Shown: positions 1-64,000 of the stretch, in pieces | How the letters are laid out: every line of letters starts with the position of its first letter | How positions within the stretch are numbered: the first letter of the stretch is position 1 | Origin: an uncultured Planctomycetaceae bacterium | Lineage (GTDB): Bacteria; Planctomycetota; Planctomycetia; Planctomycetales; Planctomycetaceae | Length of the DNA: 64,000 bases | Direction of reading: 5' to 3' | NCBI GenBank assembly: GCA_963815195.1 | Contig: CAWFGE010000009.1 | Span: 1 to 64,000 of the forward strand | Made by a program: the position numbers and the translations under genes | Notes under the pieces: model-generated | What the model was told of the DNA's origin: nothing | Seen by the model: the letters and a program-made list of their open reading frames with translations, nothing else | Database searches by the model: none

Positions 1-147
1 AGTGGAGCGGTCCAGACCCTCCTCGAAACTTTTCGAGAGACATTTTCGACGTCCGGTTCTCTATAGCGAATCAAATTTCGCAATATGGTTCGCATAGTGA
101 ATCGGACCCTCTTCCAAACACAACCTCTTGAAATTAAGGAATAAGTT

Positions 148-1330
148 CTAATAGAACATTGGCAACCTGAGTCCGCGCTGGGGCAGTTGAAACTCATGGT
201 AGCGATCTCGGAATTTCTCTGCCGAAAGCCGATGGCGGTCCGATTCGAGAAGCTGTTTGAGAAGCGGGGCCGATTGATCCATGTGATCGGCCGGCAGAGC
301 GCCGCCCGCTCTTAGGGCCGTCACTCGTTCCGCCGTGATGCGCTGTTCGAGGAAGATCGGTAGAAGCAACATTGGTTTTCCCGCGAGTAAAAACGTCGCA
401 ACTGACCCATGCGTGGCATTTAGGATCGCCACATCGCATTCGTTGGCCGCCTGATTCATATTCAGAGGGTCTGCAGAGAATTGAACGTGCGCACTGGTAA
501 ATTCCTGAACGATTTCCGCTTGAACTCCGGGCACATAGAGCATCGCCCGGACATTGCTCTCCCGAAGGAAGCTTAGCAAGGAAGCCACTGAGTGTGGGGT
601 TTCAGATAGACAAAAACCTTTTTCGTGGGCTGCTGTGTGACGGCAGATGAAGGCCAATGGAAAGGATTGCCCTGCAATCCCGTCCAAACGCCTTGGTAAA
701 TGTCCGCGCGAGCCCCAAAGTGATCCAGTTCGGGAAATGTGGTGAGAAGTTTGTGCTCAGCTTTGGCGTAAAGCCCCGCAACGGTCTCGTCAGGAGGGAG
801 TCCCGAGATTGCCGCCACCGATTCAGCCGATCCAATAACCAGAGTTCATCTCGGAGCAGTTGGTCCGTCGTGAGATTCAATTCCGGCCTCCAATTCGGAA
901 AAGGATGACTATCGGGAGGAACGGTGAAGCCGGTTCCCATGATGATTCTTGGAATCGAAAAGGCCTCAAGCGCAAGCAATGCAGAAGGGGCGTGATCCAA
1001 GATCACCAAATCGGGATCAACGGCCCGAATGAGGTTGTCCCACGCCTTCATGCGACTGGCTAATTCATCGTTATCGCGAAAGCAGGTATTCGCCAAGATA
1101 TGGGCCAGGGTGGCGGGAGGCTGGAATATGGGTTTTGCACCCGCAGATTGGATTGGTGCTTGCCAATAAACGATTGGAAAGTTTTGAAAAGCAAGATGTG
1201 CTTTTTCAAGAGACCGAATGGCCACATGAATCTCATGTCCGGCGTCAAGCAGACGCTGAAAAATGGGAGACATTGGGGAGAGATGGCCCAAACCCGCACC
1301 AAGCTCCCAAACATAAAGGAATTTCGCCAT
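148..1330 (-). CDS. GT-B fold glycosyltransferase (UDP-glycosyltransferase/GT28-like), frameshifted
   Basis: N-terminal WELGAGLGHL and DPDLVILDHAP in ORF 602..1345; C-terminal CDVAILNATHGSVATFLLAGKPMLLLPIFLEQ in ORF 148..687; frames overlap, so one gene with indels. Confidence 0.75.
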
Positions 1331-1561
1331 AGAGAATGTCACCAAGCCTCACGCGGCATCAGCCATCGAGGATTCACCTCAATCCGTGCCTTCAAAAAAG
1401 TTGAACCTTGTGGGCAACTGCTGTTCCGCTTCAATATCATTTTTAAAGGGTTCTTCAGGATAATAGGGGGGGAGTCTGGAATCGACTCAAAAGTCCATCA
1501 ATGGTCTGGTGTCCTGTCTTGGCGAATCTTGACCTCAGCTCAGACTCAACAAACGGGGGCC

Positions 1562-1637
1562 GCCCCGCCCGTCTCGCCGTCGCCTCAACCTTCAGGGCCA
1601 GGGCGAAAGGCCGAGGCGACGGCGAGACGAACGGGGC
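1562..1637 (-). repeat. Long GC-rich hairpin (terminator/REP-like) downstream of immunity gene
   Basis: Perfect 17-bp arms CGTCTCGCCGTCGCCTC (1570-1586) / GAGGCGACGGCGAGACG (1613-1629), extendable to ~31 bp. Confidence 0.8.
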
Positions 1638-1750
1638 TCACCAGCCCTATTTTCACAAGTAGTTACAACTCAATGCTTCGCAACTCCAGATGGTTTCTCA
1701 ACCTCGATTGAAACACTCTATCCCCTCTCCCCCTATTTTCCGGAAGAACC

Positions 1751-2479
1751 CTATTTTGCTACTATTCGACGAATGTCTTCATCATATGGACTGAGAATAC
1801 CTTCAGACAGCCATGCGCTAAGCAACTGCTGTGAATAATCGTCATTCAAATCATCTTCCAATGTCTTTATTCCTTCCCCCCAGAAATCGGTTCCCTTCAA
1901 TGCCCGAAGTATATCAACCCTACAAGAGGGAGTTAATTGTGAAGGAGGAATAGCATGAAGGCAGAGATATGCTTGTCCTATAGAACACCTAGAGGCGATC
2001 TGGTCAACCAACCATTTAAAATCGGATGAATTATACGCATTTCGCCATTTTGTGAATGCAACTATTACAAGTTCCTTAATGAAGTTCGCAACAGTTTCCG
2101 TCAACTGATATGACTTATCCTTAAGAATCCCATTCAACGCCTCAAAGACATGATTTAAGCTATTTTCTTCCAAACGCATTGATGTGTTGAGAAGACAATC
2201 AAGCACGAAACTCGACCATCGAGGATTACTCGTATCTACACTAAGTTTGAGCAACATCAGTCGGACACCGGTTACGCGGAGTTCATTTTGGACAGGTCTT
2301 TCAGAATGTTTGGAGTTCTCAATCTGATATTCACCCAGCAAGAAATGCATGACCGGCCACAATGCATTTTTTTCACCCATCGGCAGGGTTGAAAAAAGAT
2401 CGAGCGAGGATGGACTCACTTTTCGATTTTTCTTAAGGTCTTGCTCAATCTGAGCGGTAAATGTCGCTATCTCAGTCAT
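1751..2479 (-). CDS. Putative immunity protein
   Basis: AT-rich ORF whose ATG (2479) overlaps the toxin stop (ATGACTGA); no recognisable family. Confidence 0.65.
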   Translation of the reverse strand: MTEIATFTAQIEQDLKKNRKVSPSSLDLFSTLPMGEKNALWPVMHFLLGEYQIENSKHSERPVQNELRVTGVRLMLLKLSVDTSNPRWSSFVLDCLLNTSMRLEENSLNHVFEALNGILKDKSYQLTETVANFIKELVIVAFTKWRNAYNSSDFKWLVDQIASRCSIGQAYLCLHAIPPSQLTPSCRVDILRALKGTDFWGEGIKTLEDDLNDDYSQQLLSAWLSEGILSPYDEDIRRIVAK

Positions 2480-3797
2480 GGAGGAGAAACTTAATAATTG
2501 TATCTGGTGATAATTTTCCGTCTTTGACGCGATTAATGATTTCAGCAGTCCGGTGGTGTCCACCGGTTAATGACAGATTTCCCGAGGAACCTGTTCCACT
2601 TATAGGATCATTCATTCTGAAACGAATCAATTCATCATCACTCATCCCCCCAATGGCCTTTGCTTGGTCTGGGAATATACCATGCTTGCGATTGACAATT
2701 GCCTTTTCGAGGTCACCTGCGCGAATTTCAGCAATTCTTGGGTTGAATTCCTCCAATGTAGGCACACGAGGGTTACGGGGAGTACCAAATGGTCTTCCTT
2801 TTTTATCGCCGCGTTGGATACGATAAAGAACATCCTCTGCTAGTTGGGAAAAATCACATAAGTCATCACCAGTATTATGCACTAAAACCCCTAGACCACC
2901 CACTCGATAGACGTGTTCGCCCTGGATTTCTAAGTTGTACACACGTTCGAGATTATTTCTGGCAACACTCTTGACAAATTTGGCGGTGTGGCCGCTGGCT
3001 TGGAGGGTCTCGCCGGGTTTTAGTTCATCGACCCGAATGAAGTGCTGGCGATCCACGCTCCAAAACCGGTGGTTGGGGGTGCTGCCGATGGGTTTGGCTT
3101 GGCCCTCGATGTAGATATTGATAACTTGAGCGGCGTCGTGGGTGAACTTGCCGGTGATGATCGGGCCTTTGCCGGGACTGATGGGTGGGCAGGGGCCGAT
3201 GGAAAGGACGAGGGCATCGTCGTTCACGCCGCACTCGGGGATCGAGATGTGGATTCGGCCCCCCACTTTGGCTTGATTCAGTTCTAGCCACCATAGCGGT
3301 CGCAGCAATTCAATCCAACAGCTTCCGCCAGGTTCTTTTTCCGCACGGAGATGGATCTGCCGCCACGTGGCAGGATCGACATCTATTCCGAAGCGGTCGT
3401 CGTAGTCTCCTTTCGGATTATGGGCGTTCGTCCGCTCGCCCAACTGCACTTCGCCGATCGGCTTTGTGCGCGGCCCGCTGCTCGATGACACGAAGCCCAG
3501 CCCCAACAGTCCGCCGACAAGAAGTAATGTGCCGATCGCCCACAACGGTCCCACCCAGGCCGGCGGTTTATGTGGCATGGAAAGCCGCGACTGCCGCTTG
3601 GATCTTCGAATCAAGGGATGTGCCATCTCGCACGGCGCTGATTTCTTGAGTGCTTTCTGTGGAGGGGGACAGGAAGGCTTTTCGGTGACGTTCGACGAAT
3701 CTGAGGTGGTGGTGGGTGAGCCGAACCCGGTGAAGACTTCATCAAGGGTGGCGAGGTCCATGCCCATCTGACTTTGTTTGGAAGCCGTCTGCGTCAT
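2472..3797 (-). CDS. Stand-alone polymorphic toxin: TM helix + partial Hint domain + ParB/Srx-like C-terminal toxin
   Basis: RBS GGGGAG before ATG 3797; TM WAIGTLLLVGGLLGLGFV; Hint motifs IGSTPNHRFWS and VYNLEIQGEHVYRVGGLGVLVHN; tail DPISG..LTGGHHRT. Confidence 0.8.
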   Translation of the reverse strand: MTQTASKQSQMGMDLATLDEVFTGFGSPTTTSDSSNVTEKPSCPPPQKALKKSAPCEMAHPLIRRSKRQSRLSMPHKPPAWVGPLWAIGTLLLVGGLLGLGFVSSSSGPRTKPIGEVQLGERTNAHNPKGDYDDRFGIDVDPATWRQIHLRAEKEPGGSCWIELLRPLWWLELNQAKVGGRIHISIPECGVNDDALVLSIGPCPPISPGKGPIITGKFTHDAAQVINIYIEGQAKPIGSTPNHRFWSVDRQHFIRVDELKPGETLQASGHTAKFVKSVARNNLERVYNLEIQGEHVYRVGGLGVLVHNTGDDLCDFSQLAEDVLYRIQRGDKKGRPFGTPRNPRVPTLEEFNPRIAEIRAGDLEKAIVNRKHGIFPDQAKAIGGMSDDELIRFRMNDPISGTGSSGNLSLTGGHHRTAEIINRVKDGKLSPDTIIKFLLHD

Positions 3798-3915
3798 GAG
3801 AATCTCCCCTTGCAAAGAAACGCACCGTAGTCTGCATTCCACGAATCCAAATGCCTTTGTAACGATGATATTCCAAAAATCAAGAAAAAAAATAACGCTC
3901 CCCATTTTTATTTAT

Positions 3916-4398
3916 GGTTCTCCGCCGCTTTTGGGGAGGGTGGTTTTTCGACACAAGATGTGGGGGTTGATAAAATAGCAGTTTTCGGAGCGATTTGACA
4001 GGTTTTGAGAAGGAGCTATGAACGAAACTCATCAACTGAATGTGTGGACGGCGCCTTGAGTTTGCCGGAGTACGAAGTCGTGTATTATGAGCAGCGCGGG
4101 CGTTCGGCATTTCAGCGTGGTGCCGCGTGTGGTCGAACTCTGTCCCGAATGCGAAAAGCCTTGCGAGCACGTCCATCAGAAGCGCTGGATCAAGGATGTG
4201 GCTGATCTCCCGTTGGGGGATCAGCCGGTGCGGCTCAAGGTGCGGGTCTTTCAATTCGCGTGCGAACACTGCGGGCGGCATTTTACGCCGAAGAGTCTCT
4301 TGTTTACGTCCGGTCTCGGGGCGAAAGCCACGGCTCGATTGGTCGGGAACGCGGCGGAGTTGATTCAGCGGGCGTGCCGCACGTTGATGCTCTCATGA
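3916..4398 (+). mobile_element. Truncated ISL3-family element (left end + zinc-finger part of transposase)
   Basis: GGTTCT end after an AT-rich target; CPEC..H..DLPLGDQPVRLKVRVFQFACEHC is zf-ISL3-like; no DDE domain follows. Confidence 0.75.
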
Positions 4399-4601
4399 TG
4401 ACCCCAGATGTTTACGAGCAAAATCTCGAAGCCGCTGTCCCGGAACCAATCGTTGCGGGGACAGATGTGCCAGCCGGCCTCAACGCTATGGAACGTTCAC
4501 TCTATCGACGAATTCTTATGGAACCGCGTGGACGATTAGAGCAGGAATTTCTTCCCGCATCCTACGTTCGCGAATCGATACGCAACTGGTGTGGCTATTA
4601 A
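4370..4601 (+). pseudogene. jetD: C-terminal fragment of Wadjet JetD-like (DUF2220) protein
   Basis: ALMM..EP..GLNAMERSLY..GRLEQEFLP resembles the DUF2220 C-terminus; rest of gene missing. Confidence 0.6.
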
Positions 4602-4758
4602 TCCGTTTTTGTCGGAGGCAATGCGGACTGACATTTGGTAGGACGTGGATCGCCCCATCCGTCAGGCTGGCCAACCGAACGCGACAGGGCCCAAATCTCA
4701 CGCCGCGTGTGGCGAATCCTAGCGTCGGTCAGCGTGCGTGGGCTCCATGCCTGCTTCA

Positions 4759-6184
4759 TTATGAACGACTACTTTCAAGCACCGATCGCGTTAGCACATC
4801 CAAAACTCGCCCACCCGGAACGAGACTGATGGCTGTGTAGCGATGGGCAAGCGCCACCGGAACCAAGGCGTTTTCGTAGAGATCGCACTCGAAGTGTTGC
4901 ACGAGTGCCAATGATCTTTTCAAGTCAGAATATCGGGAGATGTCGGTTTTGATTGTGGAATGAAATTCGTTGCCGGCGCTCTCTTTCGAGGGGACGGGGT
5001 AAGGTAGGACCAAAACGAACGTCCGGCCTGAGTCCGTTTTATAGATGAAGTCCTGGCCGTAGTAGGTTTCAGCACCAAACCCGTTCTCCGAGGGATCACG
5101 GCCACTGAAAATGTGCTGGTAGCGATACTCGTCACCGATGGCTAGCAACCGACCGGGTTCTATGTAGGGGTCAAGCACTTTGCAGTGATCAACAACTTGG
5201 CCGGTTTTCTGCAATCCGATGACGAGCACAGGCGACATCCCGCGCGAGACCAGGTCTTGGTTGACTTCGTGCAGAAATCGTAGGATTGGACCGTGAAGCC
5301 AGGCGGCATTCCCAAAAATGGCCAGTGGGCCGTCGATGATGACGGCCAGTTCGGCAAGGCTGGACGGGGATGTCTGGTAGAGATAGCGAATGTAGTGCAT
5401 CGCCAAGAGATGCTCGGCGATCATCATGAAGCGGCCAATCGCTTCCTGATTCGACTGATACTCGTTCACTACTTCCCAAACGCGCAAGCAGTCTGCTGGA
5501 TAGATCGGTTCACCACAGGCGGGGCAGGTTTGCAGGTGGGGAACATCACGCACTTCGACAGGATTCAACTCGCGAGGATCCATGCAGTTGGGACACCGCG
5601 GCAGTCGGAGGCGGGCACGGTCGTTTGTGCCCAGTGGCCCCGTCCGCTGGCTTGCCAGATGAAACAACGTTGTTCGCAAACTGGTTTGCGGATCGTTCTT
5701 ACTGAAACGGGTTTTCTGAGCGTAAAGCTGCCGGTCCATCTCGGCACGGAAGGTGTGCTGGACGGACGCGTAGTTGCTGCCACGCACGTTGGCGCCTTGG
5801 CAGTACGAAACTCAAGGCATTGGCATCGTCATGCAAAGCGGCTACCCGGAAGGGATCGACAAATCGACCACCATCGACCCGCAGATCCCCAAAGCGGTCC
5901 ATGGCGATCAGAACGCACCCCAATTTCAGGTAGCCGACGCGGGTGTGTGGGAACCGATCGTCGAGACAGCTTTCATAGGGACTTCCATCGATCGCGATGA
6001 CTCGCGAAGGAAGCGGTTGATCCTTGACATCGGGAGCCTCGCAAAAGTGGCTCGCAATCTGTCGACCGGCTTCGTCCGATGGTGGAGTCAGATGTTTGCA
6101 CCCTTTAAGAAACGCCTGAATGTCCGGATTGCGAACCAAGTCGATGTGTGAGGACTTATTCGCGAGTTCTCCATCGTAGGGCAT
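4759..6184 (-). CDS. NurA-like nuclease with Zn-ribbon insert, frameshift near 5785
   Basis: VIAIDGS, IIDGPLA, GLQKTG, PVALAHRYTAIS motifs; CPNC..CPAC insert; directly downstream of HerA. Confidence 0.8.
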
Positions 6185-6233
6185 TGGAAATCATCCTTCC
6201 GCAAGGCTGGAGTCATCGTGTCTCGATGTTTGC

Positions 6234-8198
6234 CTATGGATCGAATCGGTCAATCTGAACAGGAATGACGTAGGGGCTGGAAAGCGTTTTCACCCGGGCG
6301 AAGCCGACATCCTGGGCTCGTAGCAGTGAAGCCTTGAAATCGGCGAAGTCGTAAAACTTTCCGAGTTCCTTCAATTCGGTTTCGTTGTTGAGGTGGGTGA
6401 TGAACCAATTCTCGGTGTTCGCCAAAATATTGGGATGGACGGACGAAACTTCCTGAGTAGCATAAACGAGTGCGATGCGATATTTCGCCCCCTCTTTCGC
6501 CATCCTCGGCCACGTATCGGCAAGGTCCATCCCCTTCCCGATTAAGTTGTGCGCCTCTTCGACGTAGACGACGACGTTGGGCGGGGTATTGCCCGCAATG
6601 AATTGGTTCATCGACTTCGCAAAAATTGTTCTCGCAATCTGCTCGCTAATCCGCTCCCGAAGCTGTGCCTCGCCCACGGACAAATCGAGAATTACAATCT
6701 TGCCTGCGATAAGATGCCGATAGATTTCCTCGCCTACCTCTTGGCTTCGACGAGGCGAATGATACCGCCTTGCATCGGCCAGAGCTTTGTAGCCATTGAT
6801 GTAGGCCCCACTCTCATTTCGGTTCGTCAGCATGTGCCAGATGGCAACTGTGTCATCATCGGCCCAACTCTTTCCTGATGAACTCTGTGGCAGTTGATTT
6901 TCGCGGTGAAGATCGTCAGCGGCGGTGAACCACTCGATTGCATCGTCGGGTGCAAGGCCAGTCTTGGGATCACCTGGGCTATTCCCAAGCTGCCGTTCGA
7001 CGGCGTCCCGAACCCCTTTGTTGGCCTCGAACCGGATCTTGAAGCCGTGCGGTGGCGTGAATCCCGCCTTACAGAGCATGGTTTGGTAGGAGGCAACGCG
7101 AACTTCCCAACGCTTATGGGCACTTCGGTCGGACTTGTCCGGTTCATCGAGAGAGGTGTTGACAAAGGCTTTGACATCGGAGGCTGTATCGGATTTGTTT
7201 TCCAACAATGTCCGTCGAATTAGCGAAAACCCTTCCACAAGTTGGATGAAGAAGTTGTTTTGAAGCTCCTCGAACCCCTTTGTTTGGAGCATGCGATACC
7301 GAACGGTTTCGTCGGGGTAAACGTCGGCCAATGCCCCTTCGTCTTGTTCGTTGGCGTTCGCATACTCACCATTGATGTCGAAGATGATTTGGCCGATCGG
7401 GGTCTGGCCCTCGTCAGCCACTCGTTTGACCACTGAGACCATCTGCTTGACCATGTTCGATTTTCCCGTCCGCGTCATCCCAAGCACCGCGGTGCGGCGT
7501 GCCATGAAATCAGACGGTTGGACGTGGACGGGCACGCGGGATTCTTCTGCCCCCCGGTGGAGCCGATCCGTAGAAGTGTAGCGAACCGTGCCGATGCGGA
7601 ATGGGGAGACATGTCCTTTGAGACCCATACGCTGAGCGGACTCCTGGGCAGCTTTTCTTCGTAGTGGATCGACATGATTAGCGATCCGTTCCAGGGCCGC
7701 ACCTCGCGGCCGGTGAACATTGAGCCGGAGAGCGGCCGTCTCGAACGACTCGATGTCGCTACCCAACCATAAGTCGCCCTCTCGCAGAAAGAAGGTGCCG
7801 AGGATCCGGCATTTCAACCCGCCAAACTGCATCTGATTGCGTGTCAAATCATCCATGTCTCGGTTGGCGGCTCCCGCATCCCCGGTACGTTGATTCTGGA
7901 AATGGTCGATTCTCGCCCGCACCATGTCGTCATCTTGCGGCAGCCGTGCCGAGTCGATAACCCGCAGCAGCAACACGATACGGTCCGCTTCGTCAGTTTC
8001 CTGAAAAGCACCGGGATCAAACGGTGTTGCGATCAGGAAGCAGTTGTGCGGCACCCCAGCAACCCGCGACTTCCACAGGTCATTAGTCATGACGGCAACT
8101 TCGTCGTAGCTGATCTCATAAACCCAGCCAACGAAGTTCTCTTTTTGGACCAATGTCACGAGTGGCTCATTGCCAAGAACCTTGCCAATATTTTTCAT
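6234..8198 (-). CDS. HerA/DUF87-family ATPase
   Basis: Walker A GMTRTGKS, IFDINGEY, Walker B VVYVEEAHN, AKEGAKY, YATQ. Confidence 0.88.
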   Translation of the reverse strand: MKNIGKVLGNEPLVTLVQKENFVGWVYEISYDEVAVMTNDLWKSRVAGVPHNCFLIATPFDPGAFQETDEADRIVLLLRVIDSARLPQDDDMVRARIDHFQNQRTGDAGAANRDMDDLTRNQMQFGGLKCRILGTFFLREGDLWLGSDIESFETAALRLNVHRPRGAALERIANHVDPLRRKAAQESAQRMGLKGHVSPFRIGTVRYTSTDRLHRGAEESRVPVHVQPSDFMARRTAVLGMTRTGKSNMVKQMVSVVKRVADEGQTPIGQIIFDINGEYANANEQDEGALADVYPDETVRYRMLQTKGFEELQNNFFIQLVEGFSLIRRTLLENKSDTASDVKAFVNTSLDEPDKSDRSAHKRWEVRVASYQTMLCKAGFTPPHGFKIRFEANKGVRDAVERQLGNSPGDPKTGLAPDDAIEWFTAADDLHRENQLPQSSSGKSWADDDTVAIWHMLTNRNESGAYINGYKALADARRYHSPRRSQEVGEEIYRHLIAGKIVILDLSVGEAQLRERISEQIARTIFAKSMNQFIAGNTPPNVVVYVEEAHNLIGKGMDLADTWPRMAKEGAKYRIALVYATQEVSSVHPNILANTENWFITHLNNETELKELGKFYDFADFKASLLRAQDVGFARVKTLSSPYVIPVQIDRFDP

Positions 8199-8228
8199 AG
8201 TGAATCTCAGCTCAGTGGCCCAAAACAT

Positions 8229-9229
8229 TTAACCGGCGACCGGAAGATCAGACAGCGGATCTGCCGCCGGTCGAATCGCTTTCCCGCGTGAGAGGGCAGG
8301 CGTATGGTTTTCCGTCCATTCTTCCGCGCTCCGCCAGAGCTGGATTTCTCTGGGCAATTTTGGGAGGTTGGTCAACGCGACCTCGAAACTGCGGATCCCC
8401 CCGCCGTTGGTCGGCGAACTGTAAAGCATATGAACGTCAGTGCGACTCACCGCTGGCCCATACAGAGTCTCGACCTGCTCGGAGCAATCGTAGCTCAACA
8501 GCCAAGGCGACCTTTCGGAAAGCAAGTATTCTCGCAGCCTTCGATGATCCTCGCGCGGAAGAAAAAGCGATAGAGTCGATCCGCCTGCTCGAAGAACGGC
8601 GGATCCAAATAATAGAAAATGTCTTTCTTCCTTTTCGGCAGATTTCCGGCAGCACGCATCTTCTGGATGCGTGGAACAGCCGCAGCCCATGACAGGTTCC
8701 AGACGAACTTGACCTGGGTGCCCAGTGCTGCGGCTTGCTCGATTCGTCGCACAAGGGTTTCGCGGGGAAACCGGCAGTCAATAGAATACTTCGACTGCTG
8801 CTCGGTACCTCCGATCGGACCACCGGAGGGAGCCAGGATCCCCGAGAAGCTGGTTCGGTTCAAAAACAAGCAGCGCATTGCACCTTGGCGACGATCTGCC
8901 GGCACACATCTCTTCCAAAACCGCCACCGTTCGATCGTGACCTCGGTGGTGCGGACTTGCTCGATCAACCAGTCTGCATCGAAGAAAACCGTCTTCCAGA
9001 AGTTGGCCAAGTCAGGGTTACGCTCAACGAGACCGATCGACTCGACCTGGCCGTCCGCCAAGAGTTGCAGCGATACGCTCGCGCCACCGGCGAATGGCTC
9101 AATGAAGACCTTCGGGTTGAGATTGTTCGCCTCTAGACACTTGGCAACATACGCTGCAAAACGGCGTTTGGCTCCTGGATAACGCAACGGGCTTAGGATT
9201 GAAACCGGAGGACGAACCAAAGTCGCCAT
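8229..9229 (-). CDS. Dam-like (D12 class) DNA adenine methyltransferase, frameshift near 8560
   Basis: SPLRYPGAK, EPFAGGASV, FLNRTSFSG, YLDPPF, then WLLSYD in the adjacent frame. Confidence 0.88.
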
Positions 9230-9344
9230 AGACGCGAACCTCAGTGATTTGGTTGAGGCTGTAGATTGATTGCCGGTTCGCGTTTGATTTCCAATGCGAC
9301 CCCGCTGTTTGACCGATCGTGTTCTGGCTGGTTTTCACGAGATT

Positions 9345-9530
9345 CAATTTTTCGCAGACTCCTTTTTCAACCCGTACGCCCAAGAATCGGCAACCTTGAC
9401 CGCTTGGATGACGTGTTCCCGCTGACGCAATGCAGCAAGGCTACGCGGAGTCGTCGGCTCCGGCACACCGCGTTGCTCGGCCAACTCTCGTGTGGAGTAG
9501 CGGCGGCGTCGAATCAGTTTGAGAAGAATA
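9345..9530 (-). pseudogene. Degenerate small winged-HTH regulator
   Basis: Manual translation LLKLIRRRRYSTRELAEQRGVPEPTTPRSLAALRQREHVIQAVK..WAY looks like a decayed HTH; no good start codon. Confidence 0.45.
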
Positions 9531-9709
9531 TCGGGCCGCGGCTCGAGGGCATGAGATTTTTCGTTGTAAATAAACCACCTCGTTCGCTAAGTTATCAATT
9601 CATGATAGACTTGCCAACAGTAATGATCATCATCGAAAGAATTTTCCTCCAGGAGAGAATCAACTGATGCGAAATCAGAACCACCTGGAGACTCGTATTC
9701 CTACGCATC

Positions 9710-10108
9710 TCATCCGACGAGCTGAGAAAAAGGATTTCTCAATCCCCGCCCAGGCGAAGCTGCTGCAGGGTTGCGCGGGGCGTCGAACAACGGCTCGCCG
9801 GCCATAACGAACGCCAGCGGTATTTGGAGGCCGTCAGCCGCAACCGAATTCTCGAACGGGGCTATAGCGTCACGCGGGACGCCTCGGGAAACATTGTCCG
9901 CGACGCCTCTGAAATTCAGCCGGGCCAAGTCATCCACACTCAGAGTTCCCACGGAATGCTCACCAGCACCGTCGAAAGATCCCAGGACACAAAAAATGAC
10001 GAAACCGAACCCGGAAGAAATGACCTACGAAGAAAAGGAACAACGGCTGGAGGAAATCCTGGAACGGCTGGACCGCTCCGAAACTCCAATGGACGAACTG
10101 ACCAGTGA
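9710..10108 (+). pseudogene. xseA: 3' fragment of exodeoxyribonuclease VII large subunit
   Basis: LEAVS..ILERGYSVTRD.SGNIV..I.PG..I.T..HG...STV is the XseA C-terminal motif; N-terminal domains absent. Confidence 0.75.
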
Positions 10109-10232
10109 TGCCCGGGAGGCCAGCCGATTGATCAAATCCATGCGGGCCACGCTAAAGTCGGCGCAAGCCGAGATTGTGGAGGTGTTGGATGATTTGAATG
10201 AGCCCGAAGCCGGTTCCGGGAGTGTCGGTTAA
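9996..10232 (+). CDS. xseB: Exodeoxyribonuclease VII small subunit
   Basis: MTYEEKEQRLEEILERLDRSETPMDEL..A.RLIK...LKSAQAEI; overlaps xseA end. Confidence 0.8.
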   Translation: MTKPNPEEMTYEEKEQRLEEILERLDRSETPMDELTSDAREASRLIKSMRATLKSAQAEIVEVLDDLNEPEAGSGSVG

Positions 10233-10412
10233 GGAATGAGCTCCGGACAGAAAGTGCGTCGGTCGATGTGACAAACGCTCGCGATTGTTTTCGTCGGTTA
10301 CGAAACCACCGACCAATGGCCCCACCGTGTGGCAAGTTTGGGACTAGTGCGATAAAATGAAAATGAAAGAAATAGTTCCACGTACAACCTCTCAGATATA
10401 CCGACGCGGTTC

Positions 10413-13400
10413 ATGGGCTTTCGCTACCAACATCCCGACAACGAGGACGCATTTGAGCAGATGTGTCTCCGCTTTTATCGGAAGCTCTGGGAAAACGAAA
10501 GCCTTCAATTATATGCAAAACGCGGTGAAAAGCAGGACGGTGTCGATATCCATGATCCAGTGTGCCTAAAACCCGTACGGGCAGTTCAGTGCAAATTTCA
10601 CGAATCAACGAAGAATTTACCCCCTTCTGAAATAAAGGGCGAAGTTGCTAAAGCTGAGCGATCGTCTTTCTCGATCGAGCAATACGTCATCGCCACGACT
10701 GCGAAGAAGTCGAAAAAAGTGCAAGACACCGTTGTTGAATTAAACAGACGCCTCAACAAACAGTTCACGGTTGAACTCCATTTCTGGGAGGAGATTTGCG
10801 AGCGACTCAGTCAATTGCCGCCGATTCAGGCTTATTTCATCGTGTGTGGCCGAGATACCGGCGCCGATGTCTTGGCGTCCATCCTGCAGGATCCACAGAT
10901 CGCCGCGATCGCCTTGCATGTTTTGAGTCCTGCACCCACCGATATATCGAGCAGCGCGTACAGCGAAATCGAGCAGTTACTTCTGGATCGCAAATTTGAG
11001 GCGGCGGAGCACTCACTTCGAAAACTCCCGCTCGATGATAACCTGACGAAGCTTCCAAAAGATGAGCAATACAAGGTACGACGTCTTCGAGCGAAGTTGG
11101 CGCCAGAAACCGGGAGCTTTGAGGAAGCAAGCAAACAATTCCTAGCGGCGTACGAGTTGCAGCCCGAACTCGATCAAGCGAAGCAGAACCGCGTGTTGGG
11201 ATACTCGCTCATATCCGACTCCCAAAAAGCATTTGAACTGGCTAAACAGTATCTGTTGGACGGGCTAACAACGCCAATGATGCTGTGTCGGTTCATCGAA
11301 AACGCACCCAGCATGGACGAGATCACTGAGCGCCGAGGTGCTTTTCACGCCCTACATATCAACAGACGCGGAAATCAATATCGCTCTGTGTCACAAATCG
11401 TTGCAACTCGGGAAGAGCGCTGCTGCGGTTAAGGCTGGACAGCGCCGCCCTTGAGATCGCCCCCGACTCTCCCCATGCGCACTTTGCTGTCGCCCTCTCG
11501 TTGCATCACGCAGCGGTAACCGACAGCGGACCAAATCGCAGGTCGTCTCTTCAGAACGCCCTATTTCATTACGATATTGCACTGGAAGGGTCGCGTGAGA
11601 AGCGATACACGAACATGCTTCCTGAAATCTTGGTGAATCGCGCGGGCGTGCATGTCCTAGTGGATAATATCACTGCAGCCAGTGCCGACTATCGTGCTGC
11701 GATTGACGCAGCTGACAAACCGACGGCGTATGCGACCCAAGCAGTAGCATTCTTTCTACACCACCAGGATTTCGCCAATGCGTGGGAATTCCTGCCTTAT
11801 CTGGACCCAAATACAAAGGAGGGAAAGTTTCTCACCGCGATCACCGAGTTCCATAACACCGACGATGCAGAAGAACATTCCCGGTATCTGCAGCAGATTA
11901 AGGGACTCGCCGACGAGGACTGGCCTGTGGCGCGACTGAATGTCGCATGCATTCTGTTCAACTGGCTCTTCTGGTGAAAGATCCAGATTACTGGCGCGGT
12001 CGTGTATAACTGAGACGTTTCAGAGCCGATCGCCATTTCAGGCTCACGTCGCGCTTGTCTGGATTGCCGTGGAATCCTGCGCAGCGCGACGAAGCACAGC
12101 AGTACGCCGCTTACGCCCTCGAACAGGACGTACAGGACGCTCATACGCAAGAATTGCGTTTGCTTGCCGACGTGTTCATCAGGCTTGAGCAACCTATTAA
12201 AGCTCTAGATCTCCTGGAAAGGATCGCACCCACTGGGTTGCTGAATGACGACACAAAGATGCTCATTACTTGTGCCCAGCGCCTGCGGCGGCATGATCTC
12301 CTGCTTCGAATATGCCGTGAACTCCGGGAGGCCGGCGAGCGGGACTACCAGATGCAACGATTGGAATTGCAACTCCTCAGTCGTTATGCACCCGAGCAAG
12401 GATTTTGCCTGGCAGAGGAATTTATCGAGACGAGCCCAACGCCAGCTTTTTTCATTGCGTTCAAGAACGTGTTGGCGATTCGTCTCAACCGGAGTGAGGA
12501 GGTGAGATTGGATGCTACGGTTCTGCCAATCCCGGCAGACCTGACGCCGTGTGAATCGCAATTGGTGGTGTGGCCGTACATCACCGCCGACAGATTCGAT
12601 GATGCCCTCCGGTTTCTGTATGCACAACTGCGACTGTATTTCGACGACGAACGTGCACATGCGCAGTACGTGTTCTCCTTTCTCACGTACGGTAATCGAA
12701 CGTCACTGCGTGAACCGCCGATCCAAGTGGAAGCAGAAAGTGCTGCCTTGCTAGAGACCGACAATTGTCAGCAGCGATGGGTCATTATAGAGAAAGACCG
12801 CCCCGTGCCGAGTCGGGGGGAATTCGCACCAACCAGCAAAATAGCAGAGCGACTCCTGGGTCGCAATGTCAACGATATGATCGAGCTTCCGGGAAGCCTC
12901 GTGCATATAGAAATGGCGACGGTTAAGGAAATCCAGACTAAGTACGTACGGGCCTTTCAAGACAGCCTAAGCCACTTTCGAGAACGTTTTCCCGATACGT
13001 CATTCGTGCAGCAGATTCATTTCGGCACGGGCGACGAGTTTGACCCGGTGCCCCTCATCGAGAGTCTGAAAGAGCGTCGGGCACACATCGACAAGTGGAT
13101 TGGATTGTACAAAGCACATCCGTGTTCATTGCACTTGTTTGCCAACAGACTTGGGATCACCGAAATCGATGCCATCAAATCGCTCGCGGCACATCCAAAT
13201 GGCTTGATAAAATGTTGTCAGATCACGCCTAGCGATTTCGTGCAAGCGGTTGAACAGCACGAGACGGGCAATGTAGTTGTTCTTGATATCACGGCAGTTG
13301 TGACGCTCACGCTCATTGAAGCATGGTGTTACCTCGATTCGGGCAAGAAATATATAGTCTCCCAGGCGACCAGGGAAGTGGTGGAGCAATGGCTGAGCAC

Positions 13401-14172
13401 CCTGAAGGATGAATGTAGTCACGAGGGCGGCCATGCATCAGTGACAGAAGATGGCCAGCTAATATTTCAGGAAATCACTCTGGAACAACGTGAGGCCAAT
13501 TGCAAAGAGATCGAATCCATCAAACAGGTGATTGAAGAACGCTGCGAATGCCAATCATCTGCGTCCTTAGCAGAGATCGAGCCACAAAAGCGAGACCGCT
13601 ACGAACAGCTTGTTGGTTTTCATAATCTTGAGGCAATGACTCTCGCGAGAGACTTGAATGCGATCCTTTGGTGTGATGACGAATTGCTGGCGTTCCTGGC
13701 AAAGAACGATTTTGGTGTCGGGTCTGTTTGGACACAGTTAATACTCCGTAAATCCGTCGATGCTTGCTGCCTGACAATGGATGACTACAACTTGATGAGT
13801 GCCAAGCTCGTTTCCTGGGACTATGCTCAGACGATTTGGAATCCCGACATTGTCATCAGAGCCGGTGAATACTCGGAATGGGACCCACAACGTTGGCCAT
13901 TGAAGCAGTGCATTTATTTCATTGCAAAGGCGGGTTTGGCCTTGCCCGTAAAGGCGCGAATTGCCCTCGACTGCCTAAAGCGGCTGCGACGGTCCTCTTG
14001 CAGTGAGTTCCGGCAAAGCGCCGTCATTCAGACAATTCTAAATGCCGTTGGAAATCGACGAGCTATTGCTTGGATGTATAACCGTCTTGATGACGAGTTC
14101 ATTATTGACTTTCCATCTGCAGAGTTCCTGCGGCCGGAACTCGGGTATTGGCTCAAAACGCATCTGCAGTAA
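10413..14172 (+). CDS. Restriction-endonuclease-like + TPR + GreA/GreB-C + PIN domain protein, split by indels into three ORFs
   Basis: N-terminal FEQMC..GEKQDGVDI..AVQCK (PD-(D/E)xK); helical repeats; SKIAERLLGRNVNDMIEL (GreA/B-C-like); VVLDITAV..LWCDD (PIN-like). Confidence 0.72.
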
Positions 14173-14606
14173 TGCCCGCCAGCGTGCATTCTCGAAGATT
14201 TGTGACCTTCGTGCTCAGCGACCTGGCTCTCTAGGCACGGAGAAAGGCCTGCAAAATACGCGAATATGCCGTACGAACGTACGAACGGCATAGCTATTGT
14301 TCGGACGTTGGGTTGGGTTTAGATTGGTGACCGCCACGAGCATGCAGCGCACCTCGCCCTCTCAACCTCCTCCGCCATCTCCTTCCGCATCGCCCGTCCA
14401 GGCATGTCACTCCGAACAATCGACGGATGCTCGTCGTAAGTCCGCCCATTGAGTTCCCGTCCCGCAACCTTCTTGCGAACTCCGCCCCATTGCTTGAAAA
14501 AGAACGGGATGCGCGCCGAATCGCAGTGCCGCTTGTTCGGCGTCAATTAGCTCTGCTCTTTAGCGTCAATTAGATTGACCGTGTAAGAGGGAGAAATTGA
14601 CGGGCA

Positions 14607-15460
14607 TCAGCCTTTGGAACCAGGCTTTGACTCGTCCGAATCGGCCGAGTTTTTCTTGTTTTTCTTGGCGGTTTCCAAGCGGTAGCTGGGGATGTTCAAC
14701 TCGATGATGATCGAGTGATGGATCAAACGGTCGATGGCCGCCGCGGTCGTCATCGGGTCCTTGAAAATTTGCTCCCATTGAGAGAAGGGCAGATTGCTGC
14801 TGATCAGAAGGCTGCCCCGTTCGTAGCGTTCGGCCATGAGCGTGAACAGCACTTCCATCTCCTCGCGGCTCTGTTGAACATAGCCCAAGTCGTCGATGAT
14901 CAACGCTTCGTAGCGGCTGAGTTTCTTGATCAGCTTCTCCAACCGCAGGTCGCGTTTGGCCCGGAGGAGTTCTTGGACCAGCATCTGGCAGGTTGTGAAT
15001 AACACCGTGCGGCCTTGCCTGCGCGAGTTGGTCGCCGAGTGCGGACAGCAGATTCGTCTTCCCGGAGCCGGGCGCGCCGAAAATCAGCAAGTTGTCGTGA
15101 CGGTCCAAGAACGTGCCCGCTCTTGAGCGTCTCGAATTGCTGGGTCACATGCAGGGGCAGCCGCGACCATTGGAATTGCTCCCAGGTTTTGCCTTCCAAG
15201 AGCTTCGAGTTCCTGAGCAGTCGATCGATGCGGTTTTGGTGACGGGCCTGGCATTCCTTCTGGGTCAATTCCCAGAGGTATTGGGGATGCGTCCAATTCT
15301 CCCGCGCCGCCTGTTCGGCCACCATCGGGTATTGTTCCCGAAACGTCGGCAGCTTGAGTTCTTTCAGTTGGTCCGCCAACCGGGCGGGATGGATCGCCGG
15401 CGAAGGACTCGCGGTCTTCGCCGCCCTGGGGGTCTTCGTGGGAGACGTTTTCTTCTTCAT
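14607..15460 (-). CDS. istB: IstB ATPase (frameshifted)
   Basis: LKELKLPTF, GAPGSGKT, LIIDDLGY, SSNLPFSQW, AAIDRLIHH across three frames. Confidence 0.9.
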
Positions 15461-16964
15461 TATGAGAAACCTCCTGTGAGGAGAGTAAGGAATCGAACAC
15501 GGACAGATCGGGAGGCTCGACGTGAACCTCCAAGGGACTGGGCAATTGCTGCCGGCGTTTGACGAGGTCCAGGACTTTCTCCGCCTGGACCGGAATGCCT
15601 TCGGAGAGGCACCACCTGAGCACGTCATCCACCAGGTCCAAGCCTTCGTGCTTGGCGGCGTGCAGGATTTTCAGATACTGCTTGATTGCGGATTTCTCGT
15701 CATTTCGGGCGACGAGTTGATCGTAGGCCATCCGAAACCGAGTCGTCGGATACAGATGATTGACGTATTTGTAATTGAGGAAGGCCCCCGGCTTTCGGAT
15801 CAAGGAATCGATCACATGCCGAAAGTCGATGTGCTCTTTGCCTTGACCAAACAGCCTCGGCAGGCGTTCCAAGCACTCCCCGCGATACCAAAGCTCCAGA
15901 TGGTCTTGATGAATCAGAATGTCGAGTTCCAAGCCGACGTACTGGCTGCTCACCGAATACAGGTTGCGTTTGATCCTCAAGATGCAATCGGATTTGACCT
16001 GCACCCGCACGCGAGTGGTCGGGGGCAGCCGCTTGAAAGGCAATGGCCGAAGCGCCGCACATTCCTTCTCAAAGGCACTGGTCCGCCCGGCATTGCGGCG
16101 CGTCACCACTTGCTTTAAGAACTCCCGATACGCCTCGACTGTCTCGAAGTCGCGATGGCCCCGCAGCCGGAGGGTCTGATCCAGCCAGGTCTTGAAGTGG
16201 CCGTGGGCCGACTCCACATCCCCGTTCTCGTGAGGCTTTCGCACATTGATCCGATGCCCTTTGAGGCCATAGTGATCCAACAGCGCTTGGTACGCTCTCG
16301 CGAATTGCTTGTCGCTGGAGAGGTTGTTCACCGCCGCCGACAGGCTGTCGCTGCGCACCCGCGCTGGCACGCCCCCCGCCAAATGCAAGGCATCTTGAAG
16401 GCCTGCGGACAAGGCCTCAAACGACTCGGAATGACAGAGGTGAACGTGCTCCCAATTGGAATACGTGAAGACCGAATGAAACAGCAGATGCTCGTACGCC
16501 CGGCCGCCAATCGTAACGCCCAGGCCGTTCAAGTTGACGAAGTCGAACGCGATCACATCGCCGGGTTGATGCACCTGAGGAAACTTGACCTCGTGTTGAA
16601 CTCCGTGCTGGAGCTTCCATTTCTGCACCCGCCGCTCCAGTGTCCGCCTGAGGGAATCGCTGATCGGCCCTTCTCCCGTTTCGGGGGCGTTATATTTCTG
16701 CTTGAGCCAATCCAGCAACGCCACCGGCCTGAGCCTGGGATCGTTCTCCAAGAACTCCTCGATTTCCGGCCAGAATGGTTCGAGCGGATCGGTCCGCGTG
16801 CGGTACGTTCTGGGCGGCCTGGCCTGTTGGCTGGGGAGTGCCCCCTGATCCCGATACTTGCGAATGGTTCGTTCTCCCATGTGCAGTGTCTTGGCAATCC
16901 GAGCCACGGAATGCCCTTGATGGAGCAAACAAAACATCTGTCCCGCCTTGGCGTCGCTGAGCAT
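15084..16964 (-). CDS. istA: IstA DDE transposase
   Basis: N-terminal HTH, RTYRTRTDPL, FDF, RSDSLSAA, HENGDVE; 3' end overlaps istB. Confidence 0.9.
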   Translation of the reverse strand: MLSDAKAGQMFCLLHQGHSVARIAKTLHMGERTIRKYRDQGALPSQQARPPRTYRTRTDPLEPFWPEIEEFLENDPRLRPVALLDWLKQKYNAPETGEGPISDSLRRTLERRVQKWKLQHGVQHEVKFPQVHQPGDVIAFDFVNLNGLGVTIGGRAYEHLLFHSVFTYSNWEHVHLCHSESFEALSAGLQDALHLAGGVPARVRSDSLSAAVNNLSSDKQFARAYQALLDHYGLKGHRINVRKPHENGDVESAHGHFKTWLDQTLRLRGHRDFETVEAYREFLKQVVTRRNAGRTSAFEKECAALRPLPFKRLPPTTRVRVQVKSDCILRIKRNLYSVSSQYVGLELDILIHQDHLELWYRGECLERLPRLFGQGKEHIDFRHVIDSLIRKPGAFLNYKYVNHLYPTTRFRMAYDQLVARNDEKSAIKQYLKILHAAKHEGLDLVDDVLRWCLSEGIPVQAEKVLDLVKRRQQLPSPLEVHVEPPDLSVFDSLLSSQEVSHNEEENVSHEDPQGGEDRESFAGDPSRPVGGPTERTQAADVSGTIPDGGRTGGAGELDASPIPLGIDPEGMPGPSPKPHRSTAQELEALGRQNLGAIPMVAAAPACDPAIRDAQERARSWTVTTTC

Positions 16965-17908
16965 CGCAAACCTCCTTGATGCAAGAGTTTGCGATAGCAT
17001 GCCAAATCGAGGCCGGCCGCGGGACCTTGCCGGTCGTTTTAATTGAAGCTCCGGGAAAAGTGCCCCTCGTCCAACGCGCCCCCCGTCCGACCCCGGTCGT
17101 TTTAATTGACGCCCAAGCCCCGGCAGCTCCCAGCCTCGGTCGCTCTAATCGACGCTCAGGCAGCCGAACTAATTGACGCCTTACAGCCGCTGGATGTTCT
17201 CGACCCATTCGGCTTTCATGGGCCTGCGCTACCTGCGCCGCTTTCGCCTCCGACGATCACCCAATCGATTCCCGTCAGATCGATTTCACCCAAATCCTCA
17301 AGCAGCGGCTCGACCGACAGGAAGGCCATCTTGGGATTGGTCTCCCGCAAATGATCGATGCGGGGTAGACCATGTTTTCGATTTTCCACGCTCACACCCC
17401 ACCAAACGTGATCCAAATCAGCGGCGAACGCCAGCTTGGTTTGAAGCAAATCCCGCAGGCGTTCGGACCGTTTGGTCAACACCTGATAGGTGTGCCAATT
17501 CGCCTTGGCCATGATTTCGGCAACCAAAACGATGTATTCGTCGGGAACGTCGCGGTGCATCAAATCGCTCATGGAGTTGACGAACACCATCTGAGGCTTG
17601 GTCCAAAGAAACGGCTCGGTCAACTTCTCCGGAACCAGCCTCAAATCAAAACCCTGCTCGTAGGGGTGGCCCGGCACGCCGCGAAAGCGTTCCGCAAACG
17701 TTTCAGCGTAGCAGTGGGCACAGCCGGGGCTGATTTTCGTGCAGCCTCGGACGGGATTCCATGTCGTGTCGGTCCATTCGATTTTGGTGTTTGTACTCAA
17801 TGGCGGTTCCTCCGAATTGAAAGTCAAGCCTCGAAATTGCGATAAAAAATGCGGCGAATTGCAAGCGGCGACGGTTGACGCAGATCCATTTCATTCCGCT
17901 TGCAAACG

Positions 17909-18293
17909 CTACTCCAACCCCTCCCACATCTCCCGCTGCCGCCCCCAATCCACTTCCGCCGCGATCGGCCTCAGCATCCTTTCATGAACCGGATCCTTGC
18001 CTTCCGTCACCCGCGGGAGAAACAAGATTTCTTCCTGAATCTCCGGTGCCAAATACAAAAGATTCAGAATCTGCGTCATCCGCGGCTGCGTGACGTGGGC
18101 CAATTTCGCCAATTCCGTTTGATCCCGAACAGTTCCGTCCCGCAGAAGCCCATCATAGCGAATCGCCAGCGCCATCAATCGCGAAATCCGGGGAATCGCG
18201 CCCATCCGCCACGGCAACCGGTTTTTCGGTGGCGATCTTCTGTTGGCCACGCTGGACCTTGCCGAAATGCAGTTTTTGTTTGACGCGGATCAT
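17909..18293 (-). CDS. Small HTH protein downstream of the recombinase (frameshift near 5' end)
   Basis: IPRISRLMALAI..ELAKLAHVTQPRMTQILNLLYLAPEIQEEIL; ATG overlaps recombinase stop. Confidence 0.65.
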
Positions 18294-19855
18294 GCCGTCA
18301 CCCCCATTTGCTGGGCCAATTTCTTAATCGCCGTCGGATGAAATTCCATTTCAATGCTGCTGTCTTCGGGATCGAATCCGACCTGGGAAATCAGCAGACC
18401 CACCAGTTGGCTTTGCTCGCGGGGACTCAGGGCATCCCACAGACCGTCGAAGTCGCCGAACGCGGTATCCACGTCGTCCTTCGTCAATTGGTCATTTTCC
18501 GCGGCGGCGATTTCTTCTGCCAATTCCGGCATCCGTCGTTCCGCCTCCGAAATCCGGTTCTGCAGATCGGCGATCAGCGTCGTCGCGATACCGTCCGGGT
18601 TTGTCACCGCCTGGCGGATTTCCCGGTGATGGCGGGAAAGTTCCCGTTCCAATTGCGTGCGTTCCAAGCGCAGGCGGGCAAGTTCTTCTTTGGCGTGTGA
18701 TTCCGCCTGGCGAACAACTTCGGCTTTCAGTTTTCGGTCCGTCGCGATACAGCGGATCTGGTCCACCACGACCGATTCGATTTCCGGCGCCCGTAGCGAC
18801 GGCGACGGGCAGGTTTGGTAGCCGCTTTGGATCGCCTTGGAACACGTATAATAGCGGTAGCGTTTGCGTCCGCGCTCCGTAAATTTATGAACCATCGCCC
18901 GCTGGCAGGCCTTGCAGACCAGCCGGCCTTTCAATAGGGCGGCATGCTTATTCCGCACCTCGGCCCCGCCCGTGCGGTTGTTCTGTTTCAGCCGGGCTTG
19001 GACCTCGCGGAACTGTTCCTTCGGGATGATGGCTTCGTGCTCGCCCTCGAAGAATTCCGTGTTGTGTTTGACGCGGCCGGCATAAATCGGGTTCGTCAGC
19101 AGCGCATGCAGGCTGGCTTTCTCGAACGGACGGCCGCCGCGCCGGTTGCCTTTCTTCGTCAGCCATTCTTTGTTGGTCCAACCCCGCCGTTCCAATTCTT
19201 CGACCACGGCCAACAGCGAACAGTGCTTCTGGTACAAATCGAAGATTTCGCGCACACGGGCGGCTTCCGTGGCGTTGATGACCAACTTGGGGCTGGGGCC
19301 GGAACGGTCCACGTCGTAGCCCAGGACGGGAATCCCGCCCGCCCATTTGCCTTTCCGCCGCTGGGCGGCGATCTTGTCCCGGATGCGTTCGCCGATGATC
19401 TCGCGTTCGAATTGGGCGAACGACAGCAGGATATTTAGCATCAGCCGGCCCATCGACGTGGCCGTGTTGAATTGTTGCGTGACGGACACGAACGACACCT
19501 CGTGCTGGTCGAAGACTTCCATGATTCGGGCGAAGTCCAACAGCGACCGGCTCAGGCGGTCCAGTTTGTAGATCACGACGCAATCGACTTTCCCGGCCTG
19601 GATGTCTTCCAGCAACCGCTGAAGCGCCGGCCGTTCCATGTCGCCGCCGGAATAGCCGCCGTCATCATAGCGGGTCTGCAAGCAGACCCAGCCCTCATGC
19701 TGCTGGCTGGCAATATACGCCTCGCCGGTTTCGCGTTGGGCGTCCAGCGAATTGAATTCCAGTTCCAAGCCTTCTTCATGGGATTTGCGGGTATAAATCG
19801 CACAGCGGACTTTTTGCGGCGTCTTTTGTTTGGGTTTGGATTTCTTGCGGGTCAT
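18290..19855 (-). CDS. Large serine recombinase (resolvase + recombinase + Zn ribbon)
   Basis: CAIYTRKS, YDDGGYSG..RPALQRLL, KLDRLSRS, FAQFEREII.ERIRDK, CKAC..YYTC. Confidence 0.95.
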   Translation of the reverse strand: MTRKKSKPKQKTPQKVRCAIYTRKSHEEGLELEFNSLDAQRETGEAYIASQQHEGWVCLQTRYDDGGYSGGDMERPALQRLLEDIQAGKVDCVVIYKLDRLSRSLLDFARIMEVFDQHEVSFVSVTQQFNTATSMGRLMLNILLSFAQFEREIIGERIRDKIAAQRRKGKWAGGIPVLGYDVDRSGPSPKLVINATEAARVREIFDLYQKHCSLLAVVEELERRGWTNKEWLTKKGNRRGGRPFEKASLHALLTNPIYAGRVKHNTEFFEGEHEAIIPKEQFREVQARLKQNNRTGGAEVRNKHAALLKGRLVCKACQRAMVHKFTERGRKRYRYYTCSKAIQSGYQTCPSPSLRAPEIESVVVDQIRCIATDRKLKAEVVRQAESHAKEELARLRLERTQLERELSRHHREIRQAVTNPDGIATTLIADLQNRISEAERRMPELAEEIAAAENDQLTKDDVDTAFGDFDGLWDALSPREQSQLVGLLISQVGFDPEDSSIEMEFHPTAIKKLAQQMGVTA

Positions 19856-20319
19856 GATTTCGCCTCCAGGTTAAAGAAGCGGAATCCGTTGCAGTGCGAT
19901 CCGGTGACGGCCTTGGCGACGGCGGACAGGGACTTGTAGCGGTCGCCCTCCCATTCAAAGCCGTTCTCCAGAACGCGGACTTCGATTTCGCGGTCTTTGT
20001 ATTGGCGGACGATGGACGTGCCGGGGGCCGGCAGTCGGGAATCGTGGGAACCGGGTTTGGGAACCGGACTGGGCGTAAAATCTTTCGGCGGCGTGGTGCG
20101 GACCTCGGCGTCGTCGGCCAGTTCCGCGGCCCGCTGGCGGGCACGTTCGCTCAGATCGCCTTCGGCATTGGCCTGCATCCGCCAGATGATCTTGCGGATC
20201 AGCTACCGTTTGTGGCGGGATCGGGTGGTTTCGCCGAAGACTTCGGCGTAGCGTTCTCGCAATTCGCCGGCCGTCATCTTTTCAAGCGATGCGACTTCGC
20301 GGTGGATGTCCAGTGGCAT
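19852..20319 (-). pseudogene. DUF2924 protein with in-frame TAG at codon 39
   Basis: ELRERYAEVFGE.TRSRHKR*LIRKIIWRMQANAEGDL..GTSIVRQYK..YKSLSAVAKAVTGSHCNGFRFF. Confidence 0.85.
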
Positions 20320-20839
20320 GTTGGTCCTTTCTCTGGTTCTCGGTGGGTTAAAACGAAACACGTGAGACACTCAGCCTCATTTCGCAGAGAACCTCAAGGT
20401 CATTGGCCAAGCCTTTTTTGGGCGGATTCCGAAGTTTTGCGTTTGTCCCGCAACCGTTGGCGATAGCGGCGGACGCCGCGGGCCAGGATCGCGGCGAGGG
20501 CCTGAAAGCGTTCTTCTTTCGTCATTTCGCTGGCTTCGTTCATCTTCGCTCCCGTTTCAGATCAGAAAGTTTCACACGCGTCCGTTTCACCACCGGTTTG
20601 GCATCCGTCCCAAACAACATCACGCCTTGGATCGAAGCCGCGACGGCACAGCCCGCTCAATAGCCGGGCGGCGGACGGGATCGGCACCGCCAACGGGTTC
20701 GAAACCGGCCATCGTTCGGGGATGAGGACATTTGCAAAAACCTGAAAAATGTTTCGGAATTGCGCTGGATGTTTCTCGGAAAACCTGGCTCACATGGTCC
20801 TGTTGAACGCAAATGCGTCTTTCACGAAAGGACCAAACC

Positions 20840-21073
20840 ATGAAACGATTTTTCCGGGTGGCCACGCTCAGCCGCTACGTGCTGGTCGAAGCCGCGGACG
20901 AAACGGAAGCCCGGCAACTGGGCGAAACCGCCCTCCGGGACTTGTTTCCCGAACTGATGCAGAAGGCGACCGTCCGTAGCGTCGCCTTGGCCACGGACGA
21001 CGAAATCGAATTCTGGAAATGGCACGAAGACATGCTGGCCCGCGATCGGGACCAGCAAAACGAAATCTCCTAA
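20840..21073 (+). CDS. Small hypothetical protein
   Basis: RBS AAGGA, clean ORF, followed by hairpin + T-run. Confidence 0.55.
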   Translation: MKRFFRVATLSRYVLVEAADETEARQLGETALRDLFPELMQKATVRSVALATDDEIEFWKWHEDMLARDRDQQNEIS

Positions 21074-21103
21074 GCCGGCCATGTGGCCGGCTGATTTCTT
21101 TTT
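21073..21103 (+). terminator. Putative intrinsic terminator
   Basis: AGCCGGCCA-TG-TGGCCGGCT followed by ATTTCTTTTT. Confidence 0.5.
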
Positions 21104-21127
21104 GGGTTCTCGCAAAGGAACACCCCC

Positions 21128-21700
21128 ATGACGAAGAAGATCGAAAAAGTCGCGAAGGGCAACTACTACGAAACCAAGGATCACGCGCTGCTGGTGGTCA
21201 CGAACGGACGCCTCAAAGACGAAGGGGACCTCGGACAATCGTTCGAAGGCAAGACGGTGACCTACGACGCGAAGAAGGGACTGGTGGAAGCTAAGAAGCC
21301 GGATCGCTTCTACGTCGACGAACTGGTCCGGCGGCTGGTGAAGAAGGACTTGGAAGAATGGATCGCGGTCGAACAGCGCGAAGCCGAAGCCGCCGCCGCT
21401 GCCGAAACGCCGCCGGAAGAAAAACCCGCGAAGAAGGCCAAGGCCGCGAAACCCAAGGCCACGGACGGCAAGAAGCTCAGCGCCCTCGACGCGGCGGCGA
21501 AGGTCTTGTCCGAATCGCAAGAACCATTGCGGGCGAAAGACATCATCGACCAGATGGCGGAAAAAGGCTATTGGACCTCGCCCGGCGGCAAGACGCCCCA
21601 CGCCACGATCTCCGCCGCGATCATGCGGGAGATCCGCGACAAGGGCGACGACTCCCGATTCAAGAAAGCCGACCGCGGATTGTTCACAGCCAACTCGTAA
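21128..21700 (+). CDS. HARE-HTH (winged-helix) domain protein with K/A-rich linker
   Basis: KLSALDAAAKVL..MAEKGYWTSPGGKTPHATISAAIMREI..SRFKKADRGLF. Confidence 0.8.
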   Translation: MTKKIEKVAKGNYYETKDHALLVVTNGRLKDEGDLGQSFEGKTVTYDAKKGLVEAKKPDRFYVDELVRRLVKKDLEEWIAVEQREAEAAAAAETPPEEKPAKKAKAAKPKATDGKKLSALDAAAKVLSESQEPLRAKDIIDQMAEKGYWTSPGGKTPHATISAAIMREIRDKGDDSRFKKADRGLFTANS

Positions 21701-21718
21701 ACCGGAGGACGTAAAACC

Positions 21719-21904
21719 ATGCACGAAATCGCCGACGCCATCCGCCACGTCACCGTCCGCATGCAGCAGGCCCTGGACCAGGGCCGGCGATCCCGCACGC
21801 TGGATGCGCAAGACCTGATCGACATCCTGCTGGCCATCGCCGACGAATTGGACCCGCCACTGGCCGATCCCGTCAACGGCTCGGATTCTCCACCCGGCGA
21901 ATAG
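21719..21904 (+). CDS. Small hypothetical protein
   Basis: GGAGG RBS, clean ORF, downstream terminator. Confidence 0.55.
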   Translation: MHEIADAIRHVTVRMQQALDQGRRSRTLDAQDLIDILLAIADELDPPLADPVNGSDSPPGE

Positions 21905-21930
21905 GCGGACGATCCGCCACGACGCCGCCC

Positions 21931-21961
21931 AGAACGCCCCACCTCGGGGCGTTCTCTCGTT
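21931..21961 (+). terminator. Putative intrinsic terminator
   Basis: AGAACGCCCC-ACCTC-GGGGCGTTCT, 10-bp perfect stem. Confidence 0.6.
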
Positions 21962-22098
21962 GATCGATGGTTGGTTCAACTTCTCGTCTCCTTTGGCCCG
22001 TGGGCGAACGTGCTAATATCTGCTGGATGGACGGTTGCCCGCGAGGTAGAATGATGGTGGTAACTCAAAAACGGCGACTCGGTTTTAGGATGACCCTG

Positions 22099-22320
22099 AT
22101 GTCCGCAACTCGCGATGAAATCCTCACGGCTGCCTTGCTATTGTCCGAATCTGATCGGCTGGCAATCGTCAACCGGTTGCTCGAGACGATGCCCGCGGAT
22201 GCCCCGGACTTCGGCGTGGACGGTCCAGACTTCGCGGAAGAACTCCAGCGACGGTCGGGAGATTGGGACGGCGCTGTGCCGTGGGACCAATTGCGAGACG
22301 AACTTCGGTCGGATCGATGA
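22099..22320 (+). CDS. Addiction-module antitoxin (TIGR02574-like)
   Basis: EIL.AALLLSESDRLAIVNRLLETM..AEELQRR..AVPWDQLR pattern. Confidence 0.7.
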   Translation: MSATRDEILTAALLLSESDRLAIVNRLLETMPADAPDFGVDGPDFAEELQRRSGDWDGAVPWDQLRDELRSDR

Positions 22321-22638
22321 TCACGACGAGCTTTCATCGGTTGCTGGACCAGGCCCGGGAATTGGGAGATCCTGTCGGAAGTTCAAGATGAAGGCGGATT
22401 TTGGGACGATCGCAATGTGCCAAAACTCGTGGAAACGATTGGCCAATGGAATCGGCATATCGCAGGATTCGTCGGGCAGTTCAAAGACCAACTCGGACAC
22501 GATTTTATTGCTCCCATCACGGACTATCCGAACTTCGAACATCTGGAAGCCGACGACCACCAGGATTAACCGTATTGGCCAACCAGACCGACAGCCACGA
22601 AGGTCGGCGTTTCCCGTAGGCAAAGACAGGAACACCCC

Positions 22639-22857
22639 ATGCGAACCATTGAAATCCAGGGCCAGGAACACGCCTCGGTGCACGACGCCTTGGTCGAACT
22701 CAACTTTTCCGGCGACCGCGCGATCAGCATCGGCGGCCGGTTTTTCACCGTCGATGAAGCCGAGTACCGTCGGCTGCAAGCCGAGGGCATTCAACCGACG
22801 ACTTGGTATCACCACGAGGCGAGCGACCGCATCATCAGCGTGCCCGGCAAAGACTGA
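22639..22857 (+). CDS. Small hypothetical protein
   Basis: AGGA RBS, clean 72-aa ORF, hairpin near 22893-22925. Confidence 0.55.
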   Translation: MRTIEIQGQEHASVHDALVELNFSGDRAISIGGRFFTVDEAEYRRLQAEGIQPTTWYHHEASDRIISVPGKD

Positions 22858-23294
22858 TTCGCGAAAAACCGGCCGCAGCGTCGGCCAACCTGACGCCCCG
22901 TGTTCGCCACACGCGGGCGTTTTCTCGTGGCTTGGGACGTTCTTCAAATCCGCACCGCCTTTCGCCCACGGGCCAACGTCACGCGTCTGGCGGCGAATTT
23001 GGAACTCCCCGGCGGTTCGTCGCATCGCAAATGTCTCTCAAATTGGGCCTGTTTTTCGCTTGCATTTGACACGTATTTGAACCATTAAAGATGGGGGCGG
23101 GGTAGCGATCGCGTTGTTCTATGCGCACGGATCGGCAACGAAATCGAACCTGTTTTTGGGCCGGTGGGGAGCAGCAAATTGCGGAATTCGGCGGAAGAGT
23201 CAGAATGGCAATCCACCCCATTTTCTTGCCGTTTTTCCCTTGTTTTTGTTATGTTTTTTGCACGCTGTAAGGTGATGCGGGTCTTGAGTCAGGA

Positions 23295-23762
23295 TCACCT
23301 TACCAGGTCCGAATACACTTCATTCCACAGGTCTTCCGCCCAATTGATCCAAGCGAATGCCTGAGCCAGTTGCTGAAGATCCACGTCGGCATCCACCAGT
23401 TGCAATGCTCGCCTTAAGCCGGTGGGGGTCGGACGCAAATACCTTACGCGGTTTCTCCGGCCTTTCCGGAGGCAAGTCACCAACCCACGATGTTCCAAGC
23501 GGTGGGCGGCTCGGGAATAGTCTTTGCGCCGCGTTGCATTGAGCGAACCGCCAAACCAGCGAGCCGGTTGATAGGGAATACCAAAGTGCTGGACGGTCGC
23601 CAATTGGATGTTGTCAGCCGGCGGGGTCACAAGCACGGCTTCCCCGAAGACTTCCAATTCCGCCAGCAGAGTCAATAGAATGCGATTGCCGTTGTGGTCG
23701 ATTTGAGTCACGATGTTAACCCCGCCTGCATGCCATTGGTTCGGAATTCTCTTCAAGTACAA
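23295..23762 (-). CDS. Hypothetical protein, possibly winged-helix
   Basis: YSRAAHRLEHRGLV..RVRYLRPTPTG resembles a wHTH wing; start uncertain. Confidence 0.45.
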   Translation of the reverse strand: MYLKRIPNQWHAGGVNIVTQIDHNGNRILLTLLAELEVFGEAVLVTPPADNIQLATVQHFGIPYQPARWFGGSLNATRRKDYSRAAHRLEHRGLVTCLRKGRRNRVRYLRPTPTGLRRALQLVDADVDLQQLAQAFAWINWAEDLWNEVYSDLVR

Positions 23763-23850
23763 ATGTAATTAACAAGAGCCGTTCAAGTACAAATGTAATT
23801 TATATTCAAGTACAAATGTAATTTCTTTACGTCAATACATATTGACGTAA
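23752..23850. repeat. Three 19-bp direct repeats plus an 11-bp inverted repeat (iteron/operator-like)
   Basis: TTCAAGTACAAATGTAATT at 23752, 23782, 23805; TTACGTCAATA-CA-TATTGACGTAA at 23827-23850. Confidence 0.9.
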
Positions 23851-23965
23851 GTGCAGTCCTAATAGGTACTTCCTGGCCATCGTATTTCCCTAACTTCCAG
23901 CGGAACAACCGCAATAGGGGACAGACTTTGTTTTGTGTGGCATAGCTGTCCGATTTTTCGGGTAT

Positions 23966-24403
23966 TCATGGATTCGGAACTCTCCGAATGGCCCCGCGGG
24001 CCACGGCTCGGACTTGCCCGCCGATTTCCACCAACAGCAGATCCCATCCGGGTTCGCCGATGTGAGCCAGGACTTGGCTCTGCCACAACTCCCGTTCTGC
24101 GGGGGCAGGGAATTCAGCCTCCAGGTCGGTAATCAAGCGGCCGCGCGTGCCGGTAGGGATCACGCCCAAGTTTCCGTTGCTGGTGAAACAGGGCAGATCG
24201 CGGGTGGTGATGATCCGCTCTCGATCAGGCGCATCGCCGTTCGTTTCCAGCAATTCTGCAATCGTGTGCTTGTGCTGCTTCAGGGCCTGCAATAATTCGG
24301 GCGTCATTTTGGACTGCGGATGAAACCGCAGTCGATTGCCGATGCGAGATAAGGAGATTCCCCGGCTCTTCAATTGCTGGACGAGCTCGAAAGCGCCAAC
24401 CAT
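23966..24403 (-). CDS. Hypothetical protein with TubC-N-like N-terminus
   Basis: ELVQQLKSRGISLSRIGNRLRF..MTPELLQALKQHKHTIAELL. Confidence 0.55.
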   Translation of the reverse strand: MVGAFELVQQLKSRGISLSRIGNRLRFHPQSKMTPELLQALKQHKHTIAELLETNGDAPDRERIITTRDLPCFTSNGNLGVIPTGTRGRLITDLEAEFPAPAERELWQSQVLAHIGEPGWDLLLVEIGGQVRAVARGAIRRVPNP

Positions 24404-24453
24404 TTATGATCCCGGCATCTGAGGTGAAGAAAAGCGGCTGATTCAGAAACGGA

Positions 24454-24951
24454 GGTGGGTTTAGTGGGTGTGTATTGGTTTCATTTGGCCCCTTCTATAT
24501 AGACTAATAATTCTTTAATTTATATTTTTGATTTTTTCTCACGATATATAGATGGCTAAACGAAACCCACGGAAAACCGCAAACCCACCCCCCCAGAACC
24601 CAGTCCTCCGGTGAGATGACTTCGTAATCGTCGGAATCGTTCACGGAGGCCAACACGAGCACTTCTCTGGGAACGGCCGCTCAACTGCATCACCGACAGC
24701 GGCGCACCAGTGGGTGTTTTGCTGGCCGGTGACTTTGGACTGCCAGCCATTCGCGACCTGCCGGGGAACGTCATGCAGCTTTCAACCAGAGACTTTCTCG
24801 GACGGCCGGCGAGGGTGGGTTTGGTGGGTGTTTTGGGATTCATTCAGCCCCTTCTATATAGACTAAATAATTCTATATTTGTATTTTTGATTTTTTCTCA
24901 CGATATATAGATGGCTAGATGAAACCGACGAAAGCCCCCAAACCCACCCTC
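24454..24951. repeat. Two ~135-bp AT-cored direct repeats, each bracketed by inverted repeats
   Basis: Copies 24454-24589 and 24811-24951 share GCCCCTTCTATATAGACTAA and TATTTTTGATTTTTTCTCACGATATATAGATGGCTA; ends GGTGGGTTT/AAACCCACC. Confidence 0.9.
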
Positions 24952-25032
24952 AAGTCAATCTTCGAGTGAAAGTTCTCCGTACTCCTTGGAATCCTGGACG
25001 GAGGCCTGCCACAAATTCCTCCGCCGGGGCCT

Positions 25033-27669
25033 TCATCTGCTGGCGGGATGCGTCCGCCGCCGATCCGCCTCCGTGAAATCTGTGGGAACGACGGCCCAAT
25101 GCAAGGTGTTCTTCCGGCTCCAACTCCGTAACTGCCAGCCATCGACAATCCGCCCTCGGAGATGTCCGAGTTTTCGGCCCAGAGACTTGCTACTGGGCAG
25201 ACGGCCGGAGGCGCCCACGTGACATAACTCCTCAATCGCTTCCCGCAGCGTCTCGTGATGATTCGGTTCTTCTTCGAGGATTTTCAGGATCTTCAGGGCC
25301 GGTAAACCATGTCCCATCGGGTCCAGTTCGCGCAGGCCCTCCAACAGGCCTCCCAAGGCCATCACCTCGCGGTCGCTGTACTCGATAAGCTCCTGCTTGG
25401 CTCCCGCGGGATCGGGCAAATCACACCAGACGACGGCCTGACGCACCAACCGAGACCAGCCCTCATAACTTCCCCAACTCGGCAGCGGCAGATCAGGTCG
25501 TCCTGCGACGTGATAACCGCGGAGGATGGTCAAAGCCGCTACCAGCAGCTTTTCGCGATTCCATTGCACATAAGAAGCCAGGTGAGGATGTTGAAAGCCC
25601 GAACGTTCCTCGGGCCGTTCCAAGGGCGACTCCAAGCGAACGTGGCAAACCCGGCGGCTCGTATCCGCCAGGAGGGCCACGTTATTCCCACTGGCACACC
25701 AGGTCACGTTCAGGGGCAGTTCGACGACTTCGGACCGCCCCAGAATGCGATCCTTCCATTCGGTGGTGGTCAGCACCGCGTCCAAGGCAGGGCACCCCAG
25801 CGTCCCGGCGATGTTATCCAACAACACGAACGTGTCCCCGTGCAGGGCAATCGCCGTGATTGCTTTCATGAATTCCGTGTTGTCCCGCGGCGGACTCATT
25901 CGCGGCACCGGCCGCCCGGTCAGCAGCAAATAGACGAGGTCGCACAGCAGGCTCTTCCCGCTTCCGCGCATGTTGGCGTCCACGAGAAACAAGGGGGCGG
26001 GACCGGAAAACGCCGCTCGCGCCAACGGCGTCAGCAAAAAGGCCAGCCAGGCCGCCCGATGTTCGGGCCGGGCAAAGGGAAAATCACACACGACCTCCAG
26101 GAGCCGATCCCGGGCCGCGATCGCTTCGGCTTGGTTGGGGCGATCGGGAATCGCGGGCAGATTGCAGGTGGGAAAATACACGTACCGGGTGGGCGGATCG
26201 TAGCCGGCCTTGAGGAGAATGCTGCCGTCCCGGCACAGCAGGGGATAATCCGTCACGCCCTCCAGATGCCGCATGCCCGGCCAGTCCCCAAACGAAGCCA
26301 CGGCCTTGACGCACCAATGGGGCGGTGAAGCTCTGGATTTCTTCGATCCCATCCGGCGTTTTCTTGGTGGTCACGAATTTCACACAGGCGGAGAGATGAT
26401 CCCGCACAATCTCCGCCGGGACCGGCGCCAAGAATGGTCGCACCTGGGCTTGCCCGCCGACCAGATGATCGTGCTGCAGAATTCGCACCAAAAGGCTGCC
26501 GCGTTGATAGAGGCCGGGATGGGTTTTTAACGCCTCGGCGGCTCGGCGATTGACCTGGTGCTCATCGCACGAGACAGAGAGCACCCGCCGGTCTTCGGGC
26601 TCGGGCGGAGGCGCCGGTTTGTCGGTGACCACGTCGGCTTTTTCCGCGGCGGCCCAGAGGTCGGCAAACGAGCGTCCCTGCTGAAAATAATCCCGCACGT
26701 CGAGCCCATGGTTCTCTTTGATCTCAAACGGCAACGGCACGAGGCGGACTTCCGCCGAGCGGCAGACGGCCCGGGCGAACTTGCGGGCCCCGGCCTGACC
26801 GGGTTCGTCGGCGTCGCCAATCACATACACCGTCTTTCCCCGAAAGATCGGTTTTGCACAACTCGCGGCGGCCAACGCGCCGTGCGTGTTCGTGACCACG
26901 GCGTGTCCTGCGGGCAGATGCGGATACAATGCCAAGGCATCGGGCAGCCCCTCCACTTTCCACAGCACATCGGCCTCGGCGATGCGATCCGAGCCGCCCA
27001 CAAAAATCCAGCCGTCCTGGGAGCCGCGCAGCAAATGGGTTTTTCTGGCTCCCGGGCCGTTGGGAACCGCGGGAAATTCTGTCCCCATCCGCCCGATACA
27101 AGATCATCCCACAGGGCGTGCGCAGTCGCCCGCAGATCCCGGTAGGAACGGAAGCCGATGCAAGTCATCGGCTGCATCGAGGCTTGGGGCCAGGAGACTA
27201 CCTGGGCTTCCGCGGCCACGATCGCCTCCAACGTGATCGGCGGTTTCGATTCGGCCCAGCGGGAAAGGTCCGCCTCCGCATTGTCCAGGACACGGATCTG
27301 ATCCCAGCGGACGCGACCTGCCGGCGGCGGATTCTTTGGGAGCGCGATCTTCGCCTCCTGGGCATAGTGGTTCCGCGCCGCTTTCCAATCGGCGTACGGA
27401 CCATACTGTGCGGCAAAGTCAAACAGACTCCACGACTTGTCGTCCTGGGCGAAGTCATGAAATTTCCCGAAGGCGGGCGAGGCCGGATCGACGCACACAC
27501 CGGCCGAAGGATTCTCGTCGTCCCGGTCCATCGCATGGCAGGCCAACCAACCGTTGGCATTCGGTTCCTGCGCCGTAAAGCGGACGCCGAGTTCAGCGTA
27601 GACCGCCCGCAAATCCAAAGCTTCCAGAATCTGTTGTTGTCGTTCTTTCCAGGTGCCAGTCTTCGTCAT
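25033..27669 (-). CDS. Primase-helicase (Zn-finger-like + TOPRIM + P-loop NTPase), split by two indels
   Basis: WLACHAMDRDDENPSA; KVEGLPDALAL..IGDADEPGQ (TOPRIM); ANMRGSGKSLL, LLDNI, DRILG, SGNN. Confidence 0.8.
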
Positions 27670-27848
27670 TCGCAGTCCTTAATGAGAAAAGGGAGCAGTC
27701 AGAGTCAATACGCCGCTTGCCAGGACGCCTTTGACGAAGTGGAAGCGGCGCCTAGGGAACTATCATTTCCCGTCCACAACAGAGCTACCTTTTCCAAGGT
27801 GCCTCATGGGGTGATGGTTTGGGTGAGGTTGTCAATCATTCTCCACCG

Positions 27849-28272
27849 TTAGCGAACAGAATCACGATATTCGTTGCTTGATTCGTCTTTTGAAGCGAAA
27901 TTTCGCTTCCGGGATTTGCGACGTTTTTCCATGGCCTGTTTATGCCGTTCCTCCCAGCGATCGATAAAGGCAAACATCCGCTGGATTTGGTTTTCCGTGA
28001 GCCGGCACTTGTCGAACTCGACGAAATCTCCCGAGCTCGAATCGACCGTCTGAATCACAGCAATAGATTGAGATCCCTGGTTTCCAGAGGCCCCTCCCCA
28101 GCGGGCGGTGGTCTGGGATGACCCACACGATCAATTTCCACCAACGATCCACCAGCCAACGCCCGTCCCGAGGACGAATACACTCCCTGGGATCGAGTTC
28201 GTCGAGTCGGTCAAGCAATTTCAGAACATCCACATTGACGAGCGGTTCAGATTTCACACTTTTCTTTCTCAT
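27849..28272 (-). CDS. Hypothetical protein, paralog of 29792..30157 (one indel)
   Basis: EPLVNVDV.KLLDRLDE..GRWLVDRWWKLIV..FVEFDKC.LTE..IQRMFAFI in both copies. Confidence 0.65.
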
Positions 28273-28483
28273 AGCGCTTTACCTTTTTGCTTGAGCAATT
28301 GAATCTGAGACAGGTTGCGGCCGAAGGCTGATTCTTCGCTCATCGGGACGGGGGATGCGGACTAACATTCGGGCCCAAGTCGCAAACGCATCGATCAAGA
28401 CACCTGCGGAGACGTTCTGTCATCCAGCACTCCAAATACAAAGGGAAAAGGACGGACTCACGCACCTATTAATTGTGGCGCAA

Positions 28484-28939
28484 TCAATCCTCATCGAAAA
28501 ACAGCGGCCAGCGGACGAATTGGAACGAGCCGTCGGCATAAAGCGTCAACAGTTTGTGGTATCCGGTAACGAACACCACGGAGTCTTCCATCAAGCGAAT
28601 CGTGCCGACCTGGAATTGGGCCATGACTTCGGCGGTCGGTTCATTCTCGCACTCGGCGGGGAAGAGAAAGGCCCACTGAGGAATCAGTTGGAGATTCGGA
28701 TTCAGAAGAAATCGGGAATGGGGCACCTGCGTGGTCCGTCGCCAATCGGCGCTGGCGTCTACCCCAGGACGCCTGAGTTGGACGACCCAACTGCCCATGC
28801 TCCAATAATGCTTCAAGAGCCAAGGGCTCGGGTGGAGCAACAGGTCGGCCTGGGGAGTTTCGGGGTCTTCCCAGGGATACCGCCAGAGGGAATGGCCGGG
28901 CACATTGGGATACACCTCAAAAACGGGGGAGGCGAGCAA
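28484..28939 (-). CDS. Hypothetical protein
   Basis: Same orientation as neighbours, plausible composition; no family recognised. Confidence 0.35.
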   Translation of the reverse strand: MLASPVFEVYPNVPGHSLWRYPWEDPETPQADLLLHPSPWLLKHYWSMGSWVVQLRRPGVDASADWRRTTQVPHSRFLLNPNLQLIPQWAFLFPAECENEPTAEVMAQFQVGTIRLMEDSVVFVTGYHKLLTLYADGSFQFVRWPLFFDED

Positions 28940-29443
28940 TCGGGAGAGGAGTTTTTCCGTCGGAATCCGTCGGCGAAGGTTTGGGGAGGGCGATCAGTTC
29001 GGAGTGTTGGGAATGGTTCAAATGAGACTCCAGCTTGAGAAAAAATGAAACGCCAACGCACAGCCGCTCAAACCAGGACGTGTCACATCACAGCCCCCCC
29101 CTTTCTAGGAATGAAGAACAACACGAAAATCGACATTACGACGATTCAAAAGCCCCTACGTCTCGGCGATCAGGCTGAGGTTGTCGGGGGGCACGCAGCC
29201 TTGGTGACCGCGTTTGCGTTGCATAACCGAACGAGACGAGTTTGGAGTATGCGACTCGCGTATTGGGTCCAATTTCCGCCCACATGCTGGATCGGCTGCA
29301 ATCCGTCGCAAAATCGGAGCGCGGATTGTCGCCGCGGGCGCACGGCAGGGAATCCCTGTTACTAGACGTCTAGTAAGCGAATGAAGAAGTCGCCCGCGAT
29401 CCACGAAGAAATGGATGGCGTCTAGTAACCGGGCCTGACGCGG

Positions 29444-29737
29444 CTAACTGGCTCCGCCCGCCGTAAGAGGGGGGCCATCGGACTCCATGCGGGCGAGTTC
29501 CGAGGCGATGTAATCCACGCTGGCCTCGGAAAAGATGCGGGCGTTTCCGGCCCAATTGACGGGCTCGATCTGCCGGCTGCGAATGACGTACTCGACCCGG
29601 TGTCGAGCGACTCCCAACCGTTCGGCAATCACGGCCACGGTGGGAACAAAGGCGGGAGACTCTGCCAAGGTGAACCTCACTGAAGAGAATAAAGAATATC
29701 CGGTAAACGTCACACCGGATGTCCAATTCGACATCAA
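29444..29737 (-). CDS. Small HTH DNA-binding protein (MerR/excisionase-like)
   Basis: PTVAVIAERLGVARHRVEYVIRSRQIEP...AGNARIFSE; true start probably internal. Confidence 0.6.
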   Translation of the reverse strand: MMSNWTSGVTFTGYSLFSSVRFTLAESPAFVPTVAVIAERLGVARHRVEYVIRSRQIEPVNWAGNARIFSEASVDYIASELARMESDGPPLTAGGAS

Positions 29738-29791
29738 TTCTCTGATCTGGCGACGGACTCCATGTTAGACCTGCCCGTTTTGCAGGTGTTT

Positions 29792-30157
29792 TCATTTGCG
29801 AGATTTCCGGCGTTTTTCAGTCGCCTTTTTGCGCCGTTCCTCCCAGCGGTTGATAAATGCAAACATCCGCTGGATCTCGCTTTCCGTGAGTTGGCACTTG
29901 TCGAACTCGACAAACTCGGTGCCGAATCCACCTTCCTCGTCACGGCAGAGGATGGAGATCCCGGGTTTCCAGTCGCCTCCCCCAAGCGGGCGATGGTCCG
30001 GGATCACCCGCACGATCAACTTCCACCACCGATCCACCAGCCAACGCCCCTTCCGAGGCGGCATCCCCTCTCGCGGATTCACCTCATCAAGCCGGTCAAG
30101 CAATTTCGGCACATCAACGTTCACGAGCGGTTCCGGCGGCAGCGTTTTCTTTCTCAT
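29792..30157 (-). CDS. Hypothetical protein, paralog of 27849..28272
   Basis: AGGAG RBS; strong visible similarity to the other copy. Confidence 0.7.
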   Translation of the reverse strand: MRKKTLPPEPLVNVDVPKLLDRLDEVNPREGMPPRKGRWLVDRWWKLIVRVIPDHRPLGGGDWKPGISILCRDEEGGFGTEFVEFDKCQLTESEIQRMFAFINRWEERRKKATEKRRKSRK

Positions 30158-30554
30158 CTCACTTCTCCTTGTTCATCGACCGCCCAGGGTTCTTGGAGCA
30201 TCACGATGCGGAAAATACAAGCTCTCTTGAAGTGCAAAAAAACATGTCCCCCTATTGTTGACCTACCGCGTTTCGCCGCGGCGCGACGAAAGTTTTTGCA
30301 AAAAATCTCAAATTCCTTCGGAATGGGACCACGGACGTGAAATCTGAATCTCGCGTTTCTCCCAGGCGATGGCCGTCCGGCGAATGGTGTGAGTGATTGC
30401 GAAAAAATTCTCCCTCTATTTATTACCTACCGCGTTTGGACAGAGCGCGACGACGGATTCTTTACAATTCTTAAGGTTTTCCCAAATGGGGATCCCGACG
30501 TGGAAAATCCTCCAGCTTTTTCGGGCCCGACGCGATCCCAATTGGCTGCCCCGC

Positions 30555-31352
30555 TTACGACAATGGCTCGACACCGGCTTGCTTCAGAACCTGTCCCAGC
30601 GCGGAGATGTCGTTCTTCAGTCGGCCACGGCTCAATGCCAGTGTCTCCCTGGTTTCACGGTAATTGTAGACCTGCAACAACATCGCCAGCTTACGAAGTC
30701 CCGGCGAAAGGTGGTCGATCGCATCTTGCAGGTCGACTCGATCGAATTCCGTCAAAAAATGGCGTTTGAATCGCCGCCGATGATGGACTTCCCGGTCGAG
30801 AACCTCCTCAACGGAAAGTTCTTCGCCCTCATCACCGGGCGGGACGTTGTCCTCCAACCATTGGCGTTGCGTCGCACGCCGTTTCTTGCGTCGGTGAAAC
30901 TTTCGGAGATCCTTGCACTTGGAAACGGCGAGCCGCCTCACAAAGGTGCCCCAGGAAGCCCGTGCCGGATCGAAATTGCGAAACTGCTTCCAAAGCGCCA
31001 GCCAACAGGCTTGTTCCACATCCTCAAGGGAGTCGGGATACCAGTCGTAAATTCGAAGAAACCGTTTGGCAACAAACCGAATCTTCTTTTGAGCGGTGGG
31101 ATCCGCGGGCAGCCGTTCGGGATGCTCGAAAAACTCCCAAGGGGGTGATCCCTCATCTGCGACAAGGCAGCGTCCTTCGGCATCCGAACGGGATGCATCC
31201 GTGGAAAACCGCGGGCCGTTGGAATCTCGGTTGCCGGAATCATCGAATCTCCGCTGCGGGAATAAGGAAGAAACGTCGTCCCCTATTAGTCTCATGCGAC
31301 AAAAAACCGCGCAAGTGCGCGTGATTTTTTGATTTCTCGAAGTTTTTGGCAT
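30555..31352 (-). CDS. Sigma-70 (ECF-like) factor of the mobile element
   Basis: Region 2 EDVEQACWLALW...FDPARASWGTFV; region 4 DLQDAIDHLSPGLRKLA. Confidence 0.75.
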   Translation of the reverse strand: MPKTSRNQKITRTCAVFCRMRLIGDDVSSLFPQRRFDDSGNRDSNGPRFSTDASRSDAEGRCLVADEGSPPWEFFEHPERLPADPTAQKKIRFVAKRFLRIYDWYPDSLEDVEQACWLALWKQFRNFDPARASWGTFVRRLAVSKCKDLRKFHRRKKRRATQRQWLEDNVPPGDEGEELSVEEVLDREVHHRRRFKRHFLTEFDRVDLQDAIDHLSPGLRKLAMLLQVYNYRETRETLALSRGRLKNDISALGQVLKQAGVEPLS

Positions 31353-31899
31353 AATAAATGCTCCCAGGGCTAATCACGAGTGTGAATCTGTTGGAGTAAT
31401 TGTCTTTAACCTATTTATGCTGAATGACTTATGGAATTTGACGCGGTGCTTGAGGTTTTGCGAGTGTCCGCGCGCAAAATTCCCATGGGATTCAATAATC
31501 CACATTTGGGAAAAGCTTCTGGCGAGACGCTGAGGTGGGAGTTAGGAGGGAGAAATCGCGTCCCGCCGCGCAAAAAAAGAGCGAGGCATGCTCTCGCGCG
31601 TCAGCGACAAACCTCCAACCAAACCAGATGGGAGAGGCAAGAACAATCTGGTCGGAAATCAGGATGCGAGCGATTGGGGATCGAAAAATGCGCATCGGAC
31701 GGAACTTGTATGCCAAGGACTGATGCATTTATATTTACAGTAAAATACATCTGCGTCTGTTCAGTGTCAAACGAGAAACTGCGGGATTTCTGAATTTCCC
31801 GAAGCGGTCCCAGTACCAAACAGGGGGATTTATTGGTGGACCGGAATTCTGCAAATTCGAGGACGAGGCCGTCTTTCGTTGGCATGTCTCTTCTAGCGA

Positions 31900-32419
31900 T
31901 TCCGCGTCCTGGCATCGGACCAACTCAAACAGCGAGTTTTCATCTATTGATTCCAGACGTTGTAGATGGGGAGATCGAAATCCGCGAAATTCTAGCGAAA
32001 ACTCCGCAGTGGGATTTTCGCTAAAACTTTTCACGCAATCGGCGACCGTCCGTTGCGGGCGTCGACGGCCTCTGCGATCTCTTCCTGAGTAACCCCTCGG
32101 TCAGGTCATGCTGGCGTTTCTTGCAAACGTCGATGGTCGAGCCGCTGCCGGCGAAGGGGTCGATGACGATCGAACCCGGCTCCGTGTAGAGATACAGCAG
32201 ATTGTCGAGCCAACGGGGTTCCGAGTTGCCGAAGTGGTCTGGCCCCGGAGTTTTCGTCTGTTGTTTCCAGACGTTGTAGATCGGGGGATCGAAATCGGCG
32301 TTGTTTGTCGAAAATTTCACCGTGGAAATTTCAGCAAATTCCTTCACCCAATCGGACGGTCTGCCGCGGGGTGTCGATGGCCTCTGCGATCGGCGGCCAC
32401 GTGAAAGGCATTTGGCCAT
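31900..32419 (-). pseudogene. Decayed N4/N6 DNA methyltransferase remnant with internal duplication
   Basis: YNVW..HFG..LLYLYTEPGSIVIDPFAGSGST; second degenerate copy ~313 bp away. Confidence 0.65.
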
Positions 32420-33259
32420 CGCCAGCCAGGGGCGAGTTCTTTAGCTGGCTGAAGAACCGCCAAAATCTCGCGATAATGCTCTCATCGAGGAGACCGGCTA
32501 AAACAGCAGCTTTCGCCGATGCGACTTCGCTTAAGCAAACGCGGAGATTCACGAGGGCGGGGCTGCTTCCAAGTCACCCGACCAATTCACTTTGGGACCA
32601 GCCGTCCTCTTATGCGCGGCGGGGCCAACCTGGGAATCAAATTATTCGCCGGTGCATAAAGTGGCAGGATTTCGTAACATTGGCTCTCATCCGGGATTCC
32701 GGCGAATACAGCAGATTTTGCTCATGTGACTTCACTGATGGGAAATTCGACGGCTCAACAGGAATTGGCCAATAGAGCCGCTGTTCGACGTCATCCTCGT
32801 CCAAGATTTTAAGCTGCCACGTAAAGGGTGAGAGAATTATTCAAAATCCACCTTTGGTGGGATTTGAACCATTCAGTCCGACGCGAATCTTTATCACAAC
32901 GCCCATTTGGAAAGACCATTCCAATACGCCGGCCCGGAGATATAACACGTGTTATAAACTTGGACGGCGATTCTCCATGTCCCCAATTGGCGAGGTCATC
33001 AATGGCAGATTTTACCATGCCGATGCCAGCACGACGAAGCAATCTCCGCCAGAACCGCTCGGTAAAGTCGACAGGCGCGTTGGTCAAAGTATTAGACGGA
33101 CGACAGCAGTCTGCCGCGGAATCGGCGAAGCAACGATTTTATAAGACGTCTAATAAAAACGTACTGATGGACCATCGATAGGAGATTCAGCGACTGCAGG
33201 TCCCCAACGCACCGATACCACTCAAAGAGGCCTCCGTTCGCTGGAAATCATGGCCATCG

Positions 33260-33289
33260 CCCCATTTACCACTCGAGTGGTAAATGGGG
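33260..33289. repeat. Perfect 30-bp loopless palindrome
   Basis: CCCCATTTACCACTC|GAGTGGTAAATGGGG flanked by ATCG on both sides. Confidence 0.95.
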
Positions 33290-33711
33290 ATCGCGGGATC
33301 TTGAACATCTGAAGGCGGTTTTTCGACGGATGATCTGCAGAAACACGAAATGGCCTGTGGCGCTCGACGTCAAAGATTTGCGATACTAGATGGCTCGGGA
33401 GTTTCGGCGGCTCGCCAGACGTTTCGCGCCGTTACTACATGTCTAGTAAAATCGGATCCTCTGCTTCTCTCGCCTCCCAGGCTCGCATCTTGAATTTGAA
33501 CTATGCGGCGCCGACCTCTGAGCGAGCCTTTGAACAGAAATGGACCAATTATGCGATGTCGCATAATCCCAGTGTCTCGATTGGACTTCTAGAGAATTCG
33601 ACACCTTCAGTCCTGCGACGGCGACTCATTTTTTGAACCGATGAGATTCGAACACCGGAATACGGATCGGAAAGGATTTCAAAGCCCAAGCCACTGATTT
33701 AGCCGCCACCA

Positions 33712-34614
33712 TCAATGAAAGCCATTAATGCGAGATTTTGGGCCTTCTTCATTCAATAGCTTTTGAGCTGCAACGGAAGTTGGGGACTCCAAAACGTCTT
33801 CGGTGGTTCCGAGTTCGACGATTTGTCCCCGATCGACGACCGCAATGCGGTCGGCCAATTGCCGGGCTAAGGCCAGGTCGTGAGTGACGAACACATAGCC
33901 CAGCTTATGGTCTTCCTGCGCAAGCCCAAAAGCAGATTGGCAATGGAAGCCTGAACCGAAACATCCAAGGCGCTCGTCGGCTCATCCAGAAACACCAGCC
34001 TCGGACTGCGCGACCAAAGCGCGGGCGATGGCGACGCGTTGCCTTTGACCGCCGGAGAGATGCAGTGGCGAGCGGAGAGCCTGCTCCGAGTCGATGCCCA
34101 CGTTCCGCAGTGCATCGAGTGCCATCTCCCGGCGGGCGCGGCAAAGCGCCGGACCGGCGGCATGACACCAAGCCGCGATCCGGTCCAAGAAGTGTCGGGG
34201 TTCATCTTCCGCTTTCGGCAGATCGTAGATGCGCAGCGGATCGGTGACGATATCCAGGACGGTCCGGCGATCGTTCAGCGATTCACGCGGATCCTGCGAG
34301 ACGAACCCGAACTCGCGTCGCCGGCGTCGCCATTCCATTCGTCCACAGGAATAAAGATCCCGCGGCCCATCGGAGGTCATTAACCGAACGTGTCCCTCGC
34401 TCGGAGCCAACAGCCCCGCGAGAATGGCCAGCAGCGTCGATTTCCCGGAACCGCTGGTGCCGCAGAGCGCCAGGATCTCCGCGGCCCGAACGTCCAGATG
34501 ATCTACTACCAATTGAAACGCCCCGGCCGGCGCAGAGGAGGAATACGAGAACCGCAGGCTCCGCGCTTCGAGCAAGATGTGATTTTCCTTAACGGATCGG
34601 GGCATCGAGGGCAT
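33712..34614 (-). CDS. Opp/Dpp-type ABC ATPase (frameshifted)
   Basis: GTSGSGKST, LSGGQRQRVAIARAL, FLDEPTSALDVSVQ, FVTHDL. Confidence 0.88.
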
Positions 34615-35551
34615 AACAGGCCGCAGAGTGGTTTGGCTGAATTTCATGAAGGACCGGTTCTTGAAGGGCACACCGCTCTTCAAAGTGCGGGCAACGCGGA
34701 TGGTATTTGCAGCCGGCCAGTTCCGTAACCGCGGCCGGCACTTCGCCGGGAATCGGCGTCATGGATCGGTGCGCGTCAATTCGTGGCAGGCAGTCGACCA
34801 GCGCCCGCGTATAGGGATGCTTGGGATCGGTCAGAGCGCGATCGGCGGGGCCGAGTTCGACGATTCGCCCGGCATACATCACGGCCACCCGATCCGCCAC
34901 GGCCGAGACCGCCGTGAGATCGTGCGTCACCAGGCAAACGGCACAACGGGCATCGGCCAGGCGGCGGATCGTCTCCAGCACATCAGCGCGAGTCGGTGGA
35001 TCGAGCGAGGCGGTCGGCTCATCCAAAAGCAGCACGCGGGGCTCATTGACGATCGCTTGAGCAATAAGGACGCGTTGGCATTGGCCCCCCGAAAGCCGGG
35101 CCGGTCGGCGGTCGGCATCCCCTTTGAGGAATTCGTCCGGCAAACCGGCTTTTCGCAGAGCGGCTTCGGTGCGGTCGATGACCGCGCTACCTTGCCGGCG
35201 TGCCCCTTCGAGAACGCTTGCTCGAGCGGTCATCAGGGGATTGAGACCCGATCGCACATCCTGCGGCACGTACCCGATGGCAAGTCCCAGGTAGTCCCGG
35301 CGCCGGCGGTCGTCGAGTTTCAGTAAGTCGACGGGTTGTTCCTCGTGGAGACTGATTGTGCCGTCGACGATATGCAGACCCGTCGGCAACAGGTCCAGAA
35401 TGCTATTGATCAACGTGGTCTTGCCGCTGCCGGTCTCGCCTACCACGCCCAGAATCTCGCCCGAACGCAGTTTCAAATTCACCCCGCAGAGGATTTCCGT
35501 TCGCTGCGGTCCTCGCACGGTCAAATTGCTCACGGTGAGGATGTCGCTCAT
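34589..35551 (-). CDS. Opp/Dpp-type ABC ATPase (OppD/DppD-like)
   Basis: GETGSGKT, LSGGQCQR, LDEPT, HPYT..GC.YHPRC..C..AC tail. Confidence 0.92.
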   Translation of the reverse strand: MSDILTVSNLTVRGPQRTEILCGVNLKLRSGEILGVVGETGSGKTTLINSILDLLPTGLHIVDGTISLHEEQPVDLLKLDDRRRRDYLGLAIGYVPQDVRSGLNPLMTARASVLEGARRQGSAVIDRTEAALRKAGLPDEFLKGDADRRPARLSGGQCQRVLIAQAIVNEPRVLLLDEPTASLDPPTRADVLETIRRLADARCAVCLVTHDLTAVSAVADRVAVMYAGRIVELGPADRALTDPKHPYTRALVDCLPRIDAHRSMTPIPGEVPAAVTELAGCKYHPRCPHFEERCALQEPVLHEIQPNHSAACYALDAPIR

Positions 35552-36413
35552 GGAGAATCCTTTCTCAAAGCGAGGAGACCCATTCCATGAAACAGAACCT
35601 GTGGGATTAGGGCGATCCAGAGAATGGCGGCGATCGTAACCAGCATTTGAAGCCGCGCGGTGTCATCGATGAGGTTGTTAAAACTCTTGGCGAGTGTCCG
35701 TCCCAGGCCGTCGAACTCGCGGTACTCCACTCCGAGATAGGCCAACCCCACTTCCGCCGCCACGAAGCGGGGCAGAACCGACGCCGTGATCCAAGCGATG
35801 TCCTCGACGAGATGCGGCCAGACATCATGGCGAAACGTGTACCCAGCGGAAGTCTCCGCAGGCTCTCGATGCCAGCACAAAGCCGGTTCGGCTGACAGAT
35901 CGGACCCGCTCGGCGATCAGCCGGGCTCCCGAGGGAATGGCAAAGAACACCAGCACGGATACCATGCTGGCGTTGACGAGCGAGGCCGGTGCCGTTCGCG
36001 GCCAAGCGGCGGCGATCGTAATGAGAACGGCCACTTCCGGAACGGCCATCACGCCCAAGTTCCCGGCCGCTATCAGTGACGCCAAAATCCGCGACCGCGT
36101 GAAACCGTGAATCGTTCCCACGATCAATACGCCCACGAGGACCGCAGCCGTTCCCAACAGCGCCGACCTGAGCCGTTGCGCTGATCGCGCAGGCGAGAAC
36201 GGAGACAAACGGCCGGCCGAGATAATCGGTTCCCAGGAAATAACTTTGCTCGCCGGCGGATTCGCTCTTCCACGCAGGCGGCAAAAAACTTCCGGCTTCC
36301 CGCGCGGGCACGCCGGCCACCAGATGCGGCAGGAACACGACCAGCGCGGTCAATCCCAAAGCCAGCCAGGCCGCCGCCCTGGTCCCGGTCTGACGGAAAT
36401 CACGAGTCGCCAT
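35548..36413 (-). CDS. ABC permease (OppC/DppC-like), frameshifted
   Basis: FLGTDYLGR, FVLASRACG, AEVGLAYLG. Confidence 0.8.
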
Positions 36414-37302
36414 GGGCGAGTTCTCCGTCCGGGTCGAGGTAGATGCTGACGGCTTCGGCCAAAAGCACTCCCGACGACAGCACGAGAAAATAAAGCAGCG
36501 TCGCGAAACCGGCGAGTTCGGCATGGCCCCGGGTGACCGCTTCGATGAACGCCTCGGCAATGCCTCCGAGGCGAAACACGCCCTCTACAAATACCGAGCC
36601 CACGACCAATCCGGCCAGACTGAACACCGCCTGCGTCAGCACGCCGGACGAGACGATCACGTTCGGCAGAACGTGCCGGCGCCAGACGGCCAACGGAGCG
36701 ATCCCCCGCGCACGGGCCACGCGGATGTATTCCTGCCTCAAAATGCGTTCGATCCCGTTGAGCCAAAGGGCGGTCGTGCCCGGCAGCATCAGTACAACGA
36801 GACTGGCGATCCCCACCCCGGTTCGCAAAACGCGGCCGGGATGCGGATTGAACTCGATAAGCACAAGATAAAACATAATCACCACCACCAGGGCGGGTAC
36901 CGCATGGGTGATCGGGTAGATGCGTTCCTGATGAAACACCGCCCAATCCCGCCAGATGGTCGCGAGCGAAATGGCGAGCACCAGCCCCAGTCCCCAACCG
37001 AGCGTCCAGCTCAAGAGCCCGATCGTCCCCGTCACCGGCAGCCGATTGACGATAATGCTCTTCACCGGGCCGGTGTGCGAGTGGCCGAAGTCGGTCAGTG
37101 CCGACCCGATCACCGTTTTGACCCAGCGGCCGTAGCGCGTGCTGAACGGTTCGGGCGGCGGAGGTTTGATGCCGCTCATCCGCAGGCGATCGTCCGCGCG
37201 TTCATCCGTCCGGCTGACGATATAAAACGAGAGCGTGACGGTCGATGCCCCGAACAGCATCAGCACGGTAAAAGTCGCGGCGAAGCGTTTCAGTCCTTTC
37301 AT
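36400..37302 (-). CDS. ABC permease (OppB/DppB-like)
   Basis: RLPVT, QEYIRVARARG..RHVLPN, GSVFVEGVF. Confidence 0.88.
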   Translation of the reverse strand: MKGLKRFAATFTVLMLFGASTVTLSFYIVSRTDERADDRLRMSGIKPPPPEPFSTRYGRWVKTVIGSALTDFGHSHTGPVKSIIVNRLPVTGTIGLLSWTLGWGLGLVLAISLATIWRDWAVFHQERIYPITHAVPALVVVIMFYLVLIEFNPHPGRVLRTGVGIASLVVLMLPGTTALWLNGIERILRQEYIRVARARGIAPLAVWRRHVLPNVIVSSGVLTQAVFSLAGLVVGSVFVEGVFRLGGIAEAFIEAVTRGHAELAGFATLLYFLVLSSGVLLAEAVSIYLDPDGELAHGDS

Positions 37303-39131
37303 GGCATCACTGGTCTTCGCTTCCGGCGCGGGACGACCTTGCGGAGCCGGAGGTTCTCGATCACCGTCCGGTCCAATAGGGGGTCATCCGCCCGCCCCGT
37401 GAGAGCCAGGCCGTTGACTTCGTAATCCCGGCGGACGGCGACCAGCCGGCGATCGACCACCAGATGAAACGCCGGCTGCGCTTCGGACCAGGACTTTTGC
37501 AGTTCCAGAAGGGCCCGGTTCCGCTCGGCGGGATCGGGCGAGGTGGCGTAGATGTGAAACTCTTCGTCCACGCGCCGTTCCCATTCCGTCGCGGGCGATT
37601 TTTGATAGGGATTCACGAAGTGCATCGGTCCCGAGCTTTCGAACAAATGCTTGAGCGTCGTAGCATCGGGCGCACCGCCGAGGAGCATCACGGCCGCTTC
37701 GTAATCGTAGGTCTTGTCAAGCCGCGTTACCATGTCGCCGAACCTCTCCTCCACCACTTTGACGCGAATGCCGATCTTTTCGAGCTGCAATTTGATTTCC
37801 TCGGCGGTTTTTCGCCGGCGGTCTTCGTCATCTTTGGACGTGCGGATTTCCAATTCGAGCGGAATCCGCCCCGAGGCTTCCTCGTAAGTCAGCCAGCGTT
37901 TTCCCTCGGCGTCCGGCTCGCCCGGGACAACCCCCAATACGGCTAGCTCCGCAAGAGCGGCTTTGGGATCGAGTTTGGGCGTGACTTCCTCGAGTACCTC
38001 CCGGGGAGCGGCCCAACCGTAAACCGGCGAGACCGGCCCGAACAGCGGATCGGCATAACCATCGAAAACTTTGTGAATGACGGCCCGGCGGTCGATGGCG
38101 TGCGCGAGCGCCCGGCGAAATGCCACATTCTGAAACAACTCCAGTCGTTTCGGATAGGTTTTGCGCCAGGGGACGCGCGGATTCTGGTTCAGCCAAAAGA
38201 ATGTGCACAAGCCGCCCATGCCGCGGTCGAGAATCTGAAAGTCGACATCGTCTTTGAGCCGCCCCGCTTCCATCGGGCCGACCAGCCGGTAGACGTAGCG
38301 ATCATCGTTGAGGAAGTCGAGGGTCGAGGTCACATCCTCGTTCCGCAGGATGAGCGTGATTCGCTTCAAATACGGCCGGGGCTGCTCATCGTCCTCGCGG
38401 CCCCAAAATCCATCGTTGCGGAGAAGCTTGATCTCCTGCGTGTCTTGAGATTCCACAAAATACGGCCCGAAGCCTTTGAGATACTTGAGTTCCGGCTGCT
38501 GAACGCCCACGGCCCGGCGAAAGGATTCGGGATCTCCCGACACAGGCTCGAAAACCTTGCGCGGGGCAATCGTTACTCCGGAGACCGCCCAATCGAACGA
38601 ATGGAACGGCTGCGGCAGATCGAATCGAACCGTTTGCGAATCGGTTGCGGAGACTTTCATGGGTTTGCCATCCAAAACCAGATTGCCCCGCTGTTTGCAA
38701 TCGAGCCGCGTGTCGAGACAGAGATTGAACGAAAACACCACATCATCGGCAGACAGCTTGATGCCGTCGGGAGTTGCGGCGTCACGGAGGTGAAACGTCC
38801 ACACAAGCCCGTCCGAAGACACCTCGTGAGTCTTGGCCAACCCCGGCACGAGGCGGTCCTTGACGGGATCGTAATGCAAGAGCCGGTCGTGAATCAGCCC
38901 GAGCAACAGCCCTTCGTATGACTTGTTGCTTTCCACGAAGTTATAGCTGCTGGGTACAGTATACATCCTGTGCATATGGCCCAGATCGCGCCATTCCCGT
39001 TCGCCGTCGGTCGACGCACTGGAGATCCATCGCCCCAGAACCACGCCCGCCGCGAGGCCAATCAAGCCCACAAAAATCACGCGGCCGATGCGGGGTGGAT
39101 TTGAACCCTCTTCATGAACCATTTCTGACAT
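37299..39131 (-). CDS. ABC substrate-binding protein, family 5
   Basis: PGLAKTHEVSSDGLVWTFHLR..SADDVVFS, GFGPY, FRRALAHAIDR. Confidence 0.92.
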   Translation of the reverse strand: MSEMVHEEGSNPPRIGRVIFVGLIGLAAGVVLGRWISSASTDGEREWRDLGHMHRMYTVPSSYNFVESNKSYEGLLLGLIHDRLLHYDPVKDRLVPGLAKTHEVSSDGLVWTFHLRDAATPDGIKLSADDVVFSFNLCLDTRLDCKQRGNLVLDGKPMKVSATDSQTVRFDLPQPFHSFDWAVSGVTIAPRKVFEPVSGDPESFRRAVGVQQPELKYLKGFGPYFVESQDTQEIKLLRNDGFWGREDDEQPRPYLKRITLILRNEDVTSTLDFLNDDRYVYRLVGPMEAGRLKDDVDFQILDRGMGGLCTFFWLNQNPRVPWRKTYPKRLELFQNVAFRRALAHAIDRRAVIHKVFDGYADPLFGPVSPVYGWAAPREVLEEVTPKLDPKAALAELAVLGVVPGEPDAEGKRWLTYEEASGRIPLELEIRTSKDDEDRRRKTAEEIKLQLEKIGIRVKVVEERFGDMVTRLDKTYDYEAAVMLLGGAPDATTLKHLFESSGPMHFVNPYQKSPATEWERRVDEEFHIYATSPDPAERNRALLELQKSWSEAQPAFHLVVDRRLVAVRRDYEVNGLALTGRADDPLLDRTVIENLRLRKVVPRRKRRPVMP

Positions 39132-39182
39132 CTCCAGACCACACAGATTTGATCAATGCCCACGGAAGGCAGGTCGCGAGCT

Positions 39183-40145
39183 TCATCCGAGTTCAACCGG
39201 AAAGCGACGCACATGCCCCGTCACCCGGTCGAGCACGATGGCGGCTCCCGTGGAATCCGCCGCAACATCCAACCCGCCGGTGACGCAGCCCGCGGCGTGG
39301 TCGGCCGCGGAGACTCGGGCGTTGATTTCAAACGACTCCGGCCCTGCTAAGAGCTTTTGAAATTCGCCGCGCTGGTCATACAGCTTGACCCGCGGACGGC
39401 CGCGTTCTGCCGTGAGGTAATTCCCATCCGGCAATTGCACAAAGCTCACCGGGTTACAGCATCCGCCGAAGCCTTCAACCGTCCGCGAACGCCGGCCCCA
39501 CGCCTCGACGAATTGCCCATCCGGCTGATAGGTTTCAATGCGATGGCGAGACGCATTCGCGACGTGGAGCGCTCCGTTCGCGCCCAAGTTGATGGAGAAG
39601 AATTCCGCCGGGGCCTGGAAGCCGTTTTTCCCTTCAATCGTGCCTTGGACCTTCCCCTCGTTATCCAACTTCCAAATCCAGCGGCGGCCGGCATCGGCGA
39701 CGAACAACGTCCGCTCGGAGACGGCGATTCCGGACAGGACCGTTTTCCGCGAGAACGGTTGCCAACTTGCAATTTGCCGGCCTGCGGGATCGAACAATTG
39801 CAGATAATCGACCAACCCCACGTACAATTGTCCCTGCGCATTCACGGCCAGACAGCGCGCGGGACGCGAAAGAGGAATCGCCTGTTGTTTTTGGCCGCGG
39901 GCATCGAAGACAAGAATCTGCTTGTCGGCTGCGACGTAAATCTGATCTTGGGGACCGACCGCGATGCGACGGGCTCGCTTCGCTCCCGTGGAAAAGACCG
40001 CGGGACGGTCGGCAATGGGTGTCGGCTCCGCAATCGCTTTGGAGCCCGCGTGGAAAACGACCGAGGCCGCGGTTCCCAAGAGGGCCATACCTTGCGCGGA
40101 CTGACGCAGAAATTCCCGGCGGGGTTGCTTGGGAGAATAAGTCAT
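39183..40145 (-). CDS. Tat-exported NHL-repeat beta-propeller protein
   Basis: RREFL twin-arginine signal; NHL-like blades; GFGGCCNPV motif. Confidence 0.75.
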   Translation of the reverse strand: MTYSPKQPRREFLRQSAQGMALLGTAASVVFHAGSKAIAEPTPIADRPAVFSTGAKRARRIAVGPQDQIYVAADKQILVFDARGQKQQAIPLSRPARCLAVNAQGQLYVGLVDYLQLFDPAGRQIASWQPFSRKTVLSGIAVSERTLFVADAGRRWIWKLDNEGKVQGTIEGKNGFQAPAEFFSINLGANGALHVANASRHRIETYQPDGQFVEAWGRRSRTVEGFGGCCNPVSFVQLPDGNYLTAERGRPRVKLYDQRGEFQKLLAGPESFEINARVSAADHAAGCVTGGLDVAADSTGAAIVLDRVTGHVRRFPVELG

Positions 40146-40185
40146 GTTGGTGTTCTCCGAAAAGGGACATGGACAGGGGACGTTT

Positions 40186-42246
40186 TTAAGGATTAAGGTT
40201 CCAAGACAGACATTTCACTTCGCGGCTGTCTCGCAAATAGAGCCGGTCTTTCACAATGGCCGGGTGCGACATCGATTCCACGTCGCGGTCTCCAAAGGGA
40301 CGGAGATGGGCCAAGGGCTTGTAGGTGTCGCCATCGACCGGGATCAGAAACAGATCGCCGCTCGTCGTCCAGACGATGATCCGCTTGTTCCCGGCGATGA
40401 GGTTCGTGTGGTCGTAAAAGGCATCGTTTAATTCGCTCCACGCCGTTTTGAGGTTCTGTTTGAGGTCTAAACAAAACAGTTCTCCATAAGCCGAGCAAAA
40501 CACGCGACCGCCCGATACAACGGGACTGCAAGTGTCGGGAGCCAGATCGTGGTTCTCGGCGATAGGGTGGGGATTGAGTTTTCCCGAATTGTCGAACTCG
40601 TAGAGCCGGGTATTGTTGTTCTCGGTGGCCACCAAAAGTTTGCCGTCCAAATTCATGGGCGTGCCCACGTTGAAATCGGAGCGCCGAGGTGGAATCATTT
40701 CCCACATCCGTTCGCCCGTGCGAGGATCCCACCCGCCCAGACCGGCGACATCGTAGCCGACGATCTGCCGAACTCCCGAGAATGTGCCGAGGAGAAATGC
40801 AGAATACGCCGCCGCGTGTCCGGGCGCTTTCCAGACGGTTTTTCCGGTCTTTAAATCCAAGGCGACGAGCGAGGCGTCTTTTCCACCGGGGTTGACGATG
40901 AGTTTGTCGTCCACGACCAAGGGCGGCGAACTCCAGCCCCAATTCGGACGCTCCGCACCGAAATCCGCCGCGAAATGCTTTTCCCACACGGGCTTTCCCG
41001 TCGCCAACTCAATGCAGTGCAAATCCCCCAAGGCCCCCAGCAGATACACGAATCCTTCATGGATCACCGGCGCGGCACGGGGGGCGTTGGTGTATTCGAG
41101 CCTGGCCGCCGCGGGAAATTCCAGCGTCCAAGCTTCTTTTCCGTTCGACGCGTGAAAGCAACGGAAAACATCCCGCGTCAAGTCGGCGTCTTTATCCGGC
41201 ACGACGACAAACCGATCCGTCGCGGCGATTCCCGCCAAAGCCGGCCCGGTGACTTGAGCCGTCCACAGCGTTTTGAGTTTCTTCGGAAACGTATCCGGCA
41301 CGAATTCCGACCGCCCATCGCGACGCGGTCCTCGCCAATCGGTCCAGCCTTGATGCTGCGCGGACATCGCCGCCGTTTTTTGTTCCAACGGTTCAAAGCC
41401 TGTCTTCGATTCCAAGGCCTTCAAGAGATCCGGCTGCTGTTTCACCTTCGGCAGCGCTTGGAGAAATTGCTCTTCTTCGGCCTTTGAAACGTTTTCCGTG
41501 GCAAAGAGTTCAATAAACGGCACGGCGTCGGTCGTGCCGATGATACGCAGTTCCCCTTTGGCGATTTTGCCGCAGCCTTCCAGGAGGGGTGGGAGATAAT
41601 CGGTGATGACGGTGGCATCCGCTTCGCCATCCGAGACGGCAAACACGCCCGCTTCGATGCTGCCGGCCGTTTGTATCGTCACGTCGTTTTGCAGTTTGGC
41701 CTTTTCAAGAGCCTTCCTAGCCGCGGCATGCGATTCGGCATCCGCTTTCGGCCCCAAGACGAGCTTTCGTCCTTTGAGATCCTCCAAAGTGCCAACGGGC
41801 GAATTCTTGCGGACGACAAACGCGCCTTTCACCGTGAAGGCTCCCGAGGTATTCGTCAACCGGGCGATCGCGCGGACGGCCAGCTTTTCCGATTTCGCAT
41901 CGAACTCGACCATCGAACGTTTCCCAATAACAAAATCCAGCGTCGTCTTCGCCCGGCGTTTTCCCAATCCCAGACTTTCCTCGAAGACGACGTTCACCGG
42001 TTGCTCAAGCTCGGTGGATAAAAACATCGCCAGCCGATCGTATCGGCGTTGCCCCAACCCGGGCACGCAGGTGCAGGAAAGCGGTTCCGCGAGCGGGTCC
42101 GTGACCAGTATCGTGAATGTCCGCCGAGGCCCATTCGCCGGAGAATCCTCGGCATCGGCCGATCCCGAAAACGGCCCCCACACCAACAGCGCGAAAGTGA
42201 AGAAGAATCTCCGAAGAGATATGCAGCAGCCGGCTTGCTCGGACAT
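40186..42246 (-). CDS. PhnD-like periplasmic binding domain fused to PQQ/BamB-like beta-propeller
   Basis: Signal peptide; FVVRKNSP..LEDLKGRKL; WTDWRGPRRDG, SSPPLVVDDKL, SHPAIVKDRLYLRD. Confidence 0.8.
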   Translation of the reverse strand: MSEQAGCCISLRRFFFTFALLVWGPFSGSADAEDSPANGPRRTFTILVTDPLAEPLSCTCVPGLGQRRYDRLAMFLSTELEQPVNVVFEESLGLGKRRAKTTLDFVIGKRSMVEFDAKSEKLAVRAIARLTNTSGAFTVKGAFVVRKNSPVGTLEDLKGRKLVLGPKADAESHAAARKALEKAKLQNDVTIQTAGSIEAGVFAVSDGEADATVITDYLPPLLEGCGKIAKGELRIIGTTDAVPFIELFATENVSKAEEEQFLQALPKVKQQPDLLKALESKTGFEPLEQKTAAMSAQHQGWTDWRGPRRDGRSEFVPDTFPKKLKTLWTAQVTGPALAGIAATDRFVVVPDKDADLTRDVFRCFHASNGKEAWTLEFPAAARLEYTNAPRAAPVIHEGFVYLLGALGDLHCIELATGKPVWEKHFAADFGAERPNWGWSSPPLVVDDKLIVNPGGKDASLVALDLKTGKTVWKAPGHAAAYSAFLLGTFSGVRQIVGYDVAGLGGWDPRTGERMWEMIPPRRSDFNVGTPMNLDGKLLVATENNNTRLYEFDNSGKLNPHPIAENHDLAPDTCSPVVSGGRVFCSAYGELFCLDLKQNLKTAWSELNDAFYDHTNLIAGNKRIIVWTTSGDLFLIPVDGDTYKPLAHLRPFGDRDVESMSHPAIVKDRLYLRDSREVKCLSWNLNP

Positions 42247-43367
42247 CAGGGTTTCTCCGCAACGGCGGGTTTGGGGGCTAACACGCGAATGATGTGGGCG
42301 CGCACATCCATCACAAAGATGCGGCTGGCATCGCGATTGACTTCAATGGGGATATAGCACGATTGGGCCGCCAACCGGCTACCGCGATCGAACACGGTCG
42401 TATCCACATAGCCGACCAGCCCCAAATACATGCCGTCGGCGGAATAGGTCTTCACGCGGCCGACGCCGGATTCGGCGGTATAAAGCACACCGTTCGGCCC
42501 GAAATCGAAGTTGACCGGATTGCAACACGCGGCAAAACCTTCGAGGCTTTGTCGGTCGCGGCGGCCCCAGGTGTCGTGCGGGTGGCCCTCGAAGGAAAAC
42601 CGATTCACCCGGTGCCGGGAGTTCTCCGCGACCAGGAGCAGATCGCCTTTCGTGTCCAGATCGATATGGGAGCAACAGCCGAATTGCCGTTTCACGATGA
42701 GTTGGGGATCGCTGAAATCCCGGCGGAATCGCACGATGTCTTCCACCGCCCGCAGACTGAATCCATCGCCAAACGCGACGAAGAAGAACGTCTCGTTGGC
42801 CGTCACGCCGCTGATGTGGGCATCCTTGTACTGCCCCTCCAAAATGCTCGCGGTGTCAAGAACCTGCAGGAGTTTTCCGTCGTTCGCAAAACGGGCGAGC
42901 TTGCCGTGCCCTCCCAAATAGATCGTGCCGTCCTGGCAGCCGTGAATCATTGTCGGCGTGACCGCTGTCATGGGCCACGTGGCCAGGACGGTCCCCGCTT
43001 CATCGACAACTTTGATGGCATAATTCCGCGGCTCCAGAGGTTCAAGCACGCCCAGACCCCGAGTAAGATGTCGGCGGAGCATCATGTCTTCACGGGTGAT
43101 CTTCCGAGGAGGGGCAGGAGGTTCGGGATCCCGCGCCGCTTCCTCGGGATCCCTCGCGGACCAACTCACACCGCAAAGGAGACGGCCCCGAGAATCCATC
43201 GCCATAGTTTCGATCTTGCCGTTCGGGCCGATCTCGAATTGGATCGGGGCAACCTCCCGGTGGGTCGGCTCCTCCAGATTGTTTGCCTTGGCAACGAGGG
43301 CCGCCCCGAAAACAATGCTGGCGGCGCCAATCAGTTTGTATCGCAAACAGCCGGCGGGCGATGACAT
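42246..43367 (-). CDS. Secreted NHL-repeat beta-propeller protein
   Basis: Signal-like N-terminus; FGCCSHID, GFAACCNPVNF; GGAGG RBS. Confidence 0.72.
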   Translation of the reverse strand: MSSPAGCLRYKLIGAASIVFGAALVAKANNLEEPTHREVAPIQFEIGPNGKIETMAMDSRGRLLCGVSWSARDPEEAARDPEPPAPPRKITREDMMLRRHLTRGLGVLEPLEPRNYAIKVVDEAGTVLATWPMTAVTPTMIHGCQDGTIYLGGHGKLARFANDGKLLQVLDTASILEGQYKDAHISGVTANETFFFVAFGDGFSLRAVEDIVRFRRDFSDPQLIVKRQFGCCSHIDLDTKGDLLLVAENSRHRVNRFSFEGHPHDTWGRRDRQSLEGFAACCNPVNFDFGPNGVLYTAESGVGRVKTYSADGMYLGLVGYVDTTVFDRGSRLAAQSCYIPIEVNRDASRIFVMDVRAHIIRVLAPKPAVAEKP

Positions 43368-43585
43368 AGGGAATACCTCCACGGTTAGGAAATGCTGCGG
43401 AATTCCCTAGACGGATCTCGGCCTCGGGAGTTGAGGAAGCCGAGCGCAGCAGAATGCGGTCATGCACATCGTCGAAACCGCAAATACAGAAACGGTCCAC
43501 ATGCAGTTATTCCTCGAAGCGGAACAACTCGCATGGATCCCTCCGGGGGATCGGACATGTCACAGACTTTGCGGACCCGTGCTGC

Positions 43586-44029
43586 TTACGTGCGCGGAGG
43601 ATGCTCAATGCGGAGCGGATAACCATCGGAAAGATGGAGAGCCGCAAACATCGAGAGGGCCCACTGGGCCTTTGGCGATGGCTCGGCTTCGGCGACCGGT
43701 TGCCAAAGGTGGTCGAATCCTGCCGGCGCTCTGGACGTTGGAACTATCGGCACTGGCGGATTCGGATCGCGGCCGCAGTTCGGTCTCCGGCAAGGCGGAG
43801 GGGCGGGCCGGGAAGAATGCGATTCTGAAGAGGTCCGATTGGTGGCCTCTTCATCTATTTCCGTTTTCTTTCCCGCGTGCGACAAATAGTCCCCGCACGT
43901 GGCAAAAACGGATGCGGGCAAGGCGGCGCAGAGGACGAGCGCTAGGCTCGTCCCACAAAACAAAACGCGAGGATCGGGGGAACAGCCGATATGAGATTTC
44001 GACGGGAATGGAGAATTGCCGATCAACAT
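43586..44029 (-). CDS. Small secreted Cys/Pro-rich protein, possible leader peptide
   Basis: Hydrophobic signal ending VFA|TCGDY, PCRRPNC, C-terminal RIEHPPRT. Confidence 0.5.
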   Translation of the reverse strand: MLIGNSPFPSKSHIGCSPDPRVLFCGTSLALVLCAALPASVFATCGDYLSHAGKKTEIDEEATNRTSSESHSSRPAPPPCRRPNCGRDPNPPVPIVPTSRAPAGFDHLWQPVAEAEPSPKAQWALSMFAALHLSDGYPLRIEHPPRT

Positions 44030-44392
44030 ATCAATGCACGATAAAGCGAGAGTCGGTGAATGTCAATCCGGCGACTGATTCGGCTCGCGGCGACTTCGCA
44101 ACTTCACGGCGGCGAACCCGCGAAAACATTCGCCAATCTCTTTCACACGTTGGTGAAAGATTCACCGCAACAGTCTGACGTCGACAATGAATTCCACTGC
44201 GAATGGGAATCCCATCAGGCATATTCTACAACATGGCCAACCGTCCCTGCATGGTGCCGAACCGCTTTTATTATTGGGACGCGTTCAACGATCCGGATCG
44301 GCGAAGGGCCGGGACCGGCCTGGGGCTGGCCCAACGAATTGACCGTGGTGCCTTGGTATGGAAAGGACGAATTATGACCTGGTCGGCGGCGA

Positions 44393-46064
44393 ATGCCGTG
44401 GGGAAAATCGGACGGGAATACGCGGGGCGTTTGCATGTTTGCCAGGGGTGCAGCGCCGGGGGCGATGTGTCCGATTGGTCGCTGGGATAAACCGAAGCCG
44501 GTGGCAACAAAATCGAAACCTGCCGTGACGGCGACGCTGGAAACCGAACGCATCGCCCGCGATGTGACCATCGGCATTTCCGCCTTCCGTCGGCCAGGCT
44601 GCGTGGAACGGCTTGGTGAAATCCATTCGCCAGTTCTATCCGACCACGCGAATCATCATCGGCGACAATGGCGATCAGCCCGCAAACGTGGCCGACGACC
44701 ATCTGACTTATCTGCGGTTGCCGTTCAACATCGGTTTGTCCGCCACGCGGAATCGGATCGTGGATGCACTTGCAAACGCCATATCTGTGGCTGTTGGATG
44801 ACGATTACGAATTCACGGCGGAAACGCGATTGCAGCCGGTTCTTGGATGTGCTGGATGCCGATGACGCATCGGCGTGGTCGGTGGGGCCTTGGTGGAAGA
44901 TGGCCAACCGGCTTCCACTTGGGCACAACGCTTGGTGCTGGAAAACGGCGTGCTTGAACGGCAAACCCGTGCGGCGGGATATTCAATTCGCGGGCCAGAC
45001 GCAATATCTATCTGGCCGACACCGCCAACAACTTCGCGTTGTTCCGCCGCGAAATGCTGGCCGACCATCGTTGGACCGAACCGCTGAAACTTCGCGAACA
45101 CGCCGATTACTATTGGCGGGTCAAACAGGCGGGCCAGTGGCAGGTCGCCGTTTGCGAACAGGTCCGCTGCAAGCACCTGCGGGTTCAGTCGCCCGAATAT
45201 AAGGAACACCGGCATCGGAATCACGAATTCTTAAACACGATGCTGGACCTGTCGGGCCTAAAAGAATTGAACATCCTGCCCGGCAGCGATCCCCGCATGG
45301 CCGTGGACGGTCGGCCCAACATCGTCGTCTTGGGCGTGGGCAATTCGGGCACCACCATCGTCACCAAAATGCTGCATGCCTTGGGTTGGCAGGCGGCGGA
45401 CGCCGATGAGACGTTCGGGGAATCCGTGCGGCTTCGGGACATCAATGAATCGGGGGATTTCAGCGGGGCGGCGGAATACCTGGCCGGCTTGCCGCAACCG
45501 TGGGCGATCAAAGATCCCCGGCTGGTTCGCACGTTGGGCCGTTGGCAGCCGTTCTTATTGCCGTATAAGCCCGTGTTGGTTTGGGTGATTCGCGACCGCG
45601 AATCCGTGCTGGAATCGAAACGCAAACGCGGTGTGCCGCGGGAATCGGCGTCGGGGCAATACGATTCGCAGATTCGGCAGGCGGGGCGGTTGTATGCGGC
45701 ATGGACGGGACCGAAATGCTGGATCGAATATGAACGGTTGGCGGATGCCGTGGGGTTGTGGCGGGATGGGAATGGGAAATTGTCGCGGGATCGGGCGCGG
45801 GAAATTGCCGTGCGGTTGGGGACGGAATTGACGGAAGCGGAATTGGATCGGCTGTATGATGTTGCTTGTGAATTTGCGGGCGACGAATGGAAGTACGTGG
45901 GCCAGGATGCGGGTGGGCTTTGGATGGTGGCTTCGGGCTTGCCTGCTGGCGTGCGGTTGGTTTGCGAGGGCGTGCGGGCGGATGTGGTGGAACGGGTGCG
46001 GGTGGTGAGGGGAGAATTTGTGGGAAACGGGTTTGCAAAACGCCCACCGGTTGGAAGAACATAA
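44393..46064 (+). CDS. GT2 glycosyltransferase fused to sulfotransferase-like P-loop domain, multiple indels
   Basis: VTIGISAFRRP, IIIGDNG, NIGLSATRN, LLDDD; then VVLGVGNSGTT and WAIKDPRL. Confidence 0.7.
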
Positions 46065-46119
46065 GAACGAATGCGCGAATGTTGCTATACTGAGCCCGAA
46101 CGATTTTGGGGAGATTCGC

Positions 46120-46791
46120 ATGAGTGCTAACGAAGAAGCGTTTGCTTTCCATACCATCGTGGGTGAACATTCAGATCCACTAATTGATATCAAGCGCGGT
46201 GCCAGGAAGATTTTCGGGATTGGATTAAGCCGCACCGGAACGAAGAGTCTGGCGGCCGCGTTGAATCTGGTCGGGGTCAAAACCAAGTGGTATCCGCAAG
46301 ATCCCACTACGTTCCAAGAGTTGGCTGCGGGCAATTATCGGTTGAGCATTCTGGAACAGTATGACGCCTTGACGGATACGCCGGTCGTTCCGTTTTACCC
46401 GCAGTTTGACCAATTATATCCAGGCAGCAAATTCATCCTCACGGTGCGAGAGAAAGAATCGTGGCTCCGCTCGTGTGAAAAACATTGGCGAAACTTGAAT
46501 CTTCGCGGGTTGGAAACCGACGACGCCCCGGTTTGGCGAAAATTCGCGTTCTTTATTGACTGCTGTGTGTACGGTTGCAATGGCTTTAATCCCTCCCGAT
46601 TTGCCTATGTTTACGACCGGCATGTGGAGAACGTGATGCAGTATTTCGACTCTCGCATCGGCACGGATCTGTTGGTGCTTAATGTATGTTCGGGAGAGGG
46701 ATGGGAAAAGTTGTGCCCATTTCTAGGGCTGCAGTCGCGAGCAGGATCCTTTCCGATCGTCAATGATTTCAATTCCGCTCTTTTGGGATAG
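46120..46791 (+). CDS. Sulfotransferase-family protein
   Basis: KIFGIGLSRTGTKSL, DALTDTP, YPGSKFILTVRE.ESW, GEGWEKLCPFLG. Confidence 0.85.
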   Translation: MSANEEAFAFHTIVGEHSDPLIDIKRGARKIFGIGLSRTGTKSLAAALNLVGVKTKWYPQDPTTFQELAAGNYRLSILEQYDALTDTPVVPFYPQFDQLYPGSKFILTVREKESWLRSCEKHWRNLNLRGLETDDAPVWRKFAFFIDCCVYGCNGFNPSRFAYVYDRHVENVMQYFDSRIGTDLLVLNVCSGEGWEKLCPFLGLQSRAGSFPIVNDFNSALLG

Positions 46792-46878
46792 CGACATCAT
46801 TGACTTTAGAAAAGGGTAGAGGAGGGTCGAGGAACGACTTGAGTGGTTTATTATGGCTTAATGGGGGAGTTATAATTG

Positions 46879-47286
46879 TTACGGCGGTTCGTTATTCAAA
46901 AGGCGGAAGTGGTAAGGATAATCCTCTGCGCGTTCCAGCTTTCCACTCTCGTAAAACTCCTCCAATTGATTTGAAATGGATTCTTCCGAATAATCTCCCC
47001 CTTCTATACTCTCTAGATACTGACATAAGCGCCATGCATCAAAAATATCCTCGCCATCAACGATGCCAACATGTGCATCTACTACGGTGGAATCTTTGTC
47101 GCATCGAAAACGGATTCCGACACCGTGGGGGTGAGCTTCCCAAGTTAATTCTTCAAGTTTGATATATTTGGGGACAGTGTCGCGTAGGTTGAGTTCGTCC
47201 AATTGTCCATTTAGATTTGCTTGGAGTACCTTCAGTAGCGCTCGTTGGATTGCAACGAATGTCTTAATTATCTCGATCGTTAGCAT
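46879..47286 (-). CDS. Putative immunity protein (DUF6896-like)
   Basis: AT-rich, 10 nt after toxin stop; WEAHPHGVGIRF..FDAWRL. Confidence 0.65.
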   Translation of the reverse strand: MLTIEIIKTFVAIQRALLKVLQANLNGQLDELNLRDTVPKYIKLEELTWEAHPHGVGIRFRCDKDSTVVDAHVGIVDGEDIFDAWRLCQYLESIEGGDYSEESISNQLEEFYESGKLERAEDYPYHFRLLNNEPP

Positions 47287-47296
47287 AGTATTTCCC

Positions 47297-48675
47297 TCAC
47301 CAGCGATGAGATAATCCCAGGTTTTCTGCAGCCTCAGCAGCTTGTTGAAGCAACTTTTCCCCATACTCTTCGCTGACTTCTTCAATAATGACAGGGATCT
47401 TTTTTATGCCAGCAGAACCAGCCGCTCGTGCTCGGTGATGGCCATCGATGATGATTTTTCGACCTTTGACAATTGCGATCCGAATTGGCTTAGTTGGATC
47501 AAAGCCCTTCGTTTTCATCGACTTCGTGAGTCGTTTGAGTTGGCTGCTTGAAAATTCGCTTTTCAACTGCCTTCCATAAAGTTCTCGTACTGGCACTAGT
47601 AATCATGTGTCCCCTGTATTATGCACCAAAACGCCAATCCGCCCACTTGGTAAACATGCTCCCCTTGGACTTCCAGGTTATAGACGCGCTCCGGCTTCTC
47701 TCGCGGTAAAGCCTTCACGAATTTGGCGGTATGGCCAGCGGCTTGCAGGGTTTCGCCGGGTTTGAGTTCGTCGGCGCGGATGGTTCTTGCCGGTCCACGC
47801 TCCAGAAGCGGTGGTTTGGTGTGCTGCCGATGGGTTTGGGTTGGCCTTCGATGTAAATGTCGATGACTTGGGCGGCGTCGTGGATGAACTTGCCGGTGAT
47901 GATCGGGCCATCGCCGGGTTGGATTTTTGGGCAGGGGCCGATGGACAGGACCAAGGCTTCGTCATTCACTCCGCACTCGGGAATCGAGATGTGGATCCGG
48001 CCGCCCGCTTTGGCTTGATTTAGATCCAGCCACCATAGAGGACGCAGCAATTCAATCCGGCAGTTCCCGCCGCTCTCTTTTTCCGCCCGCAGAATGATCT
48101 GCCGCCAGGTCGCGGAATCGACGTCCACGCCGAACCGGTCGTCGAAATCTCCCTTCGGATTATGGGCGTTCGTCCGCTCGCCCACTCGCACTTCGCCAAT
48201 GGGCTTGGTATGCGGGCATCGCTGCTCGGCAAGAGGAACGCGATCGCTAATAGCAAGGTAACAATCCCGCCCGTCACGCCGGCCCAGGCGCGGCCGACCC
48301 ACTTGGGCGGTTTCTTGCGCTGCCCGGTATCTCTCGGTTTTGGTTTGGGCTTGGTAGGAACTTCCATCGGAATGGCTTCGATATTTGCAATCGGTCGGGA
48401 AATCAGCGGCGGATCTTCCTCCAGTCTATCAAGCAAATGGTTCTCCGTGAACTCCCGAAAGACCGCAGCATGGGCGGTTTCGATTTCGCTTGGTTCAAGA
48501 ATCACCGGCCCCTCGCCAGCCAAGGCCGATTGCAATTGCCGAGTGCTCCGGCCCGGAACTAGTTTGTCGAACAGTTCTTCCGCCTTTTGCTGCATGTCGT
48601 TCACGTCGGCCTTTTCCGCGGCCAACGCGGCGAGCGTCTCCGTCAACGCCGCTTGCAAGCCCTCTTTGAGTTCCC
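47297..48675 (-). pseudogene. Orphan toxin cassette 3: coiled-coil stub + TM + Hint + ParB/Srx-like toxin
   Basis: Homologous to main gene; several indels; tip SMKTKGFDPTKPI....IIIDGHHRARAA. Confidence 0.8.
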
Positions 48676-48703
48676 TTGAGTTCCCTGAGCTACTGACAAC
48701 ACA

Positions 48704-49189
48704 TCAATCGGTAAGTATCAGGCTTATAATAGTTTCTCGATCGTAAAATGAATTTGAAGTATCACCCACTGGGCATAAGTCATACGCTGCATAGGACCGA
48801 TCGAATTCCTGCACATCGAAGCTAACGCGAATCGACTTATACTTTGGCTTCACTGCGTTCACAGACAAAACCCGACCCTCTGTCCCATAGGGCGCCAGCC
48901 CCCGACCTGGGATTGTCACGACGACGACCGGATCCCCTACTTTGTAATGAGATAGAACGGACGCTAGTTCCGCTAAGGCTTGGCATAGCTGCGAATCCCC
49001 ACCATTACAATCCATCGCGAAAATCAATACACGGAGTTTCGCAGGGGAAAGGCTACATTTGAGGACTCGTTCGGTAGAATCAACGAACTCCGGCAAAGAA
49101 AATCCTTGTCCGCGAAGTACCGCTTCCAACCTTGCGAACTGAGATACAGTTAAATTGAGGGAATATTCATAATCCATCCAAATCACCAT
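48704..49189 (-). CDS. Putative immunity protein
   Basis: Directly follows cassette 2 toxin; lower GC; no family recognised. Confidence 0.6.
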   Translation of the reverse strand: MVIWMDYEYSLNLTVSQFARLEAVLRGQGFSLPEFVDSTERVLKCSLSPAKLRVLIFAMDCNGGDSQLCQALAELASVLSHYKVGDPVVVVTIPGRGLAPYGTEGRVLSVNAVKPKYKSIRVSFDVQEFDRSYAAYDLCPVGDTSNSFYDRETIISLILTD

Positions 49190-49199
49190 TAGCGACGTA

Positions 49200-50738
49200 C
49201 TACGGAGGACAGAGTTTCTTGAAATGTCCCGAATTTAGTCCAGAAGCTGGCATTTGTTTGCCGATCTTCTCCCAGATTTCGGGGTGATGCTTGCTGACAG
49301 CCTCAAGAGTCTCCATTGTAGTCTTCAATGCCTGCTCTGGACCGACCTTGTTGCTTGCACGAATAACTTGGTTCATCCCTTGAAGTGCTTGAAGTTTTCT
49401 GTGATCAAGATGCCGCCCTCTTTCTCAACCATCTCACGAATCGCATCGTCGGTCATTCCAGACGTAACCTTTTGCACATTATATCCCGCATTCGTGAGAT
49501 CGTCTACCATATAAAAGACATTCTCATCGATCCAGATCATGGGCAGTTCGCCTGTTGTGTTGTGGACGAGTACCCCCAATGGTGAAACTCGATAAACGTG
49601 TTCGCCTTGGATTTCCAGGTTGTAGACGCGTTCGGGGTTTTCTCTCGGGACGGCCTTCAGGAACTTTATAGTGTCACCGGCAGCTTGCAGGGTTTCGCCG
49701 GGTTTTAGCTCATCGGCCCGCACGAACTCTTGGCGGTCAACCGACCAGAAGCGGTGGTTGGGGGTGCTGCCGATGGGTTTGGCTTGGCCTTCGATATAGA
49801 CATCGATGACCCGGGCGGCGTCGTGGATGAACTTGCCGGTGATGATTGGACCATCGCCGGGGGCAATCGGCGGGCAAGGGCCGATGGAGAGAACCAGGGC
49901 TTCGTCGTTCACGCCGCATTCGGGAATCGAGATGTGGACTCGGCCGCCGACTTTGGCTTGATTGAGATCTAGCCACCAGGTTGGCCGGAGCAATTCGATC
50001 CAGCAGTTCCCGCCGCCTTCTTTTTCGGCCCGTAGAATGATTTGCCGCCAGGTCGCGGGATCGACATCCACGCCAAACTTGTCGTCGAAATCTCCTTTCG
50101 GATGATGGGCATTCGACCGCTCGCCCAATCGCACTTCGCCGATGGGTTTCGTGTGCGGCCCGCTGCTACTCGGCAAGAGAAACGCCAGCGCCAACAGCCC
50201 TGTCACTATTACACCGGTCAGCCCGGCCCAAGCGCGGCTGACCCACTTGGGCGGCTTGTTATTCTTCCTGGAACCTCTAGGCTTTGGTTTCGGCTTGATA
50301 GGCGCTTCCATCGGAACGGCTTCGATATTTGCAATCGGTCGGGAAATCAGCGGCGGCTCTTCCTCTAGCGTATCAAGAGAATTGCCTTTCGTGAACTCCA
50401 GAAACACTTCCGCGCGGGCGGCTTCGTCTGGCTCGACAACAACCGGCCCCTCGCCGGCGAAGGCCGGTTGCAATTGCGGCGTGCTCTGACCCGGGAAGAG
50501 TTTGTCGAACAGTTCTTCCAGCTTAACGAGCAGTTCGCCGAAGGGCATGAAGTTCGTCACGCTATTCGCGAAGGGGTCGAATTCCTCCGACAGGTCTTCC
50601 CCAGTCCCCAGCGAGTTTCCAAAGCGTTTCTTCCACAATTCGTAAGCCAGCGGACTGAGCACTAGAATCCCCAACGCGCTAACCACCAGAAACACCTTCA
50701 GCTTCTCGCCGCCCTCGCCGTCCAGGTGTACTTCGGTC
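49200..50738 (-). CDS. Orphan toxin cassette 2: TM-TM-Hint + PIN-like (DUF5615/Mut7-C-like) toxin
   Basis: Homology starts at TEVHLDGEGG; VLVHN then IWIDENV..GY.V..GMTDDAI...ILITENFKHF; an indel near 49376 extends the frame to TAG at 49200. Confidence 0.78.
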
Positions 50739-50761
50739 TATTCGAAATGCGGTTCACAGTG

Positions 50762-50971
50762 CTACGCCAGAATCTCTATTCCAATTAATTCCTTTTTCGA
50801 ATCAAAATCCAAATAGACACGCGGCCCCTTATAGTCTTCAATAATCTCGTGAAGCCCTATCGTTCGGGCCACACAGCCAGATGTAGGTTGTTTCGGAAAT
50901 CCAGGTAACTTGATGTACGCAGTAGCTGTATTTGTTGAACTCGCTTCAAACTGAATATTATCAATTGACAT
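50762..50971 (-). CDS. DUF2283-like immunity/antitoxin
   Basis: AYIKL..VART..VYLDFDSKKELIGIEIL. Confidence 0.72.
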   Translation of the reverse strand: MSIDNIQFEASSTNTATAYIKLPGFPKQPTSGCVARTIGLHEIIEDYKGPRVYLDFDSKKELIGIEILA

Positions 50972-51071
50972 AGCGATTAGTTACTCCGGATTGTTCAAGC
51001 TGTTTTTCTGCGATTATTTGACAATGAAAAGAGGAATCTCGGCATACAAACGATATTGAATAACTGCCACT

Positions 51072-53748
51072 TCAGTTGATTACTGTTCGCAAAATAGCTT
51101 TTCCTTTCTTAGTGAGTTCATAAACCGCCTTTCCATTTCCAAATGGCACCAAAATTGAATCAGCACGTCTTGGATCCGCAATTGTACCTACCGGTAAGCC
51201 ATTCTGGTTGATGGATTTGGTCAGAGATCTTAACCCCGCACTGGCTGACTTTGTATCAGGGGACACACCTCGTTGAAATGCTCGCTCTGCTGCATGCGCT
51301 ATATCTGAATTGAGTGCCTTTTTAAGTCGAGGTAAACCAAGATGATCTAGGAGGCTATCTGTTGCAGAATGTACGTTAGGCAGTCCGGGGCCGAGGGGAT
51401 ATGTATTATGCACTAATGCGCCAAGGTGGCCCACCCGGTAAACATGTTCGCCCCACACTTCCAGGTTGTAAACAACCTCCGGCCCCGCGCGGGGCGTGAT
51501 GCTTGTGATGCGGCAGGTGCCTTGCAGGCGGGTGTGGACCTGTTCGCCTTCTTTGAGCATTTCGGCCGGGACGAATTCCTGGCGGTCTTCTGACCACCAC
51601 AAATGGTTGGGGGTGGTGCCGATTTTTTCCCGGCCGTCGATTTCGATGTCTAGGATGCGATTCACATGGTGACGGAAGATGCCGGTGACCAGTGGTCCCT
51701 TGCCGGGAGCGGGCTCGGGACAGGGATCAATCGAAACGATCTTCGCTAACCCGACCACTCCCATTTCGGGCATTGACAGAGGGACGGATGCACATGGTTG
51801 GGCATCGGCGGCCGCGATCCATTGCGGGGATCGCGCCAGATCGAACTCAACCTCTCCCCCGTTGGGTTTGGGAAGGCGGAAATGAATGAGCTTCCATGTT
51901 TTCGGATCCGGTTGCGGCAGATGGGGACCGACCTCCGAGCGAATCGGATTTCGGCTTTCCGTGCGGTCAAAAATCTTGACTTCGCCGATGGGCTTGGTAT
52001 GCGGCGCACCGCTTGGCAACAGGAATGCCAGCGCCAAGAGCAGCGTCACAATCCCGCCCGTCACGCCGGCCCAAGCGCGGCCGACCCACTTGGGCGGCTG
52101 ATTTTTCTTCCTGGAACCTCTAGGCTTAGGTTTTGGCTTGACGGGCGATTCCATTGGAACGGCTTCGATATTTGCAATCGGTCGGGAAATCAGCGGCGGC
52201 TCTTCCTCTAGCGTATCAAGAGAATTGCCTTTCGTGAACTCCAGAAACACTTCCGCGCGGGCAGCTTCGTCTGTCTCGACAACGGCCGGTCCTTCGCCCG
52301 CAAAGGCCGGTTGCAATTTTGCAGTGCTCTGGCCGGGGAAGAGTTTGTCGAACAGTTCTTCCAGCTTAACGAGCAGTTCGCCGAAGGGCATGAAGTTCGT
52401 CAAACTATTCGCGAAGGGATCGAATTCCTCGGGCAGGTCTTCCCCGACGCCCAGCGAGTTTCCATAGCGCTTCTTCCACAATTCGTAGGCCATCGGGCTT
52501 AAGATCAAGATCCCCAATGCGCTCACGACCAAAAACACGTTCAGCTTCTCGCCGCCTTCGCCATCGAGGTGCACTTCGGTTTCGTACACGAAGCAACCCC
52601 TTCCTGTGAAGATCTTGCGAACGGGGCAGGGCAAGAGCTCGGCCACCGCTTTGCCGACCGCCGGGAGTTTGAGGAACTTGCTCACTGGCCGGGCGATGAA
52701 CGCGGCCGCTTTGAACAAGCCCTTCCCCACGAAGCCGACGAGTTTCCCGAACCCCGCAGCAACCGGCGTGAAGGAGAACGCCAGCGTCATCGTGCCTTCA
52801 AACATTCGGCCGCGAGCGAAGTAAATCGTGGCATTGACTCTTTCGATCCAGTTGCTGATCGCCGTCCCTACGACCGGCACAAACGACGCCTTCAATGCCA
52901 AAATGTGCAGTTCGTTTTGCAACACGTCCAGCACGTATTCGTTGGACTCCTTGATGAACGTGCCCACGAAAATTTCGGTGTAATGCAATTGCTGGTTTTC
53001 GAGCGATTCGATTTTGGCGGACTTTTCCAAGTCATATTGGTCTTTGAGGGCCTGGGAATCGGCTATCACCAGCGACATCGTGGCCTGGTTGGAATTGATC
53101 CGGTTCGCCACGTCGCGTTCGGCGGCGTCTTCTTGCCGATGAGCTTCCGCGGCTTCGTCCGCCTCGCGGGCCCGCAGGTTGCGCTCGGCGGAGGTCAAGT
53201 CGTGCTTGGCCTGGGCCATTGCCCGGTTTGCCTGGGCCTGGGCCTGCTGAAGTGCCAAGGTCGCCTGGTTTTTGATGTCCTGGAGGATCGCCTGGCCTTC
53301 GGTCTGCTCCTCAGTCAACTCGGCAATCGCCTTTTGCAGCATGTCGTTGACGTCGGCCTTTTCCGCCGCCAATACGGCGAGCGTCTCCGTCAAGGCCGCT
53401 TGCAAGTCCTGTTTGAGTTCCTGGAGGGACTGCTCGGCATCCTTGGTCAGCGAGAGGAAGCGGCCGATGGGGGCGACCGGCAGGGCCGGGTCTTCCACGA
53501 ACGGCGAGCGGTTGTACTCGGCTAACACGCCGATGACCTGGGCGCTGATCGTGGCCAGCGAGCCGAGTTCGGTGCCGGTATAGATCTCGCCGATCATGTC
53601 GTAGGCGTCGAGCGAGCCGTTGATGTCGTTCCAGACCCACACGTGCCAGATGCTGCCGTAGCCGTCGTTGGGGTCGGGATCGGCGGAGGGATCGCCCCCG
53701 GTGCCCGCCGTGGCCCAGCCCATAAACGACCCGTAGGCCACCAGATAG
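51072..53748 (-). CDS. Orphan toxin cassette 1: coiled coil + PT-TG-like + split Hint + DUF4258/BECR-like toxin
   Basis: ~2.35-kb near copy of main gene 54661-57010; tip HAAERAFQRGVS..ILRTVI; no natural start at the homology boundary. Confidence 0.82.
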
Positions 53749-56700
53749 GAGCAACCTTTAAGCTCATCCGTCGAAGCTACGCGCTTCCATCGGAGTCGGG
53801 CCAAACACGTGAAAAAACGTCTTCGAGTATCGGATCGTTGTTGTCTAGTGGGCACCAATCGTCGGGCGGGGTAGCAGATTCAATCTCGTCCCACGTTCGT
53901 TCCTGGAGTTTCTTCCAATCATCATATTCCCATCCAGAGTAAGAAACGAAGCTGGGCGTGGGCCACCTCGTTCGGGCATCGATGCGTCGTTCTCGAAGCC
54001 TCTTGCCACGATTCCATCCGTGTCGCAAGTACTGGCATAGAGTTCGGACAAGTGCCTCCATAAAGGCCTCACGAAGCTTTCCCTTGCTGTCTGCGTCAAC
54101 ATAGAAGGCTTCCTCGAACTGCCTTAGTGCGAGAAATTTTGCATCGTCTGCGCCTGCTGTCTGGCGCAGACTGCCGAACATTTCACCAAAAGACTCACCC
54201 CCTCTCGACATTACAAATGCAAACGCATCATCATAGCCCAAGCGTTGGACTAATGAACGAAACCTCTGTTGCCAATCTGAATTCCAAGCTTCCATCGCCA
54301 TGTCAATCCTCAATCAGCGTAGGGCAGGATCGGCACGTCCCTCAGTCCCATTTCTCGCATGAACCTGTACCCTTCCTTCCAGATTTCCCTCGGTGTCAAT
54401 TGTCGACCCGCCTTCAATTCGGCAGCCGCGAGTCTTTCCATCATTCGTTCGTTCCACTTCATCGTGTGTAAAGCCGAGTGGGTTCCTTGGTCAAGAGCAA
54501 CGGTGACTTTATCGATGTCAAAGCCGCGATTTCTGAACCACTGACGATTCTCCTGGGGAAAGATGTGGTGACGCGGGGGACGCGCGCCGCCAGCACCAAC
54601 CTTGTTCGTGATTCGCAGATTACGTTTTGCTAATTGCTCCGTGACGTCGTCGGGATATACATTGTGCACTAACGCGCCCAGTTGGCCCACCCGATAGACA
54701 TGCTCTCCCCAGATTTCCAGGTTGTAAACAATCTTCGGCCCGGCCCGGGGCGTGATGTTGGTGATGCGGCAGATCCCGTGCAGGCGCGTGTGGACCTGTT
54801 CGCCTTCTTTAAGCACTTCGGCCGGGACGAATTCTTGGCGGTCTTCGGACCACCACAGGTGGTTGGGGGTGGTGCCGATTTTATCCTGGCCGTCGATTTC
54901 GATGTCTAGGATGCGGTCTACATGGTGGCGGAAGATGCCGGTGACCAGCGGCCCTTTGCCGGGAGCGGGTTTGGGACAGGAACTCATCGAAAGCACTTCG
55001 GCTAAGCCGACGACGCCCATTTCGGGCATTGATAGAGGGACCGATGTGCCGGGTTTAGCGTTCGTGGCCGCGATCCATTCCGGGGAACGCGCTAGCTCGA
55101 AATCGATTTCTCCGCCTTCGGGTTTCGGAAGGCGGAAATGAATGAGCTTCCAAGTTTTGGGATCCGGTTGCGGCAGATGGGGATCGACCTCCAAGCGCAC
55201 CGGATTGCGGCTTTCCGTTCGGTCAAAGATCTTGACTTCGCCGATGGGCTTGGTGTGCGGCCCGCTGCTTGGCAATAGAAATGCGAGCGCCAACAGCCCC
55301 GTCACTATCCCGCCCGTCACGCCGGCCCAGGCGCGGGGAATCCACTTGGGCGGTTTGTTTTTCTTTCCCGAATCTCTCGGTTTTGGTTTCGACTTGACAG
55401 GCGCTTCCATTGGAACGGCTTCCAGATTCGCAATCGGTCGGGAAATCAGCAGCGGGCCTTGCTCCAGTGTATCCAGCAAATGGTTTTCCGTGAACTCCCG
55501 AAAGACTCCAGCATGGGCGATTTCGTCTGCGTTATCTCTTGGGGGACTCGCTACTTCACCCGCGAAGGCCGGTTGCAATTGCGGCGTGCTCTGGCCGGGG
55601 AAGAGTTTGTCGAACAGTTCTTCCAACTTGGCGAGTAGATCGCCGAAGGGCATGAAGTTCGTCAAGCTGTTCGCGAAGGGGTCGAACTCTTCGGGCAGGT
55701 CTTCACCGATCCCCAGCGATTTTCCATAGCGTTTCTTCCACTGGGCGTAAGCCATCGGGCTTAATATCAGAATCCCCAAGGCGGTGACGACCAGGAACAC
55801 ATTCATCTTCTCGCCGCCCTCGCCGTCGAGGTGCACCTCGGTCTCATAAACGAAGCAACCCCTTCCCGTAAAGATTTTGCGGATGGGGCAGGGCAAGAGC
55901 TCGGCCACCGCTTTGCCGACCGCCGGGAGTTTGAGGAACTTGCTCACTGGCCGGGCGATGAACGCGGCCGCTTTGAACAAGCCCTTCCCCACGAAGCCGA
56001 CAAGTTTCCCGAACCCCGCAGCAACCGGCGTGAAGGAGAACGCCAGCGTCATCGTGCCTTCAAAATACCGGCCGCGAGCGAAGTAAATCGTGGCGTTAAC
56101 TCTTTCGATCCAGTTGCTGATCGCCGTCCCCACGACCGGCACAAACGACACCGCCGTTGCTATGAAGTGTAGTTCGTTTTGCAACACGTCCAGCACGTAC
56201 TCGTTGGACTCCTTGATGAACGTGCCCACGAAGATTTCGGTGTAGTGCAATTGCTGGTTTTCGAGTGTCTCGATCTTGGCGGACTTCTCCAAGTCGTATT
56301 GGTCTTTGAGGGCCTGGGAGTCGGCTATCACGAGCGACATCGTGGCCTGGTTGGCGTTCACGCGGTTGGCCACGTCGCGTTCGGCGGCGTCTTTTTGCCG
56401 ATGGGCCTCGGCGGATCCGTCCGCCTCGCGGGCCCGCAGGTCGCGCTCGGCGGAGGTCAGATCGTGCTTGGCCTGCGCCATCGCCCGGTTCGCCTGGGCC
56501 TGGGCCTGCTGCAGCGCCAAGGTCGCCTGGTTTTTGATGTCCTGAAGGATCGCTTGGCCTTCGGTCTGCTCTTCGGTCAAGTCGGCAATCGCCTTTTGCA
56601 GCATGTCGGTGACGTCGGCCTTTTCCGCCGCCAATATGGCGAGCGTCTCCGTCAGCGCCGCTTGCAGATCCTGTTTGAGTTCCTGGAGCGACTGTTCGGC

Positions 56701-57010
56701 ATCCTTGGTCAGCGAGAGGAAGCGGCCGAGGGGGGCGACCGGCAGGGCCGGGTCTTCCACGAACGGCGAGCGGTTGTACTCGGCTAACACGCCGATGACC
56801 TGGGCGCTGATCGTGGCCAGCGAGCCGAGTTCGGTGCCGGTATAGATCTCGCCGATCATGTCGTAGGCGTCGAGCGAGCCGTTGATGTCGTTCCAGACCC
56901 ACACGTGCCAGATGCTGCCGTAGCCGTCGTTGGGGTCGGGATCGGCGGAGGGATCGCCCCCGGTGCCCGCCGTGGCCCAGCCCATAAACGACCCGTAGGT
57001 CACCAGATAG
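51405..57010. repeat. ~2.35-kb direct repeat pair (51405-53748 and 54661-57010)
   Basis: Near-identical sequence ending at CCAGATAG in both copies, with scattered substitutions. Confidence 0.9.
53777..54301 (-). CDS. Putative immunity protein for DUF2380-like toxin
   Basis: Follows main toxin stop; AWNSDWQQR..LGY..EALVR..PPDDWCP..DPIL. Confidence 0.7.
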   Translation of the reverse strand: MAMEAWNSDWQQRFRSLVQRLGYDDAFAFVMSRGGESFGEMFGSLRQTAGADDAKFLALRQFEEAFYVDADSKGKLREAFMEALVRTLCQYLRHGWNRGKRLRERRIDARTRWPTPSFVSYSGWEYDDWKKLQERTWDEIESATPPDDWCPLDNNDPILEDVFSRVWPDSDGSA

Positions 57011-60000
57011 ATGATGTTGTCAAAGGCGTACAACTGGGCGTCGATCGTGCCCACGGCCCAGGCGCTGAGGTCGTCCCCGGCGGTGATGTTCCCCGACAGC
57101 GTGCCGTAACTGATGAGGTACACGTCATCGCCGGCGGAGCCGAACGCGGTGAGGGCTTGCGTGGCCATCAACTGGGCCAGTCCGTCCACGTCCATGTTGG
57201 TGACGCTCAAGAAGCCGAAGCTGGTGGCGTTGAAGTTGCCGCCCGCAGTCACGTCGGCCGTGACACCGAGCCCGAAGAGTTCCACACTCCCGCCCGCGAT
57301 GATCGTGATATCCAGGAAACCGCCGATGCTGGCGGCCAGCACCTCTTTGGCGGCGCTCGCATCCACGTCCGCATTGCCGTTGCTGAGCACTGTCACGGAC
57401 TCGTTTGTGGAGGTGAGCGAAAGCGAGGTCAGCCCAGCCTCCGACCAGGCGAACACATCATCCCCGGCGGTGGCGGTCGTGGTGGTGATCTGTCCCAGGG
57501 CGAACAAGTTCAGAGTGCCACCGACCGAGATCTGCATGCTGTTGATGGCGTCGAGCGATCCCACGTCCGCCGATCCGCCCGCCGTGACGGTCCCGGTGAG
57601 CGAACCCGTGGCGAAAACGTCGGCTTCGCCGGCCGTGGCGATAATGTCCCCGTTGTAGCTGCCCATCACATTGACCGAGGCGGACTGGCCGGCCGAGACG
57701 CTGCCATCCGCATCGCCGAAGGCCAGGAGGTCTGCGAAATCGCCCGCATCGATCGTCCCGGAGTATGTGCCCAGCGCAGTGACGGAAGCCGAGCCACCCG
57801 CGGTCACGTCGGATTCCAATGTCTGCCCGTAGGAAGCCACGGTCGCATCGCCGCCGGCCGAGACATTCCCGGTCAAATCGGACAGGGAGACGACGTCCGC
57901 ATCGCCGCCCGCGTTGACATCGCTGCTAAGGTTGCCGACAGTCGTCACGGTGGCCTTGCCCGTGGTGGCGGTGACGGTTTGGGACAACTCTCCGAGCACC
58001 CAGACGTCCGCGTTCCGTCCGCCCGTGACCGTGGCCGTCAAATCGGAGTATACGGTGACGGTGGCATCCTGGCCTGCCGAGACGGAGGCCACCGCCATTG
58101 AATACACGGTCACGTCCGCATCCTGGCCCGCCGTGACGGGATTGGAGAGTTGGCCGAAGGACCACACGCTCGCATTGCGGTCCGCGTCCACATTGGCTCC
58201 GACCTCCCCCCACACGGTCGCGTCCGCATCGCGGCCCGCATCGATCGCCCCCGACAGATCGGAAAACGTCCACACGGAAGCGTCCAAGCCGGCCGTCACG
58301 TCGCCGTCGACGTTTCCGCCGGCCAGAACACTGGCGGATCCCGCCGTGGCGGTGACATTCCCGGAAACAACAAGGATTGCGGAAGCGGACGCATTCCGCC
58401 CGCCCATGACATCCGCACTGATGTTTTGCAGCGCGACCACCAAGGCATCCCGGCCGGCCGTGATGGCGGCATTGGAATCGGCATGGGTGGTCAAGGACGC
58501 ATCGCGGCCTGCATCGATCGTCCCTGCTGCACTGACCGTGCCTTTGGAGAACACCGAAGCGTCCTGTCCAGCGTCAACCGCCGCCTGGAGGGCGCCAAAC
58601 GTTGAGCACGTTGGCATCGCCCATTTCTGCGGTCACGGCGGCCGTCACATTGCCAAAGGCGAACACGCTGGCATTTGCGCCGGCCGTCACGGATTTCGTA
58701 AGTTGTGCGGAGGTTGTGACCGTGGCATCTCCCGTGACGGCGGTGATCGTGCCGGAAATATCGCCATCGAGCGCCGCGCACGGTGGCATCCGTCCCACCC
58801 TCGATCGTCGCCGAAACCGCTTTGCCAGCGAGCACGCTCGCGGATTCCGCGGCGTTGACCGAACCGGCCACATCTCCTTTGGCGGCGACGCTCGCGGAAC
58901 CCCCGGCGGACACGGTGCCATTGAAATCTGCCAGGGAGATCACATCCACGCCGCTTCGATCGGACGTGTATGTGCCCGTGGTGGCGGTTTCGTCCTCGGC
59001 GAGCGACCCGGCGTCGATGTATTCCCGCGCTGGAAGGTTCCGGTCAGATGGTTTTGAGCGAAAACGTCCAGCCCCCCCTGGTAACTCCGCACATCCAAAT
59101 CCACGGTGTCCAAACCGGTGATCGTGATCTGATCGCGGGCCCGGACTTTGCCGTCGAGCGTGCCGAACACGACAAGCGTGGCTTCTTGGGGATCGCTGCC
59201 GGAAGACGAGGACGAACCGGCACAAGCCTCCAAATTCGCGTTCCCTCCCGCGAACACGTTGACGGAACCTTGTTGGGCGATGCCGACCGTGCCATCGTTG
59301 ATGTTCGTCGCACGGAAATGCCGACATCCCCTTCTTTGGATGTAATGTTGGCCTTGAGGTCCGTCGCTCCGGTGACGCTGGCATCCTGTTGGGCGGTGAT
59401 GGTCGCTCCGCTGATCGTTTTATTTCCCCAAAGCGATGCGCTCCCGGCGTCTGGAGGTGATCGTGATATTGGAAACGGTATCCCAACCGGTCACGGAAGC
59501 GTATTGCCCCGCCTCGACTTCCCCACCGCTCAGTTTCCCTTGGGCGATGATGGTGGCATTCCCGGCGGCGTCCGTCTTGGCATCTGTGACCGTTCCAAAC
59601 GCCTCAATTTGGATATCGCCCGAGGATGTGACGGTGGCCCTGTGATCCCCGTGCACGGTCATGCTGGCGACAGCGACGAAACCGGGCGGTGGTGGATCAG
59701 TGCCCTCGGTGCCTGCGTTGATCGTGCCGCTCAGATTGCCCCAGACATCCAAGCTGATACTTCCGGAAGCATTCAGCGTAGCATTCAAATCGCCCATCAC
59801 GAGCGCATTGATGTAGCCATTCTGCCCGTGACGCTGACGCCTTGTTCGACCGATTCCCAAGAGGTAATATCCACAAACCCGCCGGCTGTGATCGTGGAGT
59901 CTTTTATCCCCTCACCGACTTCGATGGAGATTGCACCTTCATCTGCCGTGACGTTCCCATTCAAGTCGGCCCAACTCTTTACGGCGACGCCACCGCTCGA

Positions 60001-63000
60001 ATGAACCGTGCCGGTGATCGACTCCAGCGCACGGTTGCGATCCAGGACTCATCATCACCTGTGGTGGTCAAGTCGCCTTTCATGGCCCCGTACGTCATCA
60101 AGTCAATCGACGTATTTGCGGTAATGTCAGCAGAGGAGTCCCCCACGGCTTTCACCGTGACCGAATCCGCATTGGTGATGGTGCCCTTTAATGCATTGGA
60201 TTCAATCTTCACCTCCCCATCGGCCTGCGAGTTGAGATCCACGTCTCCCGCCGCGTAGACGGTGAGTTCGCCGACGTTACTCCCAATGTTGGTGTTGCGG
60301 ATCCCGTCATAGGTAACGAGTTCGACTTTAGAAACGAGATACTGTTCGCCATACGAGGGATTGATGTCGGGAGCCTCAATGGTATCTTTTGCGATCAGCC
60401 AGGCCTTTCCGACAAAGCGCAACTTTTTGACGTCCATCTTGCCCGTGCTGAAGACAAATGGCGAGGAAGTGGCAGCTTCGATGAGTTCCGTGCGGATGTA
60501 ATTGCTCTCCACCGTGGCAGTTATTTCTGCTTCGACTTTGGATGTAATGGTTCGCATGGCCTGGTCCGTGACGGACCCTTTCTTGCTGATCACGTCGCCC
60601 TTGGAGTCTTGATACGCCCAAATGTTGGTGTCGCCTTCGCCTTGCACTTTCTTGGTGACGGATCCCCACGAAATCACTTCGACGCTCCCCGCTTTTCCGA
60701 TGACATCGCCCGTTACGGAACCGTAGGCTGTGATGATGACGCCGCCCCCATTCGCGGTCACGTTGTCGCTCACCGTATCCCAGGATTCAAGAGTGATCGA
60801 ACCCGTTTGGGAAACAATTTCGCCTTCAATCGGTCCCAGGGCCCAGACCACCCCCAGGCTTCCGCCGGCCTCAATCCCGTTGGAGATCTTGCCGAACACC
60901 GTGACGTCGCCGATGTTGCCACCCGCCTTGATGTGGCCTTCAATTTGCCCCTCGATCCCGAGAAAGGGATATTGTCCGGTTTGGGCCGCGTATAAGACCC
61001 AGGCCTCTTTGACCCGGTAACCATTCCAAACCCGCCTGCGGCAGGGCGTCATTGCTGTAAACGGATTCCTGGGCGGAAACCACCATTCCCCCAAGGCCAG
61101 AATTGCTCCGATATTTCCCGTCGCAGAAACGTCGTTTTTGATGCTGCCGCCGCGGGAGGTTCCCGAAGTGATTTCCCCAATATCTTCACCCGAATTGACG
61201 CTCGCGCCAATATTCCTTACCGGCCTGGACGAGCCCGATATCTCCTGAGGTTGTTTTAATAGTTCCATTGATGTTTCCGGCGGTCGATGTGATGCCAGTC
61301 AATGTCTGCGCATCCGCATCGCTTCCGATCCGCTCGTCCGCCGAAATCGACCCGTTAATATCATAAGTCGCTGAGATCGAATCGATGTTGTTTCCGGCAG
61401 AGATCTCGGCATTGATGGATCCAAAATAGGCCGTCACGCTTCCAGAGATCCCTCGGAGGCGGTGATGGTGCCCGTGATGGACCCAGATCCCGTGTAGCCT
61501 CCGTACCCGCCCGCTTCGATGGCGTCAATATCCGTCTGGGCCGTGATGGTGGCATCTTCGATGGAGCGGTCGGCGTCCACGGACGTGATTTTCCCCGCCG
61601 TGCTTTCAATGGTCGGGGAACCTGCAGAACCTGTAATGGACCCGCCGGTCACCAGGTAGGCGGCCGCCTCAACCTCGCCAATGTCGCCCACCGCGCTGAT
61701 AGTCGAATTGGTAATATCTCCGCCGCGGCGAATCAAAAATCGTCCCCGAGGATCCACCGGCACAGCCGGCTTGCACTTTGGCAATGCCGCCCGTGTCGGC
61801 CATAATATCCCCGGTCAGGTTCCCGCCCGCGGTCACATGATCGGTAATGGACACCGCGCGGATGCTTCCCGTAATGTCCCCACCGGCCTGTACATACTGA
61901 ATGTCTCCCCGGCGGTAATCGTGCTTTCGATTTTCTGGTCCGCATCGACCGTATCGATTGTCCCGCCGGCCGTAATGTCGCCCGTCAAATCGTCATCCGC
62001 ATCGACGGTAGTGATGTTTCCATCCGCATCGACCGTCATGGTGAGATTGCGTCCAGAATCGAGCGTACCGATCCCGCCGGTCACATCGATGCTGCCGGAA
62101 AGATCGAGCCCGGCGGTGACGGAGGTAATCCCCGCACCCGAACCAGTCGTGGATATTATCGCATCGACAGTGCGTCCCGCGGTAATTGTCCCAATTGACG
62201 TCCCCGCAGTGATTGTCCCGCGGACATTCCTGGTGGCGGAAACCGATCCCACCGCGTCACTGGCCGTGAGGCTCACACCGCTTCCGAAATCTCGCACTGG
62301 CCGAGGTCACATCTCCGTCTGTCGCATCGAGTGAAGCGGTCAAAGTTCCACCGGCGTCCACCGAAACAGACGCCGCAGTGATGGTGCCATCAACATCCCG
62401 TCCGGCGGTGAGGCTCAATCCTCCGTAGCCTCCGTACCCACCCGAGGAACTGCTGCCGTCCGCCGTCAAGTCCGCTTTGCTGTCCCACCCGACCGTCACC
62501 GAGTTGATATAATTCCCGGCGTGGATCAAAGCCGTGCTGTCGATATTGTCCGCCACAGTGATGGTGGAGATATCGCCGGCGGCATCAACCGTCCCCGCGA
62601 CGCCGCCATACGCCTCGACTTCCTCGATGTCCCCACCCGTCGCCTTCACGCTGCCTGCAGACGTCAAATCGCCGTCCACGTGCACTCCTTGATATATCGT
62701 CCCGCCTGCCTGCACTTGAGCGCTGATGTCCCCGCCAACCCAGACGGCAAAGTCGCCCGAATTGGGATCCCCAATGTCTCCCCCGGCGGTCAGATTCGCG
62801 CGTGATGTCCGTATTCACGTGCGTGTTGAATATGGCCCCTCCCGCATCCACTGTGCTATCCAGGACGTATAGGCTGAGGTCGCTGATATCTCCTGTAGCA
62901 TCCACCGATTGGGTTTGCCTGGCGGTGAGGGAGCCAATATCTCCGCCAGCGGTCACAGTCCCGATCTGACCGAAGCCACTTGCCGAAGACCAGCATCCGC

Positions 63001-64000
63001 CATATCCGCCATAGGCGCTGGCGGAGGTGACATCGCCCGTGGCCGTGATATTGCCGATGTTGTCGGCGGACACAGAAACGTTGAGCCCGGAAACGTTTGT
63101 GACATTCCCACCTGAGAAAACAGAAACATTCCCGCCCGCCGAGACGTCATTGACAATGTCCCCGTCCGCACTGAGGGACAAGTCGCCGCTGGAGCTGCCA
63201 TTCCACGTGAGTTGTCCGCCGGAAACACTCACGCCCACATCGGAACCGCTTCCCGAGACGGTGACGGTTTGCCAGCCCCAATCATCGACATAGACCGTGT
63301 CACTGCCCGTATTCGTGACAAGGAGCAGGCCCGGTCCTGCCCAAGATTCGCCGGCGTCCAACTGAAGATCCTCCGGGTCTGTGGCCAATTCGGGCCGTTG
63401 CAAAGAACAGACCAATTCGACCTGATAGGGGCCACTCGTGGTATATCCGTCGGTAGTCACGAATTCGAAACGTCGTCCCGCTTCCGGTATAGCTGAAGGT
63501 GCCGTCCGGGCTGAGGCTCACCCCGTTCGCCGAACCGTAGATTTGTGCGGTAACATGATCTCCGTCCAAATCCGTCTCCACATCCAACACATCCCCTGTA
63601 ATAGTTCCTTCCAACGCTCCATAGCCATAGCTGCCATAACTTCCGACTGTCTCGAAATAATCCTGAGCGACGGCCCGCCAGGGGCCGACAGAAAGCGAGT
63701 TGTCAACCTGTATATCGACGGTTTGGGTGGAGCTAATACTGCCCTGAGGATCGAGGACGTGAAAGGTAAAACTGTCGCTGCCCACATAGCCGGGTGTGGG
63801 CGTATAGTCGAGATCTGCCGTCGTCGTTAAGCGCGAGACTTCCATGGGAAACGTCCGTGTCCAGCACGGCTTTGAGCAACGTGCGAACCTCGTCAGTGGC
63901 GTCCTTTAAGAGGCCCTGACCAGGGCCGACGCTGAGCGACTGGTCATGATATACATTGTAAGATTGGTTGCTGGCTGTCGGCACATTGTTATTGACGGTG
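54310..64000 (-). CDS. Giant polymorphic toxin (5' end outside window): Ig/cadherin-like repeats, long beta-helix-like G/A/D/S/T/V repeats, coiled coil, PT-TG-like, split Hint, DUF2380-like tip
   Basis: YTPTPGYVGSDSFTF repeats near 63.3-64 kb; VTAGGxAxV-type repeats continue across indel-split frames; tip HHIFPQE.RQWF..RG.DID..TV.L....H..LH. Confidence 0.85.

Follow-up and report, generated by a model that had tools for sequence, protein, structure and literature searches.

A predicted membrane-anchored split Hint domain in planctomycete toxins, with halves encoded as separate genes in many relatives

The toxin locus and its interrupted Hint domain

The window analysed here (a stretch of 64,000 nucleotides, positions 1-64000 of contig C9 of a Planctomycetaceae genome) contains a locus that looks like a polymorphic toxin array, in which toxin tips of the DUF2380, DUF5615-like and ParB-like types are each followed by a small gene (Table 1). 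These small genes are putative immunity genes by position only. The initial annotation spoke of a giant toxin, but the gene upstream of 58617 is broken into many frames. Long broken frames are frequent in this assembly, and the carrier gene 5' of 58617 may or may not be intact. Read-derived contigs over the locus are scattered, short and of low depth, and none spans the insert described below; one has extra bases at 60959-61080, which weakly suggests that the frame breaks upstream stem from assembly errors.

Table 1. Features of the toxin locus in the window
Feature	Position	Strand	Evidence or remarks
Main toxin, C-terminal open frame	54310..58617	-	1435 aa: repeat carrier, coiled coil, pre-toxin region, TM-interrupted Hint, toxin
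Hint N-half (Cys1 + first strand(s), 11 aa)	55825..55857	-	pLDDT 97; part of 2LWY superposition
TM1	55738..55803	-	KD19 2.22; helix in model
Basic cluster after TM1, loop side	55720..55737	-	Sequence; same bias family-wide
Amphipathic loop helix with D-x-[LVIF]-F	55600..55626	-	Helix 71-85 in model; motif enrichment
Basic cluster before TM2, loop side	55345..55395	-	Sequence
TM2	55273..55332	-	KD19 1.91; helix in model
Hint C-half: block B TxxH (54873-54859), block F, terminal His-Asn	54661..55254	-	Invariant residues, weak PT-HINT match, fold
Second insertion in Hint C-half: beta subdomain of about 70 aa that is characteristic of this Hint lineage	54955..55164	-	No clear fold match
C-terminal toxin domain, DUF2380 / SitA6-like	54313..54660	-	Pfam E 2.3e-7; TIGR02269 partial E 1.7e-6, below cut-off
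Putative immunity gene overlapping main toxin stop	53777..54313	-	Position only; no family matched
Upstream carrier repeats (Big_9 / cadherin-like), several frames, on to about C9:67800	58618..64000	-	
Cassette 1, with a different toxin after its pre-toxin region and its complete TM-interrupted Hint (52595-51405)	51072..53858	-	
Small gene (69 aa) after cassette 1, putative immunity	50762..50971	-	Position only
Cassette 2: both TMs, no Cys1, DUF5615-like toxin	49373..50737	-	HintC 48% identical to main
Small ORF after cassette 2, putative immunity	48704..49189	-	Position only
Cassette 3: TM2 only, HintC, ParB-like toxin, several frames	47297..48658	-	
DUF6896 gene, putative immunity of cassette 3	46879..47385	-	Pfam E 5.8e-23
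Cassette 4: unrelated leader with D-x-V-F, TM2, HintC, toxin; without Cys1	2472..3797	-	45 kb away
ORF after cassette 4, putative immunity	1751..2563	-	Position only

In the main gene the Hint domain is interrupted shortly after it begins. The initial annotation had placed about 185 residues between the start of the Hint and its continuation, and every motif that it quoted lies where it said within the frame 54310-58617 of the minus strand, with the His-Asn ending at 54661. From the Cys1 codon (55857) to the TKPI motif (55254) we count 201 residues, as against 13-14 in insert-free relatives, so that the insert amounts to 187 aa. The hydrophobic helices proposed for both of its ends were recovered: the 19-residue Kyte-Doolittle maxima of TM1 and TM2 (2.22 and 1.91) compare with no more than 0.82 for the loop and 1.22 for the remaining Hint, and both segments are helices in the AlphaFold2 model; together with a charge bias, these data are the basis of the TM assignments. 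TM1 codons differ between the main gene and cassette 1 by 9 synonymous and 3 non-synonymous changes. A Pfam search with the insert alone returned no family. A Met just before TM1, which has a good Shine-Dalgarno (SD) site (-6.4), was discarded as a start, as it is Leu in cassettes 1 and 2.

Cassettes 1-3 share DNA with the main gene. The insert was held to be conserved in cassettes 1 and 2, and it is indeed 80% and 78% identical there, but cassette 2 lacks Cys1, beginning after a stop five codons past its place. The Hint lineage of cassette 2 changes right at the insert border, from 78% identity to the main gene in the insert to 48% in HintC (the part of the Hint that follows the insert), and recombination has therefore occurred at the locus. 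Within cassette 3, at 48020-48658 (minus strand), the carrier coiled coil is fused directly to the loop helix, a deletion having taken Cys1 and TM1. Cassette 4 has its own ATG at 3797 with an SD duplex of -7.2 kcal/mol, and its leader and HintC are 35% and 46% identical to those of the main gene. ORFs at 4759-9229 (minus strand) are putative genes for an ATPase like HerA, a nuclease like NurA, which lies in two frames, and a DNA adenine methylase. A paralogue on contig C10 (452048-464830, plus strand), preceded by a further HintC cassette (C10:450225-451481, plus strand), is a 4261-aa giant toxin with an LEPR-type leader. Its Hint is interrupted at the same site by an insert that likewise has two helices but no detectable similarity to that of the main gene. 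The neighbouring giant toxin at C9:73172-86434 (minus strand, several frames) has an ordinary, insert-free PT-HINT.

Fold and class of the Hint domain

An AlphaFold2 model built from 55 sequences has pLDDT values of 97 for residues 1-10 and 92-98 for residues 201-399. It contains three helices (residues 18-44, 71-85 and 172-194), and its loop is disordered. Over the range 1-399 it superposes on the bacterial intein-like (BIL) domain 2LWY of C. thermocellum (Z 16.7, rmsd 1.7 A, 130/138 aligned), which is also the best Foldseek match (E 1.4e-8). The first strand is thus predicted to complete the Hint fold across the insert, as the initial annotation had supposed. Cys1, the block B TxxH and the terminal His-Asn are all present in the main Hint, as in type A BILs, and T330, H333 and H398 are invariant across the 55 aligned sequences. 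Against PF07591 (PT-HINT) the main ORF scores 17.5 bits (E 0.005; gathering score 27.7), the match being broken by the inserts, and cassette 2 scores 29.9 bits; in the ESM Atlas the only matches, a lead at most, are PT-HINT clusters under 0.9. The +1 residue, Val in the main protein, is variable (S/A/T/N/G/Q/V/K/M) and is Cys in 0/38 main and 0/62 cassette rows. A fold search with the 70-aa beta subdomain gave no clear match (best Z 4.6).

The two-helix insert in planctomycete relatives

We gathered 244 loci, whose named records point to Planctomycetota (one is labelled merely 'bacterium'), with 282 distinct HintC frames, 72 of which have the Cys1 motif (60 after 70% clustering). This Hint lineage is carried by 90 of the 251 searched genomes of the family to which the present genome belongs, and 3,440 clusters (50% identity), a count that includes helix-free forms, match at E <= 1e-30. 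Insert lengths among the 60 Cys1 Hints are bimodal. The 22 short inserts (<=58 aa) are all without a TM call, and 38 long ones (131-334 aa) have two helices in 26 cases at a Kyte-Doolittle threshold of 1.5 and in 36 at 1.2, a value that their loops never attain. A separate set of 138 further proteins, from a profile search that favours TM-bearing forms, has both helices in 47 of the 51 members with Cys1. The layout of the insert is thus kept in planctomycete relatives and its sequence is not, and fused TM inserts are found with ordinary PT-HINT as well. In a sister lineage (L214, L239, L242, L244) the same site holds helix-free, acidic, Trp-rich inserts of 40-58 aa, some with D-x-L-W.

Basic residues mark the cytoplasmic side of membrane helices (the positive-inside rule). 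Lys and Arg are more frequent on the loop side than on the outer side of the helices in 26/26 and 47/47 proteins of the two sets (73/73 overall), which agrees with the basic clusters that had been noted on the inner sides in the main gene. Because of this bias the loop is predicted to be cytoplasmic, the topology proposed in the initial annotation.

Naturally split genes and cassettes with their own starts

The insert lies after the first 11 residues of the Hint, which is where engineered 'S1' split inteins are divided. In at least 18 related loci the halves are encoded as two genes; the main gene in the window is fused. The N-half gene of such a split consists of the carrier, Cys1, the strand, TM1, a basic tail and a stop, and the next gene has its own start followed by TM2, HintC and toxin. 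Nine splits found from the C side (L005, L094, L133, L174, L192, L197, L205, L208, L226) have the second start 13-108 nt after the stop with SD values of -4.0 to -10.2, and all three frames occur; L103 is a tenth. Three split units with tails 34-83% identical stand in one locus, L174, and the split of L103 recurs in L197, from another genome, at 71% identity. From the N side, a profile of the N-half matched 56/251 genomes, and 38 matches in 37 stretches were classified as 16 fused, 7 split, 9 ending in a stop and 6 running off the locus. One of the seven splits duplicates L094, one is weak (L317) and one has no SD (L305). Among the nine ending in a stop, three are split with an ordinary PT-HINT C-half, three are non-Hint proteins and three are unassigned or frameshifted. 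In the L311 split the genes overlap as ATGA (SD -7.4). The N side thus adds eight firm split loci and one weak one, giving 18 firm loci overall, and fused main genes outnumber split ones by 16 to 10 among the newly classified N-side matches. The HintC-positive list includes 50 of the 56 N-half-matching genomes, a co-occurrence of little weight, since some of these genomes went into the profile; the profile also missed the window's own N-halves, and with this insensitive profile no N-half was found in G576, which has three TM2 cassettes.

Splits are present with two Hint lineages. In a quick tree of 126 HintCs (L139 left out) the TM-type rows fall into a single group with 103 members (SH-aLRT 88), with one no-TM row inside and one TM row outside; nine split-labelled rows (eight splits and the C-half after L164) require nine changes, at least six of them forced, and recombination could also scatter such rows over the tree. 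In the giant carriers at L164:4432-18999 (minus strand) and L048, TM2 is the last element, HintC and toxin being absent, and in L164 an own-start TM2-HintC-toxin gene comes after the carrier.

Cassettes without Cys1 comprise 161 stop-bounded frames, 85 of which begin shortly before TM2, 48 inside HintC and 19 of which are helix-free, the remaining nine being flagged with two hydrophobic segments (two are main genes missed by the pattern); the frame search favours intact HintCs, which biases these proportions and leaves the following start-codon test unaffected. In 62 TM2 cassettes (80% clusters, with C-halves of split genes included) an in-frame ATG precedes TM2 in 53 cases, against 19 in other frames and 30 +/- 3.5 expected at the Met rate of the loop, and an SD site is found in 38, against 7 in other frames. 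All 62 keep the terminal His-Asn, and cassette 4 of the window belongs to this class. The cassettes without TM2 have no ATG excess (17/36 against 19.1 expected). Internal translation starts in the loops of fused genes were considered and discarded, SD sites being about as frequent there as in carrier regions (27% vs 24%, p 0.40). At L154:13324-18500 three own-start TM2-HintC-toxin genes stand in tandem, a small gene after each, and no carrier gene was found within 13 kb upstream. Whereas these cassettes mostly have their own start, orphan CdiA modules are described as devoid of start codon and ribosome-binding site (PMC4725963).

A possible mechanism

We propose, with a probability of about 0.62, that these proteins contain a membrane-tethered split Hint of the type A BIL kind, whose halves assemble in cis or in trans and which couples a carrier to exchangeable toxin tips. 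The assembly, topology and chemistry of this split Hint are what we infer from the features above. With the loop in the cytoplasm, the two Hint halves would come together at the periplasmic side of the inner membrane, and TM2 would provide the C-half, in cassettes as in split genes, with an N-terminal signal or anchor. Confinement to the membrane would let the short Cys1 strand dock into the HintC of the same chain or of any cassette. By analogy with BILs, a Cys1 thioester would then form and the terminal Asn cyclise, after which the freed toxin amine would ligate to the carrier or both parts would simply be released, the helices and the Hint remaining in the membrane.

Separately encoded halves and own-start cassettes without Cys1 point, at the sequence level, to assembly in trans, which is likely the working mode. 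The covalent link between the helices is dispensable, as the halves are separate genes in many relatives. A complex model of the main strand-TM1 segment with cassette 4 reached 0.89, the best control 0.30, with runs agreeing in at least 67% of contacts and partner pLDDT of at least 71; 116/157 solved pairs attain the pass mark, as do 2/215 mismatched ones, and this model passes by its likeness to solved Hint folds. Its interface consists of partner residues 1-14 only, with no confident TM1-TM2 contact. Engineered S1 split inteins with an N-fragment of 10-12 aa trans-splice in 4 of 14 cases and fail in 10 (PMC3620165).

In type A BILs, a Cys1 thioester, cleavage at the terminal Asn and ligation via the freed amine without a +1 nucleophile are on record, with cleavage products dominating (PMC4031507). 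Because the products of split genes are never one chain, cleavage alone would leave carrier and toxin apart; ligation would give the carrier of split genes a purpose, which is an argument and not a result. By this analogy, ligation of toxin to carrier stands slightly short of even odds. It is a real possibility, though to our mind somewhat less likely than not, that planctomycete toxin diversity arises by protein trans-splicing at the membrane, a TM-anchored Cys1 carrier being ligated to whichever separately expressed, signal-anchored Hint-toxin it met. A disulfide link between carrier and toxin was rejected, as a Cys upstream of Cys1 shows no covariation with Cys at +1 to +3.

If correct, one carrier gene could deploy several toxins without recombination and one cell several warheads, and the family would represent a natural split BIL, a natural membrane-anchored split Hint and a non-recombinational toxin polymorphism. 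Natural trans-splicing, known from soluble enzymes inside the cell, would be extended to proteins that are anchored in the membrane and act outside the cytoplasm, and the family offers a direct test case for the role of the Hint in polymorphic toxins (to cut or to ligate) and for the use of orphan toxin cassettes without recombination. Naturally evolved 11-residue split Hints would be useful for protein ligation.

Alternative explanations

The initial annotation saw in the insert a disposable tether acting in cis, with Hint cleavage freeing carrier and toxin; the cassettes would then be silent recombination donors. The majority of fused forms fits this, as does the dominance of cleavage in type A BILs (PMC4031507); cassettes 1-3 share DNA with the main gene, and the lineage switch in cassette 2 shows recombination. 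The two helices are conserved, but the insert also marks a natural split point, and at least 18 split loci, the three split copies in one locus and the excess of SD-ATG starts just before TM2 are left unexplained; classical orphan modules have neither start codon nor ribosome-binding site (PMC4725963). We regard this explanation as unlikely. To read the splits and cassette starts as products of decay or of sequencing error, with the insert as a tolerated expansion without function, is very improbable. Many records are metagenome bins, the present assembly has many broken frames and four splits are in-frame stops, but splits are also seen in G455, a genome in one contig, in G285, which is 100% complete in 20 contigs, and in a named isolate record (L205); they use all three frames with SD starts and recur in paralogues, TM codons change mostly synonymously and the charge bias holds in all 73 cases; this reading is already largely refuted. 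Planctomycetes synthesise sterols or hopanoids. A Hedgehog-like reaction, in which the membrane-held Hint would transfer the carrier onto such a lipid and not onto the toxin, could draw on the active site held at the membrane and on the Hedgehog Hint 1AT0 among the fold matches (Z 15.0), but the His-Asn is followed directly by the toxin, as in type A BILs, and the sterol-recognition region of Hedgehog/Hog proteins was not found after the Hint; we consider it highly improbable.

The carrier's crossing of the membrane is the weakest step of the split-Hint reading. Full-length carriers of relatives begin with an Arg-rich LEPR-XLL leader and no hydrophobic stretch; the LEPR-XLL model (NF012209) scores above cut-off in 2 of 6 scanned N-termini of relatives and weakly in a third, and the motif was not found at the 5' end of the window's main gene. 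LEPR-XLL proteins are described as lacking known signals (10.64898/2026.03.19.712371). The insert could instead be mainly an export device, uniting a tail of the kind found at the C-terminus of secreted planctomycete giants (helix, basic cluster, D-x-hydrophobic-F) with a Sec-type signal of the toxin half in the part that is cut away, any action in trans being a by-product. This idea, compatible with the split-Hint reading, draws on the motif D-x-[LVIF]-F, which occurs in 22/38 loops (1.1 when shuffled) and in 25/47 of the separate protein set (1.7), and within the last 45 aa of 11/47 large D/T/N-rich ORFs of this genome (1.8) and 7/28 LEPR-XLL proteins of at least 470 aa from three complete genomes (1.2; two toxins left out), as against 53/2359 other ORFs of this genome (49). 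The motif may be a C-terminal signal of planctomycetes for export or sorting that has not been described before, and the insert may thus join the end of one gene to the beginning of another. However, the motif is present in about half of the loops and in the last 75 aa of only 4/12 split N-halves, LEPR-XLL toxins with ordinary Hints manage without it, and no export machine was identified; as its main role, export seems improbable to us. Large secreted-type proteins of this genome and of the L245-L272 stretches carry the motif at their C-termini more often than expected. Some non-Hint proteins (L327, L331, L337, L258, L267), which also speak for an export device, terminate like TM1 in a short Gly/Ala-rich helix and a basic cluster, possibly a generic C-terminal anchor.

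Comparison with known systems

The notable point is a widespread, predicted membrane-anchored split Hint with separately translated toxin halves. We found no earlier account of toxins whose Hint is split or interrupted by membrane segments in the literature covered, where subscription papers are thinly represented; architectures of this kind might be among those in Additional File 1 of PMC3482391. With type A BILs and PT-HINT domains (PF07591; 2LWY) the planctomycete Hint has in common the fold, Cys1, the TxxH, the terminal His-Asn, the want of a fixed +1 nucleophile and the position ahead of a variable toxin. It differs from them in being broken or split after residue 11 by membrane helices and often in an additional 70-aa subdomain. 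C-terminal sorting signals (PEP-CTERM, GlyGly-CTERM, LPXTG) are helix-plus-basic anchors from which a surface protein is cut. TM1 with its basic cluster resembles them; the proposed cutter, however, is the protein's own Hint strand with its partner half, and no sortase.

Natural split inteins, as in fractured genes, belong to host proteins encoded in two genes, as the Hint halves are in at least 18 of the related loci. They rebuild one host enzyme and have a conserved Cys/Ser/Thr at +1, whereas the planctomycete C-exteins are unrelated toxins with a variable +1. Trans-splicing of a BIL was reportedly engineered by Aranko in 2013. The engineered S1 split inteins (PMC3620165) share the split near residue 11 and a small N-strand that completes a large C-fragment; the planctomycete Hint differs from these and from natural split inteins in the predicted membrane anchor on each half and in its variable, alternative toxin C-exteins. 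Finally, the polymorphic toxin loci of the CdiA, MafB and Rhs types (PMC3482391, PMC4524018, PMC4725963) likewise combine a giant repeat carrier, a pre-toxin Hint and variable C-terminal toxins with small downstream genes, cassette arrays and signs of recombination. The planctomycete loci stand apart from them in that most of their cassettes begin at a start of their own and bear a signal-like helix, and in that some of their main genes have no toxin of their own.
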